This document shows, in pieces, positions 1 through 64,000 of a stretch of 64,000 nucleotides of DNA (position 1 is its first letter; every line of letters starts with the position of its first letter). Where the stretch lies: assembly GCA_002269645.1 (NCBI GenBank), contig NIVC01003976.1, positions 2,949 through 66,948 of the forward strand, read 5' to 3'. This DNA comes from Macrostomum lignano. Taxonomy: Eukaryota. The notes below the pieces were generated by a model. That model was not told the DNA's origin. It made no database searches and saw nothing but the letters and a program-made list of their open reading frames with translations. A program made the translations under genes and the position numbers.

Positions 1-44
<44 letters not shown>

Positions 45-62
45 AGTCAGTCTGTCAGTCTG
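1..62. repeat. (TGTC)n microsatellite
   Basis: Direct tetranucleotide repeat at the window start. Confidence 0.95.
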
Positions 63-564
63 TCTTCCTATCTTCCTATCTTCCTTTGAAGACACAATCG
101 GTATGTTATTGCCAAATTATGAACCAATTTACAGCAGAAACAGAGAGATGCACACGAACGTTTAATTTTAGTTATTCACAGAGTCGTTTGAGTTAATTCA
201 TTAATTATTAATTGACCACAAATGATCCACATATTACCGGAGAATAGACAGAGGTCTGGGGGGGGGGGTTAAAAATTACTTTTGAAAGACTGGCTTTGAA
301 TTCAGAACGAATGAGCCAACGACTTTTGGGGGAAGAGGGTCCGCCCGAGGGCATCGGATAGCAGGATGGGCCATCTGCTTGTCCCAGTATCCTTGGCTTT
401 CTTGCCGCGGCTACAACACTTGACTATTCAGAGGGAGAAGCGAGATGATGAGTCCTGGATGAGACGGTTTTGTGCGGATCCTTATTTGATTGACAGATTC
501 TTTGGCACTCTTAACATGGGACACTACTGTGAATTTTATAGCATGCCTTTAGGTGTGAAAGTCA

Positions 565-860
565 GAAAGACAGACACACTAGCAGCCACACAGACAGACA
601 CACATAAAGACAGCCAGACACACAGCCAGACACACAAGCAGACACACAGGCAGACACACAGGCAGACACACAGACACACAGGCAGACACACAGGCAGACA
701 CAGAGGCAGACACACGCACAGACACACAGACACACAGGCAGACATGCAGACACACATACAGACACACAGACAGACACTCAGGCAGAAACTGAGGCAGACA
801 CACAGGCAGACACACAGGCAGACACACAGACAGACACTCAGGCAGACACACAGGCAGACA
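565..860. repeat. ~12-bp ACACACAGGCAG-type repeat directly after the splice donor of the nuclear receptor exon
   Basis: Tandem CAGACACA/CAGGCAGA units. They generate the VCL/THRQ ORFs in the track. Confidence 0.9.
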
Positions 861-865
861 CTCAC

Positions 866-1469
866 AGTCAGCCTGCACGCCCAGCTGTCCGGCAGTGAGC
901 AGCAGCAGCTCAGGCCAGGCCTGTCTTGCCAGCCTCAGGCGCTCAGGCGGCGCCAGCCGGGCGAAGCCGGGCAGCCGCTGGGCCCAGACCAGCCCGGCCT
1001 GCAGCAGTCGGCCAGTCAAGCAGCCACCGTCGTCCGCCTCCGTCGCAGCAGAAACGGCCGCAGCCGGCGGTCCCGGCGCAGCCCACCAGGGCCACGGCGG
1101 TGCCAGCAGCGCCCTCGAGACCGACGGGGTCGACGTCGTTGTCGTTGTCGCCGAAGCGCCTCAGTGTCGGTGCCTTCACCGCTGTCAACACGTCGTCGTC
1201 TGATGCTGAGATCTTCCACCAGGGCTGTCTCGTCTTCGTCTTCGTCGTCGTTGTCGTCGTTCGACATCATCTCGTCGATCCTCGACGTGGCGTCAGGTCC
1301 GCTGTTCTGCCGGATCAGCTGACACCCGGCGGCGGCCAGCATCGGGTGCTGCGGCTGCGGACTCGGCCAGATCGGTGGAATCCGGTGCTGCTGCCTGAAG
1401 TTGGCAGCCGCCGCCGCAGGGTTGGCCGGAAAGCCGGTTTGAAATGCCGGCTGGTAGAAGCTGGGCAGC
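866..1469 (-). CDS. NR2E-like nuclear receptor, coding exon 4 (hinge and start of ligand-binding domain); gene continues left of the window
   Basis: Acceptor tcattcag| at 1470, donor |gtgagt at 865. Phase matches exon 3 (ACC AG|G CTG). Ends with LTGRLLQAGLVWAQRLPGFARLAPPERLRLARQAWPELLLL, the helix 3-5 LBD signature (W A..LP.F..L...DQ..LL..AW.EL). One frameshift near 1150-1165. Confidence 0.85.
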
Positions 1470-1574
1470 CTGAATGATTTTTATGAGCTGAGATTGAGTC
1501 TGGGAAGAGCTTGGGAGAGAGACAGAATTCTACGGATTGCTGAATGAGGGAAAGATAGATGTAATGTAGATATG

Positions 1575-2036
1575 AGAGAGATCTGAGAAAGATACATATG
1601 GGAGAGGCGAGAGAGAGATCAGATGGAGATCAGAGAGAGACCAGAGGCAGATCAGAGAGAGAGACTATAGGGAGACCAGAGGGAGATCAGAGAGAGATCA
1701 GAGAGAGATCAGAGAGAGATCAGATGGAGACCAGAGAGAGATCAGAGGGAGATCAGAGAGAGACCAAAGAGAGATCAAAGAGATCAGAGAGAGACCAGGG
1801 GCAGATCAAAGAGATCAGAGAGAGACCAGAGGGAGACCAGAGAGAGATCAGAGGGAGATCAGAGAGAGACCAAAGAGAGATCAGATGGAGACCAGAGGGA
1901 GACCAAAGAGAGATCAGAGGGAGATCAGAGAGAGACCAAAGAGAGATCAAAGAGATCAGAGGGAGATCAGAGAGAGATCAGAGAGAGCCCAGAGAGAGAC
2001 CAGGGGCAGATCAGAGAGAGAGATCAGAGGGAGATC
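1575..2036. repeat. Purine-rich GAGAGAGATCAGA degenerate tandem repeat
   Basis: Visible tandem units. The ERSERDQ ORF is a by-product. Confidence 0.9.
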
Positions 2037-3142
2037 AGGTTAAAGAGCAAACATGAACAGTTCTGAATCACAGAAAACTTTTTAAATTTTTTTAAGTAGC
2101 AGCGGCTGACGGACCGAAGGCAGAAACAATAAACAGTGACTAATTAATAATCTGTGAAACTGCACTGAGCACTATAGCAGACCCGCCAGTCAATAGTCAT
2201 TGTGAGGAAGCGATCGATTTTGATGTTGACGACTACTTGAGCAAGGATCTGAACAAATAACCTCAAGGATCTGACCAGCAGCTCAAGTCCCAGTCTGCTC
2301 TGAGCTCAGCAGCAGCAGCAGCAGCATAGTTGAGGCACACTTGAGACTCGGATTGTTTTTCCAAGCAATGGGTGTTGACTTGGCCTGCTCAGGAGAGTCT
2401 GGAGAGCACGCTGAGCCCATGCTAGGCGCTTAATTATTTGGTAAACGTTTGGCTGCAAACCCGCGCATGGCGTCAAGTTCCCATGGGTGAGTGTAGAGGA
2501 TGATGATGACTGCATTGATCGCTTCTGGATGGGGTAAGGTGGGGGAGGAGGAAAACTTCTCAGCCTCCCTCTCTCCTCATCTTCTCGCTTCAAGATGACC
2601 TGTCGTCGTCTTCAGGCCGTCCGTGAGGCTGCGACTGCTCAGAAGCTTATGGGGGTGCCCGGTTCAGAAGGGAACTTGAGCACCTCCCACAGACCTGCTC
2701 AGGGTTAATTAAGACCGCGGGACCAAGTCAATCCCCACGCACACACGCGGCCGTCTCCTCTGGGCTTCTCCAAGACCAAAGCAAACACTCGACTCTGACT
2801 TGGCGGACTCGAACGCCCCCGGTCCCCGCTTTTTTAAGGAGTTGAGAGAAAAGGTGAAAAGATTTATTAACATTTTCCGCCTTTTCTGACCGACTGCTTC
2901 AAATGTTTATGCACACAATAATGTCGATTTAAAATACATTGTCGGGGTTATGAATACTTGACTGTTATTGTCACCTGACAGTCGGTAGCATTATGTATTT
3001 ATTTTATTTTTATTTATTTACGTTTTTAAAGCCGAATTCAACTTTTGTCACCTCTTGGGCGTAGCAACCACCGATCTGAAGAGACAGTCGCGCATAACCT
3101 TAGAGAAAGGGTCGCCAACCTCAAGAGACGAAGAGCCGAGAT

Positions 3143-3888
3143 GAAGAGACAGGGGGGCACCAACCTGAAGAGACAGGGGGCGCCCAACCTAAGAGACAGG
3201 GGGCGCCCAACCTAAGAGACAGGGGGCGCCAACTTAAGAGACAGGGGGCGCCAACCTAAGAGACAGGGGGTGCCAACCTAAGAGACAGTGGCGCCCAACC
3301 TAATAGACAGTGGCGCCCAACCTAAGAGACAGTGGGCGCCAACTTAAGAGACAGAGGCGCCAATATGAAGAGACAGGGGACGCCAACCTAATAGACAGAG
3401 GACGACAACCTAAGAGACAGGGGGCGCCAACTTAAGAGACAGGGGGCGCCAACCTAAGAGACAGTGGCGCCAACCTAAGAGACAGGGGGCGCCAACCTAA
3501 GAGACAGGGGACGTCAACCTAATAGACAAGGGACGCTAACCTAAGAGACAGGGGGCGCCAACCTAAGAGACAGGGGCGCCAACCTAAGAGACAGGGGCGC
3601 CAATATGAAGAGACAGGGGCGCCAACCTAAGAGACAGGGGCGCCAATATGAAGAGACAGGGGCGCCAATATGAAGAGACAGGGGGCGCAAACCTAAGAGA
3701 CAGTGGCGCCAACCTAAGAGACAGGGGGCGCCAACCTAAGAGACAGGGGACGCCAACCTAATAGACAAGGGACGCCAACCTAAGAGACAGGGGGCGCCAA
3801 CCTAAGAGACAGGGGGCGCCAACCTAAGAGACAGGGGCGCCAATATGAAGAGACAGGGGTGCCAACCTAAGAGACAGGGGCGCCAATC
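3143..3888. repeat. 21-23 bp minisatellite AACCTAAGAGACAGGGGGCGCC
   Basis: About 33 tandem units. Confidence 0.95.
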
Positions 3889-4609
3889 TGAAGAATCTGA
3901 GAGTCAAAGCCGCTGTACACTCCTGTGTGAGTGTGTGCCTGTGCGTATGACTGCGTACGTATCCGCGCGCTTGTGTGCCTGCTCAGGGGGAGTCGGCGGA
4001 ATGGGCAGCAATGCCTGTCGCCTATGCATAGGTAAGGTTTTGCACAAGTGTGTGTGCGTGAAGTCGCGATCAATAAGGAAGTTTAGCTGGAAAAACGTGT
4101 TTCAGAGTGAAGGTGATGAAGGAAATCAATCCAGCCTCTCTCCGTGTGGCAGAAATGTAGTGTGTTTGGAGTTGGTGTTCTTGAGCTGGATAAGCATATT
4201 CATGATTAACACCGCTTTGCACCAGATTTTGTACACCCTATACATTAGTAGCCTACTAATTGCTCCGATTGCTAAGATGCAAGCGCTTTAGTAGTTATGA
4301 TTCATATTTTAATGGTGGGGATAAGTGAGTGACTTAGTGGGGAAGTGGGAGAGGATCACGTGTGGCAGGTGCCAGGGCCTCGGAGACGCTACACCCCATC
4401 CTCATTATCAACTCTTGAAATTGGCACACCTTGACAGCGGCTTATCCTGATTTCGGGTCAGCCTCTCCAGACTGCCTATCCCCCGTCCTAACTCGGATCC
4501 CCGATTAGGATCTATTGATCGGCTGTTATTGGTGTGAGTAAAGCCACTTGTGTCGGGTGCTCAGGACTGCAGGCTAACAGAGGCCGGCTGCCCAGCTTAG
4601 AGACTAGAG

Positions 4610-4971
<362 letters not shown>

Positions 4972-4976
4972 CGCAC

Positions 4977-5202
4977 CTGGTCCTGTCAATCACCGCAGGA
5001 AATCCGGCAGAGAAGAAGCCGTCAAACAGAGCGGCTGCAGCGGCAGCAGCGGCAGCGGCAGTCTGCGGCGGATGGAAAACCGGGCCAGCAGCTGACCCGC
5101 TGACTCCGCCGCCGCCAACCTGTCCGGGAATCTGCAGCGAGCTGTCCGGGCTGTCCTGCTTGCTGTACTGCAGACACCTTGGTGCTCTCTCGTGCTGCAC
5201 GG
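4977..5202 (-). CDS. NR2E-like nuclear receptor, coding exon 3 (T-box AVQHERAPR and hinge)
   Basis: Acceptor cacttcag|, donor |gtgcgt. Joining to exon 2 gives MNRD-AVQHERAPR, the NR2 T-box. Confidence 0.9.
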
Positions 5203-5659
5203 CTGAAGTGATTTGGGATTGGGATTTTCAGATGTGAGGAAACTTCACTGCGCATTGAGAAAAGCGTGGATCATGTCTGGCTTGGAGCGAATTCCTGAAC
5301 AAGGATTTCCTGAGCATCGATTGGTTCATCAACTGAAGCGTTGCAGCGATACTTGGACACGCCTTGATGAACCGAAATTATTTCAGGGATTGCTTCATAG
5401 AGGATGTTCCAGTTTGATCCAGTTCCCTGATTCGGTTCAGCTTTCACTGCCTGTCAGTCACATCGATTTTTTAAGAAACTGTCTCATCACCCTCTGCTTC
5501 ATATTTTTTGCAACTTGAGCTTGACACCTTTTTCTTGTTACTGCAATGCACTATGATTGAGCAAGTTGAGCCTAAGTGGTCAGGCAGCATTTCCAGTGAC
5601 GTTTTAAGTTCTAATAAATTTTGAGAAAATGAAATATGTCTCCAAGAAACATGAAATAT

Positions 5660-6060
5660 CTAAGAGACAGTGGCGCCAACCTAAGAGACAGTGGCGACAA
5701 CCTAAGAGACAGTGGTGCCAACCTAAGAGACAGTGGTGCCAACCTAAGAGAAAGTGGCGCCAACCTAAGAGACAGTGGTGCCAACCTAAGAGACAGTGGC
5801 GCCAACCTAAGACAGTGGCGACAACCTAAGAGAAAGTGGCGACAACCTAAGAGAAAGTGGCGCCAACCTAAGAGACAGTGGCGCTAACCTAAGAGACAGT
5901 GGCGCCAACCTAAGAGACAGTGGCGCCAAGCTAAGAGACAGTGGTGCCAACCTAAAAGACAGTGGCGCCAACCTAAGAGACAGTGTCGCCAGCCTAAGAG
6001 ACAGTGGCGCCAGCCTAAGAGACAGTGGCGCCAGCCTAAGAGAGAGGAGTGCCCAACCTA
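5660..6060. repeat. 21-bp minisatellite AACCTAAGAGACAGTGGCGCC
   Basis: Same family as 3143-3888. Confidence 0.95.
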
Positions 6061-6085
6061 AAAATTATGAGCACTCACTTAGGAC

Positions 6086-6992
6086 GCACCAAGAAAACCC
6101 ACAAAGACACATGAGAACCCACCAAGACACATGAGAACCCACCAAGACACATGAGAACCCACCAAGACACATGAGAACCCACCAAGACACATGAGAACCC
6201 ACCAAGACACATGAGAACCCACCAAGACACATGAGAAGCCACCAAGACACATGAGAAGCCACCAAGACACATGAGAAGCCACCAAGACACATGAGAAGCC
6301 ACCAAGACACATGAGAAGCCACCAAGACACATGAGAAGCCACCAAGACACATGAGAAGCCACCAAGACACATGAGAAGCCACAAAGACACCTGAAAAGCC
6401 ACCAAGACACATGAGAACCCACAAAGACACCTGAAAAGCCACCAAGACACATGAGAACCCACAAAGACACCTGAAAAGCCACCAAGACACATGAGAACCC
6501 ACAAAGACACCTGAAAAGCCACCAAGACACATGAGAAGCCACAAAGACACATGAGAACCCACAAAGACACATGAGAAGCCACCAAGACACATGAGAAGCC
6601 ACCAGCCACCAAGACACATGAGAAGCCACCAAGACACATGAGAACCCACAAAGACACCTGAAAAGCCACCAAGACACATGAGAACCCACAAAGACACCTG
6701 AAAAGCCACCAAGACACATGAGAAGCCACAAAGACACATGAGAACCCACAAAGACACATGAAAAGCCACCAAGACACATGAGAACCCACAAAGACACCTG
6801 AAAAGCCACCAAGACACATGAGAAGCCACAAAGACACATGAGAACCCACAAAGACACATGAAAAGCCACCAAGACACATGAGAAGCCACCAGCCACCAAG
6901 ACACATGAGAAGCCACCAGCCACCAAGACACATGAGAAGCCACCAAGACACATGAGAACCCACAAAGACACATGAAAAGCCACCAAGACACA
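6086..6992. repeat. 20-bp minisatellite ACCAAGACACATGAGAAGCC
   Basis: About 45 units. Explains three overlapping ~300-aa pseudo-ORFs. Confidence 0.97.
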
Positions 6993-7501
6993 TGAGTGTG
7001 TACAAAAATTCTAGTTAGTAGATCACAAAACTCCTAAACAAGTCTGCTTCTTCAACTCTCCCGCGAAAGATCTTTGAACGCTATTCGATTGATAAGCAGA
7101 GCTGCACCGTGAAAGTAGCCACCTGGTCCGCTATGGCTCAAGACTTCAGATTTCAGTATGTTCCAGAAATCACGGCTAGGTATAATACAAATATTGCTTA
7201 GCTAGCTGTATGAAAAGGCATGGGAATGCGACACAAGTTCGGGGATCTCTGAGCAATTCAAGGCTATGCTGGGGGGGGGGGTTGTGTATGGGGGAGAGAG
7301 ATAAAGAACAAGAAGGCAGTTTAGTGAGATCGGCCCGGCCCCTGCATGGGTCTTCGAATTTTCAGTTTAGCAATCACTCCACCTCTTTGCTCTTTCGGCA
7401 ATTCTAGATTTTGAAATTCTTCTAGAGATGAAGAATTGGGCAGATATCGATCCTATTATAATAACTTATTAATCCAGTATGGCCCGTTAAATCGTTTGGC
7501 T

Positions 7502-7890
7502 CTATGATCCCTATGATCCCTATGATACTCTATGATCCCCAATGATCCCCTATGATCTCCTATGATCTATATAATACCTAATGATCCCCTATTATCCTTC
7601 GTCATCCCTATGATCCTTCATGATCCCTATGATCCCCTATTTTTTTCTATGATCCTCTTAGATCTACAATAATCCCCTATGATCCCCTATAAACCCCTAT
7701 GGGGGATAATATAGGAGATAGGAGATATAAACCCCTATGATCTCTATGATCCCCAATGATCCCCAATGATCCCCAATGATCCCCAATGATCCCCAATGAT
7801 CTTCTATGTGATCCTCCTGTATGATCCCCTATTATCTCAATGATCTCTTCTACTCTAAGATCCCCTAATGATCCTCTATACGATTCCCTA
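7502..7890. repeat. ~10-bp TATGATCCCC degenerate repeat
   Basis: Tandem units visible. Confidence 0.85.
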
Positions 7891-7992
7891 TTATCTCCGA
7901 GTGGTCAATTTAGTGGTGTCCCCAGCGGCCCTGCAATGATGCAGACTCGAACCTCATTAGTAGCTCCTAAACTGAACTTCAATTTAACTTAC

Positions 7993-8282
7993 CGTCCCTA
8001 TTCATTCTGACCATGAGGCACTTCCGGTACCTGCAGGCCTGGCACTGGTTCCGCCTAGCAACATCCACGGGCAGTCGCCGGACTCTTTGCAAACGTACTC
8101 CAGACTGCGGCGGACGGAGCGTTTAAAGAAACCGCGACATCCATCGCAGCTCAGCACCCCGTAGTGCTTGCCGGAGGCTCGGTCGCCACACACGAGGCAT
8201 TGAGCCTCTTGATGCTGGCCCTGCTCCTGCGGCTGCAGCGACGACTGCTGTTGCCTTTTTACCGGAGGCCCAGTGGTTTCGG
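7993..8282 (-). CDS. NR2E-like nuclear receptor, coding exon 2 (C4 zinc-finger DNA-binding domain)
   Basis: [44 protein letters not shown], then after a 1-base shift at the C-run 8069-8071, [25 protein letters not shown]. Acceptor aaaacag|, donor |gtaagt. Confidence 0.93.
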
Positions 8283-8374
8283 CTGTTTTTGTGTGTGCAT
8301 GGTACAGGAGAACCGGTTGAAATTCCATAATAGTAATAGACGATGTGTGATAAAAAAACGATAATCATACAGTT

Positions 8375-8828
8375 TACAGGTGTGAACTAGGCTAGGCAAT
8401 AAAACTATAATTGTACAGGTGTGAGGCTATAGGCAATAAAACTATAATTGTACAGGTGTGAGGCTAGGCAATAAAACAATAATTGTACAGGTGCGAGGCT
8501 ATAGGCAATAAAACTATAATTGTACAGGTGCGAGGCTATAGGCAATAAAACTATAATTGTACAGGTGTGAGGCTATAGGCAATAAAACTATAATTGTACA
8601 GGTGTGAGGCTATAGGCAATAAAATTATAATTGTACAGGTGTGAGGCTAGGCAATAAAACTATATTTGTACAGGTGCGAGGCTATAGGCAATAAAACTAT
8701 AATTGTACAGGTGTGAGGCCAGGCACTAAAACTATAATTGTACAGGTGTGAGGCTATAGGCAATAAAACCACAATTGTACAGGTGCGAGGCTATAGGCAA
8801 TAAAACCATAATTGTACAGTTGCGAGGC
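8375..8828. repeat. 35-37 bp minisatellite TGTACAGGTGTGAGGCTATAGGCAATAAAACTATAAT
   Basis: About 12 units filling nuclear receptor intron 1. Confidence 0.95.
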
Positions 8829-8887
8829 TGCTATTCTAATTAAAACTACTACAGGTTACACAGACAATGATTCATACGTTACTTCAC

Positions 8888-9008
8888 CTGGAGATCGACT
8901 CCGCAATTTTGACTGGCCTGGCAGCTGAAGCAGCCTCACGGTAGATCTTCCCTGTAGTTTAGTCGTTGATTTATCGACATCATTGTCCGCCTCATCGCTG
9001 CAATCCAT
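8888..9008 (-). CDS. NR2E-like nuclear receptor, probable coding exon 1 (MDCSDEADNDVDKS...)
   Basis: ATG at 9008, open to donor CCA G|gtgaag. Phase 1 matches the exon 2 acceptor (G|CC GAA). Confidence 0.6.
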
Positions 9009-9344
9009 GCTTCAGTTTAGCTGTGCAGTTAACTTTCCTCTTGTACTGTAGTTTAGGGAAGTTCAGAAGTAAAAATTCTCGACTTAAATTCGTTTATAAG
9101 ATCGCTGGAAAAATTGGGAGCAGGGAGACCGGGACCTGTGGGGTTGGCTATGCTTGAGTCGCGGGTCAGCCAGCCAATAGGATTCCGGCAATTTGTGCGG
9201 AGGTGGGGAGTGATGAACGAGCTTGATAGCGAGCTGCTTTCTTTGAGTCTGCTCCAATCCACGGTCACAAGTGATCTAATCTACATGTGTATAGTAACAT
9301 CATGGAACTCCTTGTATAGATATGTAATGCATGTAGACTACCAA

Positions 9345-9545
9345 ACTCACCCCAATGTCACCATATCTCACCTCAATGTCACCAATATCTCACCCCAATG
9401 TTACCAATATCTCACCCCAATGTCACCAATATCTCACCCAATGCCACTAATATCTCACCCAATGTCACCAAAATCACCCAAATGTCACCAAAATCACACC
9501 AATATCACCAAAATCACCCCAATGTCACTAATATCATTAATCTCA
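9345..9545. repeat. ~22-bp CACCAATATCTCACCCCAATGT repeat
   Basis: Degenerate tandem units. Confidence 0.85.
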
Positions 9546-9824
9546 TCAATATCATGTCTTGTAAAGGTTTCGAGGTGTTTGTTGATACTGGATGGTTAAA
9601 TCTTTTAGGCGATGTGAAACATAGTTCCTTGCGATTTGTGAAATCAAATGCTATTGAAAATCACGTTTTTAGCCACATTGATGATATATAATTGTTTGTC
9701 AACATCCTACTGCCCATTAAGTCTCAGTAGCAAAGTTAGAATATTTTAGTGATAATTTCTTGGATCTGCATCTCTAATTACGTATTCAAATTAATTTTAA
9801 CCTTTTAAGTCCCAATGAGAGAGT

Positions 9825-12800
9825 GTTAATTCCGCGCTAAATTTTCGCCTGAGAGAGTGTTTAATCGGCGCTAAAGCTAAAGTCTCGCCTGAGAGTGTGT
9901 TTAATCGGCGCTAAAGTCTCGCCTGAGAGTGTTTAATCGGTGCTAAACTCTCGTCTGAGAGTGTGTTTAATTAGCGCTAAACTCTCGCCTGAGAGTGTGT
10001 TTAATTAGCGCTAAACTCTCGCCTGAGAGTGTGTTTAATCGGCGCTAAAGCTAAAGTCTCACCTGAGAGTGTGTTTAATTGGCGCTAAACTCTAGCCTGA
10101 GAGTGTGTTTAATCGGCGCTAAAGCTAAAGTCTCGCCTGAGAGTGTGTTTAATCGGCGCTAAAGTCTCGCCTGAGAGTGTTTAATCGGCGCTAAACTCTC
10201 GCCTGAGAGTGTGTTTAATCGGTGCTAAACTCTCGTCTGAGAGTGTGTTTAATCGGCGCTAAACTCTCGTCTGAGAGTGTTTTAATCGGCGCTAAACTCT
10301 CGTCTGAGAGTGTTTTAATCGGCGCTAAACTCTCGTCTGAGAGTGTTTAATCGGCGCTAAACTCTCGTCTGAGAGTGTGTTTAATCGGCGCTAAACTCTC
10401 GTCTGAGAGTGTGTTTAATCGGCGCTGAACTCTCGCCTGAGAGTGTGTTTAATCGGCGCTAAACTCTCGTCTGAGAGTGTGTTTAATCGGCGCTGAACTC
10501 TCGCCTGAGAGTGTGTTTAATCGGCGCTAAACTCTCGTCTGAGAGTGTGTTTAATCGGCGCTGAACTCTCGCCTGAGAGTGTGTTTAATCGGCGCTAAAC
10601 TCTCGTCTGAGAGTGTTTAATCGGCGCTAAACTCTCGTCTGAGAGTGTGTTTAATCGGCGCTAAACTCTCGTCTGAGAGTGTGTTTAATCGGCGCTGAAC
10701 TCTCGCCTGAGAGTGTGTTTAATCGGCGCTAAACTCTCGTCTGAGAGTGTTTAATCGGCGCTAAACTCTCGTCTGAGAGTGTGTTTAATCGGCGCTAAAC
10801 TCTCGTCTGAGAGTGTGTTTAATCGGCGCTGAACTCTCGCCTGAGAGTGTGTTTAATCGGCGCTAAACTCTCGTCTGAGAGTGTTTAATCGGCGCTAAAC
10901 TCTCGTCTGAGAGTGTGTTTAATCGGCGCTGAACTCTCGCCTGAGAGTGTGTTTAATCGGCGCTAAACTCTGTCTGAGAGTGTTTAATCGGCGCTAAACT
11001 CTCGTCTGAGAGTGTGTTTAATCGGCGCTAAACTCTCGTCTGAGAGTGTGTTTAATCGGCGCTGAACTCTCGCCTGAGAGTGTGTTTAATCGGCGCTAAA
11101 CTCTCGTCTGAGAGTGTGTTTAATCGGCGCTGAACTCTCGCCTGAGAGTGTGTTTAATCGGCGCTAAACTCTCGTCTGAGAGTGTTTAATCGGCGCTAAA
11201 CTCTCGTCTGAGAGTGTGTTTAATCGGCGCTAAACTCTCGTCTGAGAGTGTTTTAATCGGCGCTAAACTCTCGTCTGAGAGAGTGTTTAATCGGCGCTAA
11301 ACTCTCGTCTGAGAGTGTGTTTAATCGGCGCTAAACTCTCGTCTGAGAGTGTGTTTAATCGGCGCTGAACTCTCGCCTGAGAGTGTGTTTAATCGGCGCT
11401 AAACTCTCGTCTGAGAGTGTTTAATCGGCGCTAAACTCTCGTCTGAGAGTGTGTTTAATCGGCGCTGAACTCTCGCCTGAGAGTGTGTTTAATCGGTGCT
11501 AAACTCTCGCCCGAGAGAGTGTTTAATCGGCGCTAAACTCTCGTCTGAGAGTGTGTTTAATCGGCGCTAAACTCTCGTCTGAGAGTGTGTTTAATCGGCG
11601 CTAAACTCTCGTCTGAGAGTGTTTAATCGGCGCTAAACTCTCGTCTGAGAGTGTGTTTAATCGGCGCTGAACTCTCGCCTGAGAGTGTGTTTAATCGGTG
11701 CTAAACTCTCGCCCGAGAGAGTGTTTAATCGGCGCTAAACTCTCGTCTGAGAGAGTGTTTAATCGGCGCTAAACTCTCGTCTGAGAGTGTGTTTAATCGG
11801 CGCTAAACTCTCGTCTGAGAGTGTTTTAATCGGCGCTAAACTCTCGTCTGAGAGTGTTTAATCGGCGCTAAACTCTCGTCTGAGAGTGTGTTTAATCGGC
11901 GCTAAACTCTCGTCTGAGAGTGTTTAATCGGCGCTAAACTCTCGTCTGAGAGTGTGTTTAATCGGCGCTAAACTCTGTCTGAGAGAGTGTTTAATCGGCG
12001 CTAAACTCTCGTCTGAGAGTGTGTTTAATCGGCGCTAAACTCTCGTCTGAGAGTGTGTTTAATCGGCGCTGAACTCTCGCCTGAGAGTGTGTTTAATCGG
12101 CGCTAAACTCTCGTCTGAGAGTGTTTAATCGGCGCTAAACTCTCGTCTGAGAGTGTGTTTAATCGGCGCTGAACTCTCGCCTGAGAGTGTGTTTAATCGG
12201 TGCTAAACTCTCGCCCGAGAGAGTGTTTAATCGGCGCTAAACTCTCGTCTGAGAGAGTGTTTAATCGGCGCTAAACTCTCGTCTGAGAGTGTGTTTAATC
12301 GGCGCTAAACTCTCGTCTGAGAGTGTTTAATCGGCGCTAAACTCTCGTCTGAGAGTGTGTTTAATCGGCGCTGAACTCTCGCCTGAGAGTGTGTTTAATC
12401 GGCGCTAAACTCTCGTCTGAGAGTGTTTAATCGGCGCTAAACTCTCGCCTGAGAGTGTGTTTAATCGGTGCTAAACTCTCGTCTGAGAGTGTGTTTAATC
12501 GGCGCTGAACTCTCGCCTGAGAGTGTGTTTAATCGGCGCTAAACTCTCGTCTGAGAGTGTTTAATCGGCGCTAAACTCTCGTCTGAGAGTGTGTTTAATC
12601 GGCGCTGAACTCTCGCCTGAGAGTGTGTTTAATCGGCGCTAAACTCTGTCTGAGAGTGTTTAATCGGCGCTAAACTCTCGTCTGAGAGTGTGTTTAATCG
12701 GCGCTAAACTCTCGTCTGAGAGAGTGTTTAATCGGCGCTAAACTCTCGTCTGAGAGAGTGTTTAATCGGCGCTGAACTCTCGTCTGAGAGTGTGTTTAAT

Positions 12801-13790
12801 CGGCGCTAAACTCTCGTCTGAGAGAGTGTTTAATCGGCGCTAAACTCTCGTCTGAGAGTGTGTTTAATCGGCGCTAAACTCTCGTCTGAGAGAGTGTTTA
12901 ATCGGCGCTAAACTCTCGTCTGAGAGTGTGTTTAATCGGCGCTAAACTCTCGTCTGAGAGAGTGTTTAATCGGCGCTAAACTCTCGTCTGAGAGTGTGTT
13001 TAATCGGCGCTAAACTCTGTCTGAGAGAGTGTTTAATCGGCGCTAAACTCTCGTCTGAGAGAGTGTTTAATCGGCGCTAAACTCTCGTCTGAGAGAGTGT
13101 TTAATCGGCGCTAAACTCTCGTCTGAGAGAGTGTTTAATCGGCGCTAAACTCTCGTCTGAGAGTGTGTTTAATCGGCGCTAAACTCTCGTCTGAGAGAGT
13201 GTTTAATCGGCGCTAAACTCTGTCTGAGAGAGTGTTTAATCGGCGCTAAACTCTCGTCTGAGAGAGTGTTTAATCGGCGCTAAACTCTCGTCTGAGAGAG
13301 TGTTTAATCGGCGCTAAACTCTGTCTGAGAGAGTGTTTAATCGGCGCTAAACTCTCGTCTGAGAGAGTGTTTAATCGGCGCTAAACTCTGTCTGAGAGAG
13401 TGTTTAATCGGCGCTAAACTCTGTCTGAGAGAGTGTTTAATCGGCGCTAAACTCTCGTCTGAGAGAGTGTTTAATCGGCGCTAAACTCTCGTCTGAGAGA
13501 GTGTTTAATCGGCGCTAAACTCTGTCTGAGAGAGTGTTTAATCGGCGCTAAACTCTCGTCTGAGAGAGTGTTTAATCGGCGCTAAACTCTCGTCTGAGAG
13601 TGTGTTTAATCGGCGCTAAACTCTCGTCTGAGAGAGTGTTTAATCGGCGCTAAACTCTGTCTGAGAGAGTGTTTAATCGGCGCTAAACTCTCGTCTGAGA
13701 GAGTGTTTAATCGGCGCTAAACTCTCGTCTGAGAGAGTGTTTAATCGGCGCTAAACTCTGTCTGAGAGAGTGTTTAATCGGCGCTAAACT
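9825..13790. repeat. ~4-kb satellite of 32-34 bp units AATCGGCGCTAAACTCTCGTCTGAGAGTGTGTTT
   Basis: More than 100 near-identical head-to-tail units, each with an ACTCTC-N4-GAGAGT palindrome. No spacers. Confidence 0.98.
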
Positions 13791-16700
13791 CAATCTCGTC
13801 CAATGCGAGTTTTTGAACAGCACAAGTCACAGCAGTAGTGAAGAGTTTAATATGTGAATAAATAAACTACAAGTTGAAACGGCATATACATAAAAAACAA
13901 TTTCAGCTTCTGTATTCAGACCTAAGCCGAGTTTGTTTCATAAAAAATTTCAAGTCGTTTCACTTTCAAATAATTTAAGTACATGTACGCTCTAAGTCGT
14001 AGCTATAGCACAAAAATAGCACTCGAAATTCGGAAATTGGCTCAAATTTATCAAATCGAAAAGAGCTAGAATATTTTACTAAGGCTGGCGTCATTCCCAT
14101 GCAGTTCGCAGAGCAGTATACCAGGCAGTGCAATTGAATTTGGCCATGCAAACACGGGTTTTTCGTCTTATCAACCTGGCTAAACTGTATGTTTATATTT
14201 TTAGCGATTAAACACGAACTGCGGCGTTAACTGTAACAAACCGTTGGGGGCTCTGTACACTGTACACTAATGTGAATCATTCCTATTCCGAATGTTTTGG
14301 TTCTTGACCTTCATGCATGCAGCGCAGTAAGCTTCATGCAGAGTTTTGTTAATATGCGAATCAAAGCTGCAGCATAACAAACAGACTTCATTTTTTATTC
14401 ACTCTACAAAAGACCCAATTGTCACTTAAATATTTAAATAGGCGCCGATTTTGTTTTAATAGTCAATTTCCTCTGAACAGTCCTTTATAAGCAAAAAAGA
14501 CAAATCAATAATACATCAGATTACAGATACATTTTTTAATTGAAATTCATTTGAAGCTCAATAATACTTTTAGGAAAAAGTGCTTCTTTCATTAACAATA
14601 AACAAAACCAGTAAAACAAATAGCAAAATACTTCGATAAACTCATGGGGGGTTACCGCGAGTTACGTTTCAGACAGTCGACCAGCGCACAGCTCGCCCTT
14701 AACAGTCCTCCGTCCAATTTTACTTTTGACAGAAAATTGATTTTAAAAAATGAATCAATTTTTATTTCCTTGCCAAGGCAATAATTCAAATCGGATGAAA
14801 GAGTGTTAAGGCAGAGACTCGTGTGCGATACAAAAGAGGACTATAATTGTATGAAGTTAACTGTAATACAAAATAATTAACTACAGAAACTTGAAGACTT
14901 ACCGTTTATATTTATTTGGGTAAAACCAACAGAACTTTCTTTGGGATAGTAATTCTGTCAGAAGAAAAGGCAAACTTCAGCAACTTCACCACGAGATGCA
15001 TGCATGCAGCATGAGCTGCTGCAGAAGACAGCCCCCCTGACTCTCTTAATGGAATTTTTATTATAAAGCCAAATCTTGTTCTTATAGTCAATTCCCAATA
15101 GTTGTGTAAGCACCAGCTTATCCAACCCTGGGAGCTTATAGACGCCAGAGCGAAGCAGGGGGTGGACAGTCAGGGCCAGACGATAGACGAAACAAGCGAA
15201 GCGCTCTTATGCCAACCAAGGCTTAAAAAACCCTTTGCTAGCTGGCTTACTTTGATTCAAGAGGATCGAAAAGCCTTGGAATATGCATGGGCGGCTTTTT
15301 CTTGCATTCTTGCGAAGGAAAAGCTACTGTATCTATAAGTATGCGGTTCAGGGGAGGAGGCAGAAGGGGGCGGGGGACAGACGGCGCGTTTGTCTTTAAA
15401 CTGGGGGACCGAGCGGAGTTGGGGTGGGCTGATCGAAGCAGAAACGACGAAAGCTGAAAATAGGGGGTTGGGGGTAGAGGGAAGGCCTGAACTGGACTGG
15501 AGTAAGGGGGGGGGGTCGGTTGGTTGTGTGGGCAGAGCGCCCATGCAGCCCCCCACAATTCGTGTCGCGTTGTGCTGCCCCGGGCCGCGTGGCAAAGGGT
15601 TTAAAACGGTTTTAGTTTTAAGGTCCAAAGAAAGGTTCTCCCCAGAGATCGAGGGACTGAGAGAGGGAGAGAGAGGGAGTAAAGCGCTCTTATTGCGCGT
15701 TATATAAGTGTGGACCCTTGGTGTTCTAGAGGGGGGTGGGGGCTGGTGTTGAGGGGAGCTGCTGATTTCGACTGAATTGCACGACAGCTTTATACTTGGC
15801 TATGCGTCCAGATAGCAGCCAGCACCATGCACGCTGTGCGCGCTATAGCGAGAAGGGGTTGGTGCGGTCCTGGCTTGGGGTGGCTGGTCCGAAGAGGGGG
15901 GGGCGGGACGGGGATTGGCGATTTGGCGCCCTCAGTTCCGCCTGAAACGATACTATAGGGCAGTAAAGTAGGCAAGCCATATAGGGCTTAATACATGTTG
16001 AGCGGAGGTTCAGTTCAGGCAATTATTGAGGCTAAAGCAACCCCAAGTCCCCAACGAGGCCAACCGAAAGCCCCGACTAAAAACCGGCAGAGTCATATGG
16101 AGAACTCACACATGACACACACAACACTCGCGAGCAAAGCTCAACAAGCCGTGAGCCTTTTCCCTTTCCTGGGGAGAGGGGGTGGGGTCGTTCAGGGGAC
16201 GGGCGGACGGACGGACCTCCCTGTTCCTATGCAGTTTTAGTTTTACACTACCACAACCACAGTAACCGGCTAAGCTAGACTCTCCCCGTTGCCGCCCCGT
16301 ACATTTCTTTGGTTTGTTTTCATATGCACGAGCACTGACTCTGCCCTCGCTCTCCGCCTTTGTTTCTGCTAGTTGGAATATATATACAATTGTAGCTTAG
16401 CTTTTCCTTTTTCTCTCAAAACTCCGAACTCCGAGGGTTTGACTTCGTGAAGAAATCGCGGAGAAAAAGGGTGTGTGAAACGTGGGGTGCGAGCTCTGTT
16501 TAGCTCAGCTCAGCACGCTCTGAGTGAAAGTTTGCTTTCTGTCGTCGGCCTCTATTTCTATCTTTCTATATGTTGCTGCTGTTGAGTTGAAGCAATTATA
16601 TGCCTAGTAGCTGGTATCCATCTGGGAGGGGGGGGGGTCACAATTACAATTAGTCAAAGCTACAAGACTCATTGTAACAGGCGCCGGAGGAAAGAGAGTG

Positions 16701-17912
16701 TACCATTAAAGTTGACATTTGTAGAAAATAAAGATTCGATTTATTCAATGATTGACATGAGTTGCCATACGCCCACTAATTCGATTCGAACTTACCCCGG
16801 TAATTTGAGCGATTAAAAGACAGGTAGCTGGGTGTAGCCTGTGGGCGCGGTGTGGCCGCGGTGTGGGTGAGCTGAAGAAATTCCCAACTCAATTTTCTGA
16901 AAGAGAAAAGTTACTTTTTCCGTGCAGAAATACACAAACGACAGGCAAAGTAAATGTTGGTGCATGGTGCGCGTCCATTGTCGAGGGACTAATGCTACTA
17001 ATGCCTACTGACACGTCCTGCGAGCGGGACCTACAGCACTGTTGCCCTGCTTTGTTAGCTCTTTGCTAAGCTGTCAAGCTCTCAAAGAAAAATGTCAAAT
17101 CAAACAATTAAACGTGCTTGCTTCCTTTTAGAAGTTTTAAGAAATCTGCTTTTAGTTCGAAATTTCTAATTTTAGCTTGATTGACAAGCGTAGCTTAACT
17201 ATACAGACTTACATGTATGCTTAAGCTGCAGGAGTCAGTTCGTGCCTGGAATCCAATGAACTCAGTGTAACCATTGAATTGGTTAAGTGCATCGTTTGAA
17301 CATACGAGAGAGTCAATTTTTCACCACGGTATGAGAGAAAGAGATCACAAATCATGAACGACAAAAACATATTGATTTGGATTGTTTTTTTAGCCAAATC
17401 TGCTCTCTTTCCGTTGCCCACAAAGAAATTTGCAGGTTTCTTATAGTATTAGACGCCTGCCAGAATCTGTTTGTGTCAAAGGAATTGTATTATGACTTCA
17501 CCTGTAAGACATGCATGGCAAAGTGATCTGCAGACCAAGAAAAATCCGCAACGTCCAACAACACACAGATTGGGCTTCATTACAATGCAACATTATCCAA
17601 ATGATTCTCCAAATCATGGACGCAGACTCATCCGCATCGGGGTTGTGAAAGCATCTTTAAAGCATCTTTTCTGATGTTATTATTCTGTCCTTTGTTTCAG
17701 CTTGATTTGTGAGGTTTCAGCGTCTGTTGCCGCAGAATTCCTTTCTCGGGGTAGGTTAGACCCGCCATGCTCAATGCTAGCTAACAATGCTGTTTATGGA
17801 TGGATTCTCAATTGAAAATTTATTGCACGATTTGCATGTTGTGCTAAAAACGAACTATATGTATATAGATGTAGATGCTTGTTCTTGGAGTCTCTGAAGG
17901 GGTCCTGGCAGT

Positions 17913-18308
17913 GGGTTGCTTTAACAAACGCGAAATTTCACAACCGCTAAATCACCTTTCATAAACGCGAAACTTCATAACCGCGATCAGCTTCACAACC
18001 GCTAAATCACCTACTTTCATAAGCGCTAGACTTCACAAACGCGAAACTTCACAACCGCTAAATGTCATCTACTTTCACAACCGCGAAACTTCATAACCGC
18101 GAAACTTCACAACCGCTAAAAGACTGTTGTATATGAAAGTAAGTGCAAAAATTTTAGCGGTTGTGAAGTTTCGCGGTTATGAAGTTTCGCGGTTGTGAAA
18201 GTGACTGGAAAAAATTTAGCGGTTGTGAAGTTTCGCGTTTATGAAACTTAGCGCTTATGAAAGTAGGTGATTTAGCGGTTGTGAAATTTCGCGTTTGTGA
18301 AACCCACC
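17913..18308. mobile_element. Mutator/MULE-type MITE (396 bp)
   Basis: Long imperfect inverted arms (ACAAACGCGAAATTTCACAACCGCTAAATCACCT and its reverse complement). 9-bp TSD CCTGGCAGT at 17904-17912 and 18309-18317. A 9-bp TSD with GG termini is typical of MULEs. Confidence 0.8.
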
Positions 18309-18409
18309 CCTGGCAGTTTAATGATTAAGCAATCTCTGGTACTATGATGGCTAATTGTTTTTCCTTTGGTTATTCTGGAACTGATCTGATTACTGCCGTT
18401 TTCACAGAG

Positions 18410-18556
18410 CCTGAGTCACTTAGAAGTCTTTTCTGAGTCACTCAGGAGTCTTCTCTGAGTCACTTAGGGGTCCTCTCTGAGTCACTTAGGAGTCTTCTCT
18501 GAGTCACTCAGGAGTCTTCTCTGAGTCACTCAGAAGTCTTCTCTGAGTCACTCAGG
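18410..18556. repeat. 22-bp minisatellite GAGTCACTCAGGAGTCTTCTCT
   Basis: 7 units, each containing TGAGTCA. Confidence 0.9.
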
Positions 18557-19199
18557 AACTCTAACCAAACTGTAGGTACTCAACAGATTTGGCTTCTAGT
18601 CCAGAAACCAACAGTTCATAAATCAATCCAAGAAAACGCTTTATTGTTCTAGAATCTTCGCTTTTTTCTTATATCACATGTCCCATTCATCAAACGCACA
18701 ACGCGAGGTGTAGCAAGTAACTGATATAACGAATATGTAAATTGTATTGGGAAAAGTCTGAGGCGCATCAATTGAGCACTAGTAATAGAATTATATTAGG
18801 TTGTATATACACTATATAGGTTTCTCCGCGTGTCTTGTATAATTAACTATGAGCATAAGCCATAGGCAATAAAGTATAGTACGTATAATATCAGGTCTGT
18901 ATGTAGCCAATTCAGCCTTATAGCACTAGCAGCTCCCTCTGTCACTCTCCAACTCGACTCTCAACTAATTTTCCCACCCTTTCTCACCCTTGTGCAATTT
19001 TCCATATCGCTACTCTGCTACTCATATAGTCACAATATGTAGAGCAGCGAGCTCACACAGCTGTTGCTGGCGATCGTACATTATAAGAGCTGTCACGAGC
19101 TGGGGAATTGGCGATTCTCTATCGCTGAGGCCGGAGGCCTGAATGACTCATTGCCGCTGTTATTGCGCCGCGTATAAACAGACTTCTCATGCAGTATGT

Positions 19200-19213
19200 A
19201 ACTAGCTAGCTAG

Positions 19214-19255
<42 letters not shown>

Positions 19256-19268
19256 TACTTACTTACTT

Positions 19269-19299
<31 letters not shown>

Positions 19300-19355
19300 G
19301 ACTAACTAACTAACTAATTTACTAACCAACCAACTAGTTTACTTACTGACTGACT
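19200..19355. repeat. (CTAA)n/(CTTA)n microsatellite
   Basis: Direct tetramer repeats. Confidence 0.9.
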
Positions 19356-20735
19356 GAGCTGGCACCTCTCAAACATAGACGCCCCTACGGTCATTCAGTC
19401 CAATGTAAAAGCTTAGCTGCACATTCGCTCCTGAAACCCCGCTGCATGCGTCAATCACTGGAGCGATCTCACGGTTTTTAGGCAACTCAAGTAGAATTTG
19501 CAGCAGCAGCATACTTAGCATGCTATTGATTATTTTATCGCTACAACTTAGCAGTATAGAGCCTATTAGCCCCACATCAATTCTTAAAATATGCTGCAGC
19601 AGACTCATGGCTTTCTCGATCGTTGATTTTAAGCCGTTTAGCTGTTTTCGGCCCACCTGCTCGTTCTCACACTGAGCTGCTTGTCGTGCTGCCCGTCAGA
19701 GCGGGTCAGATTAAAGTTTTGTTAATTTTTCGAGAACCTGGGCTAGCTCCGTAAAATACATTAACGTATTGGTTGATTGAATACATAAATCAGCTGGCTT
19801 AGTCAATAAAATGCAACTGTGCTGATGCTTCGATTGGTGCATCACGAGAGCATTACGAGAGCAATAAAAGCTCGAGTGTACTTTGTTCGTTGTTTGTTTT
19901 ATTAAATGCCGATTTTAAAGTGCCGACGGCGTCGAGGTGATGACTGAATGCTTGAGAGACTAGTTGAGGATGTCCGACAGTCGAGGCTTGATCAGCGAAA
20001 CTAGAGAAATTCGCATCAGGGTGTTCATGGTCAACTGCATGGTGCCACCTGTTGAAGGTCTAGAAGCTCCGCCTGGGTGAAGGCCAGTGACCAACAAAGT
20101 CAGAGCTGATGCAGATACATGTGTTCGACGTGCTGATGAAGTTTGGAGGCTTGGCAAGACTCACTGAGGCGCAGTGCTGATTGGCGCTCAGGGTTGTACT
20201 GGATACACTAACGCTAATGAAAAAAAGCGACCTTCTGGCAGAATAATCGAATATCTCGACGGTTCGGTGGGCTGGCGACTTGATTCTTGTTTGAGAAGGT
20301 GCGCAACAAAAAGCTAGCCCGTGTTCTTGAATTTCGTGAGTCTGCGTTGCTCCGTTCCGGCGCAGCAAAAAAATTGTCAGGGGGAATTCCCCCCTCTTGG
20401 TTCGACGATCGGAAAAATCGCTTAGTCCTACTGTAAATAATATTATAGTGGGCACGAATAATATCGTATCTTCTTACTCGTATTAATAGTAATTGAACAT
20501 ATTACGCTTGCCAATCAGCAATTTATTTTTGTTATCAAGGTTTCTTATTTTTGTTTAAATTTCTTTTCTTATAAACACTATCATTATTTGTTTTACCGTG
20601 CCCCAACTAATAATAAGTTCAACTGTCCGCCTCAAATTTTGTGAAAGCCGTGAGGACTCAAAAATACAAGCCGTGAAGGCTAAAACGTAGGGTTAGGAAT
20701 TAGGAACTTAGGCGAAATAGCAAATTTAGGAAAGA

Positions 20736-20770
20736 CTAGCAATCTAGTGCGGCCCCCCTTCGGGGCGCCC
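20736..20770 (-). mobile_element. Helitron-like 3' terminus
   Basis: Minus strand reads GC-rich hairpin (GCCCC-GAA-GGGG..) then ..ATTGCTAG|T. This is the canonical hairpin + CTRR end inserted before T. Confidence 0.5.
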
Positions 20771-21014
20771 AATAAGAAAGGAGCAAAAATAGTTCATGGA
20801 AAACAATAAAAAAACACATTTTCTTAAACACTAATTCCTTCTTCACATTTTAAAAATCACCTTATTCGTGTAAAATTGTCACGGACTAAGATGTTTGCAA
20901 AATTAAAAAATCACTTTTTCTCTAAAATTAACAAACAGTCAACAAAATATCGTTTCCCTAAATAGAAAATATTCCCAAGACAGCAAGCAACCCCCTCCAA
21001 AAGTGAACAATCGC

Positions 21015-21360
21015 AGATAGCAAGCATCCTCTAATGCTCATAGCAAGAATCACCACAGATAGCAAGCATCTGCAGATTAGCAAGCACCCCCCAGATATTA
21101 TAGAAGCATCCACCCAGATAGCAAGCATCCACCCAGATAGCAAGCATCCTGCAGATAGCAAGCACCCCCCAGATATTATAGAAGCATCCACCCAGATAGC
21201 AAGCATCCACCCAGATAGCAAGCATCCTGCAGATAGCAAGAATCCCTAAATAGCAAGCATACCTGGATTGAAAGAATCCCATGCATGTAGCCAGCACCCC
21301 CTCTCCCAAATAGCAAGTATCCCCCCTCGAGAGCAAGCATCCACGAGACAGCAAGTAGCT
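21015..21360. repeat. CAGATAGCAAGCATCC-type minisatellite
   Basis: Degenerate tandem units. Confidence 0.85.
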
Positions 21361-21477
21361 AGTGCAAATGTTACTTCCGCTAATGCAATAATCGCTTTCT
21401 CAGGTTGTGCAACAATCCACGTCTCAGCGAGCGCAATAATCTCTTTTTTAGACAGCGCAGTAATCAGCTTCTCAGCT

Positions 21478-24242
21478 AGTGCAATAATCCTTGGTTTATT
21501 AATAGCAATAATCCTTGATTAATCAAGTGCAATAATCCTTGGTTTATCAAGTGCAATAATCCTTGGTTTATCAAGTGCAGTAATCTTTGGCTTATAAAGT
21601 GCAATAATCCTTGGTTTATCAAGTGCAATAATCCTTTGTTTATCAAGTGCAATAATCCTTGGTTTATCAAGTGCAATAATCCTTTGTTTATCAAGTGCAA
21701 TAATCCTTGGTTTATTAAGTGCAATAATCCTTGGTTTATCAAGTGCAATAATCCTTGGTTTATCTAGCGCAGTAATCCTTGGCTTATCAAGTGCAATAAT
21801 CCTTGGTTTATCAAGTGCAATATTTGTTTATCAAGTGCAATAATCCTTGGTTTATCAAGTGAAATAATCCTTGGTTTATCAAGTGCAATAATCATTGGCT
21901 TATCAAGTGCAATAATCCTTGGTTTATCAAGTGCAATAATCCTTGGTTTATCAAGCGCAGTAATCCTTGGCCTATCAAGTGCAATAACCCTTGGCTTATC
22001 GAGTGCAGTAATCCTTGGTTTGCCAAGAGCAATAATCCTTGGTTTATCGAGTGCAGTAATCCTTAGTTTTCCAAGTGCAGTAATCCTTGGTTTATTAAGA
22101 GCAATAATCCTTGGCTTATCGAGTGCAGTAATCCTTGGTTTGCCAAGAGCAATAATCCTTGGTTTATCGAGTGCAGTAATCCTTAGTTTTCCAAGTGCAG
22201 TAGTCCTTGGTTTATTAATAGCAATAATCCTTGAATAATCCAGTGCATTAATCTCTGGCTTATCAAGTGCAACATTCTTTACTATCAAGTGCAATAATCC
22301 ATGGCTTATCAAGCGCTGTAATCCTTGGCTTATCAAGTGCAATAATCCTTGGTTTATCAAGTGCAATAATCCTTTGTTTATCAAGTGCAATAATCCTTGG
22401 TTTATCAAGTGCAATAATCCTTGGTTTATCAAGTGCAATAATCCTTGGTTTAACAAGTGCAATAACCCTTGGTTTATCAAGTGCAATAATCCTTGGTTTA
22501 TCAAGTGCAATAATCCTTTGTTTATCAAGTGCAATAATCCTTGGTTTATCAAGTGCAATAATCCTTGGTTTATCAAGTGCAATAATCCTTGGTTTATCAA
22601 GCGCAGTAATCTTTGGCCTATCAAGTGCAATAATCCTTGGTTTATCAAGTGCAGTAATCCTTGGCCTATCAAGTGCAATAATCCTTGGTTTATCAAGTGC
22701 AGTAATCCTTGGCCTATCAAGTGCAAGAATCCTTGGTTTATCAAGTGCAATAATCCTTGGTTTATTAAGTGCAATAATCCTTGGTTTATCAAGTGCAATA
22801 ATCCTTGGTTTATCAAGTGCAATAATCCTTGGTTTATCAAGTGCAATAATCCTTGGTTTATCAAGTGCAATAATCCTTGGTTTATCAAGTGCAATAATCC
22901 TTGGTTTATCAAGTGCAATAATCCTTGGTTTATCAAGCGCAGTAATCCTTGGCCTATCAAGTGCAATAACCCTTGGCTTATCGAGTGCAGTAATCCTTGG
23001 TTTGCCAAGAGCAATAATCCTTGGTTTATCGAGTGCAGTAATCCTTAGTTTTCCAAGTGCAGTAATCCTTGGTTTATTAAGAGCAATAATCCTTGGCTTA
23101 TCGAGTGCAGTAATCCTTGGTTTGCCAAGAGCAATAATCCTTGGTTTATCGAGTGCAGTAATCCTTAGTTTTCCAAGTGCAGTAGTCCTTGGTTTATTAA
23201 TAGCAATAATCCTTGAATAATCCAGTGCATTAATATCTGGCTTATCAAGTGCAACATTCTTTACTATCAAGTGCAATAATCCATGGCTTATCAAGCGCTG
23301 TAATCCTTGGCTTATCAAGTGCAATAATCCTTGGTTTATCAAGTGCAATAATCCTTTGTTTATCAAGTGCAATAATCCTTGGTTTATCAAGTGCAATAAT
23401 CCTTGGTTTATCAAGTGCAATAATCCTTGGTTTAACAAGTGCAATAACCCTTGGTTTATCAAGTGCAATAATCCTTGGTTTATCAAGTGCAATAATCCTT
23501 TGTTTATCAAGTGCAATAATCCTTGGTTTATCAAGTGCAATAATCCTTGGTTTATCAAGTGCAATAATCCTTGGTTTATCAAGCGCAGTAATCTTTGGCC
23601 TATCAAGTGCAATAATCCTTGGTTTATCAAGTGCAGTAATCCTTGGCCTATCAAGTGCAATAATCCTTGGTTTATCAAGTGCAGTAATCCTTGGCCTATC
23701 AAGTGCAAGAATCCTTGGTTTATCAAGTGCAATAATCCTTGGTTTATTAAGTGCAATAATCCTTGGTTTATCAAGTGCAATAATCCTTGGTTTATCAAGT
23801 GCAATAATCCTTGGTTTATCAAGTGCAATAATCCTTGGTTTATCAAGTGCAATAATCCTTGGTTTATCAAGTGCAATAATCCTTGGTTTATCAAGTGCAA
23901 TAATCCTTGGTTTATCAAGCGCAGTAATCTTTGGCCTATCAAGTGCAATAATCCTTGGTTTATCAAGTGCAGTAATCCTTGGCCTATCAAGTGCAATAAT
24001 CCTTGGTTTATCAAGTGCAATAATCCTTGGTTTATCAAGTGCAATAATCCTTGGTTTATCAAGCGCAGTAATCTTTGGCCTATCAAGTGCAATAATCCTT
24101 GGTTTATCAAGTGCAGTAATCCTTGGTTTATTAAGTGCAATAATCCTTGGTTTATCAAGTGCAATAATCCTTGGTTTATCAAGTGCAGTAATCCTTGGTT
24201 TATTAATAGCAATAATCCTTGGCTTATCGAGTGCAGTAATCT
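21478..24242. repeat. 24-bp satellite TCAAGTGCAATAATCCTTGGTTTA
   Basis: More than 100 units. Gives the 8-aa periodic pseudo-ORFs (LLHLINQG, SSAIILGL). Contains a 982-bp higher-order duplication. Confidence 0.98.
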
Positions 24243-24309
24243 AAGTGTTTTTATTTAGTCCTTTAATAAAATCTTTTAATAAAAATTTTTACACTACTAC
24301 TTTTAAACT

Positions 24310-24907
24310 ACTTAGATTCGAACCTAGGTCGCTGCATTAGCAGTCTGGTCTGTTCAGCTCTAGGCTAGCTCTCATCGAAGTTATCAGTGATGTTGTACCA
24401 CTTATATAATTCAACACTCACACCAAGTTAGGTAGAGTAAAAAGTCTCACGAAGCAGTTATGACATAATCAATTTCTTAGGCAAGTCAGTACCAGTGTCT
24501 ATGAAAGTTTACAATATGGTTACGTAATATAAATTCAGTACTGCGCTATGCTTTCACACTCAAAGCTGTGACGCAATTCAATTGAGTGTCAAATTCAGCC
24601 AGTACACAGACGATAAATAAAGTGTATTGTGATGCAATCTATTTCAGAATCAGAATTCAACCAGTCAGTTTTTCTGCTAGCATTCTTACGATGCATTTCA
24701 AGTCGAAAGAGCTACTTGACCTTTGCAAAAAAGCATGTTTTTCGAATATTTAATCCCTTTAGCATCGAGCAATTTCTTAGCCACGATGCATGTACCGTCC
24801 CAGGAAAATTTCTGATCGAATGGTGCAAGTTTGAAGAAAATCGGTTGAGCCAATTTTTCTGAAATCTATCACACACACATATACCGACAGACCATTTTTA
24901 GTATATG
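24310..24907. mobile_element. Interspersed ~600-bp repeat, copy 1, with a tRNA-like A/B-box head on the minus strand
   Basis: Near-identical to 27495-28040 (both give the MMQSISESEFNQSVF ORF). Minus strand has TAGCCTAGAGCTGAA ... GGTTCGAATC at 24373-24315. Confidence 0.7.
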
Positions 24908-24909
24908 GA

Positions 24910-25870
24910 CTAGCAATCTACGCCCCCCGTTGGGGAGCCAAAGAAATGCAAGACACGTTTTTTTAATAAGCTACATGTATCCTTGAAATCTTAAAAAATC
25001 TCCTGTCAAACCTTGTAAGCCTTGACATGTCAGTAATTCCCCCCACAAGCTTTAAAATATCAACTCCCCCCCTTGACATCTCAGCAATGCCCCCAATAAG
25101 CCTTGGAACCCAAAAAAATCAACCTTAACCCAAGCCTAACCCTAACCCTAACCTAACCCTAAAGCATTGAAATTTCAGTAATAATTCTCTCTAAGAGTCA
25201 TTATAGCACTACTACAGCATTATAGCGATTCCCTGCAAGCCTCGACATCGTAGGGATTCCCAAATGAATCTCTTAACTTCGACATGAAGCTTCTTTTATT
25301 TTTTACATTACGCTTTTTTTTATCAGCGATCCCTCCCCTGAGGAGGCAGCAAATAATGTAATAAAATTTTTTTCAATAAACTACATGTAGCTTCTGACTT
25401 TAGCCTTGAAATCTCATTTATACCCCCGTGAGCCTTGACATCTCAGCTATTCCCCCCGTAAGCCTTAACATGTCAGCGATGGCCCCCATAAACCTAGCAA
25501 TTCCCAAATGAATCTTTTAACTTCGACATGACTTTTCTTTTATGTATACGTAGTGCTACTTTTATTTTCTACATGACTTTTCTTCTATCAGCGCCCCCCG
25601 TGGCGAGCCAACAAAGAATGCAATAAAAAATTGAGTAAAGTACATGAACTTTGAAGTAGCTTCTGACTTTTGCTTTGACATCACAGAAACCCCCCCCCCG
25701 TAATCTCAGTTATTCTCTGAGAGCCTTGACGTCTCAGTTTTTCTCCCCAGCACAGCATTATGGCTGCATTTAATTTTTACATGACACCTTTCATGTCTGA
25801 CATGATGCTTCTTTTATTCTACCATGATGCTTCTTAATTTTTTTAATGACACTTTCATTAGTTTTTAAAT
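24910..25870 (-). mobile_element. Helitron-like 3' terminus followed by three diverged tandem units
   Basis: Minus strand CCCC-AAC-GGGG hairpin then TAGATTGCTAG|T. Related unit starts at about 24920, 25322 and 25588 share AGCCTTGACAT motifs; the first two units also end in TTCCCAAATGAATC..AACTTCGACATGA. Confidence 0.45.
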
Positions 25871-27432
25871 AAGGCTTCTATGATTTTTTCTTGACGCTTC
25901 TATGATTTTTTACATGACGCTTCTATGATTGTTTACATGACGCCTCTATGATTGTTTACATGACGCTTCTATGACATTTTACATGACGCTTCTACGATTT
26001 TTTACATGACGCTTCTATGATTGTTTACATGACGCTCCTATGATTTTTTTACATGACGCTTCTATGATTTTTTACATGACGCTTCTATGATTTTTTACAT
26101 GACGCTTCTATGATTTTTTTGCATGACGCTTCTATGATTTTTTACATAACGCTTCTATGATTTGTACATGACGCTTCTATGATTGTTTACATGACGCTTC
26201 TATGATATTTTACATGACGCTTCTACGATTTTTTACATGACGCTTCTATGACTGTTTACATGACGCTCCTATGATTTTTTAAATGACGCTTCTATGATTG
26301 TTTACATGACGCTTCTATGATTTTTTAAATGAAGCTTCTATGACATTTTACATGACGCTTCTATGATTGTTTACATGACGCTTCTATGATTTTTTACATG
26401 ACGCTTCTATGATTGTTATATGACGCTTCTACGATTTTTTACATGACGCTTTTATGATTGTTTACATGACGCTTCTATGACATTTTACATGACGCTTCTA
26501 CGATTTTTTACATGACGCTTGTATGATTTTTACATGACGCCTCTATGATTGTTTACATGACGCTTCTATGATTTTTTACATGACGCTTCTATGATTGTTA
26601 TATGACGCTTCTACGATTTTTTACATGACGCTTTTATGATTGTTTACATGACGCTCCTATGATTTTTTTACATGACGCTTCTATGATTTTTTACATGACG
26701 CTTGTATGATTTTTACATGACGCCTCTATGATTGTTTACATGACGCTTCTATGACATTTTACATGACGCTTCTACGATTTTTTACATGACGCTTCTATGA
26801 TTGTTTACATGACGCTTCTATGATTTGTACACGACGCTTCTATGATTGTTTACATGACGCTTCTATGATATTTTACATGACGCTTCTACGATTTTTTACA
26901 TGACGCTTCTATGATTGTTTACATGACGCTCCTATGATTTTTTACATGACGCTTCTATGATTTTTTTCATGACGCTTCTATGATTGTTTACATGACGCTT
27001 CTATTATTTTTTACATGACGCTTCTATGACTTTTCATGGCGCTTCTATGATTTTTTACATGACGCTTCTATGATTGTTATATGACGCTTTTATGATTTTT
27101 TACATGACGCTTCTATGATTGTTTACATGACGCTTCTCTGATTTTTTACATGACGCTTCTATAATTTTTTACATGACGCTTCTATGATTGTTTAAATGAC
27201 GCTTCTCTGATTGTTTACATGACGCTTCTATGATTTTTATATGACGCTTCTATGATTGTTTACATGACGCTTCTATGATTGTTTACATGACGCTTCTATG
27301 ATTTTTTACATGACGCTTCTATGATTGTTTACATGACGCTTCTATGATTTTTTACATGACGCATCTATGATTTTTATATGACGCTACTATGATTTTTTAT
27401 ATGACGCTTCTATGATTTTTACATGACGCTTC
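25870..27432. repeat. 23-24 bp minisatellite ACATGACGCTTCTATGATTGTTT
   Basis: About 65 units. Confidence 0.97.
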
Positions 27433-27494
27433 TTTTTAAAAAGTCTTTTAGTTTTCCTGACGTTGAAAAGCTTTAATTAAAAAAATTATACTCT

Positions 27495-28040
27495 ATGAAA
27501 ATTCGAACCATCGTCGCTGCATTTAGCAGTTCAGTTTGTTCACCTCTAGGCTAGCTCTCATCGTTTTGATAACATCAAATTTTGCAGTTATATAATTCAA
27601 CACTTGAAAATCCAAGCATAGAGTAAATCACACGAAGCAGTTATGACATAATCAGTTTCTCAGTCAGTCAGTATCAGTTAACAATATGGTTACGCAATTT
27701 AAATCAAGTCTGGTGCTACGCTTCCACACTGCATTTTCAATTCAAGTCGGAGTTACAATTAAGTTATGATGCAATCTATTTCAGAATCAGAATTCAACCA
27801 GTCAGTTTTTTCTCTAGCATTCTTACAATGCATTTCAAGTCGAAAAGTTTGCTTGACCTTTGCAAAAAAGCATGTTTTTCGAATATTTAATGCCTTTAGC
27901 ATCGAGCAATTTCTTAGCCACGATGCATGTACAGTCACGGGAAAATTTCTGATCGAACAGTGCTAGTTCGAACAAAATCGGTCCAGCCATTTTTTCTCTA
28001 ATCGATCACATAGACACAGACAGACCATTTTTAGTATATA
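27495..28040. mobile_element. Interspersed ~600-bp repeat, copy 2
   Basis: Homologous to 24310-24907. Ends ACAGACAGACCATTTTTAGTATAT. Minus-strand TAGCCTAGAGGTGAA ... GGTTCGAAT. Confidence 0.7.
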
Positions 28041-28209
28041 CGAGTGGAACTCCTCCTTCGGAGGAGAAAGGGGAAGAACTCCCATCACCGGAATTCCATT
28101 CCCTGTAATATCCATCAACTGAAATTCCATGTCTTTAACCCTATCTTCCAAATCGTCTCCAAATTCTTTACAAAATCTTTCAAAGACCATAGCTCAAAGA
28201 CTCTCAAGT

Positions 28210-28912
28210 CTCTCATATCTCCTCTCTCCTCTCTCTCATCTCATCTCTACCCCTGCTCCCTTATTTATCTCTTCTCCCTCGTCTTTCGTCTGTACCTTCT
28301 CCTGTCTTCTGTCTCCTCTCTTCACTCTTATCTCTCCCTCTTCTCTCCTCTCTCATATGTCATCTCTACTCACTTATCTATCGTCTCTCTTAACCCTCTC
28401 TCTCTCTTCTCTTTTCTCTTCTCTCTGCTCTCATTTCTCATATTTCATATACGCTCTGACACTACTTTCTTGTCTCCCATCTTTCTTCCTCCTTTCCACT
28501 ATCCCCTGTCTCTTCTCTTCTCTCTTTTCTATTCTCTCCATTCTCTCTTTTCTCCTTTCCTTGCTCCTTTCATCTCTCTCCTCTCTCCTCACTCTCTTCT
28601 CCTTTCGCTTCTCTCTCCTCTCTCTCCTCTCATCTTTACTACCTTATTTATATCTTCTCCCTAGTCTTTCGTCTGTACTCTCTCCTGTCTCCTCTCTCCC
28701 CTGCTCTCTCATCCCTCATCTCCTCATCTCACTCTTTCTTTCTCCTCTACTCTCCCCTCTCTTCTATTGCCTCTGTACGCTCTTATCCCTCATCTATTCT
28801 CTCTCCTATCATCTCCAATCTGTCATGTCTAATATCTCCACTCAATTATACTCTGTTTTCTATCATCTCTTCTCTCTTCTCTTTTCAGTCTTCTCTTTAC
28901 TCTCTTCTCTGA
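28210..28912. repeat. CT-rich low-complexity tract
   Basis: Polypyrimidine composition. The Leu/Ser-rich ORFs are artefacts. Confidence 0.9.
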
Positions 28913-28924
28913 CTGATTGAAGAT

Positions 28925-29260
28925 GCCAAATCCATCAAGATCCTCTCCGCGAAGCAAAAATCCTGTCTGTGCAACTAAAAACCATCGAAATCCTCTCAGT
29001 GAAACTGGACTCCTTCGAAATCCTCTCCTTGAAACTTAAATCCATCAAAATTGTTTCCATAAAACAGAAATCAATCATAAATTATCTCCGCGAAACAGAA
29101 AGCCTCTCCGTGAAGCTGAACATGATCGAAATCCTCTCCGTGAAACTGAACACCATGGAAATCCTTTCGTGAAACTGAACATCATCGAAATCCTCTCCAC
29201 GAAACAGAAATCTTCTCCGTCAGAATTTAAACATTGAAATCGTCTCCGCTAAACTTGACT
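28925..29260. repeat. ~30-bp degenerate repeat (ATCGAAATCCTCTCCGTGAAACTG..)
   Basis: Tandem units visible. Confidence 0.8.
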
Positions 29261-29303
29261 TAATCGAATTTTTTCCGTCAAACAACTCAACTCGCCAGAT
29301 TCA

Positions 29304-29337
29304 TTAGGGTTAGGGTTAGGGTTAGGGTTAGGGTTAG
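29304..29337 (+). repeat. Interstitial telomeric repeat (TTAGGG)5+
   Basis: Five perfect TTAGGG units plus TTAG. Confidence 0.9.
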
Positions 29338-30599
29338 AACTACGCACAGCTTCGTGTTAAAAGGCACAGATAAAAATATTGAACTAATTGAATCAATTCA
29401 TTGCGCAACCGATTTCACAGTCAGTCAGTATCAGCCTCAGGTAAAGTTAACAAAAACATTGCGCAATCTAAATCAACCCTCCAATACACAGCAGCAGTGA
29501 GAAGTTGAACCCTCCCCCCAACAATCTTTGCAGATTAAAGTACAATCTTTGCAGAAAGTTAAAAGTATGGAAATAGTTTTTCAAATGCGGTGCTTTTTCT
29601 TTTCATATTTAAAGCAAACAACTTATATCCCCGAACTCAGCGTTGCAAGATCTTGCCAGCAATATAAGTTTCTCCTCTCAAAGTTTAAAACTCGAGGAAC
29701 AGTTAGCGTTTGAAACTGTCTGATTTATAGCATTGAAGTATCGAGTGTACGTTCACTGCCTGCTTGCAAGATGATGCATTGAATTTCAATGTCCAACAAA
29801 TACACAGGACTGCCCATTGAAAGGCAGGAAAACTTATCAGTAGCCATATCATTGCGCAATTATCTATAAAGTCAGCCAGTGAGCCAGGGTTGACAAATTG
29901 AAATCAAGAAATTTTCTATGACAAATTGCTCTGATGCAGTTGAGATTTCGGAACAGAAAATTATACCATTCTGTTCAGTTTTTCAAACTCTTTCCAACGG
30001 TGTGATTCACTTTTCTGTAGCTTGAAAATTAAAAGCAGAAATTAAGGTGCAAGTTTTCCCGTTTCTTACTTGCAGAGCGCAATGTACACTCTGTGATGAG
30101 TTAAAAAAATCAAGCCATCCATTCTCGCGCAGTGTGCACCTCCACCCCTTTTTAACACTGAGCAAGTAGGCCGCCAATTCTCAAGTGCCGGCGACCCTCC
30201 CCCAGCTGAAATGAAATACACTGCAGAGATAGGAGAAAAGTTGTGGCGCAACCATACAAAATAGCGTCAAGTGGGAAGTCCATGGAATGCGATATATAGA
30301 CATCTGGTCTGGCTGTCTGGTTTGTGCTGTTTTCTGCTTTTTTGAAGCACTTAAAATTGAAATTTGAAAATGAATTTTAAATTGTAGCATCGTCGGGACA
30401 TTTGACATGTTTTGGTACCGGTTTGAAAGTTGAGTTGCAAGAATCCTAGGAGGAGATCGTCGACAAACCCGGCCCACCGGCCCACCCTACCACCGGACCA
30501 CGACGTCAGCTTTAGTATATAGAGGATTTAGGTGTTCAAACAAATTAAACAATAATGCAGGGCTGCAGCATGATAGGGACATTCGTGGAACTCGTGGAA

Positions 30600-31337
30600 T
30601 TCGCTGAACACTTCGGACACGACCCACAGCGTTGACTCGTAGAAGGCGTCGGCCTTTTGTCTGGACTGCAGCCGTCGCAGGACGCGGTCTCCTGGCCGAA
30701 TGTCGTGGTCTGCTGCCTTGGCCCCTTGGTCGGCGTAGCGCTTCATCTTCTTCTTGGGCTGCTGATCCTTGTCCTTAGTGGCTGCTCTCGTCACGTCCAC
30801 CGGCTGCGAGTGCTGGAGGTTGGGGATCGTGTCGATGATCTGCCGCCCGAACAGGAGGCTGGCGGGCGCGATCCCAGTAGCGCTGTGCGGAATGCGTCTG
30901 TACGCAGCCAGGTACTCGTCGATCGCTGCCGTCCAGTCCCTGCCTTCGGCCACGGCCGCACGGATGGCCTTGTTGAGCCCCTGGTTGCACCTTTCCGTAG
31001 CGCCGTTGGCCTGTGGGTACAGCGGAGTGATCCGGTGGTGCCTGGCGCCTTGGTCCGCCAGGAAGCTGCTGAACTCGGCCGACGCGAAGGGCGGGCCGTT
31101 GTCGGTCGTCACTTTCATCGGCTGCCCAAAGATGCTGAACCAATTCCGCAGCACGTGGACCAGTGGGAAGCGCGAGAAGTGGCCCGTGCAGACAAACAGC
31201 GACTTGCCGTTGACGGGCCCGAGAAAGTCCATGCCGAGCTCCAGCCAGGGCGCCGCCGGTAGTTCGGTCGGCTTGAGCGGCGTCGCCTTCGGCGTGGTCT
31301 CACGGGTGCAAATCTGGCAGCTTAGGCAAGCCGCCAC
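30600..31337 (-). pseudogene. Gypsy integrase core (rve), truncated
   Basis: ORF 30528-31337 with D..D..E motifs. The C-terminus is replaced by unrelated sequence. Confidence 0.88.
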
Positions 31338-32094
31338 GTGCGCCTCTACCGATGCTGGGCCAACAGCAGACCTTGGCTTGCAGGCGATCCAGCGTCTTTC
31401 TGATGCCCTGGTGGCCTTGGTGCGCCAGCTGCAGGCACCGGTAGCGCAGTGCTGTAGGCATGAAGATCTGGCCCAGACGCAGCAGCAGGCCGTCGAGCTC
31501 GGACAACTCGTGAGCGACGCCGTGCAGCCCCTTCAGGTTCGGGTTGCTCTTGTCCCAGCGATGACAGCGGATGCCGTGAAGCGTAGCTTGGACTGTAGCA
31601 TCTTGGTCGGAGGTCGCTTTGATGGTCACCAGGCTGATGGACATCGGCGTTGCCGCTTGGACTGCCGTGGCCACGTAGATGACGTCTTCTGTTCACCAAC
31701 GTTGTTGGGCGGCATCGACAGCGGCTGGCGGCTCAAAACGTAGAACGGGTTGTTGGCGCCGGGCTGGTACACCATCTGGAACACGAGGTCTTGCAGCCGC
31801 AGTCCCATTCGCTCGATCCGTGGCGGTGGCCGTGATCCCGGCTGAACAGCGAGAACAGCGGCTTGTGGTCTGTGATGACCTTGAACTGTCCGCCGCCGCT
31901 GAGGTAGAGATAGAATTTCAGTCCGCCGTACTTCACCGCCAGGGCCTCACGCTCCGTTCCATCTGGGAGTTGCGCTGCTCCGTCGGGCTCAGGCTGCGGC
32001 TGGCGTAGACCACCGGCCGTGTCGATCTGTCCGGCTGCACCTGGGCTAGGATGGCGCCGACGCCGGTCGGGCTGGCGTCTACGATCAGCTGGGT

Positions 32095-32731
32095 CTACAG
32101 TTCGCTGTTGAAGAATGTCAGCGCCTGGCTGCTGGAGATCGTGCGCTTGATGTCGTTGAAGGCGGCTTCCTGCTGCTCGCCCCATGTCCACTCGGTGGCT
32201 CGCTTCGTCACCTCCCGCAACAGCTGGTGGGCCTTATCGGACAGGTTGCTGATGAAGCGGGCCACGAAGGTGACGAGGCCCAGGAAGGAGCGGACCTCGG
32301 ACGCGTTGGTCGGCCGCTTGAAGTTGCGGATGGCCTCCACCTTCTCCTTGCTCGGGTGGATGCCGGCGGCCGTGAGTCGCATGGCGAGGAAGTTGCCCTC
32401 CCGCTGGGCGAACCGACACTTCTTGGCGTTCAGTGTGATTTTGTTCTCCTTTGGCCGAGCCAGACAGTCTCGAAGACGCTGATTGTGCTCCTTGATGTCC
32501 TTCGTGTACACCAGGATGTCGTCATACATCCACTTTACGCCCGGGAGGCCGTTCAGGACGGAGGTCGTCACCCGCTGCAGGATCTCCGAGGCGGACATGT
32601 ACCGATGGGCGTGGAGAACATCAGCAGGTCCCTGGACTCTTTGGCGACTTCAATTTGATTGAAGACTTTGGCGACGTCGAGCTCTGAGAAGTACACAGAC
32701 CCGGCCATCACGTCCCTCACCTCCTCCGCCA
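32095..32731 (-). pseudogene. Gypsy reverse transcriptase fragment
   Basis: YDD (YxDD) motif in ORF 32095-32598 and an upstream LD motif in another frame. Confidence 0.88.
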
Positions 32732-35700
32732 ATCATGTGCGGCCACGTTGGTATAAAAGGCATATGATGAGGACGCACTTTTTTCCAAATCCCGCGCTAG
32801 CACATGGGCACTAAACTTACTAGCCTACTAACAGTGGGCAATGGGCAATTTTTATCCTTTTTCTACAAATAGTTATAGAATCTATACTAGTAATAATGTC
32901 TGGTCATACTAGTAGTCATAATAACATAGGCGCAGCTTTTTGGGTCATAAATCATCGCTTTCGAAGCTGGTCTGACAGCCACCTGCGCCTCACTCAGTGT
33001 TGAGGCGGGCGCCAGATGGTCTGAGGGGATGCGAATGATAGCAGCTTTTTTCTCATCATTTTGACAGGCCATCAAGATTTATGAGGTCAGGGCCTATTGT
33101 TCGTGTTCACTCAAGCGTGTGACAGCTTTGACAGCTATGCGTTTTACCCCTAAAAGTACTTTGGGATTAGCGATTAGCGATTTCTCTTCATTATCTTCAC
33201 TTTCTATTTAATAAGAGCTTTCTAATGTATTTTTTCATTCATTTTTGCCAATTCTACGCGAAAAGTCATAAATCATTTTGTTGCGATTTTGAGTGATTTA
33301 TGGCCGCACCTGTCATGTTTTTACGACCCCGAGGGAGCTGATAGGATCTCCCGGTTACGTGATTCTGGGTAGCAACAAGCTTAGCCAATCAGAAAATTCG
33401 ACGCTCATTTTAACAAATCGGCTCAGCCAATCAGAATCGATGTGTTCCATTATAACAAACTGCGGTCCAGTTGGCGGCTATTTAAACCGGTGTTTTTGGC
33501 CCGCTCGGACTGCAACTTTTCTTGCGTCGGGCTGACACGGCTGCACCGGCCAGGAATTGACCGTCGTTTCTTGATCCCCGGATTGCGACTTCCCCCCCCC
33601 CATCATCATCAAGGACGAATTCTCCCGGTCATCAGTAGTGAACATCAAAGTCGAGAGCATCACCTGCTAGCTACCTGCGAAGGTTGTGACATCAGCATCA
33701 TCCCGGGTCTACAGCTGCGAAGCACTAAGCCGATTCGATCACTGTGGATTACCTGGTCTCCGGCTGTTGAGTTTCTGATTGGTTGGGTGAGAGGCTACCT
33801 AGACTTGCTTGATTGGGTGATCCCCTATCTGTCCCCTATTTCAGTAGCTGGATTAGGCACACACTTTTGCTCATTTTGTTCAGCAGTGCTGTTATCGAAG
33901 CAGAAATCTTTCAATAATACTGTTAGTAGTCCAAAACTCCAATTCAATCTTAAGTGTGAAGTGATTTAAGGAGAAGGTTAAATCTAACAGTTATTTTTAT
34001 CGGTTTTATTTCTTTGTTCGCCGATGGCTCAGATGAGTAGCTAAGCTAGTAAACGCCGGTCACAGTGGACCAATGGCAAGGCAGTTCTCAGTCGATCAAT
34101 CTATCAAATCAGTGAGCAAAATTGTCAATAGTGCAGAATCAGCGCCAGAGATGTACTTTGTGCACTCAAGGTTAGCCAAGCGGCTCGGGTAATGAATCAT
34201 GCGAGGTCTCTGAAGTTCGAGTTAGTCTATCATCAGCGCTATAAGAGGCTAGTTGGCGCATTGAAGGCCAAAAGTACAATTCCTCGTATTTAGCAATGTA
34301 ATAGTACATGTAGCTACCCCATAGTCTCGCCACTGCAAGAATCCCCTGCACAAGTCCCCTCTGTACCTGCATGGCCAATGCGATCAAGTCCCAGCAGTGT
34401 CCCTTAACATCGGCTATGACTTCGAGATTGACAGCAAAAAGACACTAGTTGGCAGGTAAGTGCTAAGCCCCCTCTAGTCGGAAGCCCGATTTCGAAAGTT
34501 CCGGTTTGGTGAGCTAGGACGTACGGGCTGGTGGCAGCGGGTTAGTTAATCTGCGGATTAGCTGATCTCTACCTTCAAAATTCTCCCTGCTTGTCTCTCG
34601 CTGTCCCTCTCTTAGCTATAGGACCTAGACTGCTCGCCACACGATCAAGCTACCATGGGGCTGACCATCTGACAGGAGTGGGGGGCCAGGACTCTAATTG
34701 ATTTATTTCTGAGACCTGAGGACCGAAGGCTTCCCCACAAGGGGGCCGAAAGGTCGAAACCCATCACATAAAAGAGGAGAGGTAAGCCGGTGGTGCAGAG
34801 TACAGTGCGCGAGCACCTCTCACTGCTAGGCACTCCGTTTAACAACAACAATTGAGTGCAGGGCTGCAGCATGACAGGGGCATTCGTGGAAATTGCGAAG
34901 ATATATTAATTTTAGCGTTTATCAGCTAATCATCGAAAATGAATTAACATATTGTATTTAGGCCTATAGACCTATAAATGTACTAAACTACACATGCATT
35001 GAGCAACACGTAGTGTTTCATTTTTATTATTTTTGTATTTTCTGTACAATAGTTTGGTGGATCGACAATTGATAAATATCTCTTCGATGGCTACGAATTA
35101 CCCTGACCTTGAAAAGCAATTTAATGTGAAGCTATGTATGCATTCAATGTAACACAAAGCCATGTTACGTTATACATACATGTACAGGTATATGGAACAT
35201 ACTCTGTTCTGTCATTTAAAAACAATCGTTATACTACAAACACCAGTAAGAAGTTGCACTTTGTTGAAATTGAATTTTAAAAATCGATAAATAAAATCGA
35301 TAAATACAAATATAATTTAATAAATATATTTGAGATTTTACGATGATTTAAATATTATATAGTGACTATTAAACAGTCAACGTGAGTTCATTTAAACAAA
35401 TTATAAATACGACAGAAATAATCACATTGTTATGAAGAAAATAAACACTAAAATAAATCCGAGAATATCCGAAGGGTTTGCATCTAAGTATCAACTGACA
35501 CCAAATACCATGAAATTCATTGTGCATGCACATGTATAGGATCAAATCACAAGTGTGAAAAATAAGCAAATTTAATAATTTTGCCACAAATCTCAATGTT
35601 AATAACTTAATTACAGTGTCAATCTGTAAGAAAACTGCTGTAAACAAACATAAACAAATCCAGGTGCTCTAAGCCAACCCAAACTAGATAAAATAATAAG

Positions 35701-36114
35701 TTGATTTGTCCCACCATACAGGAAATGATTGTTTGTTTGTTCAATTTTTTGCCTGTCAAATTATATTTTAAGCTATAAATTAATTAAAGATCGTTAAGAT
35801 TCAGTCTGCAAAAATCACCAAAAAGGAAACCTATAAGAAAATTACTGAATCATCGATTAAGTGTACTATAGCATACTAATAACAAACAGTAGCTATGCTT
35901 GAAACTTACTATACATATTTTAAGCCATTAAAAACTGCATGAGCTTCGTAGTATCATGAGTTCTTTCTTGACTTTGACAGAATTTTTTCACCTGAATTTT
36001 CGTCCAATTAATATTATGTACATGTAAATAAAAATGTAACTGTTTTACTCTCTATAGTAGTATTTTTAGAATCAATGGTTTGAACTAAAAAACGAGCAGA
36101 GTTTCAATTCGTTT

Positions 36115-37354
36115 TCAATTATTTTTCAATTGTCGCCGGACTCGTCTCCGAGCATAGATTTCGCCGCTGCTGCTGCTGATATTGTCGTCTCCGTCGATGG
36201 TGCTGCTGCCGTCGTCAGATAGAGGCGCGGACGAGCTGGAGGCGTCAAGCGATACAACGGACGACGAATCGTCGGAACCGTACTTATTCTTCCGAGATTT
36301 AACTTTTATTTGAGGCTCGACTGACGACTTCTGTGGCGATTCGGAAACAGTCGGCATGGACTGCGCTGCGCCGCTCATGGGGTCATCAGCTGAAACCAAT
36401 GGCTCATCAGCTTGCTGACTTGAATCCTGCAGCTTCTCCGCTTCTGCATCGAACTCGTCGGACGTTTTTACCGGATTCGATCCAGGTTCCGTTGAGCTGT
36501 CAAGTTGCTGAGTTGCTGGAGGAGCTTCGATCTCAGCCTCCGGTTGACGCGGACTTTGCTCTGCAGCTGGTGGCGCTGCTGACTGATTCGGACTTGCATC
36601 TTGTTGACGAGGACTTTGCTCTGCAGCTGGTAGCGCTGCTGACTGATTCGGACTTGCATCTTGTTGACGCGGACTTTGCTCTGCAGCTGGTGGCTCTGCT
36701 GACTTTTTCGATTGCTCTACCAGATCGCTGCTCGAGGAATTCGTGGACAGGGATTTGGACGCTACGCTACTGCTGCTGTCGCTGCTGTGGATTCTGCTGG
36801 TGCTGTTGTCGCTGTGGACCCTGCTACTGCTCTCACTGCTGCTTCTGCTTCTGCTTTTACTACGCTCTTCCTTGCCAACGGAGGATTCGCGAGAGCTCTG
36901 CTGCTTCTGCTGCGGCGGAAGTGGCGGTGACGGCGTTCTTGAGCGCCTAGATGCTTGTACCACCTCCGGACTGACGCTGCGATCCCTATCGGAGGTGGAT
37001 CTGTTGTCCGGCTCCTGCTCAACGCTGTTGCCGCTGCTTTTACTGAGCCGATCCTCGTTTTCTGGCTTCCCACCGCCCAATACTCGAATATGGACCGCAA
37101 CCTCCGGCTCTGAAGAGCTTCGACCTGATGTGGATTTGCTGTTCTCAGATTTTTTAGTGCTGTGGGACGACTTTGAAGATGAACCGTCGTTGAATTGCTT
37201 CTCGCTAGACGGCTGGTCTTCTTGCAGCTGTGGCTGTTTCTTATCAGCAGAAGAGCGAGAGGCGCTGCTATGGGTGCTTGGACTTTTTCCGGCGGGACAT
37301 CCAGCGCTGGGCTGCTTTGGTTCGTCACTGGGCGGATGATGTATTTTTATTCGG
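36115..37354 (-). CDS. Uncharacterised Ser-rich protein, last large coding exon
   Basis: Single open frame from 37359 to TAA at 36115 (PPSDEPKQ...RRVRRQLKNN*). Phase-2 acceptor at 37354 (ctaag|) or 37378 (tatag|). Confidence 0.65.
36545..36710 (-). repeat. 57-bp coding tandem repeat (PAAEQSPRQQDASPNQSAA x ~3)
   Basis: In-frame repeat in the translated ORF 36115-37080. Confidence 0.85.
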
Positions 37355-37427
37355 CTTAGTCACGGAACATTTAGGTTGCTATACTTGTAATGACCTCAGA
37401 ACTTACAATTAAAAAGCATGAACTCAC

Positions 37428-37489
37428 ATCAACTTTTTGGCCGCTACCATCGCCTCGCGTCGCTCCACTTCTTTCTTGGACAGTTTCGG
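37428..37489 (-). CDS. Ser-rich gene, internal exon (PKLSKKEVERREAMVAAKKL)
   Basis: acttgcag| acceptor, |gtgagt donor, phase 0 to 2. Confidence 0.6.
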
Positions 37490-37589
37490 CTGCAAGTATA
37501 GCAAAGGATTATTGATATGCAGTAGGTTTAGAGATGGATTGCAATAAATTGCTTTCATATTGCTCAGAATTTGATTTAAAAAATCTTAC

Positions 37590-37627
37590 AGGAGGATTCC
37601 GCGTTTTCTGGTGCTGCAAAGACCGTC
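37590..37627 (-). CDS. Ser-rich gene, small internal exon (RSLQHQKTRNPP)
   Basis: cttttcag| acceptor, |gtaaga donor, phase 1 to 0, consistent with both neighbours. Confidence 0.55.
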
Positions 37628-38491
37628 CTGAAAAGCAAGATGCATAACAATCATTAGACCACTGATGTTTGTTTACGATTAATATGAAAAGTTTCGCTTG
37701 TTAATTTCACGAATTAGTTCAAGTTGGAGCTAGCGGAAGTGCCTAGCAAGAGTTTTCGACTAATAGACGACGTGAAATTTCGAGCTTATAAATAATAAGA
37801 TTAGTGTAGTGAGCCGCTAATTTAGTGTTAGGCGTCCCCCTTTGTCAGCAGTTTCCCTCGCCCGCGTCCTCGCCCTGGGTTGCTGTCTGCCGCTGGTCAG
37901 CTTCCCGTCTCCCTTGTCTGTCTGTTGTTGCCCCTTTTCCTGCCCTGCTCGTTTTTTGTGCCTCTGTTTTCAGCCTCTCTGCTGTGGGCTGTTTCTGTTT
38001 CATTCCCGTCCCGGTTTCCTCTGTCATGTGAGCAAGTCACATGACAGATCTTGCGTTCTTGGAGTCCTAAAGTGCAGTAAACATGTTTACTGCACTCGCT
38101 GGTCCTGTCTATGGGAGAATCACTTGCCTCAGGGCCCTTGCAAAGGATGACTCATGTTTCTAAAAATAGATACTGAGTCATGCGGCCCCTTGCACTTTGC
38201 ATCCACCAACCAAGCCTGGCAGGTGCTGCTGACGAGACGTCTTTTACGTTGAGCTGCAAATCTGCACGTCGTGCTGTGTTCGTTGACTTCGTTATTGCGT
38301 TCCGACGGGAAGCTCACCTCATCGAGGGCCGAGACCTGAAGGAACTGGTGGCAGCACTACCTACGCTACTGAGAGTTAAGAGAACTTCCCACTGAAAAGG
38401 CTCGAGACTTAAGGTAATCTTAAGTGCCTAAACCGGGAAGCAAACAGCATTCTACTTCATTAGTCTACTTAAAGTAGGCAGTTTCGCTCAC

Positions 38492-38786
38492 CCTGTCTAT
38501 GGTAGAAATCAACGTAGTTCTGCTCTTCAAGCATGCACGCCACGTGCAGCCGATAATTCTGCAGCCGCCGAGGTGACTGCTGCGAGCTCGATCGGCACCG
38601 CTGATGCTGTTCGGCTCCTGCGCCGCTTTGTCGCCATTGACGACGACTTTTCTCCGCCTCTTGTTCGTCTTCGTCGTAATCGTCGTCGTCGTGGTCGACA
38701 CGGCCTTCTTCCTGAGCGACTTTCGAGCTTTCAGCATCCAATGGTCTGATGTGAAGCTTCTCCAGCTTCTTCACGGGATATTTTGC
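38492..38786 (-). CDS. Ser-rich gene, exon 3 (AKYPVKKLEKLHIRPL...YHRQG)
   Basis: atccacag| acceptor, |gtgagc donor, open frame (ORF 38469-38774). Confidence 0.65.
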
Positions 38787-39034
38787 CTGTGGATTTTAAT
38801 AGTTAAATTTAAGCCCCAGTGTGACTGTAATGGGGGTAGAAAATGTTTATTGATGGGGCAATAAATTAAGTAATTAAGTAATTAATACGAATCAATAGCC
38901 TACAATAGTTGAGACAGTTTTAGCCAATGCATGTAACAGGTTTTCTTGTTGATTAAACTGGTTTATTTTATGATTCGAATTCACCACCAAGCGATTCTAA
39001 ACCACCCCTTTATAGATTCTATCAACTTAGCTAT

Positions 39035-39600
39035 AGATTCCACCTGCGAGTCCATAGATCAACCTACCTGTCTACAGATCCACCTACCTGTCTAAAGATC
39101 CACCTACCTATCTATGGATCCACCAACTGTCTATAGATCCACCTACCTGTCTACAGATCCTTCTACCTGTCTATAGATCCTATCAACTTAGCTATAGATT
39201 CCACCCGCGAGTCTATAGCTCGTAGATCCACCTAACCTGTCTATAGATCCACCTACCTGTCTATAGATCAACCTACCTGTCTATAGATCCACCTACCTGT
39301 CTACAGATCCTTCTACCTGTCTATAGATCCTATCAACTTAGCTATAGATTCCACCCGCGAGTCTATAGCTCGTAGATCCACCTAACCTGTCTATAGATCC
39401 ACCTACCTGTCTATAGATCAACCTACCTGTCTATAGATCCACCTACCTGTCTATAGATCAACCTACCTATCTATAGATTCACCAACTGTCTATAGATCCA
39501 CCTACCTGTCTATAGATCCACCTACATGTCTATAGATTCGCCTACCTGTCTATAATCTACCCACCTACCTGTCTATAGATCCACCTACCTGTCTATAAAT
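39035..39600. repeat. 20-bp minisatellite TATAGATCCACCTACCTGTC
   Basis: About 25 units with an internal block duplication. Confidence 0.93.
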
Positions 39601-40019
39601 TTAATTCACCTTAATCTACTCATCTATATAGATTCCACCACCCCCATTTACAGATTCCACCAACTCATTGATAGATTCCATGCCACTTTTCCATGCTAAC
39701 CTGTCCAAAAATACAACCTACCTGTATATAAATTCCACATACCTTGTCAATAGATGGCAACAGCATTCTCATAGATCTCAATCACCTTTCTATTATAGAC
39801 TCCATTCACCTACCTGTCTATAGATTTAATAAATTCCACTAGGTTTTTCTACAATACAACCTATTGCTACTGCCAAATAAAACTTAAAATACGTCGTATA
39901 GCTTCGCTTTATTTACAATTTTTCCTGCATAGCAACAAGAGTGCACAATTAAAAAAGCTGCCTGTTGCAGCTTGGATGTGAAAAATGGATCGACAAGTAT
40001 GAAAGAGATTGGAGGAAGA

Positions 40020-40022
<3 letters not shown>

Positions 40023-40062
<40 letters not shown>
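40023..40062. repeat. (GA)n microsatellite
   Basis: Direct dinucleotide repeat. Confidence 0.95.
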
Positions 40063-40066
<4 letters not shown>

Positions 40067-40099
40067 GATGAATGAATGAGTGAATGGAAGGCAATGCAT

Positions 40100-40146
40100 T
40101 TTGTCCTGACGAAGAGAGCCCAGAGGCTTGAAACCGGTTGCTAACT
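40100..40146 (+). ncRNA. Type I hammerhead-ribozyme-like motif (Penelope/retrozyme type), stem I degenerate
   Basis: CTGACGA ... GAGCC-CAGA-GGCTT ... GAAA-CCGGT-T. Core boxes, a stem II hairpin and a palindromic minimal stem III (ACCGGT) are present. Stem I pairing is imperfect. Confidence 0.45.
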
Positions 40147-40815
40147 CAATATGACTCTCCTCTCTCTTCTCTCTCGCGATAGATTTTTTCTACTTTGCTT
40201 ATCTTACTGGGATTAGCCTAAAGAGAACCTGGGGTGGGATCTGGAGAAATACACAGATCGGCAGTGCAAGAATGAATAGATTTTTAGATTAAACTAAAGT
40301 AGAACCTATTTTTTTAAGAAACAATTCAGTCTATAAATCCATAATCGCCTGCGCCGATTACATCGATTACGCATTACACGATATTACGTTTATCGTCGGT
40401 TCTAGTAGAGCGACGGCCGGGATACAGGAATAAAGTATATAGGAATGTAGGTTTGGCATGCGCAGTGTAAACAATGCGAATCTATAGATGGACATAATAA
40501 CAACAACTACATCAAAATAATAAATTGTAAACTGATTAATTTTATGTGTAGATTATTGACTGCGTTTCCCTGTCAGGATAAAACACAGTGCAGTGCTTTG
40601 TGGGGCATGAATATACTTAGATAATAATAAATGACAAAAGTACAGCATGTAACTTTGTTTGCTTTTGAATTTAAATTCTTACTAGCTTCAGTTATCCTAA
40701 AATGTATTTACAAAGACAAGAGTTCCCACTTCAATCAATTAATCAATAATTTATTGAGAAACTTGTTAGTAAATAGTACAATGTAATGCTCTTATAGGCT
40801 CATAACTGAACTCAC

Positions 40816-40912
40816 CACAACTTCGTTCGTTGTTCTCACTAGGCAGCGAACGTACGGGTTTGAGATGGACTTTTTTACGGATCTCTTAACCTTTGGCTTT
40901 ACCAGCTGGGGC
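40816..40912 (-). CDS. Ser-rich gene, exon 2 (PQLVKPKVKRSVKKSISNPYVRCLVRTTNEVV)
   Basis: ttctgcag| acceptor, |gtgagt donor, phase 2 to 0, consistent with both neighbours. Confidence 0.65.
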
Positions 40913-41511
40913 CTGCAGAAAGAATAGAACATGTATAAGGATGATTTTGTTTTGGAGCGGTATTTATTTAGAAAAAATGTAAACAATAAATATGATATTA
41001 GACACTCACACAGCGTCACTGGGCTCTTTTCTCTGGTATTGTTTGGACACTGGAAAGTTGTAGAGAACCTATCGAATCGAAATTAGAAGAGAACGAGTGC
41101 AAAAGTGTCTTTACGAACATAAATATATAATTATAAATTAAATATTTGTTAAAAAAGTTTTACTTGTCTTGGACAGGGATCCAAGACAATACTCATATGG
41201 TTTACATCTGTAAACCATGAAAATCATATGAGTGTACTTGTTAACTTGTAGCTAACGTTCAAATTTGTAGAATTTAACTTACTAATGATTCCCGTTGAGA
41301 ACCGGATCGCGTAACAAAGCTGTTCTCCTGAATTTCGTAGTTAAAATGATTCTCTCTAAAAATAAAATTGTTTATTGCTCGATTAAATTTTATTTCGATT
41401 ATAACTTTTTAAATGAATTCTAAAATTGGCATGTATACTTATTATTATTTAGAATAGTTTTTTTAGACAAGACTGAACAGTAAAAATCGAATCAAAAATA
41501 GCTGTGCTTAC

Positions 41512-41633
41512 AAATGATGAGCGACTCGACGAAGAACTGCCTTTGATATTTTGGGATCTTCGCCTTCTTTTTGACCACCCTTGCGGCTATGCCGCTTTTG
41601 GGCCTGACTTTTAGACACTGCCTGTGCAGACAT
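41512..41633 (-). CDS. Ser-rich gene, coding exon 1 (MSAQAVSKSQAQKRHSRKGG...)
   Basis: ATG at 41633, open to donor TT|gtaagc, phase 2 matches exon 2. Confidence 0.65.
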
Positions 41634-42094
41634 GACAAATTTTGAGATCTTGGTTCACTTACTAAGTCTTAATACCTCGATACCCTGCCTATTGAGTCTT
41701 GCTTGAAAATGAAACTCGACCATCAAATAAATTTTCAATGAAATCTTCTATTTTGAATCTGTCAAAGAAGCCACGGTCAACAAAAATCTGTTAAATAATT
41801 TTTTAACTTGTATACTATCTGCATGAGTACTTTGTTAAAGAACTGCATTGATTGATTTTTTAGTTTTAATTTAATGAATTTATTTTCTATACATACTATA
41901 TTTGTTTCTTTGTTTATTAGTTTAATAGGCGTTTTTTCAAAACTAATACTTTTTCAGAGAAATCTTAAGTAAAGTCACTAGTCAGGGACAAGGTGAAGTG
42001 TTAAGACTTAACTATTGTATCTCTTTTCTCAGTGTTTTGGTTGGAATATTCATATCGTTAAATTTGAACGAACTATTTAGAAACAGCTTTCAAA
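41634..42094. promoter_or_regulatory. Probable bidirectional promoter between the Ser-rich gene and DCTN2
   Basis: Two start codons 461 bp apart, head-to-head. Inferred from geometry only. Confidence 0.5.
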
Positions 42095-42133
42095 ATGCCA
42101 CTGGATCCAAAGTACAGCAGCCTTCCATATATT
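42095..42133 (+). CDS. DCTN2: Dynactin subunit 2 (p50 dynamitin), exon 1
   Basis: MPLDPKYSSLPYI|gtaagt matches the dynamitin N-terminus (MADPKYADLPGI). Confidence 0.85.
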
Positions 42134-42291
42134 GTAAGTTGCATTTTTTAATTTAATTTTGTTCACGCCTAAACTTTTAAGTGGTACTGTGGTGGTAGTA
42201 TTATAGTATAAAGCAGACAAACATCGCTAGAGTTTTAGTATATTATAGTATAAGACACACACACAGACAGACAGAGTTTTGATTTTTAAAT

Positions 42292-43801
42292 GGGCATTTC
42301 CGCCAAATAGGGACACAAATTGTGTCCGAGTGTGCAAAGAAGAAGAAAAATGTTGAAAACAGGAAATCTAACTAGAATTTGTTATTAAATTTCTTTTTTT
42401 ATCTTGTAGAAGCACAAGAAATTTTCTGGTAACAATAAAAGTTGCCGATAAAAGTTATACTGATCTAAGAAGACGATTAATACCGTAGGAGAATAAAATT
42501 TTATATTGAGGCATAATTGCTTGCTTATAATTAACTTTCTTTCAGTCAATAATTTTTTAATTGTTTCTTAATGCTTTTAATCAACTTTTTAATTCCGATT
42601 TTGTTATTTTTGCGCATAAGTTCATACAATATTTTTTAACTTTGTCAAAATGTTTTTTTCTGCGCGATATACCGAATGTAAATCTCTAATTTTACTTTTC
42701 AGTAACTAGCCGATCACCGTAATTATTCAGAAGTTCCAGTGCAACTTTGCAAGCAGCAAGAAATGCATATGCTTCCACAATCTAGAGAAAATTTTTCTGA
42801 AGCAATATTACAAGTAAATGTGGGGAAAATTGATTTAATACTATGTAAATTACTATCTACATACTATAGTGCAAAATGTAAATTACATTTTTATTGATAA
42901 ATAAACAAGAAATTAATGTGAAACTGTTTTATTTTCCAGCTTTTATACCTAATGATAGTCTTGTAAGACTGATTTTGAGAAAAAAACTAGCAAAAAATAA
43001 AATAAAGGGTACAACATGAAAATACATCTCGTGTAAGTAGTGTGCTTACTACATTTAAATGTTAATATTTAAGGTATTTTGACAGATTAAGGTTCAGCAG
43101 ACCACTTTTTGTGAAGCTCTGTATGTCAGCAATCCATAAATATATCGTTTTCAGCTGATAAAAAGCACTAAAAAAATTATTGGGTGCAACATGAGTACAA
43201 TCTTGTGGTTAAGATGTCACATCGAAAAAAAATTAATGTCTTAGAAAAATGTATTAAGCAAATTCTATTGCTAAAAAATATATTGATACATCATCGCAAA
43301 GATGTTTTCCTTCATTTAAGCTAAAAAACGTGAAGATTGAAAGCCTTATGAGTAAATGAGAGGGTACAACATGAGTACAAATGATGCAAAAACTTACCGT
43401 TTATACTTTTTGGTATAGCAAGAAAACTGACAAAAATCAATGACTTCTTCTTGCAGGTTTTGTGACGAAAAGGAATGATTTTAACAAAGTTTAATGTGTT
43501 TTTTTCATGAAACAAAGAGAATTACTATAAAGAATGTTTTCTTCGCTCTTTTATTCAATGTTGAAGTTAAAAATTGTGTGTTTGGACATCCAAAAAAGTG
43601 GCGTCTACATAAGTTTAAAATGGTTTTTCAACATTAATTTTGCCGATTAACAATCTTTAAATAGCTTTAAATTGAGCAAAAGTGGTTGTATTTTTCAGTT
43701 TAAGTCCTTGTTTGACTTCAATTAGCTGGCTTAAGCTACAATTCATCATTTTGTTTGTTGAAGTGTAATTTTCCGATAGTGCCTAATTGGCGGAAATGCC
43801 C
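42292..43801. mobile_element. Non-autonomous Sola1-type DNA transposon (1.51 kb)
   Basis: TIR GGGCATTTCCGCCAA at 42292-42306 and its reverse complement at 43787-43801 (19/20 over 20 bp). AAAT duplicated on both sides, matching the AWWT TSD described for Sola1. AT-rich non-coding interior. Confidence 0.75.
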
Positions 43802-46800
43802 AAATGTATAGATAGGCCTAGATATTAAATACCAGTATATTAAACAGCACAAATAAGTACATTTATTGTAGTGAATATGGTTTTGAGTTAGTATCACTCT
43901 TTAATTCATTGATGGGTTTTCTATGTAGGCCTAGTGAAACTTAACAAATATTGACTGCACCTTTAAACTGTTTATAAGATGCAATTGTGCACCTTGTCTC
44001 TAGTGAAAAAAAGCCTTTTTTATAGTGTTCCGCCGTAAGGAGGGTCCATGTACCATAGCTGTAGCCGTAAGCAAAACTACGGCTTATTCCAATTCTCCAT
44101 ATCCGTAGCCGTAGGGACCCCGAAATTACCATATTCCCGTAGTTCCCATAGCCATAGCCGTAGTTTTAACAAAAGTGCTTAAACAACTGCAAATTAAATT
44201 AGAAAATAAAAGAAACACTCGATTGCCTTTGTAAGATTATATTTCGTCTTTTTTCAGAGCAACAATACTTGATCGTTACTGAAAGTACTAACGCTAAATT
44301 TTTTCACATTAATAAAAATTAGAGTTTGCTAGTGTTTTATTGTACTTTTTTAGGTATATTTTATAAGTTTCTAGGTTGATAATACAGTTTACTAAACGTA
44401 TATTTGTTTTACTCTACCTGTTTCTAAAAATTTTTTAATTTTTAACATTAATAACTACGGCTATGGGAACGGTTAAAGTCAAAACTGGGGAGTCAGAAAA
44501 TGTAGAAAAAAATTTGTTGTTTCAATTAGTAATTTCTTTTTACAATTTTTTATATCTCGGTGAAGTGGTCTCGAAAAACATTTTTAAAGCACAAAATATA
44601 CCCCTTGTTAAGTTTCCTACCAATTTGTTAATTTTAACTCTTACGGAACTGTACGGACGTAGAATTAGAAACTAAATATAATATTCAACAATTAAATGTT
44701 TTATACTAATGCATAAAACTAATTTTTTGTTCAATAAATATTGCAATAAATGCTTTTTAAAGTAAATATTTAGTTGGATTTTGTTAAACTGCTTAATTTG
44801 TTTACTTCGCGCCTGTTTGTGTTCTGAAATACTCTCGTTTTTTAGCTTACGAACAAATAGGCAAACGACAATGATGTATAAATAATTTTACTGAATGGAT
44901 GGAATGACACGCTACGTATAGGTGTAGGTGTCCTTAAGTTGGTTATAAAATTGCTTCATCCATGCTGTAATTTATATTGGTAGTCTAGTTCAGATTAATA
45001 TTTTATTATCCATGTCCCATTTGATTTGCCCATGTCAATAATTTTTTTGCTAATGACGTAGTAATGAGACATGTAGTGTAAATACGAATTCGTAAAGCTT
45101 AGAATTACTTTGAAATTGAGACATGTTTTTATAGCCATAGTCCATAGACTATTCATATTATCAACTAATACTGAACTGCTTACTATAGCCCATAGGCATA
45201 ACTATGCACTCGCACTTGTAAATATACCCCATGTATAGCTAAATAATTAATAAGTAGCAGGTAAAACAATTAATAACTTTTTTTATTTTTTTTAACTTTC
45301 AAACTTTGTATATTAAAATGTAAATAGAATATAAAAAGTGGCTTGGAATATTTTGAAAAAGATTAATATATTTTCATTCATGATATATTACAACTAGAGT
45401 TTTAAGAACTTAGAACATAATTACAATATAAGAAGCAAAAAGTAATATCTATTCTCTTCAGAAATGCATTTGAATATAGCAATATTTCCTATTGGATAGT
45501 TTTGATCAAAAATCAGGGATTTAATGTCTACTAACAGATTTAATTTATATTGTAATCTATTTTATATTCCTAATCTGCTCTAATAGAAATTATTTAACCT
45601 TATTTAAAATGATGTTTTTCACTTTTATTCAAGCAATGCCAGGACTTCTTTGAGACTGCTCTTCATATGCCTTTCATTCTGAGCTCTAGGCCTTAGGCCT
45701 TACCTACCTAAAGCCCAATGTAAACAATGAAACTAGTGGAGTTCCTGCATGTCATCTTCACAATTGGTTGAGTGAATCAAGCACTTTATTTATGTACAAA
45801 CCTAGTCTATCCAAACAAACTGTTGCAATGTTGGCGACTCCACTTAGCAGCCCTCTTCTGCCCACAGGCCACAGCTGGTTCAGGAGGTGCTGCGCAGCTT
45901 ACTTTTGGATTATGGCACCGCGAATTCTGGTGGCTATGTGGCCTACATTTTCGCACATACCACGAGGCGCACCTTTTTCTTTTTAAGGACCTTATGTTTG
46001 TCAGCGTGCTATTGTGTAGGCCTATTGTGTAGGCCTGAGATATACCGAAAATATTGCTTTGAATTTAAGTTAATTGATCTGCTTCAGGACTTTAATACTT
46101 GTGCCTAAAACTTCTAAAACCTATTGTTGTTGTCTGTTCGTCTTTTTCTTTTTAAAAATTAAAAGGCCTTAAAAGCTTTATTTAGAGCTTTGTGAGATTC
46201 GAATTTGTCTTGAAACTTGAAACTTGAAACTGGATAGGGGCATAGCCAAATAACTTGTCTACCCTTCTTGAGACAGCCACATGGATTTTCTGTTCTGATC
46301 TGTGCGGAACTTTAAGCGCATGGTTTAAAAATGTTCACTTATGTCAAATCGGGGGTATCGGTTTACCTCGTCTTACTTTACTTACACATACATGCATACG
46401 AGTATTTAGCTTCAAAATTGATTTTGACTTGGAAGGCTATTATATCTGAGACAAATGAAAATATGGAATATTTTGGGCTTGTGCCGGGCTATCGTAGCTA
46501 TATGTTCGTTTTCTCTATTTGGTACTCGTACTCGTACACTGGCATTCTGTCTTGAGTGCTCTTTACGAGTATAGAGTTGTTTTTTATCTTCCTCTTTACT
46601 TTCCATCGTACTTTATAGTGTAGCTACAGTACGGAAGTTTTATCTCCATAGGTTGTGTCGTTATCGTAAGGATTATATTCTGTTTCTACAATACATTTAT
46701 CGCATCGAGTACAGCCGGAGCTAAGTGTTTTTCTCGTTTTATGACATTTTCTCTCCTTGGCTTAAAAGTAATGTAAGAAGTTTAAAACTACATGTACTTT

Positions 46801-46841
46801 CCTCAACTAACACCATCGTCGCGTGTAATCGACGTCATACT

Positions 46842-47090
46842 TTACAATTCTCGAGCATTCATGCAGCTGACATCGCAGAAGAAGTTCCTTTGCCGGCTGA
46901 TGTCAGTTTGCGGAGGCAGATCGACACACTGAGAGTGCAACCAGCGCTTGCAACCATCGCACTGCACCCACTGGGCATCTGATGGCTGCAGACAGATCTC
47001 AGCATCGCATGCATTAACCTCGGCGACAGCACTCCGAGCGCCACGCCCTCTTCCACGGCCACGGCCTCGTCCATACATGGTGTTCCTGGT
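46842..47090 (-). CDS. GR-repeat linker and PHD finger (probable transposase C-terminus, out of frame by 1 base)
   Basis: GRGRGRGRG then CDAEIC..WVQCDGCKRWLHSQC..FFCDVSC, a C4HC3 PHD pattern. Confidence 0.8.
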   Translation of the reverse strand, partial: TRNTMYGRGRGRGRGRGARSAVAEVNACDAEICLQPSDAQWVQCDGCKRWLHSQCVDLPPQTDISRQRNFFCDVSCMNAREL

Positions 47091-48196
47091 AGGCATGTGC
47101 AGGTGAGTGCTCGATACTGAACCTGCAGTGGGGGGCATTTTTCGGTTCGCCATACGTGATGCATCTTGGAGATGTCCCGCATGTCGGACAACTTCAGCAT
47201 CTCCAGTATGTTGCGGAACTCCTGAATATCCCGCTCCTCAATCAACCAAGATAACACCTTTAGCGGATTGTCAGCCGATCGTATAGCCGATAGGACGTCC
47301 TGTGGCGTGATGACATTGCCTCGGCTGACAACGATTTGATCACAGCGGCGCTTAACAGCCGCGCCGACACCATCGGCAGCTCCTTTGCCATGGCCAGCCT
47401 CGGTGTACAACCATTGCCACTCAGTAATGTCAAGGTGCAGCAGTAGACGATTGAAGATATATATCATCTTCCTGCTGCGATATTGACTGGATGGTGAGTC
47501 GCTAAGCATCGACACCCGGCGAATGGGGACGCCCAGATCTTCGCACTCGTTCAGAAAAAACAGTAGTACAGGCTTGAGGTGCGCGGCAATTGCATCGGCA
47601 GTCTTAGCCTTGACGTCCGAAACAGTAATAAATGAAGTCGGCTTCCATCCACTGACGTATCCAACTCCCTGATGCAGGACTATACTGTCTTGATCGCCAA
47701 AGTGCGCTGACTGCACCTCTTTGCTGTATTTTGCCGCATAATTCTCCGAGAAGTCGACGTGCAGTAAAAGGTGGCCAGGCTGCAGCGTCAACTTGAGGAA
47801 CTTTATTGCGCGAAACTGGTTCCTAATGCGGTGAAAGTGGGAGGCAAAGGCTCGCAGTTTGCAATGAAGCAGACTGACTGCTTCCTGGCACTCTGCTATC
47901 AACTTGACCACCTCTACACCGCTGCGACCGTCCGTGCGCTGTCTCCAAGCCTCATACGTCACGCGAGGCTTCGCAGCCGCTACCTCGTTGACAACTGGCG
48001 ACTTCGTCCTGCAGTCATCACAGGCACGCATGAGGCAGGCAGGAGAATCGTCCCTGCAGACGAAGAGCTGCAGCAGATCGCGAAGGCTGGTGCAGGGTAT
48101 CAGGCGAGCAGTGTGCATAGCCTTCGCCAGATACTCCAAATTTGTGCATTGCATGCACATGCACAGCGGCCTGTCGCAGAGACGCGGCTTGACTAC
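47090..48196 (-). CDS. Sola2-like DDD transposase, catalytic exon
   Basis: CMCMQC and C..C Cys clusters, then HVDFSENY...QSAHF, MLSDSPSSQY, EAGHGKGAADGVG..VKR, KMHH, YRALTCTC. Motif pattern recalled for Sola2-type transposases. Acceptor cattacag| at 48197. Confidence 0.75.
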
Positions 48197-48452
48197 CTGT
48201 AATGAATTGAGACAAATTCGATTGAATTGGAATTGAGTCGGAGTTGTTCACCAAAGTCTCTAGATTGAAGTGTCGGTCTCATATTTTTTTAATTTATTTT
48301 TTCGTAGGAATAACATATATAGCAGCGAAGAAGTACTGTACGTAGAAATCGATTAGATTTGGGCTTTGTCAATCAAGGGAGGGTGTAAAATGATATGTTA
48401 GCTGCACAAGCTGGCACAGTTCATAGCAGTATCAGATAATTAATTAAATTTA

Positions 48453-49196
48453 CCTCGAACGGTTTCGTCTAAATGTAGAGAGGCTGATCTGGCGACGCTC
48501 AGGAAACTCGGCGAGGTACTTGCTATGCAGCGACTTCAGGGTGTCACACAAGTATCGCTTCTGCCGCTTCTCCTTTTCGCCAGTCACGCGGTCGACGCCC
48601 GTGATTGTCTCATGCTTTGCAGCACTGGCACGGGAATTTTCATCGTCATAAAAGAAGTCGACAATGTGCTGTTGTCTCTCTTTGATTCGTTTTACTGCTT
48701 GCCTTTTCAGAATTTTCGCTGTTGCACCAAAACACTTCAGCACTGCCTTGCGCTGTGCCCCAACTGGTGTGCTTGCCACAATGCACCGTGTCATCTTCCG
48801 GCAGATGGAAAAACGCCGTACTCTGGCAATCGCATCCTGTATTACATGCCTCGCCATTTCAGCATCTTTGTGTCGGCGCTCCGCTTTAGCTGATTGGCGC
48901 TGCTCTCTGCGCAGTTTGAGACGCAACTTGTTGATGGTCCGCTGATGACTAAAGATAGCATCGTCGTAGTGCTCAACCAACTTCCTGCGCTCTCGTAACC
49001 GGGCAGCATCAGAGCGGGAAAGTTTTGACCGTGTCGTCCTTTCTCCGGCATCTGGGGGTGGTGAACAGCCATGGTAGCGTCGATAGGCGCGCCGTCTCTC
49101 ATGCTGCAGGTAGTCAGCATAGCTGTCAAATTTTTTTTCTATGTAGCGCTGCTGCTGTTCCTGCTTCACCTGTTTCCTAGATGGCCTAAATGGCAT
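48453..49196 (-). CDS. Sola2-like transposase, N-terminal exon
   Basis: Basic/coiled N-terminus, then VDFFYDDENSR...KRQKRYLCDTLKSLH...ISLSTFRRNR, the usual pre-catalytic segment of DFSENY-type transposases. Donor AG|gtaaat. Confidence 0.7.
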
Positions 49197-52100
49197 GCTC
49201 TGAAAAGGTTAGAAAATACATATAATGAGAACGGGAATTTCAGCTCAGATATATTGGCATATTTTTTCTCTCTCCGTATTTTATGCACTACTGCTAGTAG
49301 CAGTAGCATTCTCTCCTTTCCTTTTTCTTTTCATCTTATACTTTTCCGTAATATTTTCATCTCTAGCTGTTTCTTGTTTTCTTCTTTTTCTTTCATAGCT
49401 GAAAGGTACACTGTGGAGATGGAACATTTTACTGTCAGAGAGATAATGAGTGAACGCTTTGTCTGTATTTTTTGCTGTCTTCTTGTAGATTTCAAGATAT
49501 TAAATTACGAGTATCAAGTTATTTGAGCATGATTACATAAGTTATTCTAATGTTATAATCTTCATGATGCCCCAAAATTATTGATGCTAGGTAAATCTGA
49601 TTTCAATTAAATAAACCAATGAATTTGGTTCTAAGTAAATTTAAAGTCAATCAGACCTGATTAGTTGGTGTTAGTAAGTGACGTCTCTGATTAATCTTTG
49701 ATATTCTACTATCTTTGGTGGCCTTAGACTAGAATAGCTAGTCATTAAAAATTTTAACTGACAGTCAATAAATAAATGTTTAAAGTAATTTTTACAAAAA
49801 TTAACTCAACTTATTCAGCATGAAATTTAAAGCATAATAAATATCATCAAAAATAACTAACTAAATCCTAATTCATTACAAATTGTACATTAATTGGCAA
49901 TAAAATTAAATTAGGTCCTCCCTGCTGTAAAGCAAAAAAAATGCTTCTTTATAGGGTTCTTTGCAGTGCCTTTATGAAATATCTAAGCTTTTCATTGTAC
50001 ATGCTCCACACAGTGGGCTTCCGGAGAAAAAAATCATGACAAAAACTAACATATATGACATTCAGGAGCCAACAAAGAGTGCCATTTAGTAAAGAAAAAA
50101 AATGCTTCAAGCTTGATAAGTGTGTAATAACATATTGTAATTCTAAAAGCTGGCAATTATTCATTTTGTTACAACAGACTACTGGAGAAAATCACTTTGT
50201 GCTCCCTAACTATTAAAAAGTATCTTTATATTGTTGTAGAATATTTTACAGTAGGTAATATGTAAGGGTTTTTTTTAATAAAAAAGCTTGGATTTAATGC
50301 TAAATTATTTCTAAAATAGAAAAGTGAATAATCCCATTAGATACATCAATGTAGATTAGTCTTTAACCTATTCTCATATGAGCATACATGTGGGATGTCA
50401 TAATTAATGTTAACCACCAAAACGAAGAATATTCGAACTCCAACAGGGTTTGTACAATAAAATCATTACTCATGCATGCATTTAACGCAAATTAACTTAA
50501 AACTTTCAATATCTACCTTAATTCCTACATTTTTGTAGCCCTAATTTGTAAATCATATAGACATTTTTCGCACGTGGTCAGCGTGGTTGAATTTCCGCCA
50601 AAAAAATTATCGCTGAAAAAAGGACATATTTTGTCTTTTAGAGGGGCGAAAAAGACTATTTTTTTTAATTATGGTAATATTATTTATATTTCACGGTTTA
50701 ATGGAAGATTAAACCAGTCATACTCATTAAAAAACAGATAAAACTTGGTATTACAAAGTTTGAATGGTGTAAACTCGCGATGCCCTCGTTTTGACTTTGC
50801 CCCGGAATCTACAGAATGTGACAGCAAATACCATATTTCCGTAGTCGTAGCCATAAGAGCAGCTAGCTACCGTAGGCGTATCTGTAGCTGCCGTAGGCAC
50901 CTATTTTACCATATTTGCCGTAGGATCCCGTAGCTGTAGCTACAGCTACGGCGGAACACTACTTTTTTACTTATAATGCTTTTAATTTTTTACTACAAGG
51001 CTACAATATATTTATCAATGTTTTAGGTTATGGAATTAGGGAATTGGGATCATACCACACTCATGATCATGTAGTATATGCCTATGCCCAAAAATTTGGG
51101 CATGCATTGGCCTTGCATGCCAAAATTAGGCATGCATAGTTGGTGTGCATCATATATGCGCAACTGCTGGCCAACCTGGCCAATCTGGCCACTGTAAATT
51201 GTGGTGGACCAGGGGTAAGTCGCAAAAATGCCCACCCCAAAGAATATAGACATAGTACTAATTAGATGATGAGGCACTCTTATAAGGCATCCCTTATAAG
51301 ACAGTCATAGTTACTCTTACTATTTACCCAAAATTGTGTTAATGTTGCTCTAGGGTTTCTTTCACAGGTAATTTGCATTTCTGGTCAAAAAGTAAGTTGC
51401 ATGGCCAGTGTAAACCAGGGGGGGTGCGCATGTACGGTGTGCATCACTCCTAAGAAAATAGTATGTATGTATACCTGGTGTATACTTTATAAAATCACAC
51501 TGAAGAGTTTTTGTAAAGTAGAAAAAAGATGAAAAAAGTTCATTTTCAAGTGTAAATTTCAAGCTTTCTAGTTTTTTAGCCTGTTATGAAGCACTTAAAC
51601 AAATCTTTGTGTATATTGATTTTTTGCTATAAATAATATTGCCTAAAAAGCATTAAAACTAACCAAATTATTTGCTAAAAAGGGTTCATTACACAATTTT
51701 AAAAAGGCCCCTTTTTGTCACAATGTTAAAAAGGTCATTTATGGTTGCAATACCAACATATTTTTGAGAATGGGTATGCACTCAATTTTTTTGGCGTGCA
51801 TTTGCAATTATTCAATTTCTGTTTGGGTGTGCACCCAGCATGATCCGGACTATAGGGATCATATTTTGAATACATATTAGCATAATAGATATGATTTAAT
51901 AGGGGTTTTAGTTTTTTAATAAAAGCTTGGCTAGTATTTTGTTGAACTATAAAATATAGAATATTAGTTAAAATAGAATAATTTTTGTTGTATATAATAA
52001 GGCCAAGGCTAAATGCACAATTCCCTTACTTTACCATACTCTGGAAAGCATATATCATGCCAGAAAATTCTAGTGTGCATTTGGTTTGGCCTAAAAATTG

Positions 52101-53131
52101 TGACATGTATTGGCATGCAATTGGGTATTGCATGCCAAAAGTGGCATGTTGGTGTGCTATGGTGTGGAATAGCTGGCATAGAATATGGCCTGGTGTGATA
52201 GTAGGTCATGTTTTGTTGAGACAAAAGTTTGTGAAAAGACATGGTCTTGTGAAGACAAGAGTCATACTTATTTTTATTGCAAAATGACAAGTAAATTTAA
52301 ATGTGCCAAAAAGAAATGTTGTATATTTGCATGCTATAAAATTTTTTTTAAAATGTTGAAGACTTTGCTTTTTTGAAGTGCATTTTTTAAATGTAAAAAT
52401 TTGGTTCAGAGCATTCCGGCGTGCACTCAACATGATCCAGACTATGTTTGCCTTATACTGACTATGCAACTTACTTTTTGACCAAAAAATTGACTTATTT
52501 ATCAAAGAAACATAAGAAAAAAGAAACATAATTTTGGATAAATTGCATGAGTAACTAGGATTATATTATTAAAGCTAAATATCTTGTCATCTAATTAGTA
52601 TTTTAAGTTTTAAGTTTTGCTTTTTTCAAGTAGTCATTTTTGCAACTTACATTGGCTGTGTTGTGCATATATGGGCCAAAGGGTAGTTGGGGTAGGGTTA
52701 ATTTTAGCCTTTATTTATGTGCTCTTCTCCATTACATGAGCAATTGGGATTGATCATATGCAATTTTTTGTGCTTCAAAATTGAATTCTATAAATATCTG
52801 TTGTAATATTCACAAAACAATTAGCTACTGATGTATTTAGTAATTATCCATTTAACTATACACATGAAATAGCTTATTGTCTAGTCACTGGACACAACTA
52901 TTAAACATAAACCTAAAGAAATATTTTTGTCCAAAGAGCAAAAGTCCAAGTTCCTACAGCTGAAGCATCTGAAAACTCTTTATTTTAACCTTACTTTGTC
53001 TTTAGCATTATAGCCTAGCTTTTAATATACTCGTATGAGCAATGCTATTTATTGATACCATGCAGAATTTGCATAATAAAGATGTGTCTTTTTTAGTATT
53101 TTATAGCATAAAAATTTATTTCTGTTTGCAG

Positions 53132-53200
53132 GCTACTGGCCAGCCAGATGTCTATGAGTCAGGAGATCTCCCAGAAAGTGATCAACAAAGAGACACAAAG
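53132..53200 (+). CDS. DCTN2: Dynactin subunit 2, exon 2
   Basis: ATGQPDVYESGDLPESDQ matches dynamitin EPDVYETSDLPEDDQ. Canonical splice sites. Confidence 0.93.
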
Positions 53201-53272
53201 GTAAGTATATATATTCAATGACCTAGTCATTGCCAAGCAGACATTCCATGTTAATCTCCCTTTCCCCCACAG

Positions 53273-53496
53273 TTCCCCAGCAACCAGGCAGAGTCAGGCG
53301 ATGTGGATCAGTCCAGCCTCGATCCAGCCGCAGCCGCCGCAAAGTTCAAAGGCAAGCAGCTGGACTCCAGTCGGGTGGATTTCACTGACGCCATCAGAGC
53401 TGGTCGCAAAATTGGCTACGCTAGCAGTGCCGTTGGCGATCTTGAACTGCTCGATGAGGCTGCTAGGGATGCTGAAACACCGATGCAGAAGTACAG
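53273..53496 (+). CDS. DCTN2: Dynactin subunit 2, exon 3
   Basis: AKFKGKQLDSSRVDFTD...GY...ETPMQKYR. Confidence 0.93.
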
Positions 53497-53569
53497 GTGA
53501 CTACACATGTTACAGCTAGCAATCTGTGTTCACTGGTGGTGATATATCAATGCAAACAATGAATATTCA

Positions 53570-54150
53570 GGCACCAAAAATGAATCCTCAGATACCAAAA
53601 TGAATCTACAGGTGCCAAAATGAATATTCAAGTACCAAAATGAATCTTCAGGCACCGAAATAGCTCTTCAGCTACCAAACTTGATCTTCAGGTACCAAAA
53701 TGGATCTTCAGGTATCAAAATGGATCTTAGGTACCAAAATGAATATTCAAGTACCAAAATGAATCTTCAGGCACCGAAATAGCTCTTCAGCTACCAAAAT
53801 TGATCTTCAGGTACCAAAATGAATGTTCAAGTATCAAAATAAATCGTCAGGTACCAAAATGAATCTTCAGGTACCAAGTTGGATCTTCAGGTACCAAAAT
53901 AAATGCTCAGGTACCAAATTGGATCTTCAGCCACCAGAATGAATCCTTAGGTACCAAAATGGATCTTCAGGTACCAAAATGGATCTTCAGGTACCAAAGT
54001 GGATCTTCAGGTACCAAAATGGATCTTCAGGTACCAAAGTGGATCTTCAGGTACCAAAATGGATCTTCAGATACCAAAATGGATCTTCGGGTACCGAAAT
54101 AGATCTTCAGATACCAATATGGATCTTCGGGTACCGAAATGGATCTTCAG
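53570..54150. repeat. 20-bp minisatellite GGATCTTCAGGTACCAAAAT
   Basis: Fills DCTN2 intron 3. Confidence 0.95.
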
Positions 54151-54218
54151 AGTGCCAGAATGCAGTGCCTTGCACTTAATATAGGTCACCGACCTTAAAT
54201 CTATTTTTTCCAATGCAG

Positions 54219-54528
54219 ACGCCTACAAGCCGAGATTGCCGGCCTGTCTGCCGCTGTCGAGGAGGCACGCAAATCCGCCGATAGCGCCGGCGACGGCGAC
54301 AGCGAAGTGTCGCCAGATCAGTTGGCTGCTATGATTCGCGGCGCCCAGTCCGAGCTGCTGGCGTTGCATCTGGACTCGCTTCTTGGCCCGGAGGCTGAGG
54401 GGCTGCACGTGTTCGATCCGGAGGGCTGTTTGGAGAAGCGACTGGCTGGTCAATTAGAGCGATTAGGAAAACAGCAGCCAACTGCGGCGGCGGCTGCTCA
54501 AGGCGCCAGTGGCTCGCTGGTTTACGAG
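54219..54528 (+). CDS. DCTN2: Dynactin subunit 2, exon 4
   Basis: RLQAEI... to LVYE|gtgaga, phase consistent. Confidence 0.9.
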
Positions 54529-54701
54529 GTGAGAGCAATTGAAAATCTTGTTTGGGTATTCGGCGTGAGTAACTATGACATATTTAGCCTCGTCATCTTA
54601 TTAGTACTTTTAGGTCCTGTATACAGTCACTGTTATTATAGCTGTATATGCATAGGTAAATGATTCGTCGCCTAATTAGGGATATACTACACAATCTACA
54701 G

Positions 54702-54989
54702 GTGTACACCAAACCTACTAGCGGGGCACCCGCCGTACCTAAAGACCTCGAAGCTCGACTAGCCCGCCTCGAAGCGGCCATCGGCGAGGCTCACCTGCGC
54801 GCCCCGGCTCTGTCCGGCGATTTGGCCGGCCGACCTCTGCTGGAGGCAACTCATCGACTGGCTGGTAAACTGGCCCTGCTGGAGCCGGCCAGTCTGGAGC
54901 AGGTGGACTCGCGACTGGCCGCACTTAACCATCGGTTGGCTCAGCTCACCAGCGACAAGCGGGAGCCCCTGGCCGATGCCGACACTCAG
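54702..54989 (+). CDS. DCTN2: Dynactin subunit 2, exon 5
   Basis: LEARLARLEAAIG...KLALLEPASLEQVDSRLAAL coiled coil. Confidence 0.92.
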
Positions 54990-54995
54990 GTGAGA

Positions 54996-55410
54996 TGAAG
55001 GTCACGGACAGGGAGGGAGTGAAGGTCACGGACAGGAAGAAAGTGAAGGTCATGGACAGGGAGGGAGTGAAGGTCATCGCCAGGGAGGGAGTGAAGGTCA
55101 TGGACAGGGAGGGAGTGGAGGGCATGGACATTGAGGGAGTGAAGGTCAGGAACAGGGAGGGAAGGGCATGGACAGGTAGGAAGTGAAGGTCCTGGACAGG
55201 GAGGGAGTGAAGGTCATAGACAGGGTGGGAGGGAAGGGCATGGACAGGTAAGAAGTGAAGGTCATGAACAGGTAGGAAGTGAAGGTCCTGGACAGGGAGG
55301 GAGTGAAGGTCATGGACAGGGAGGGAGTGAAGGTCATGGACAGGGAGGGAGGGAAGGTCATAGACGGGTGGGAGTGAAGGTCAGGGACAGGGAGGGAGGG
55401 AAGGGCATGT
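54996..55410. repeat. 24-bp minisatellite GAGGGAGTGAAGGTCATGGACAGG
   Basis: Starts a few bases after the exon 5 donor. Confidence 0.93.
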
Positions 55411-55532
55411 ATCGGTAGGAAATCAGGGGTGGACAGACGAATATGGCGTCATAAATCATGCTGAATAGCATGACAACCGTGATTTAAAGTTTTTTACAGC
55501 CAGCGTTAATCCTCCACTGTTTCGCACTGCAG

Positions 55533-55640
55533 ACTCGGGTTGCTGAACTCTACGAACTGGTGAAGAAGTGGGACGGCCTGGCCGACTCCGTTCACGGCAT
55601 TGTGGGCCGCCTGACCGCTTTGCGAGAGCTGCACGAGCAG
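55533..55640 (+). CDS. DCTN2: Dynactin subunit 2, exon 6
   Basis: RVAELYELVKKWD...RLTALRELHEQ. Confidence 0.93.
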
Positions 55641-55737
55641 GTACGGTTTTTTTCTTATTAAATATTTCCGTTTATAAAAAATTGGAAATTTAAAGCAATT
55701 CGACAGGTCTCTCTTAGCCTTCTAATCCTCTAGCAAT

Positions 55738-56600
55738 CCGTCGCTCAAAATCCGCTCTTAATCCGCCCCTCAAAATCCGCTCTTAATCCGCCCCTCAAAA
55801 CTCGTTCTCAATCCACCCCTCAAAACCCGCTCTCAATCCGCCCCTCAATCCGCCCCTCAGAATCCGCTCTCAATCCGCCCCTCAATCCGCCCCTCAGAAT
55901 CCGCTCTCAATCCGCCGCTCAAAATCCGCTCTCAATCCGCCCCTCAATCCGCCCCTCAATTCGCCCCTCAGAATCCGCTCTCAATCCGCCGCTCAGAATC
56001 CGCTCTCACTCCGCCCCTTAAAATCTGCTCTCAATCCGCCTTTCAAAATCCGCTTTCAATCCGCCCCTAATTCACTCAATCCGATTTAAATCCGCCCCTC
56101 AAAATCCGCTCTCAATCCGCCCCTAATTCACTCAATCCGATTTAAATCCGCCCCTCAAAATCCGCTCTCAATCCGCCCCTAATTCACTCAATCCGATTTA
56201 AAATCCGCCCATCAAAACCCGCTCTCAATCCGCCCCTCAATCTGCCCCTCAATCCGCCCCTCAGAATCCGCTCTCAATCCGCCGCTCAGAATCCGCTCTC
56301 ACTCCGCCCCTTAAAATCTGCTCTCAATCCGCCTTTCAAAATCCGCTTTCAATCCGCCCCTAATTCACTCAATCCGATTTAAATCCGCCCCTCAAAATCC
56401 GCTCTCAATCCGCCCCTCAATCCGCCCCTCAATCCGCCCCTCAGAATCCGCTCTTAATCCGCCGCTCAGAATCCGCTCTCACTCCGCCCCTTAAAATCTG
56501 CTCTCAATCCGCCTTTCAAAATCCGCTTTCAATCCGCCCCTAATTCACTCAATCCGATTTAAATCCGCCCCTCAAAATCCGCTCTCAATCCGCCCCTCAA
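55738..56600. repeat. 12-13 bp AATCCGCCCCTC / AAAATCCGCTCTC repeat
   Basis: Fills DCTN2 intron 6 up to about 10 bp from the acceptor. Confidence 0.93.
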
Positions 56601-56611
56601 ACTCCCGTTAG

Positions 56612-56791
56612 GCTATGCAATTCTCCGGCGCCCTGAATCTCATCGATCAATCTCAGCGAGCTTCATCAGCTCAGCTGGAGTCCTCGGCCAGCCTCCTAGC
56701 TGGGCTAGAGAAGCGCCTAACTGAAGATTTGAAGACTGTTCAAGCTAACACGGCCTCCCTGCAAGAGCGAATGAAGGCGCTTGGCAAATGA
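56612..56791 (+). CDS. DCTN2: Dynactin subunit 2, last exon
   Basis: AMQFSGAL...SLQERMKALGK* matches the dynamitin C-terminus (ERMKKLGK). Spliced total about 405 aa. Confidence 0.93.
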   Translation, partial: AMQFSGALNLIDQSQRASSAQLESSASLLAGLEKRLTEDLKTVQANTASLQERMKALGK

Positions 56792-56829
56792 GAGCGACTG
56801 CTTGATAGGCAATAATCTAAGCAAGCAAC

Positions 56830-56835
56830 AATAAA
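56830..56835 (+). terminator. Probable DCTN2 polyadenylation signal AATAAA
   Basis: AATAAA 39 bp after the stop codon. Confidence 0.55.
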
Positions 56836-57227
56836 TACGGTTCAAAAACTGCAGTTCTTTTGGAATTCGGGTCACCATTATCTATCTTTTATTGTTACTA
56901 CTAAACTAGTTTTGCTACTGTAAGTAGTGTAATTATAAGGTACGCTATTATAATCTATTATAAATCGTGTGTCTTTGCTTTGTTACGGGTATGCTTTAAG
57001 TAAAGTTGTGCACAGAAAGCTGTAAAGCTGTTCGGTTTGTAAGACTAAACAATACTAATGCAATAACGCATAGATTTCGTATTGAACTATTAGCATTCAG
57101 TCTGCTATCTGCTTTCAATGCTTAGCAATTAAAAGCAGTGTTATTTTTGTGCCGGAAAATTGATAAGCTTCAAAAGTATACTCTTTGAGTAGAGTCAGCC
57201 TAAGAATCTGCCGATAGAATTGCTGGA

Positions 57228-57815
57228 ACCCTAATTTAAATCCTGAACCATAACACTAAACCCTAATCTAAATCCTGAACCATAACACTAAACCCTAATC
57301 TAAATCCTGAACCATAACACTAAACCCTAATCTAAATCCTAAACCATAACCCTAAACCCTAATTTAAATCCTAAACCATAACCTTAAACCCTAATCTAAA
57401 TCCTAAACCATAACCTTAAACCCTAATCTAAATCCTAAACCATAACACTAAACTCAAATCTAAACTCTAAACCATAATTCCAGACCCTAATCTAAACCCT
57501 AAACCATAACCCTAAACCCTAATCTAAATACTAAACCATAACCTAAACCCTAACCAAAACACAAAATCATGACCCTAAACCCTAATCTAAATCCTAAACC
57601 ATAACCCTAAACCCTAATCTGAATTCTGAACCATAACCCTAAACCCTAATCTAAATCCTAAACCATAACCCTAAACCCTAATCTAAATCCTAAACCATAA
57701 CCTTAAACCCTAATCTAAACCCTAAACCATAACCCTAAACCCTAATCTAAATACTAAACCATAACCTAAACCCTAACCAAAACACAAAATCATAATCCTA
57801 AGCCCTAATCCTAAC
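57228..57815. repeat. 32-bp telomere-like repeat AACCCTAATCTAAATCCTAAACCATAACCCTA
   Basis: About 18 units built from CCCTAA variants. Confidence 0.9.
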
Positions 57816-58435
57816 CGAAGTCGTGGGCAGTCCAGCTTTAATACTCGTAGTTAACAACACAGAGAACATCAGTACCGTTGGTTTTGGTTAGCGAAACCGA
57901 GCAAACCAGTCTTACCCTGTGCTTGGATAGGCTAGCTTACTCATAACTCTGGTGACTGCATTTTGCATTATGTTTTTTTTCTACTCTTAAATATGCAGTC
58001 AGTTCGAATGCAGAATGACGGGCATGGAATGCTCCATACATTTTCCTACTCTCAAACATACTCGTAATAAAATATTAATCTGTTTTGTTGCGCTACTCGC
58101 TACTGAAGGAGGGGAAGTCAGTAGTAAAATTTGAGCGCGATTTTTTATTTTCTCTCTAGTTTCTCTTGGACGCGGGTTTTCGTGATTTAAAAAAAAGTTA
58201 TTAAAAGAAATTCACCATAGTTATTGTTAACGTGTATTATTGAAGCTTTATTAATTATATCTAATAAACATTATACTGACAAAATTGAACTGTTCATGTT
58301 ATATATAAATGTTAAACAGTTTTCTCTGCGTAACTATGCTTACCAGATGTTTATCTATATATGGATATATTGATATCAGCTGATCTATTATAAATAAAAG
58401 CTATGTTCTTTTTGACGTATTCTTCTCCTAAGGTC

Positions 58436-60545
58436 ATCTGAATTATCTCTGAAGTATCGTCTGAATCGTACCTGAATTGTCATCTAAATTGTACTTTTAA
58501 GTATCATCTGAATCGTCCCTGAAGTATCATCTGAATCGTGTCTGAAGTATCATCTGAATCGTCCCTGAAATATCATCTGAATCATCCCTGAAATATCATC
58601 TGAATCATCCCTGAAGTATCATCTGAATCATCCTTGAAGTATCATCTGAATAATCCCTGAAGTATCGTCTGAATAATCCCTGAAGTATCATCTGAATAAT
58701 CCCTGAAATATCATCTGAATCATCCCTGAAGTATCATCTGAATAATCCCTGAAGTATCATCTGAATAATCCCTGAAATATCATCTGAATAATCCCTGAAG
58801 TATCATCTGAATCATCCCTGAAGTATCATCTGAATCATCCTTGAAGTATCATCTGAATAATCCCTGAAGTATCATCTTAATTATCCCTGAAGTATCATCT
58901 TAATTATCCTTGAAGTATCATCTTAATTATCCTTGAAGTATCATCTTAATTATCCTTGAAGTATTATCTGAATCGTCCCTGAAGTATCATCTTAAATATC
59001 CCTGAAGTATCATCTGAATAATCCCTGAAGTATCATCTTAATTATCCCTGAAGTATCATCTTAATTATCCTTGAAGTATCATCTTAATTATCCTTGAAGT
59101 ATCATCTTAATTATCCTTGAAGTATTATCTGAATCGTCCCTAAAGTATCATCTTAAATATCCCTGAAGTATCATCTTAATCATCCTTGAAGTATCATCTT
59201 AATCATCCTTGAAGTATCATCTTAATTATGCTTGAAGTATCATCTTAATTATCCTTGAAGTATCATCTTAATCATCCTTGAAGTATCATCTTAATTATCC
59301 TTGAAGTATCATCTTAATTATCCTTGAAGTATCATCTTAATCATCCTTGAAGTATCATCTGAATAATCCCTGAAGTATCATCTGAATCATCCTTGAAGTA
59401 TCATCTGAATAATCCCTGAAGTATCATCTTAATTATCCCTGAAGTATCATCTTAATTATCCTTGAAGTATCATCTTAATTATCCTTGAAGTATCATCTTA
59501 ATTATCCTTGAAGTATTATCTGAATCGTCCCTGAAGTATCATCTTAAATATCCCTGAAGTATCATCTGAATAATCCCTGAAGTATCATCTTAATTATCCC
59601 TGAAGTATCATCTTAATTATCCTTGAAGTATCATCTTAATTATCCTTGAAGTATCATCTTAATTATCCTTGAAGTATTATCTGAATCGTCCCTGAAGTAT
59701 CATCTTAAATATCCCTGAAGTATCATCTTAATCATCCTTGAAGTATCATCTTAATCATCCTTGAAGTATCATCTTAATCATCCTTGAAGTATCATCTTAA
59801 TTATCCTTGAAGTATCATCTTAATTATCCTTGAAGTATCATCTTAATCATCCTTGAAGTATCATCTGAATAATCCTTGAAGTATCATCTGAATAATCTCT
59901 GAAGTAGCATCTTAATTATCCCTGAAGTATCATCTTAATTATCCTTGAAGTATCATCTTAATTATCCTTGAAGTATCATCTTAATTATCCTTGAAGTATT
60001 ATCTGAATCGTCCCTGAAGTATCATCTTAAATATCCCTGAAGTATCATCTGAATAATCCCTGAAGTATCATCTTAATTATCCCTGAAGTATCATCTTAAT
60101 TATCCTTGAAGTATCATCTTAATTATCCTTGAAGTATCATCTTAATTATCCTTGAAGTATTATCTGAATCGTCCCTGAAGTATCATCTTAAATATCCCTG
60201 AAGTATCATCTTAATCATCCTTGAAGTATCATCTTAATCATCCTTGAAGTATCATCTTAATTATCCTTGAAGTATCATCTTAATTATCCTTGAAGTATCA
60301 TCTTAATCATCCTTGAAGTATCATCTGAATAATCCCTGAAGTATCATCTGAATCATCCTTGAAGTATCATCTGAATAATCCCTGAAGTATCATCTGAATC
60401 ATCCTTGAAGTATCATCTGAATAATCTCTGAAGTAGCATCTTAATTATCCTTGAAGTATCATCTTAATTATCCTTGAAGTATTATCTGAATCGTTCCTTA
60501 AATATTACGAGCGTATCTCAATCAAACCTGAAGTATCATCTGAAT
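58436..60545. repeat. 23-bp satellite CCTTGAAGTATCATCTTAATTAT
   Basis: About 90 units with higher-order blocks. Confidence 0.97.
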
Positions 60546-62661
60546 CATTCCTAAAGTATCTCTTTTCTTTGTAGCATTATTTGTAGTATTGCTATGTTAT
60601 AAAATCATTTTAATCCACCTGTTGCTCTCGAATAGTACACATCCAGCTAGCTGACGACTTCCTTTTTAATCAGTGGGCCAGTTATAATACTGTTTACTCT
60701 AAGCCAGTGGCAGCCTCGCCCCCACAGGGCGTGGCCGTTTAGTTCCGCGTTCGTGCACAACAGGTAGAAAAAATGCAAACCAACCAATCCGTGTCTTCGA
60801 GTTCCGAGTGCGGACTCAGAAAAAAGAAGAGATTTCATCTGATAAGAGCGAGCAGTTCAGGTTCTTCATCTTTTATCCACTGAAGTGTAACGCGCTACGG
60901 AAACTGCGAGCAGGACACCTTGAAATCTGGAGTATAATAAGTACATTATAGTTCATTACAGTACCGAAATCTGGGTTTTGAAGATTTTCTATTGTCATGA
61001 ATTCTGACAGGAGGCCTGGCGTTTATCGATCGCTGTCAACCAGGTCGAGGGACGGAGCGCTCAGTGAGTTTAATTATTTCGAGTTGATTCTATGCTTATA
61101 ATTTAGATTCCCTTAAAATTTATTGCTGAAAAACAAGGTTTACTTAATATTCGCACTGGTGTTTAAATTAGCTACTCCCGATCGTCACTGCGATTATATT
61201 GTGTATCTTCATCTTCGCGTATTACTCTTAAAAAACACTTATTTGGGAATTGCCTTAAAATTATCTTAGAAATACATGTAATTAGATTAAATTTAATTTG
61301 TAATAAAAAAAGCACGAATCTCAGCGCATTTTAACATGTCTTTTATATAATTTAGTCCTTTAGAAAAAAATTAAGCATTCAAAAATATGAATAGGTTGTA
61401 TTTAATTTGTTCATCGTTAAAACAAAGAGAAATAACTAAAGTTAAAAAATATGAGGGAAACTGTCTTTAACGTAGCTACAGTATGCATGTGCTTATAAAT
61501 ATGTATTAAAGTGCACAAAATACATGTAGCTAGTAAACATTAACAAGTGTGGATATCAAAGTACATTTCTTTCTTAGCAAAAATATTCCTAAACTTTGGT
61601 CAACTGCAAAGTTAATTTGCAAGAATATTGTAAAGATGTTATCACTGTAGTGTAAAATATTATTACATACAGGAACTTGCAATATTGAAGAAAAATCTAA
61701 TAAAGACAGAAGTGAGTAAAAATATACATTCCTAGAAATTGACTAGATTGAGAAGAGAGAATAAATCACTAAAGCGGATCAAAAAACTTGGAAAATAGGC
61801 ATATTTTGAATTTTAAGGTAAGAAAATTCCTTAAAAAGGAAATTCGCAATCAACTTTTTGATATGATGAATATAATTATAATGAAGTTCAAAGTATTTTT
61901 TTAAAGATTTTAGGCAGAATTAATTAAACAGTAAAAAATTAAACAGAAAAAATAGTAACTTCTTGATACTCTACTCACTGGAGTAGTACAATAAAAATTC
62001 GTTAAGTTTATGCATGTTTCCCGGTTGCTTTCAGGGCCTCGTTGATGAGGAAGAAATTCACTCGATGGGGCTTTTAAAAAGGGGGTATAAGTTGGGATCG
62101 ACATGCGCGCCAAGATCTCAGCTGTCATACTTCATATTTCTATCGATTTTTCTATAAAACCTCGCATGCATATACATGTATGCCATTGCTGTTCAAAGTT
62201 TTTAATGGTCTTCCATTACGATAATGAGTATTTTATGACAAAAAACCACTCAATTTTGTTAAAAAGCCATCGCTATCCAGAAACACACACACACGCACAT
62301 ACACACACCGGTCCCCCACTCTCCTGCATGGCTACCGCTGCGGCGCTACCCTTTTATACTTAAGCCTGTTAGTAAGCTTTGTGATTTAACTCCCCTAGCC
62401 TAATTTCTCAGTCATACTCTATCTATCTTGCCTACTACCTTAGCTATACCTTCCTAATTATCTGAGCTAATTATACTTGTAATTCACGATTCGGCCAGAT
62501 GTTTTCCACCAAAGTTGTTTCTTTATCTACATGAACTTTGTCTTTATTCGGCTACTTCTGCTATTGTCCATCTACCTTACCTACGATCTACATGTACCCC
62601 TATACCCTAGCTACTCTACCTACCTTACCTACTCGGCTCTACCTAACCTTACCTACTCTAC

Positions 62662-63539
62662 CTACGTGGCAAAGTAAGAGAATGGATCAGCGCATTCACA
62701 GGCCCCATTAAACTCGTACCAATCGGATCTGTCATACAGTTCTGAGTTATAAATCCTGGCTCGCAGCACCGTTTTGTTGCCTTCGTTGGGCTCGCCAGCG
62801 TTCCACAATCCGCCGCTGCCAGCCTTCAGGAGCGGCAGCGGCCAGTCGCAGTCCGCCCACACCCAGCTGCTGTTGCCCAAACTGACGGCACCAACCCAGA
62901 TCTGCTGGCTGGCGTTATAGACAGTCAGGCCAGTTGACTCCCTCACATCCTGGAGCTCCTCGACGCTGCTCAGGTCGGCGAGCTTCGTCAGCGGCATGGC
63001 GGACCCGTCCGAGGTGGTCAGGAAGCTCCGGCAGCTGACGGCCTGAGCGCTCCAGTTGGCCACCAGCCCGCTCCCAGCAGCCTTGTACAGCGAGCCCTTG
63101 AAGCGGCTGCCGCTGACGCCAGGCACCCAGCGATAGTCGACGGGACAGAGTCGGCCCGGCTCGAGACCCTCCGACTGCTTGACGAAGACTCGAAGCCTCC
63201 TGCTGAGGCAGCGCCGCCGCTCCACGAGCCGGGATCGAGCAGCAGCTGCGAGCTGCAGGCGTCGAAGGCGAACAGCAGGCAGAGCTGCCGGTCTGAGGAG
63301 GCAGCAGCTTCCATGGCGAAGGCTCTGCATCTCGGAGCCGCTCCGCAGCGAAGCGCACAGGCCGCGGTGTCAAGGTCGAGCAGCTGGTAGTGAGCTGGGG
63401 ACACGCAGTTCGAGGTGAGGATCGGGTGGAAGGCGACTCGCTGCCTGCAGCAGCTCAAGGGGCGGCTCAACAGCGGCAGCAGCAGTATCAATCTTAAAAT
63501 GATGAAGCTCTTTGGTTCCCGGTTGAGTAGCATCATCAT
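62662..63539 (-). CDS. Secreted PAN/apple-like and C-type lectin domain protein (single exon, one frameshift)
   Basis: Hydrophobic leader (FIILRLILLLPLL). CALRCGAAPRCRAF..CLL (PAN-like). After a shift near 63195-63200: CP.DY, CRS..LADLSSVEE, IWVG, WVW, LWNAGEPN, CEC (C-type lectin). Confidence 0.8.
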
Positions 63540-63815
63540 TAAGAGCTTTGGAATCGGTTGAATTCACTTGATGCAGGCTCTGGATAATTATAGCAGATAA
63601 TAAGTGTGAGCTTTTGGAAATTTACTTTTAGGACTTCCAATAACAGCGATACTATCTCTATAGTTACTGGCTATAATATAGAAGACTATATAGCAAGAGA
63701 TACCACAGCTCCCGATGCTCACTGGTAGCTGGCCAATGATTTGCATCCACATCATCATCTATCACATCCATACAATCTAATGACCGTATTGCAGATGCGC
63801 ATCAGTAAGACTTAC

Positions 63816-64000
63816 TTCTCAGCAAGTTGAAACGCAATTACATGTATAAACTCACGATATTTGAAAAGTATACGCGCTGAGTTAGTGAGCCATTTCTCTC
63901 GATCGCAGATGCAAGTTACGCAACCGGAATTCTTGGCCGTTGATGCTGATGATGAACTTTGTTTGCACTCCGCATGTTGTCTTCCAGGACGCCTCCTCAA
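63816..64000 (-). CDS. Possible exon of a neighbouring gene entering from the right
   Basis: Open frame ending at a strong donor AA|gtaagt at 63815. No recognisable domain. Confidence 0.3.

What the first reader, a model, noticed from the sequence alone, without database searches (positions are those of the whole stretch)
46842..48196. Transposase apparently fused to a KDM5-PHD3-like PHD finger through a GR-repeat linker
Seen: right after the transposase C-terminal motif (YRALTCTCLPGTPC), the -1 frame encodes GRGRGRGRG and a full C4HC3 PHD finger (46863-47009). Restoring one base fuses them. The pattern C-x4-CLQP..WVQCDG.C..W.H..CV resembles, from memory, the H3K4me3-binding third PHD of KDM5/JARID1, and the Trp before the His is retained. 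Inference: a chromatin-reading transposase that may target active promoter-proximal chromatin. That would fit its location in intron 1 of a housekeeping gene.
Basis: partly seen in the sequence, partly recalled or inferred. Interest (0 to 1): 0.72.

Follow-up and report, generated by a model that had tools for sequence, protein, structure and literature searches.

The report
Transposase carrying a histone-mark reader
A broken copy of a Sola2-type jumping gene in the flatworm Macrostomum lignano shows, together with intact relatives, that this transposase lineage carries at its tail a histone-reading PHD finger of the KDM5 PHD3 type, which could steer insertions toward active gene starts but has not been tested.

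Summary
On the minus strand, a 374-codon transposase core (47075-48196) is followed in another frame by GRGRGRGRGRG and a C4HC3 PHD finger at exactly 46863-47009 (Pfam PHD, 31.6 bits against a cut-off of 24).

- **Fusion:** it is ancestral. Two intact relatives (P0002, P0005) read core, RG linker and PHD in one ORF. Two more carry partial or decayed versions.
- **PHD type:** the best solved-structure match is KDM5B PHD3, then KDM5A PHD3. Both cage tryptophans and the Asp of the arginine-2 (R2) pocket are kept.
- **Family:** the "transposase" has no Pfam hit but is Sola2 (hhalign 99.5%, E 2e-22). It has an RNase H-like fold and invariant D/D/D.
- **Window copy:** it is dead. It lacks about 25-40 codons, including a conserved CxCH motif, so the lesion is larger than one base. 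Its two exons are also out of phase.
- **Setting:** the copy lies inside a 6,939-bp insertion (15-bp terminal inverted repeats, 8-bp target-site duplication (TSD)) in intron 1 of dynactin-2, antisense. A paralogous locus is empty at this site.
- **Caveat:** those ends and the 8-bp duplication are not Sola2-like, because relatives give 4 bp. The insertion site therefore cannot be credited to this enzyme.

H3K4me3-guided integration is plausible but untested.

The parts
44023..50961 (-). Whole inserted unit (6,939 bp). Its only recognisable gene is the Sola2-PHD gene, which lies on the minus strand, antisense to the host gene.
   Evidence: The paralogous M. lignano locus L081 aligns contiguously to window 43867-44010 and 50961-51120. 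The joined flanks align to the empty site. No other Pfam or Rfam feature lies inside.
44015..44022 (.). Left copy of the 8-bp target-site duplication, CTTTTTTA.
   Evidence: Read directly from sequence. The empty site in L081 has a single copy, CTTATTTT.
50962..50969 (.). Right copy of the 8-bp target-site duplication, CTTTTTTA.
44023..44037 (+). Left terminal inverted repeat, TAGTGTTCCGCCGTA, followed to about 44170 by CCGTAGC/GCTACGG subterminal repeats.
   Evidence: I11: 15 nt, 100% complementary. One search shows it is the only significant inverted match between the two arms. One search gives the enriched 7-mers.
50947..50961 (-). Right terminal inverted repeat (TACGGCGGAACACTA on the + strand), with subterminal CTACGG repeats from about 50790.
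48454..49196 (-). Exon 1 / ORF A: the basic N-terminal region of the transposase (MPFRPSRKQVKQ... to ...STFRRNRS). It includes the conserved DENSRA...KQKRYL motif.
   Evidence: tblastn of P0001 residues 1-245 matches 49190..48465. The same N-terminus (MPFKPTERQ...) occurs in the intronless Macrostomum copy L002.
48197..48453 (-). A 257-nt intron-like segment (GTAAAT...TTACAG), absent from all relatives. With these splice sites exon 1 (phase 2) and exon 2 (phase 0) are out of frame and give an immediate TAG.
   Evidence: Sequence reading. The relatives L001, L002 and L080 are uninterrupted at this point.
47075..48196 (-). Exon 2 / ORF B: Sola2 transposase core, with CxC/CxxC motifs, an RNase H-like catalytic domain and YRALTCTC...C.
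   Evidence: 55 homologues, the best at 53% identity. Family profile against the Sola2-1_HM core: hhalign 99.5%, E 2.2e-22. The AF2 model of relative P0002, searched with Foldseek, gives an RNase H-like fold.
47753..47755 (-). First catalytic Asp (HVDFSEN).
   Evidence: Invariant column D176 of alignment A2. Coordinates.
47498..47500 (-). Second catalytic Asp (LSDSPSSQYR).
   Evidence: Invariant column D257..
47372..47374 (-). Probable third catalytic Asp (GHGKGAADGVG), at the start of the helix after strand beta-5. The nearby Glu at 47399-47401 is also invariant in this family but is not kept in Sola2-1_HM.
   Evidence: Invariant D300 and E291. Helix 297-315 in the model. Sola2-1_HM has ATSHG at the Glu position.
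47073..47077 (-). Frame break and deletion junction. The last homologous residue in the core frame (Cys, 47075-47077) abuts the first residues of the RG frame.
   Evidence: Relatives have 25-40 more residues here (CxCH-x3-W-x-PL plus a variable spacer).
47040..47072 (-). GRGRGRGRGRG linker.
   Evidence: RG-rich linkers occupy the same place in P0001, P0003, P0004, P0005, P0007 and P0020. The linker is predicted disordered in P0002 (pLDDT below 50 for residues 412-470).
46863..47009 (-). C4HC3 PHD finger of the KDM5 PHD3 type. The ligand codons are C47007, C46992, C46959, C46950, H46935, C46926, C46875 and C46863. The cage Trp codons are 46968-46970 and 46941-46943, and the R2-pocket Asp is 46956-46958.
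   Evidence: Pfam PHD above the cut-off. Best PDB hits are KDM5B and KDM5A PHD3. Residue roles come from PMC9172573. Coordinates.
46842..46844 (-). Stop codon, six codons after the last PHD cysteine.
42096..42134 (+). Host gene dynactin subunit 2 (dynamitin), exon 1: MPLDPKYSSLPYI, followed by a GTAAGT donor.
   Evidence: Identical to the N-terminus of M. lignano P0198.
53132..53201 (+). Host gene exon 2 (ATGQPDVYESGDLPESDQQRDTK). Intron 1 is therefore 42135-53131.
   Evidence: Later exons hit Pfam Dynamitin.

Best explanation
**What it is.** This is a defective copy of a Sola2-superfamily DNA-transposon gene in Macrostomum lignano.

In this sub-lineage the transposase has four parts: a basic N-terminal region; a Cys-rich and RNase H-like D-D-D catalytic core; a disordered Arg-Gly linker; and, at the very C-terminus, a PHD finger of the KDM5 PHD3 type. 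That architecture is shown by intact relatives.

In the window copy, a deletion of roughly 80-120 nt removed a conserved CxCH zinc motif and spacer and changed the frame between core and linker. The junction of its two exons is also out of phase. It therefore encodes no functional protein and must have been moved in trans.

It arrived as part of a 6,939-bp unit with 15-bp terminal inverted repeats and an 8-bp duplication. The site is 1.9 kb downstream of the start codon of dynactin-2, in intron 1, antisense.

**How it most likely works (inferred, not shown).** In intact copies the PHD finger binds the H3 tail trimethylated at K4, through its two-tryptophan groove and the Asp pocket for R2. The flexible RG linker would let the finger tether the transpososome to nucleosomes at the 5' ends of active genes. 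Integration would then be biased toward open, germline-expressed chromatin. This is the same logic as RAG2's PHD finger, or the chromodomains and host tethers of retroelement integrases.
For: **Observation and domain**
- Frames and coordinates.
- PHD above the Pfam cut-off.

**The fusion is ancestral**
- P0002 and P0005 carry core, RG linker and PHD in one ORF.
- The DNA of L001 shows one uninterrupted ORF through the PHD to the stop.
- P0003 is cut by the contig end inside the PHD.
- L080 has the RG linker, then a stop, then a frameshifted PHD.

**KDM5 PHD3 type**
- PDB phmmer puts KDM5B PHD3 (2ma5, E 9e-7) at rank 1 and KDM5A PHD3 (E 1.3e-4) at rank 3. Both share the unusual C-x4-C first pair and the CLQP/WVQCDG/W-x-H motifs.
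- Identity to human and invertebrate KDM5 PHD3 is 40-53%.
- The metagenome locus L019 is a full KDM5 gene whose terminal PHD matches.
- KDM5A W1625, W1635 and D1629 are the H3K4me3/R2 contacts (PMC9172573). All three equivalents are present in the window.

**Sola2 identity**
- hhalign of the family profile gives 99.5%, E 2e-22 against the Sola2-1_HM core, and about 71% against Sola1 and Sola3.
- Sola has no Pfam model (PMC5751038), which explains the 0 hits.
- The fold is RNase H-like.
- D, D, E and D are invariant.
- The family has 4,738 representative clusters.
- Relatives have TIRs, with 4-bp TSDs in V. cardui and in the window's own 1.5-kb element, the latter confirmed by an empty site.

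**Insertion**
- Empty site in paralog L081.
- Host gene.
Against: - No binding or transposition data exist. PHD fingers with both Trp can still differ in specificity.
- The window PHD has one residue fewer between the third and fourth Cys than KDM5A.
- The window copy is dead, so its position says nothing direct about its own protein.
- The inserted unit has TAGTG... ends, subterminal repeats and an 8-bp TSD. Canonical Sola2 relatives have GGG... ends and 4-bp TSDs. A different transposase may have placed it.
- The PHD is confined to a handful of close relatives out of thousands of Sola2 clusters. None of 68 PHD-matching metagenome loci carried a Sola2 core. Evidence that the fusion is evolutionarily successful is therefore thin.
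- Only two intact fused ORFs were seen, both on short metagenome contigs of unknown organism.
Confidence: 0.6

Rival explanations
1. The Sola2-PHD gene is only a passenger. The 6.9-kb unit is a non-autonomous element of another superfamily (hAT-like: TAGNG terminus, 8-bp TSD, subterminal repeat arrays) that contains a truncated Sola2 copy. Its insertion into dynactin-2 intron 1 reflects that other transposase, not PHD-guided targeting.
For: - The 8-bp TSD is verified by the empty site.
- The ends are TAGTGTTCCGCCGTA with CTACGG arrays, unlike the short plain TIRs of relatives L002, L003 and L010.
- No GGGTYGTTC-type Sola2 terminus lies anywhere in 43.5-51.5 kb.
- Canonical Sola2 insertions give 4-bp TSDs, including one in the same intron.
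Against: - The Sola2-PHD gene is the only coding capacity in the unit.
- The gene sits centrally, with about 1.8 kb of 5' and 2.8 kb of 3' non-coding flank, as in the autonomous relatives L002 and L003.
- No internal Sola2 TIR or TSD marks a nested insertion.
- The outer TIR shares a TTCCGCC box with the Sola2-type 1.5-kb element's TIR.
Confidence: 0.45
2. The PHD finger is real and fused, but it does not read H3K4me3 to choose targets. It could bind unmodified H3 or other partners, help oligomerisation or DNA binding (as proposed for the Cys-rich C-terminal domains of piggyBac-type transposases), or regulate activity. The RG stretch could serve nuclear import or nucleic-acid binding.
For: - Precedent: piggyBac and PiggyMac C-terminal cysteine-rich domains (PMC8086355, listed).
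- The spacing between Cys3 and Cys4 differs from KDM5A.
- Sequence identity to KDM5 PHD3 is only 40-53%.
Against: - Both cage Trp and the R2-pocket Asp are conserved in the window, P0002 and P0005.
- The nearest solved relatives are the H3K4me3-binding KDM5A and KDM5B PHD3.
Confidence: 0.3
3. The adjacency is accidental. The PHD is a fragment of a host gene (for example a KDM5 pseudogene) or a separate small ORF that merely lies downstream of a transposase pseudogene.
For: In the window the two parts are in different frames. The PHD ORF has its own upstream ATG at 47153.
Against: - The same order (core, RG linker, PHD, stop) occurs in frame in independent contigs, and decayed in L080.
- The PHD lies inside the 6.9-kb insertion, which is absent from the paralogous locus.
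Confidence: 0.03
4. The frame change is programmed (ribosomal frameshift or a tiny intron) and the window copy is functional.
For: A GT...AG pair 37 nt apart exists at about 47081-47117 (sequence reading).
Against: - That "intron" would remove the conserved YRALTCTC motif.
- Intact relatives need no frameshift.
- The window lacks the invariant CxCH...W.PL block.
- The exon 1 / exon 2 junction is also out of phase.
Confidence: 0.03

Closest known systems
Sola2 group of the Sola superfamily of DNA transposons (Bao, Jurka, Kapitonov & Jurka 2009; RNase H-like family E.12 of Majorek et al. 2014)
   Same: - The catalytic core is homologous: hhalign 99.5%, E 2e-22 against Sola2-1_HM, with shared DF[AS]ENY, EIQS.H, SD....QY[KR]N and W.[FY]....HG motifs.
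- The D-D-D pattern is shared.
- There is no Pfam model.
- Relatives have short TIRs starting GGG and 4-bp TSDs.
- The distribution across metazoans is wide but patchy.
   Different: - This sub-lineage adds an RG linker and a KDM5-type PHD finger at the C-terminus. I found no paper in the searchable library that links Sola2 with a PHD finger.
- The window unit has different ends and an 8-bp TSD.
KDM5/JARID1 third PHD finger (KDM5A PHD3, PDB 2kgg/3gl6; KDM5B PHD3, PDB 2ma5)
   Same: - These are the best sequence matches among all solved structures.
- They share the unusual C-x4-C first ligand pair followed by x-x-P, and the WVQCDG.C..W.H..CVG core.
- They share the two-Trp groove residues and the Asp that receives H3R2.
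   Different: - Here the finger is attached to a transposase rather than to a JmjC demethylase.
- There is one residue fewer between Cys3 and Cys4 than in KDM5A, and a C-x3-C last pair.
- Identity is 40-53%, and binding is untested.
RAG2 PHD finger in the RAG1/RAG2 (Transib-derived) recombinase
   Same: A DDE-type cut-and-paste enzyme system coupled to an H3K4me3-reading PHD finger that directs activity to active chromatin. RAG2 PHD appears as a weak hit (2jwo, E 0.17).
   Different: - In RAG the PHD is on a separate subunit and belongs to a different PHD subtype. Here it is covalently fused to the catalytic protein.
- The transposase superfamily is different.
Cysteine-rich C-terminal domains of piggyBac / PiggyMac transposases; chromodomain integrases of chromoviruses
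   Same: These are mobile-element enzymes with a C-terminal Zn-finger or chromatin-reader module that contributes to target or chromatin engagement (PMC8086355; the chromovirus comparison is from my own knowledge).
   Different: - The piggyBac CRD is a divergent cross-brace finger that binds DNA or H3, not a canonical methyl-lysine PHD.
- Chromodomains belong to retroelement integrases and read other marks.
NUP98-KDM5A leukaemia fusion
   Same: KDM5 PHD3 acts as a portable module that anchors a foreign protein to H3K4me3-rich loci (bioRxiv 10.64898/2026.03.16.712262, title and abstract seen).
   Different: That is a somatic oncogenic fusion in humans, not an evolved transposon protein.

Membership tests
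Sola superfamily, Sola2 group | Transposase core homologous to Sola2 reference transposases. | tested here: met
   A profile of 32 family members, compared with the Sola2-1_HM core (sequence from Majorek 2014, supplement), gives hhalign probability 99.5%, E 2.2e-22 over 127 columns. Sola1-1_AP gives 72% and Sola3-1_HM 71%.
Sola superfamily, Sola2 group | RNase H-like fold with a D-D-D catalytic triad. | tested here: met
   The AF2 model of relative P0002 (pLDDT 79.5) hits Argonaute PIWI, herpes terminase nuclease, RNase H1 and RuvC. D176, D257 and D300 are invariant in 32 sequences and intact in the window. Catalysis itself was not tested.
Sola superfamily, Sola2 group | 4-bp target-site duplication (from my own knowledge of the Bao et al. 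2009 abstract; the paper is not held in the library). | tested here: not met
   The window unit 44023-50961 has an 8-bp TSD, CTTTTTTA, confirmed by the empty site. Relatives do meet the feature: V. cardui L010 has GCCA|...|GCCA, and the window 1.5-kb element has AAAT|...|AAAT with an empty site. L002 and L003 show no clean TSD.
Sola superfamily, Sola2 group | Terminal inverted repeats of the family type (here GGGTYGTTC...AAA in relatives). | tested here: not met
   The window unit ends in TAGTGTTCCGCCGTA and shares only a TTCCGCC box with the Sola2-type TIR. Relatives L002, L003, L005 and L010 share GGGT[CT]GTTC.
PHD finger (Pfam PF00628) | Profile match above the curated threshold, with C4HC3 ligands in order. 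| tested here: met
   31.6 bits against a cut-off of 24, E 1.7e-7. All eight ligands are present.
KDM5 PHD3 subtype | Closest to KDM5 PHD3 among PHD fingers; C-x4-C first pair; two-Trp groove and Asp R2 pocket. | tested here: met
   PDB ranks: KDM5B PHD3 first, KDM5A PHD3 third. Equivalents of W1625, D1629 and W1635 are present. A KDM5 gene's terminal PHD is among the best metagenome hits.
KDM5 PHD3 subtype | Binds H3K4me3. | not testable with these tools
   Needs peptide-binding assays. Single-sequence AF2 of the window finger was too poor to use (pLDDT 51.6).
hAT superfamily (considered for the outer 6.9-kb unit) | 8-bp TSD, YARNG termini, subterminal repeats, hAT transposase. | tested here: inconclusive
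   The 8-bp TSD, the TAGTG terminus and the CTACGG arrays are present. No hAT transposase or hAT dimerisation domain is encoded. The TSD does not fit nTnnnnAn (that consensus is from my own knowledge).

The most novel reading that the evidence does not exclude
A living sub-lineage of Sola2 DNA transposons captured the H3K4me3-reading third PHD finger of a host KDM5 demethylase. It fused the finger through a flexible RG linker to the transposase, producing a single-polypeptide, chromatin-mark-guided cut-and-paste enzyme that integrates preferentially just downstream of active promoters. That would be a DNA-transposon counterpart of RAG2-guided recombination, and possibly one with altered end and TSD geometry (8 bp instead of 4).
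Probability: 0.3. Interest if true: 0.78.

Novelty: new variant of a known kind. Interest (0 to 1): 0.55.

Why it matters
Targeting by reading histone marks is well documented for retroelement integrases and for RAG. Among ordinary eukaryotic cut-and-paste transposases, a covalently fused, canonical methyl-lysine reader is rare.

If the PHD of intact copies binds H3K4me3 and biases integration, three things would follow:
- It would explain how a DNA transposon finds safe, heritable, open chromatin.
- It would give a natural blueprint for mark-directed gene-delivery vectors.
- It would offer a compact system (core, linker, reader) to test how tethering changes target choice.

Macrostomum lignano is a laboratory flatworm, so insertion-site surveys against chromatin maps should be practical.

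The finding also assigns a large set of "uncharacterized proteins" to Sola2. These number 4,738 clusters across Lepidoptera, bivalves, amphioxus and flatworms. Pfam has no model for this family.

Tried and rejected
- **Pfam on the core and N-terminal ORFs:** no hits.
- **HMM of the family against PDB sequences:** only a low-complexity hit to huntingtin.
- **PHD profile against the 5.8-billion protein index:** only 7 candidates, so uninformative.
- **PHD profile against JGI metagenome contigs:** 68 loci, none with a Sola2 core. This was useful only to show that KDM5 genes are the nearest PHDs.
- **Single-sequence AF2 of the window PHD:** pLDDT 51.6, so it was not used for a fold search.
- **Canonical Sola2 termini in or around the element:** only chance-level matches, including one inside the intron at 48241.
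- **Other inverted repeats between the two non-coding arms:** none significant apart from the outer TIR.
- **Exact-sequence look-up of ORF A in public assemblies:** not on record.
- **Bombyx locus L079 and contig L080:** no usable termini.
- **Papers:** Bao 2009 and Yuan & Wessler 2011 are not held in the library.
- **Rfam on 43.5-51.5 kb:** nothing.

**Readings I rejected**
- A 37-nt intron or a programmed frameshift at the frame break.
- The 257-nt intron as a TIR-bearing insertion (no TIR or TSD).
- A 4-bp TSD reading for the 6.9-kb unit, which would leave the right TIR non-terminal.
Full report
**1. The observation**

The minus strand of 46842-49196 carries three collinear open stretches.
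- **ORF A**, 48450-49196, 248 aa, very basic.
- **ORF B**, open from 48196 with its first ATG at 48160. It ends in ...VQYRALTCTCLPGTPC before running out of frame.
- **ORF C**, 46842-47153, in the frame offset by 2 nt.

ORF C reads ...MYGRGRGRGRGRGARSAVAEVNACDAEICLQPSDAQWVQCDGCKRWLHSQCVDLPPQTDISRQRNFFCDVSCMNAREL*.

Pfam's PHD model scores 31.6 bits (cut-off 24, E 1.7e-7). ORF A and ORF B hit nothing in Pfam. The pattern is real and is not chance.

**2. Is the fusion real?**

A search of 5.8 billion proteins with ORF B joined to ORF C gave 55 relatives. The best was 53% identical (Macrostomum lignano). The others came from Lepidoptera, bivalves, amphioxus and unnamed metagenome contigs.

Evidence for the fused architecture:
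- P0002 (511 aa) and P0005 (388 aa) carry core, RG-rich linker and PHD in a single frame, ending a few residues after the last Cys.
- The DNA of P0002's contig (L001) is one uninterrupted ORF from its first base through the PHD.
- P0003 breaks off at a contig end inside the PHD.
- The contig of P0004 (L080) has the RG run, then a stop, then a PHD split by a frameshift.
- The RG linker alone is present in P0001, P0004, P0007 and P0020.

The architecture is therefore ancestral to a small clade.

An exhaustive phmmer search of 1.84 billion representatives found 4,738 family clusters. Among the 150 best, only P0005 aligns through the PHD, and P0003 aligns part-way. One unrelated member (P0197) has a different, canonical CxxC PHD at its C-terminus. 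That suggests an independent gain.

**3. What is broken in the window**

All six close relatives have C-x-C-x6-7-C-x-C-H-x3-W-x-P-L plus a variable spacer between YRxLxCxC and the RG run. That is 40-60 residues in all. The window has only about 15.

The frame break at 47073-47077 is therefore the scar of a deletion of roughly 80-120 nt that removed half of a conserved Zn motif. It is not a single lost base. Arithmetically, though, one added base would rejoin the frames.

There is a second defect. ORF A and ORF B are separated by a 257-nt GTAAAT...TTACAG segment (48197-48453) that no relative has. With those splice sites the exons are out of phase and give AGG-TAG (compare). The three catalytic Asp codons are intact, but the copy cannot make the protein.

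**4. What the "transposase" is**

*Fold.* An AlphaFold model of P0002, built with a 32-sequence alignment, reached pLDDT 79.5. It shows a confident core, a disordered linker (residues 412-470, pLDDT below 50) and a separately folded C-terminal finger. Foldseek against the PDB returns RNase H-like nucleases: Argonaute PIWI, herpesvirus terminase nuclease, RNase H1 and RuvC. E-values are around 1e-4 and no transposase ranks at the top.

*Conserved residues.* D176, D257, E291, H294, D300 and K307 are invariant in the alignment.

*Mobility of relatives.*
- A 4,615-nt lepidopteran contig ends exactly in 16-nt inverted repeats, GGGTTGTTCTTCAAAA.
- In Vanessa cardui the same ends flank the gene and are bracketed by GCCA|...|GCCA.
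- Contig L003 has perfect 23-nt TIRs, CAGGGTCGTTCGCAAATCTTGGG.
- The Macrostomum copy L002 has 18-nt TIRs, GTCGTTCTCAAAATCAGG.

*Assignment to Sola2.* A 4-bp TSD pointed to Sola. Sola lacks any Pfam model (PMC5751038). The Sola1, Sola2 and Sola3 core sequences are printed in the supplement of Majorek et al. 2014. hhalign of my family profile gives:

| Reference core | Probability | E-value |
|---|---|---|
| Sola2-1_HM | 99.5% | 2.2e-22 |
| Sola1-1_AP | 72% | 3.3e-05 |
| Sola3-1_HM | 71% | 3.8e-05 |

The gene is a Sola2 transposase gene.

The third catalytic residue is probably D300 (GHGKGxxDG), for two reasons. It sits at the start of the helix after strand beta-5. Sola2-1_HM also lacks the Glu. 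This agrees with the D-D-D pattern described for Sola, which I cite from my own knowledge of Bao et al. 2009.

**5. The PHD finger**

phmmer against all PDB chains puts KDM5B PHD3 (2ma5) first, at E 9e-7. KDM5A PHD3 (2kgg/2kgi/3gl6) is third, at E 1.3e-4. Plant SHL/EBS and Alfin fingers and MLL/DIDO1/BPTF fingers rank below.

The alignment shows the unusual C-x4-C first pair followed by LQP. It also shows WVQCDG-C and W-x-H-x2-CV.

In KDM5A PHD3 the trimethyl-lysine groove is formed by W1625 and W1635, and H3R2 sits in a pocket that includes D1629 (PMC9172573). The window keeps all three equivalents, at codons 46968-46970, 46941-46943 and 46956-46958. P0002 and P0005 keep them too.

A back-translated scan of JGI metagenome contigs with the PHD profile found 68 loci. 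The best ones are C-terminal PHDs of KDM5 genes. L019 encodes JmjN-ARID-PHD-JmjC-KDM5_C-hel-C5HC2-PLU-1 and ends in the matching finger.

Identity of the transposon fingers to KDM5 PHD3 is 40-53%. That is as high as the 43% between the window and P0002. Binding itself is untested.

**6. Genomic setting**

The window is Macrostomum lignano. On the + strand, exon 1 (42096-42134), exon 2 (53132-53201), exon 3 and later exons encode dynactin subunit 2 (Pfam Dynamitin). They are 277/280 identical to M. lignano P0198. Intron 1 is 42135-53131.

The paralogous or allelic locus in assembly GCA_002269645.1 (L081) has a much shorter intron. It aligns to window 43867-44010 and then directly to 50961-51120. 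The block 44023-50961 (6,939 bp) is therefore one insertion. Its features are:
- perfect 15-nt TIRs, TAGTGTTCCGCCGTA;
- arrays of CCGTAGC/GCTACGG next to both ends;
- an 8-bp TSD, CTTTTTTA, where the empty site has a single CTTATTTT.

The Sola2-PHD gene is the only recognisable gene inside. It sits centrally, antisense to dynactin-2.

The insertion point is 1.9 kb downstream of the host ATG. Perfect TIRs and a perfect TSD around a broken gene mean that a defective copy was mobilised in trans.

**7. The unresolved point**

Those ends and the 8-bp TSD are not what Sola2 relatives show.

The same intron contains a second insertion, also absent from L081, at 42292-43801. Its ends are GGGCATTTCCGCCAAAT... 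They are 16/24 identical to the M. lignano Sola2 TIR of L002. It has a clean 4-bp TSD, AAAT. Canonical Sola2 transposition in this genome therefore gives 4 bp.

Two readings remain:
- The PHD lineage has diverged ends and cutting geometry. In favour: it shares a TTCCGCC box with the Sola2-type TIR, and the unit has the gene-in-the-middle layout of autonomous relatives.
- The gene rides inside a hAT-like non-autonomous element.

I rate the second reading slightly more likely (0.45 against about 0.35). Either way, this single site cannot be used as evidence for PHD-guided targeting. It is still notable that two transposon insertions distinguish this promoter-proximal intron from its paralog. One of them lies 157 nt after exon 1.

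**8. Mechanism**

*Shown:*
- the domain order: basic N-terminus, Cys-rich region, D-D-D RNase H-like core, CxC...CxCH module, disordered RG linker, PHD;
- conservation of the catalytic residues and of the H3K4me3-contact residues.

*Inferred:* the PHD docks on H3K4me3 tails, and the linker lets the bound transpososome reach nearby DNA. This would bias integration to the 5' regions of active genes.

The closest functional analogy is RAG2's PHD in the Transib-derived RAG recombinase, where the PHD is a separate subunit of a different subtype. Other analogies are chromodomain integrases, the piggyBac and PiggyMac Cys-rich domains, and the NUP98-KDM5A fusion, in which PHD3 acts as a portable H3K4me3 anchor.

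**9. Verdict**

- It is wrong about the size of the lesion.
- It is unproven about function.
- It is weakened on the location argument.

This is a new variant (a reader-domain fusion) of a known kind (Sola2 transposons). The particular copy is a fossil. Intact relatives exist on metagenome contigs.

Noticed in passing
window 42288-43805: A second insertion in dynactin-2 intron 1: a 1,510-bp non-coding element (42292-43801). Its 24-nt TIRs, GGGCATTTCCGCCAAAT.AGG.AC, are 16/24 identical to the M. lignano Sola2 TIR in L002. It has a 4-bp TSD, AAAT, and is absent from the paralogous locus L081. It lies only 157 nt downstream of exon 1.
   Followed up: yes
window 46397-46571 and 49506-49513: The octamer TACGAGTA/TACTCGTA occurs 9 times in the window (1.15 expected). 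Five of those cluster just downstream (46397, 46523, 46529, 46564) and upstream (49506) of the Sola2-PHD gene. They may be internal repeated binding or regulatory sites. Their function is unknown.
   Followed up: partly
window 50591-50602 (also 44028, 42298, 43789, 50950): A TTCCGCC box is shared by the TIRs of both intron-1 elements. A 12-nt match to the 1.5-kb element's TIR (ATTTCCGCCAAA) lies inside the 6.9-kb unit near its right end. This could hint that the two kinds of ends are related.
   Followed up: partly
window 48197-48453: A 257-nt GT...AG segment splits the transposase gene at a point where all relatives are continuous. The flanking exons are out of phase. It has no TIR or TSD, so it is either a lineage-specific intron with a later 1-nt indel or an insertion.
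   Followed up: partly
window 30528-32598: Minus-strand fragments of an LTR-retrotransposon pol gene: integrase core (rve, 26.8 bits, below its 32.6-bit cut-off) and reverse transcriptase (RVT_1, 32 bits, just above its cut-off). The ORFs are interrupted.
   Followed up: no
window 9816-13791, 21478-24241, 25823-27433, 58434-60491, 53558-54162, 39031-39597 and others: The window is dense in minisatellites, for example 34 nt x 118, 24 nt x 115, 23 nt x 70 and 23 nt x 89 copies. Several of the long "ORFs" in the mechanical list are just translations of these arrays. Two arrays lie inside dynactin-2 introns and differ in length from the paralog L081.
   Followed up: no
L081 3540-5854 versus window 51120-51445: The reference paralog of dynactin-2 intron 1 carries about 2.3 kb that the window lacks. 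Each copy of the intron therefore has its own private insertions. The two loci are 85-95% identical in non-coding DNA, so they are diverged paralogs or homeologs rather than alleles.
   Followed up: no
P0197 (566 aa, representative library): Another Sola2-family protein ends in a different, canonical CxxC-type PHD finger (CIQCVGC...CDKCPRWFHLKC...CHVC). This suggests that PHD fingers were gained more than once by Sola2 transposases.
   Followed up: partly
L041 4697-4864 and L054 3968-4849 (metagenome contigs): ORFs of unknown family end in a PHD with the same WVQCDGC..W.H..CVG...FFC signature as the transposon fingers, but they have no Sola2 core nearby. They may be another mobile-element protein with a similar reader.
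   Followed up: no
L002 9998-12106 (M. lignano NIVC01000504.1): A different Sola2 family in the same species, 53% identical, is an intronless 703-codon ORF between 18-nt TIRs (8400-8417 / 14633-14650). It stops right after the RG linker, at ...DFCNEP*, where the PHD would begin.
   Followed up: partly
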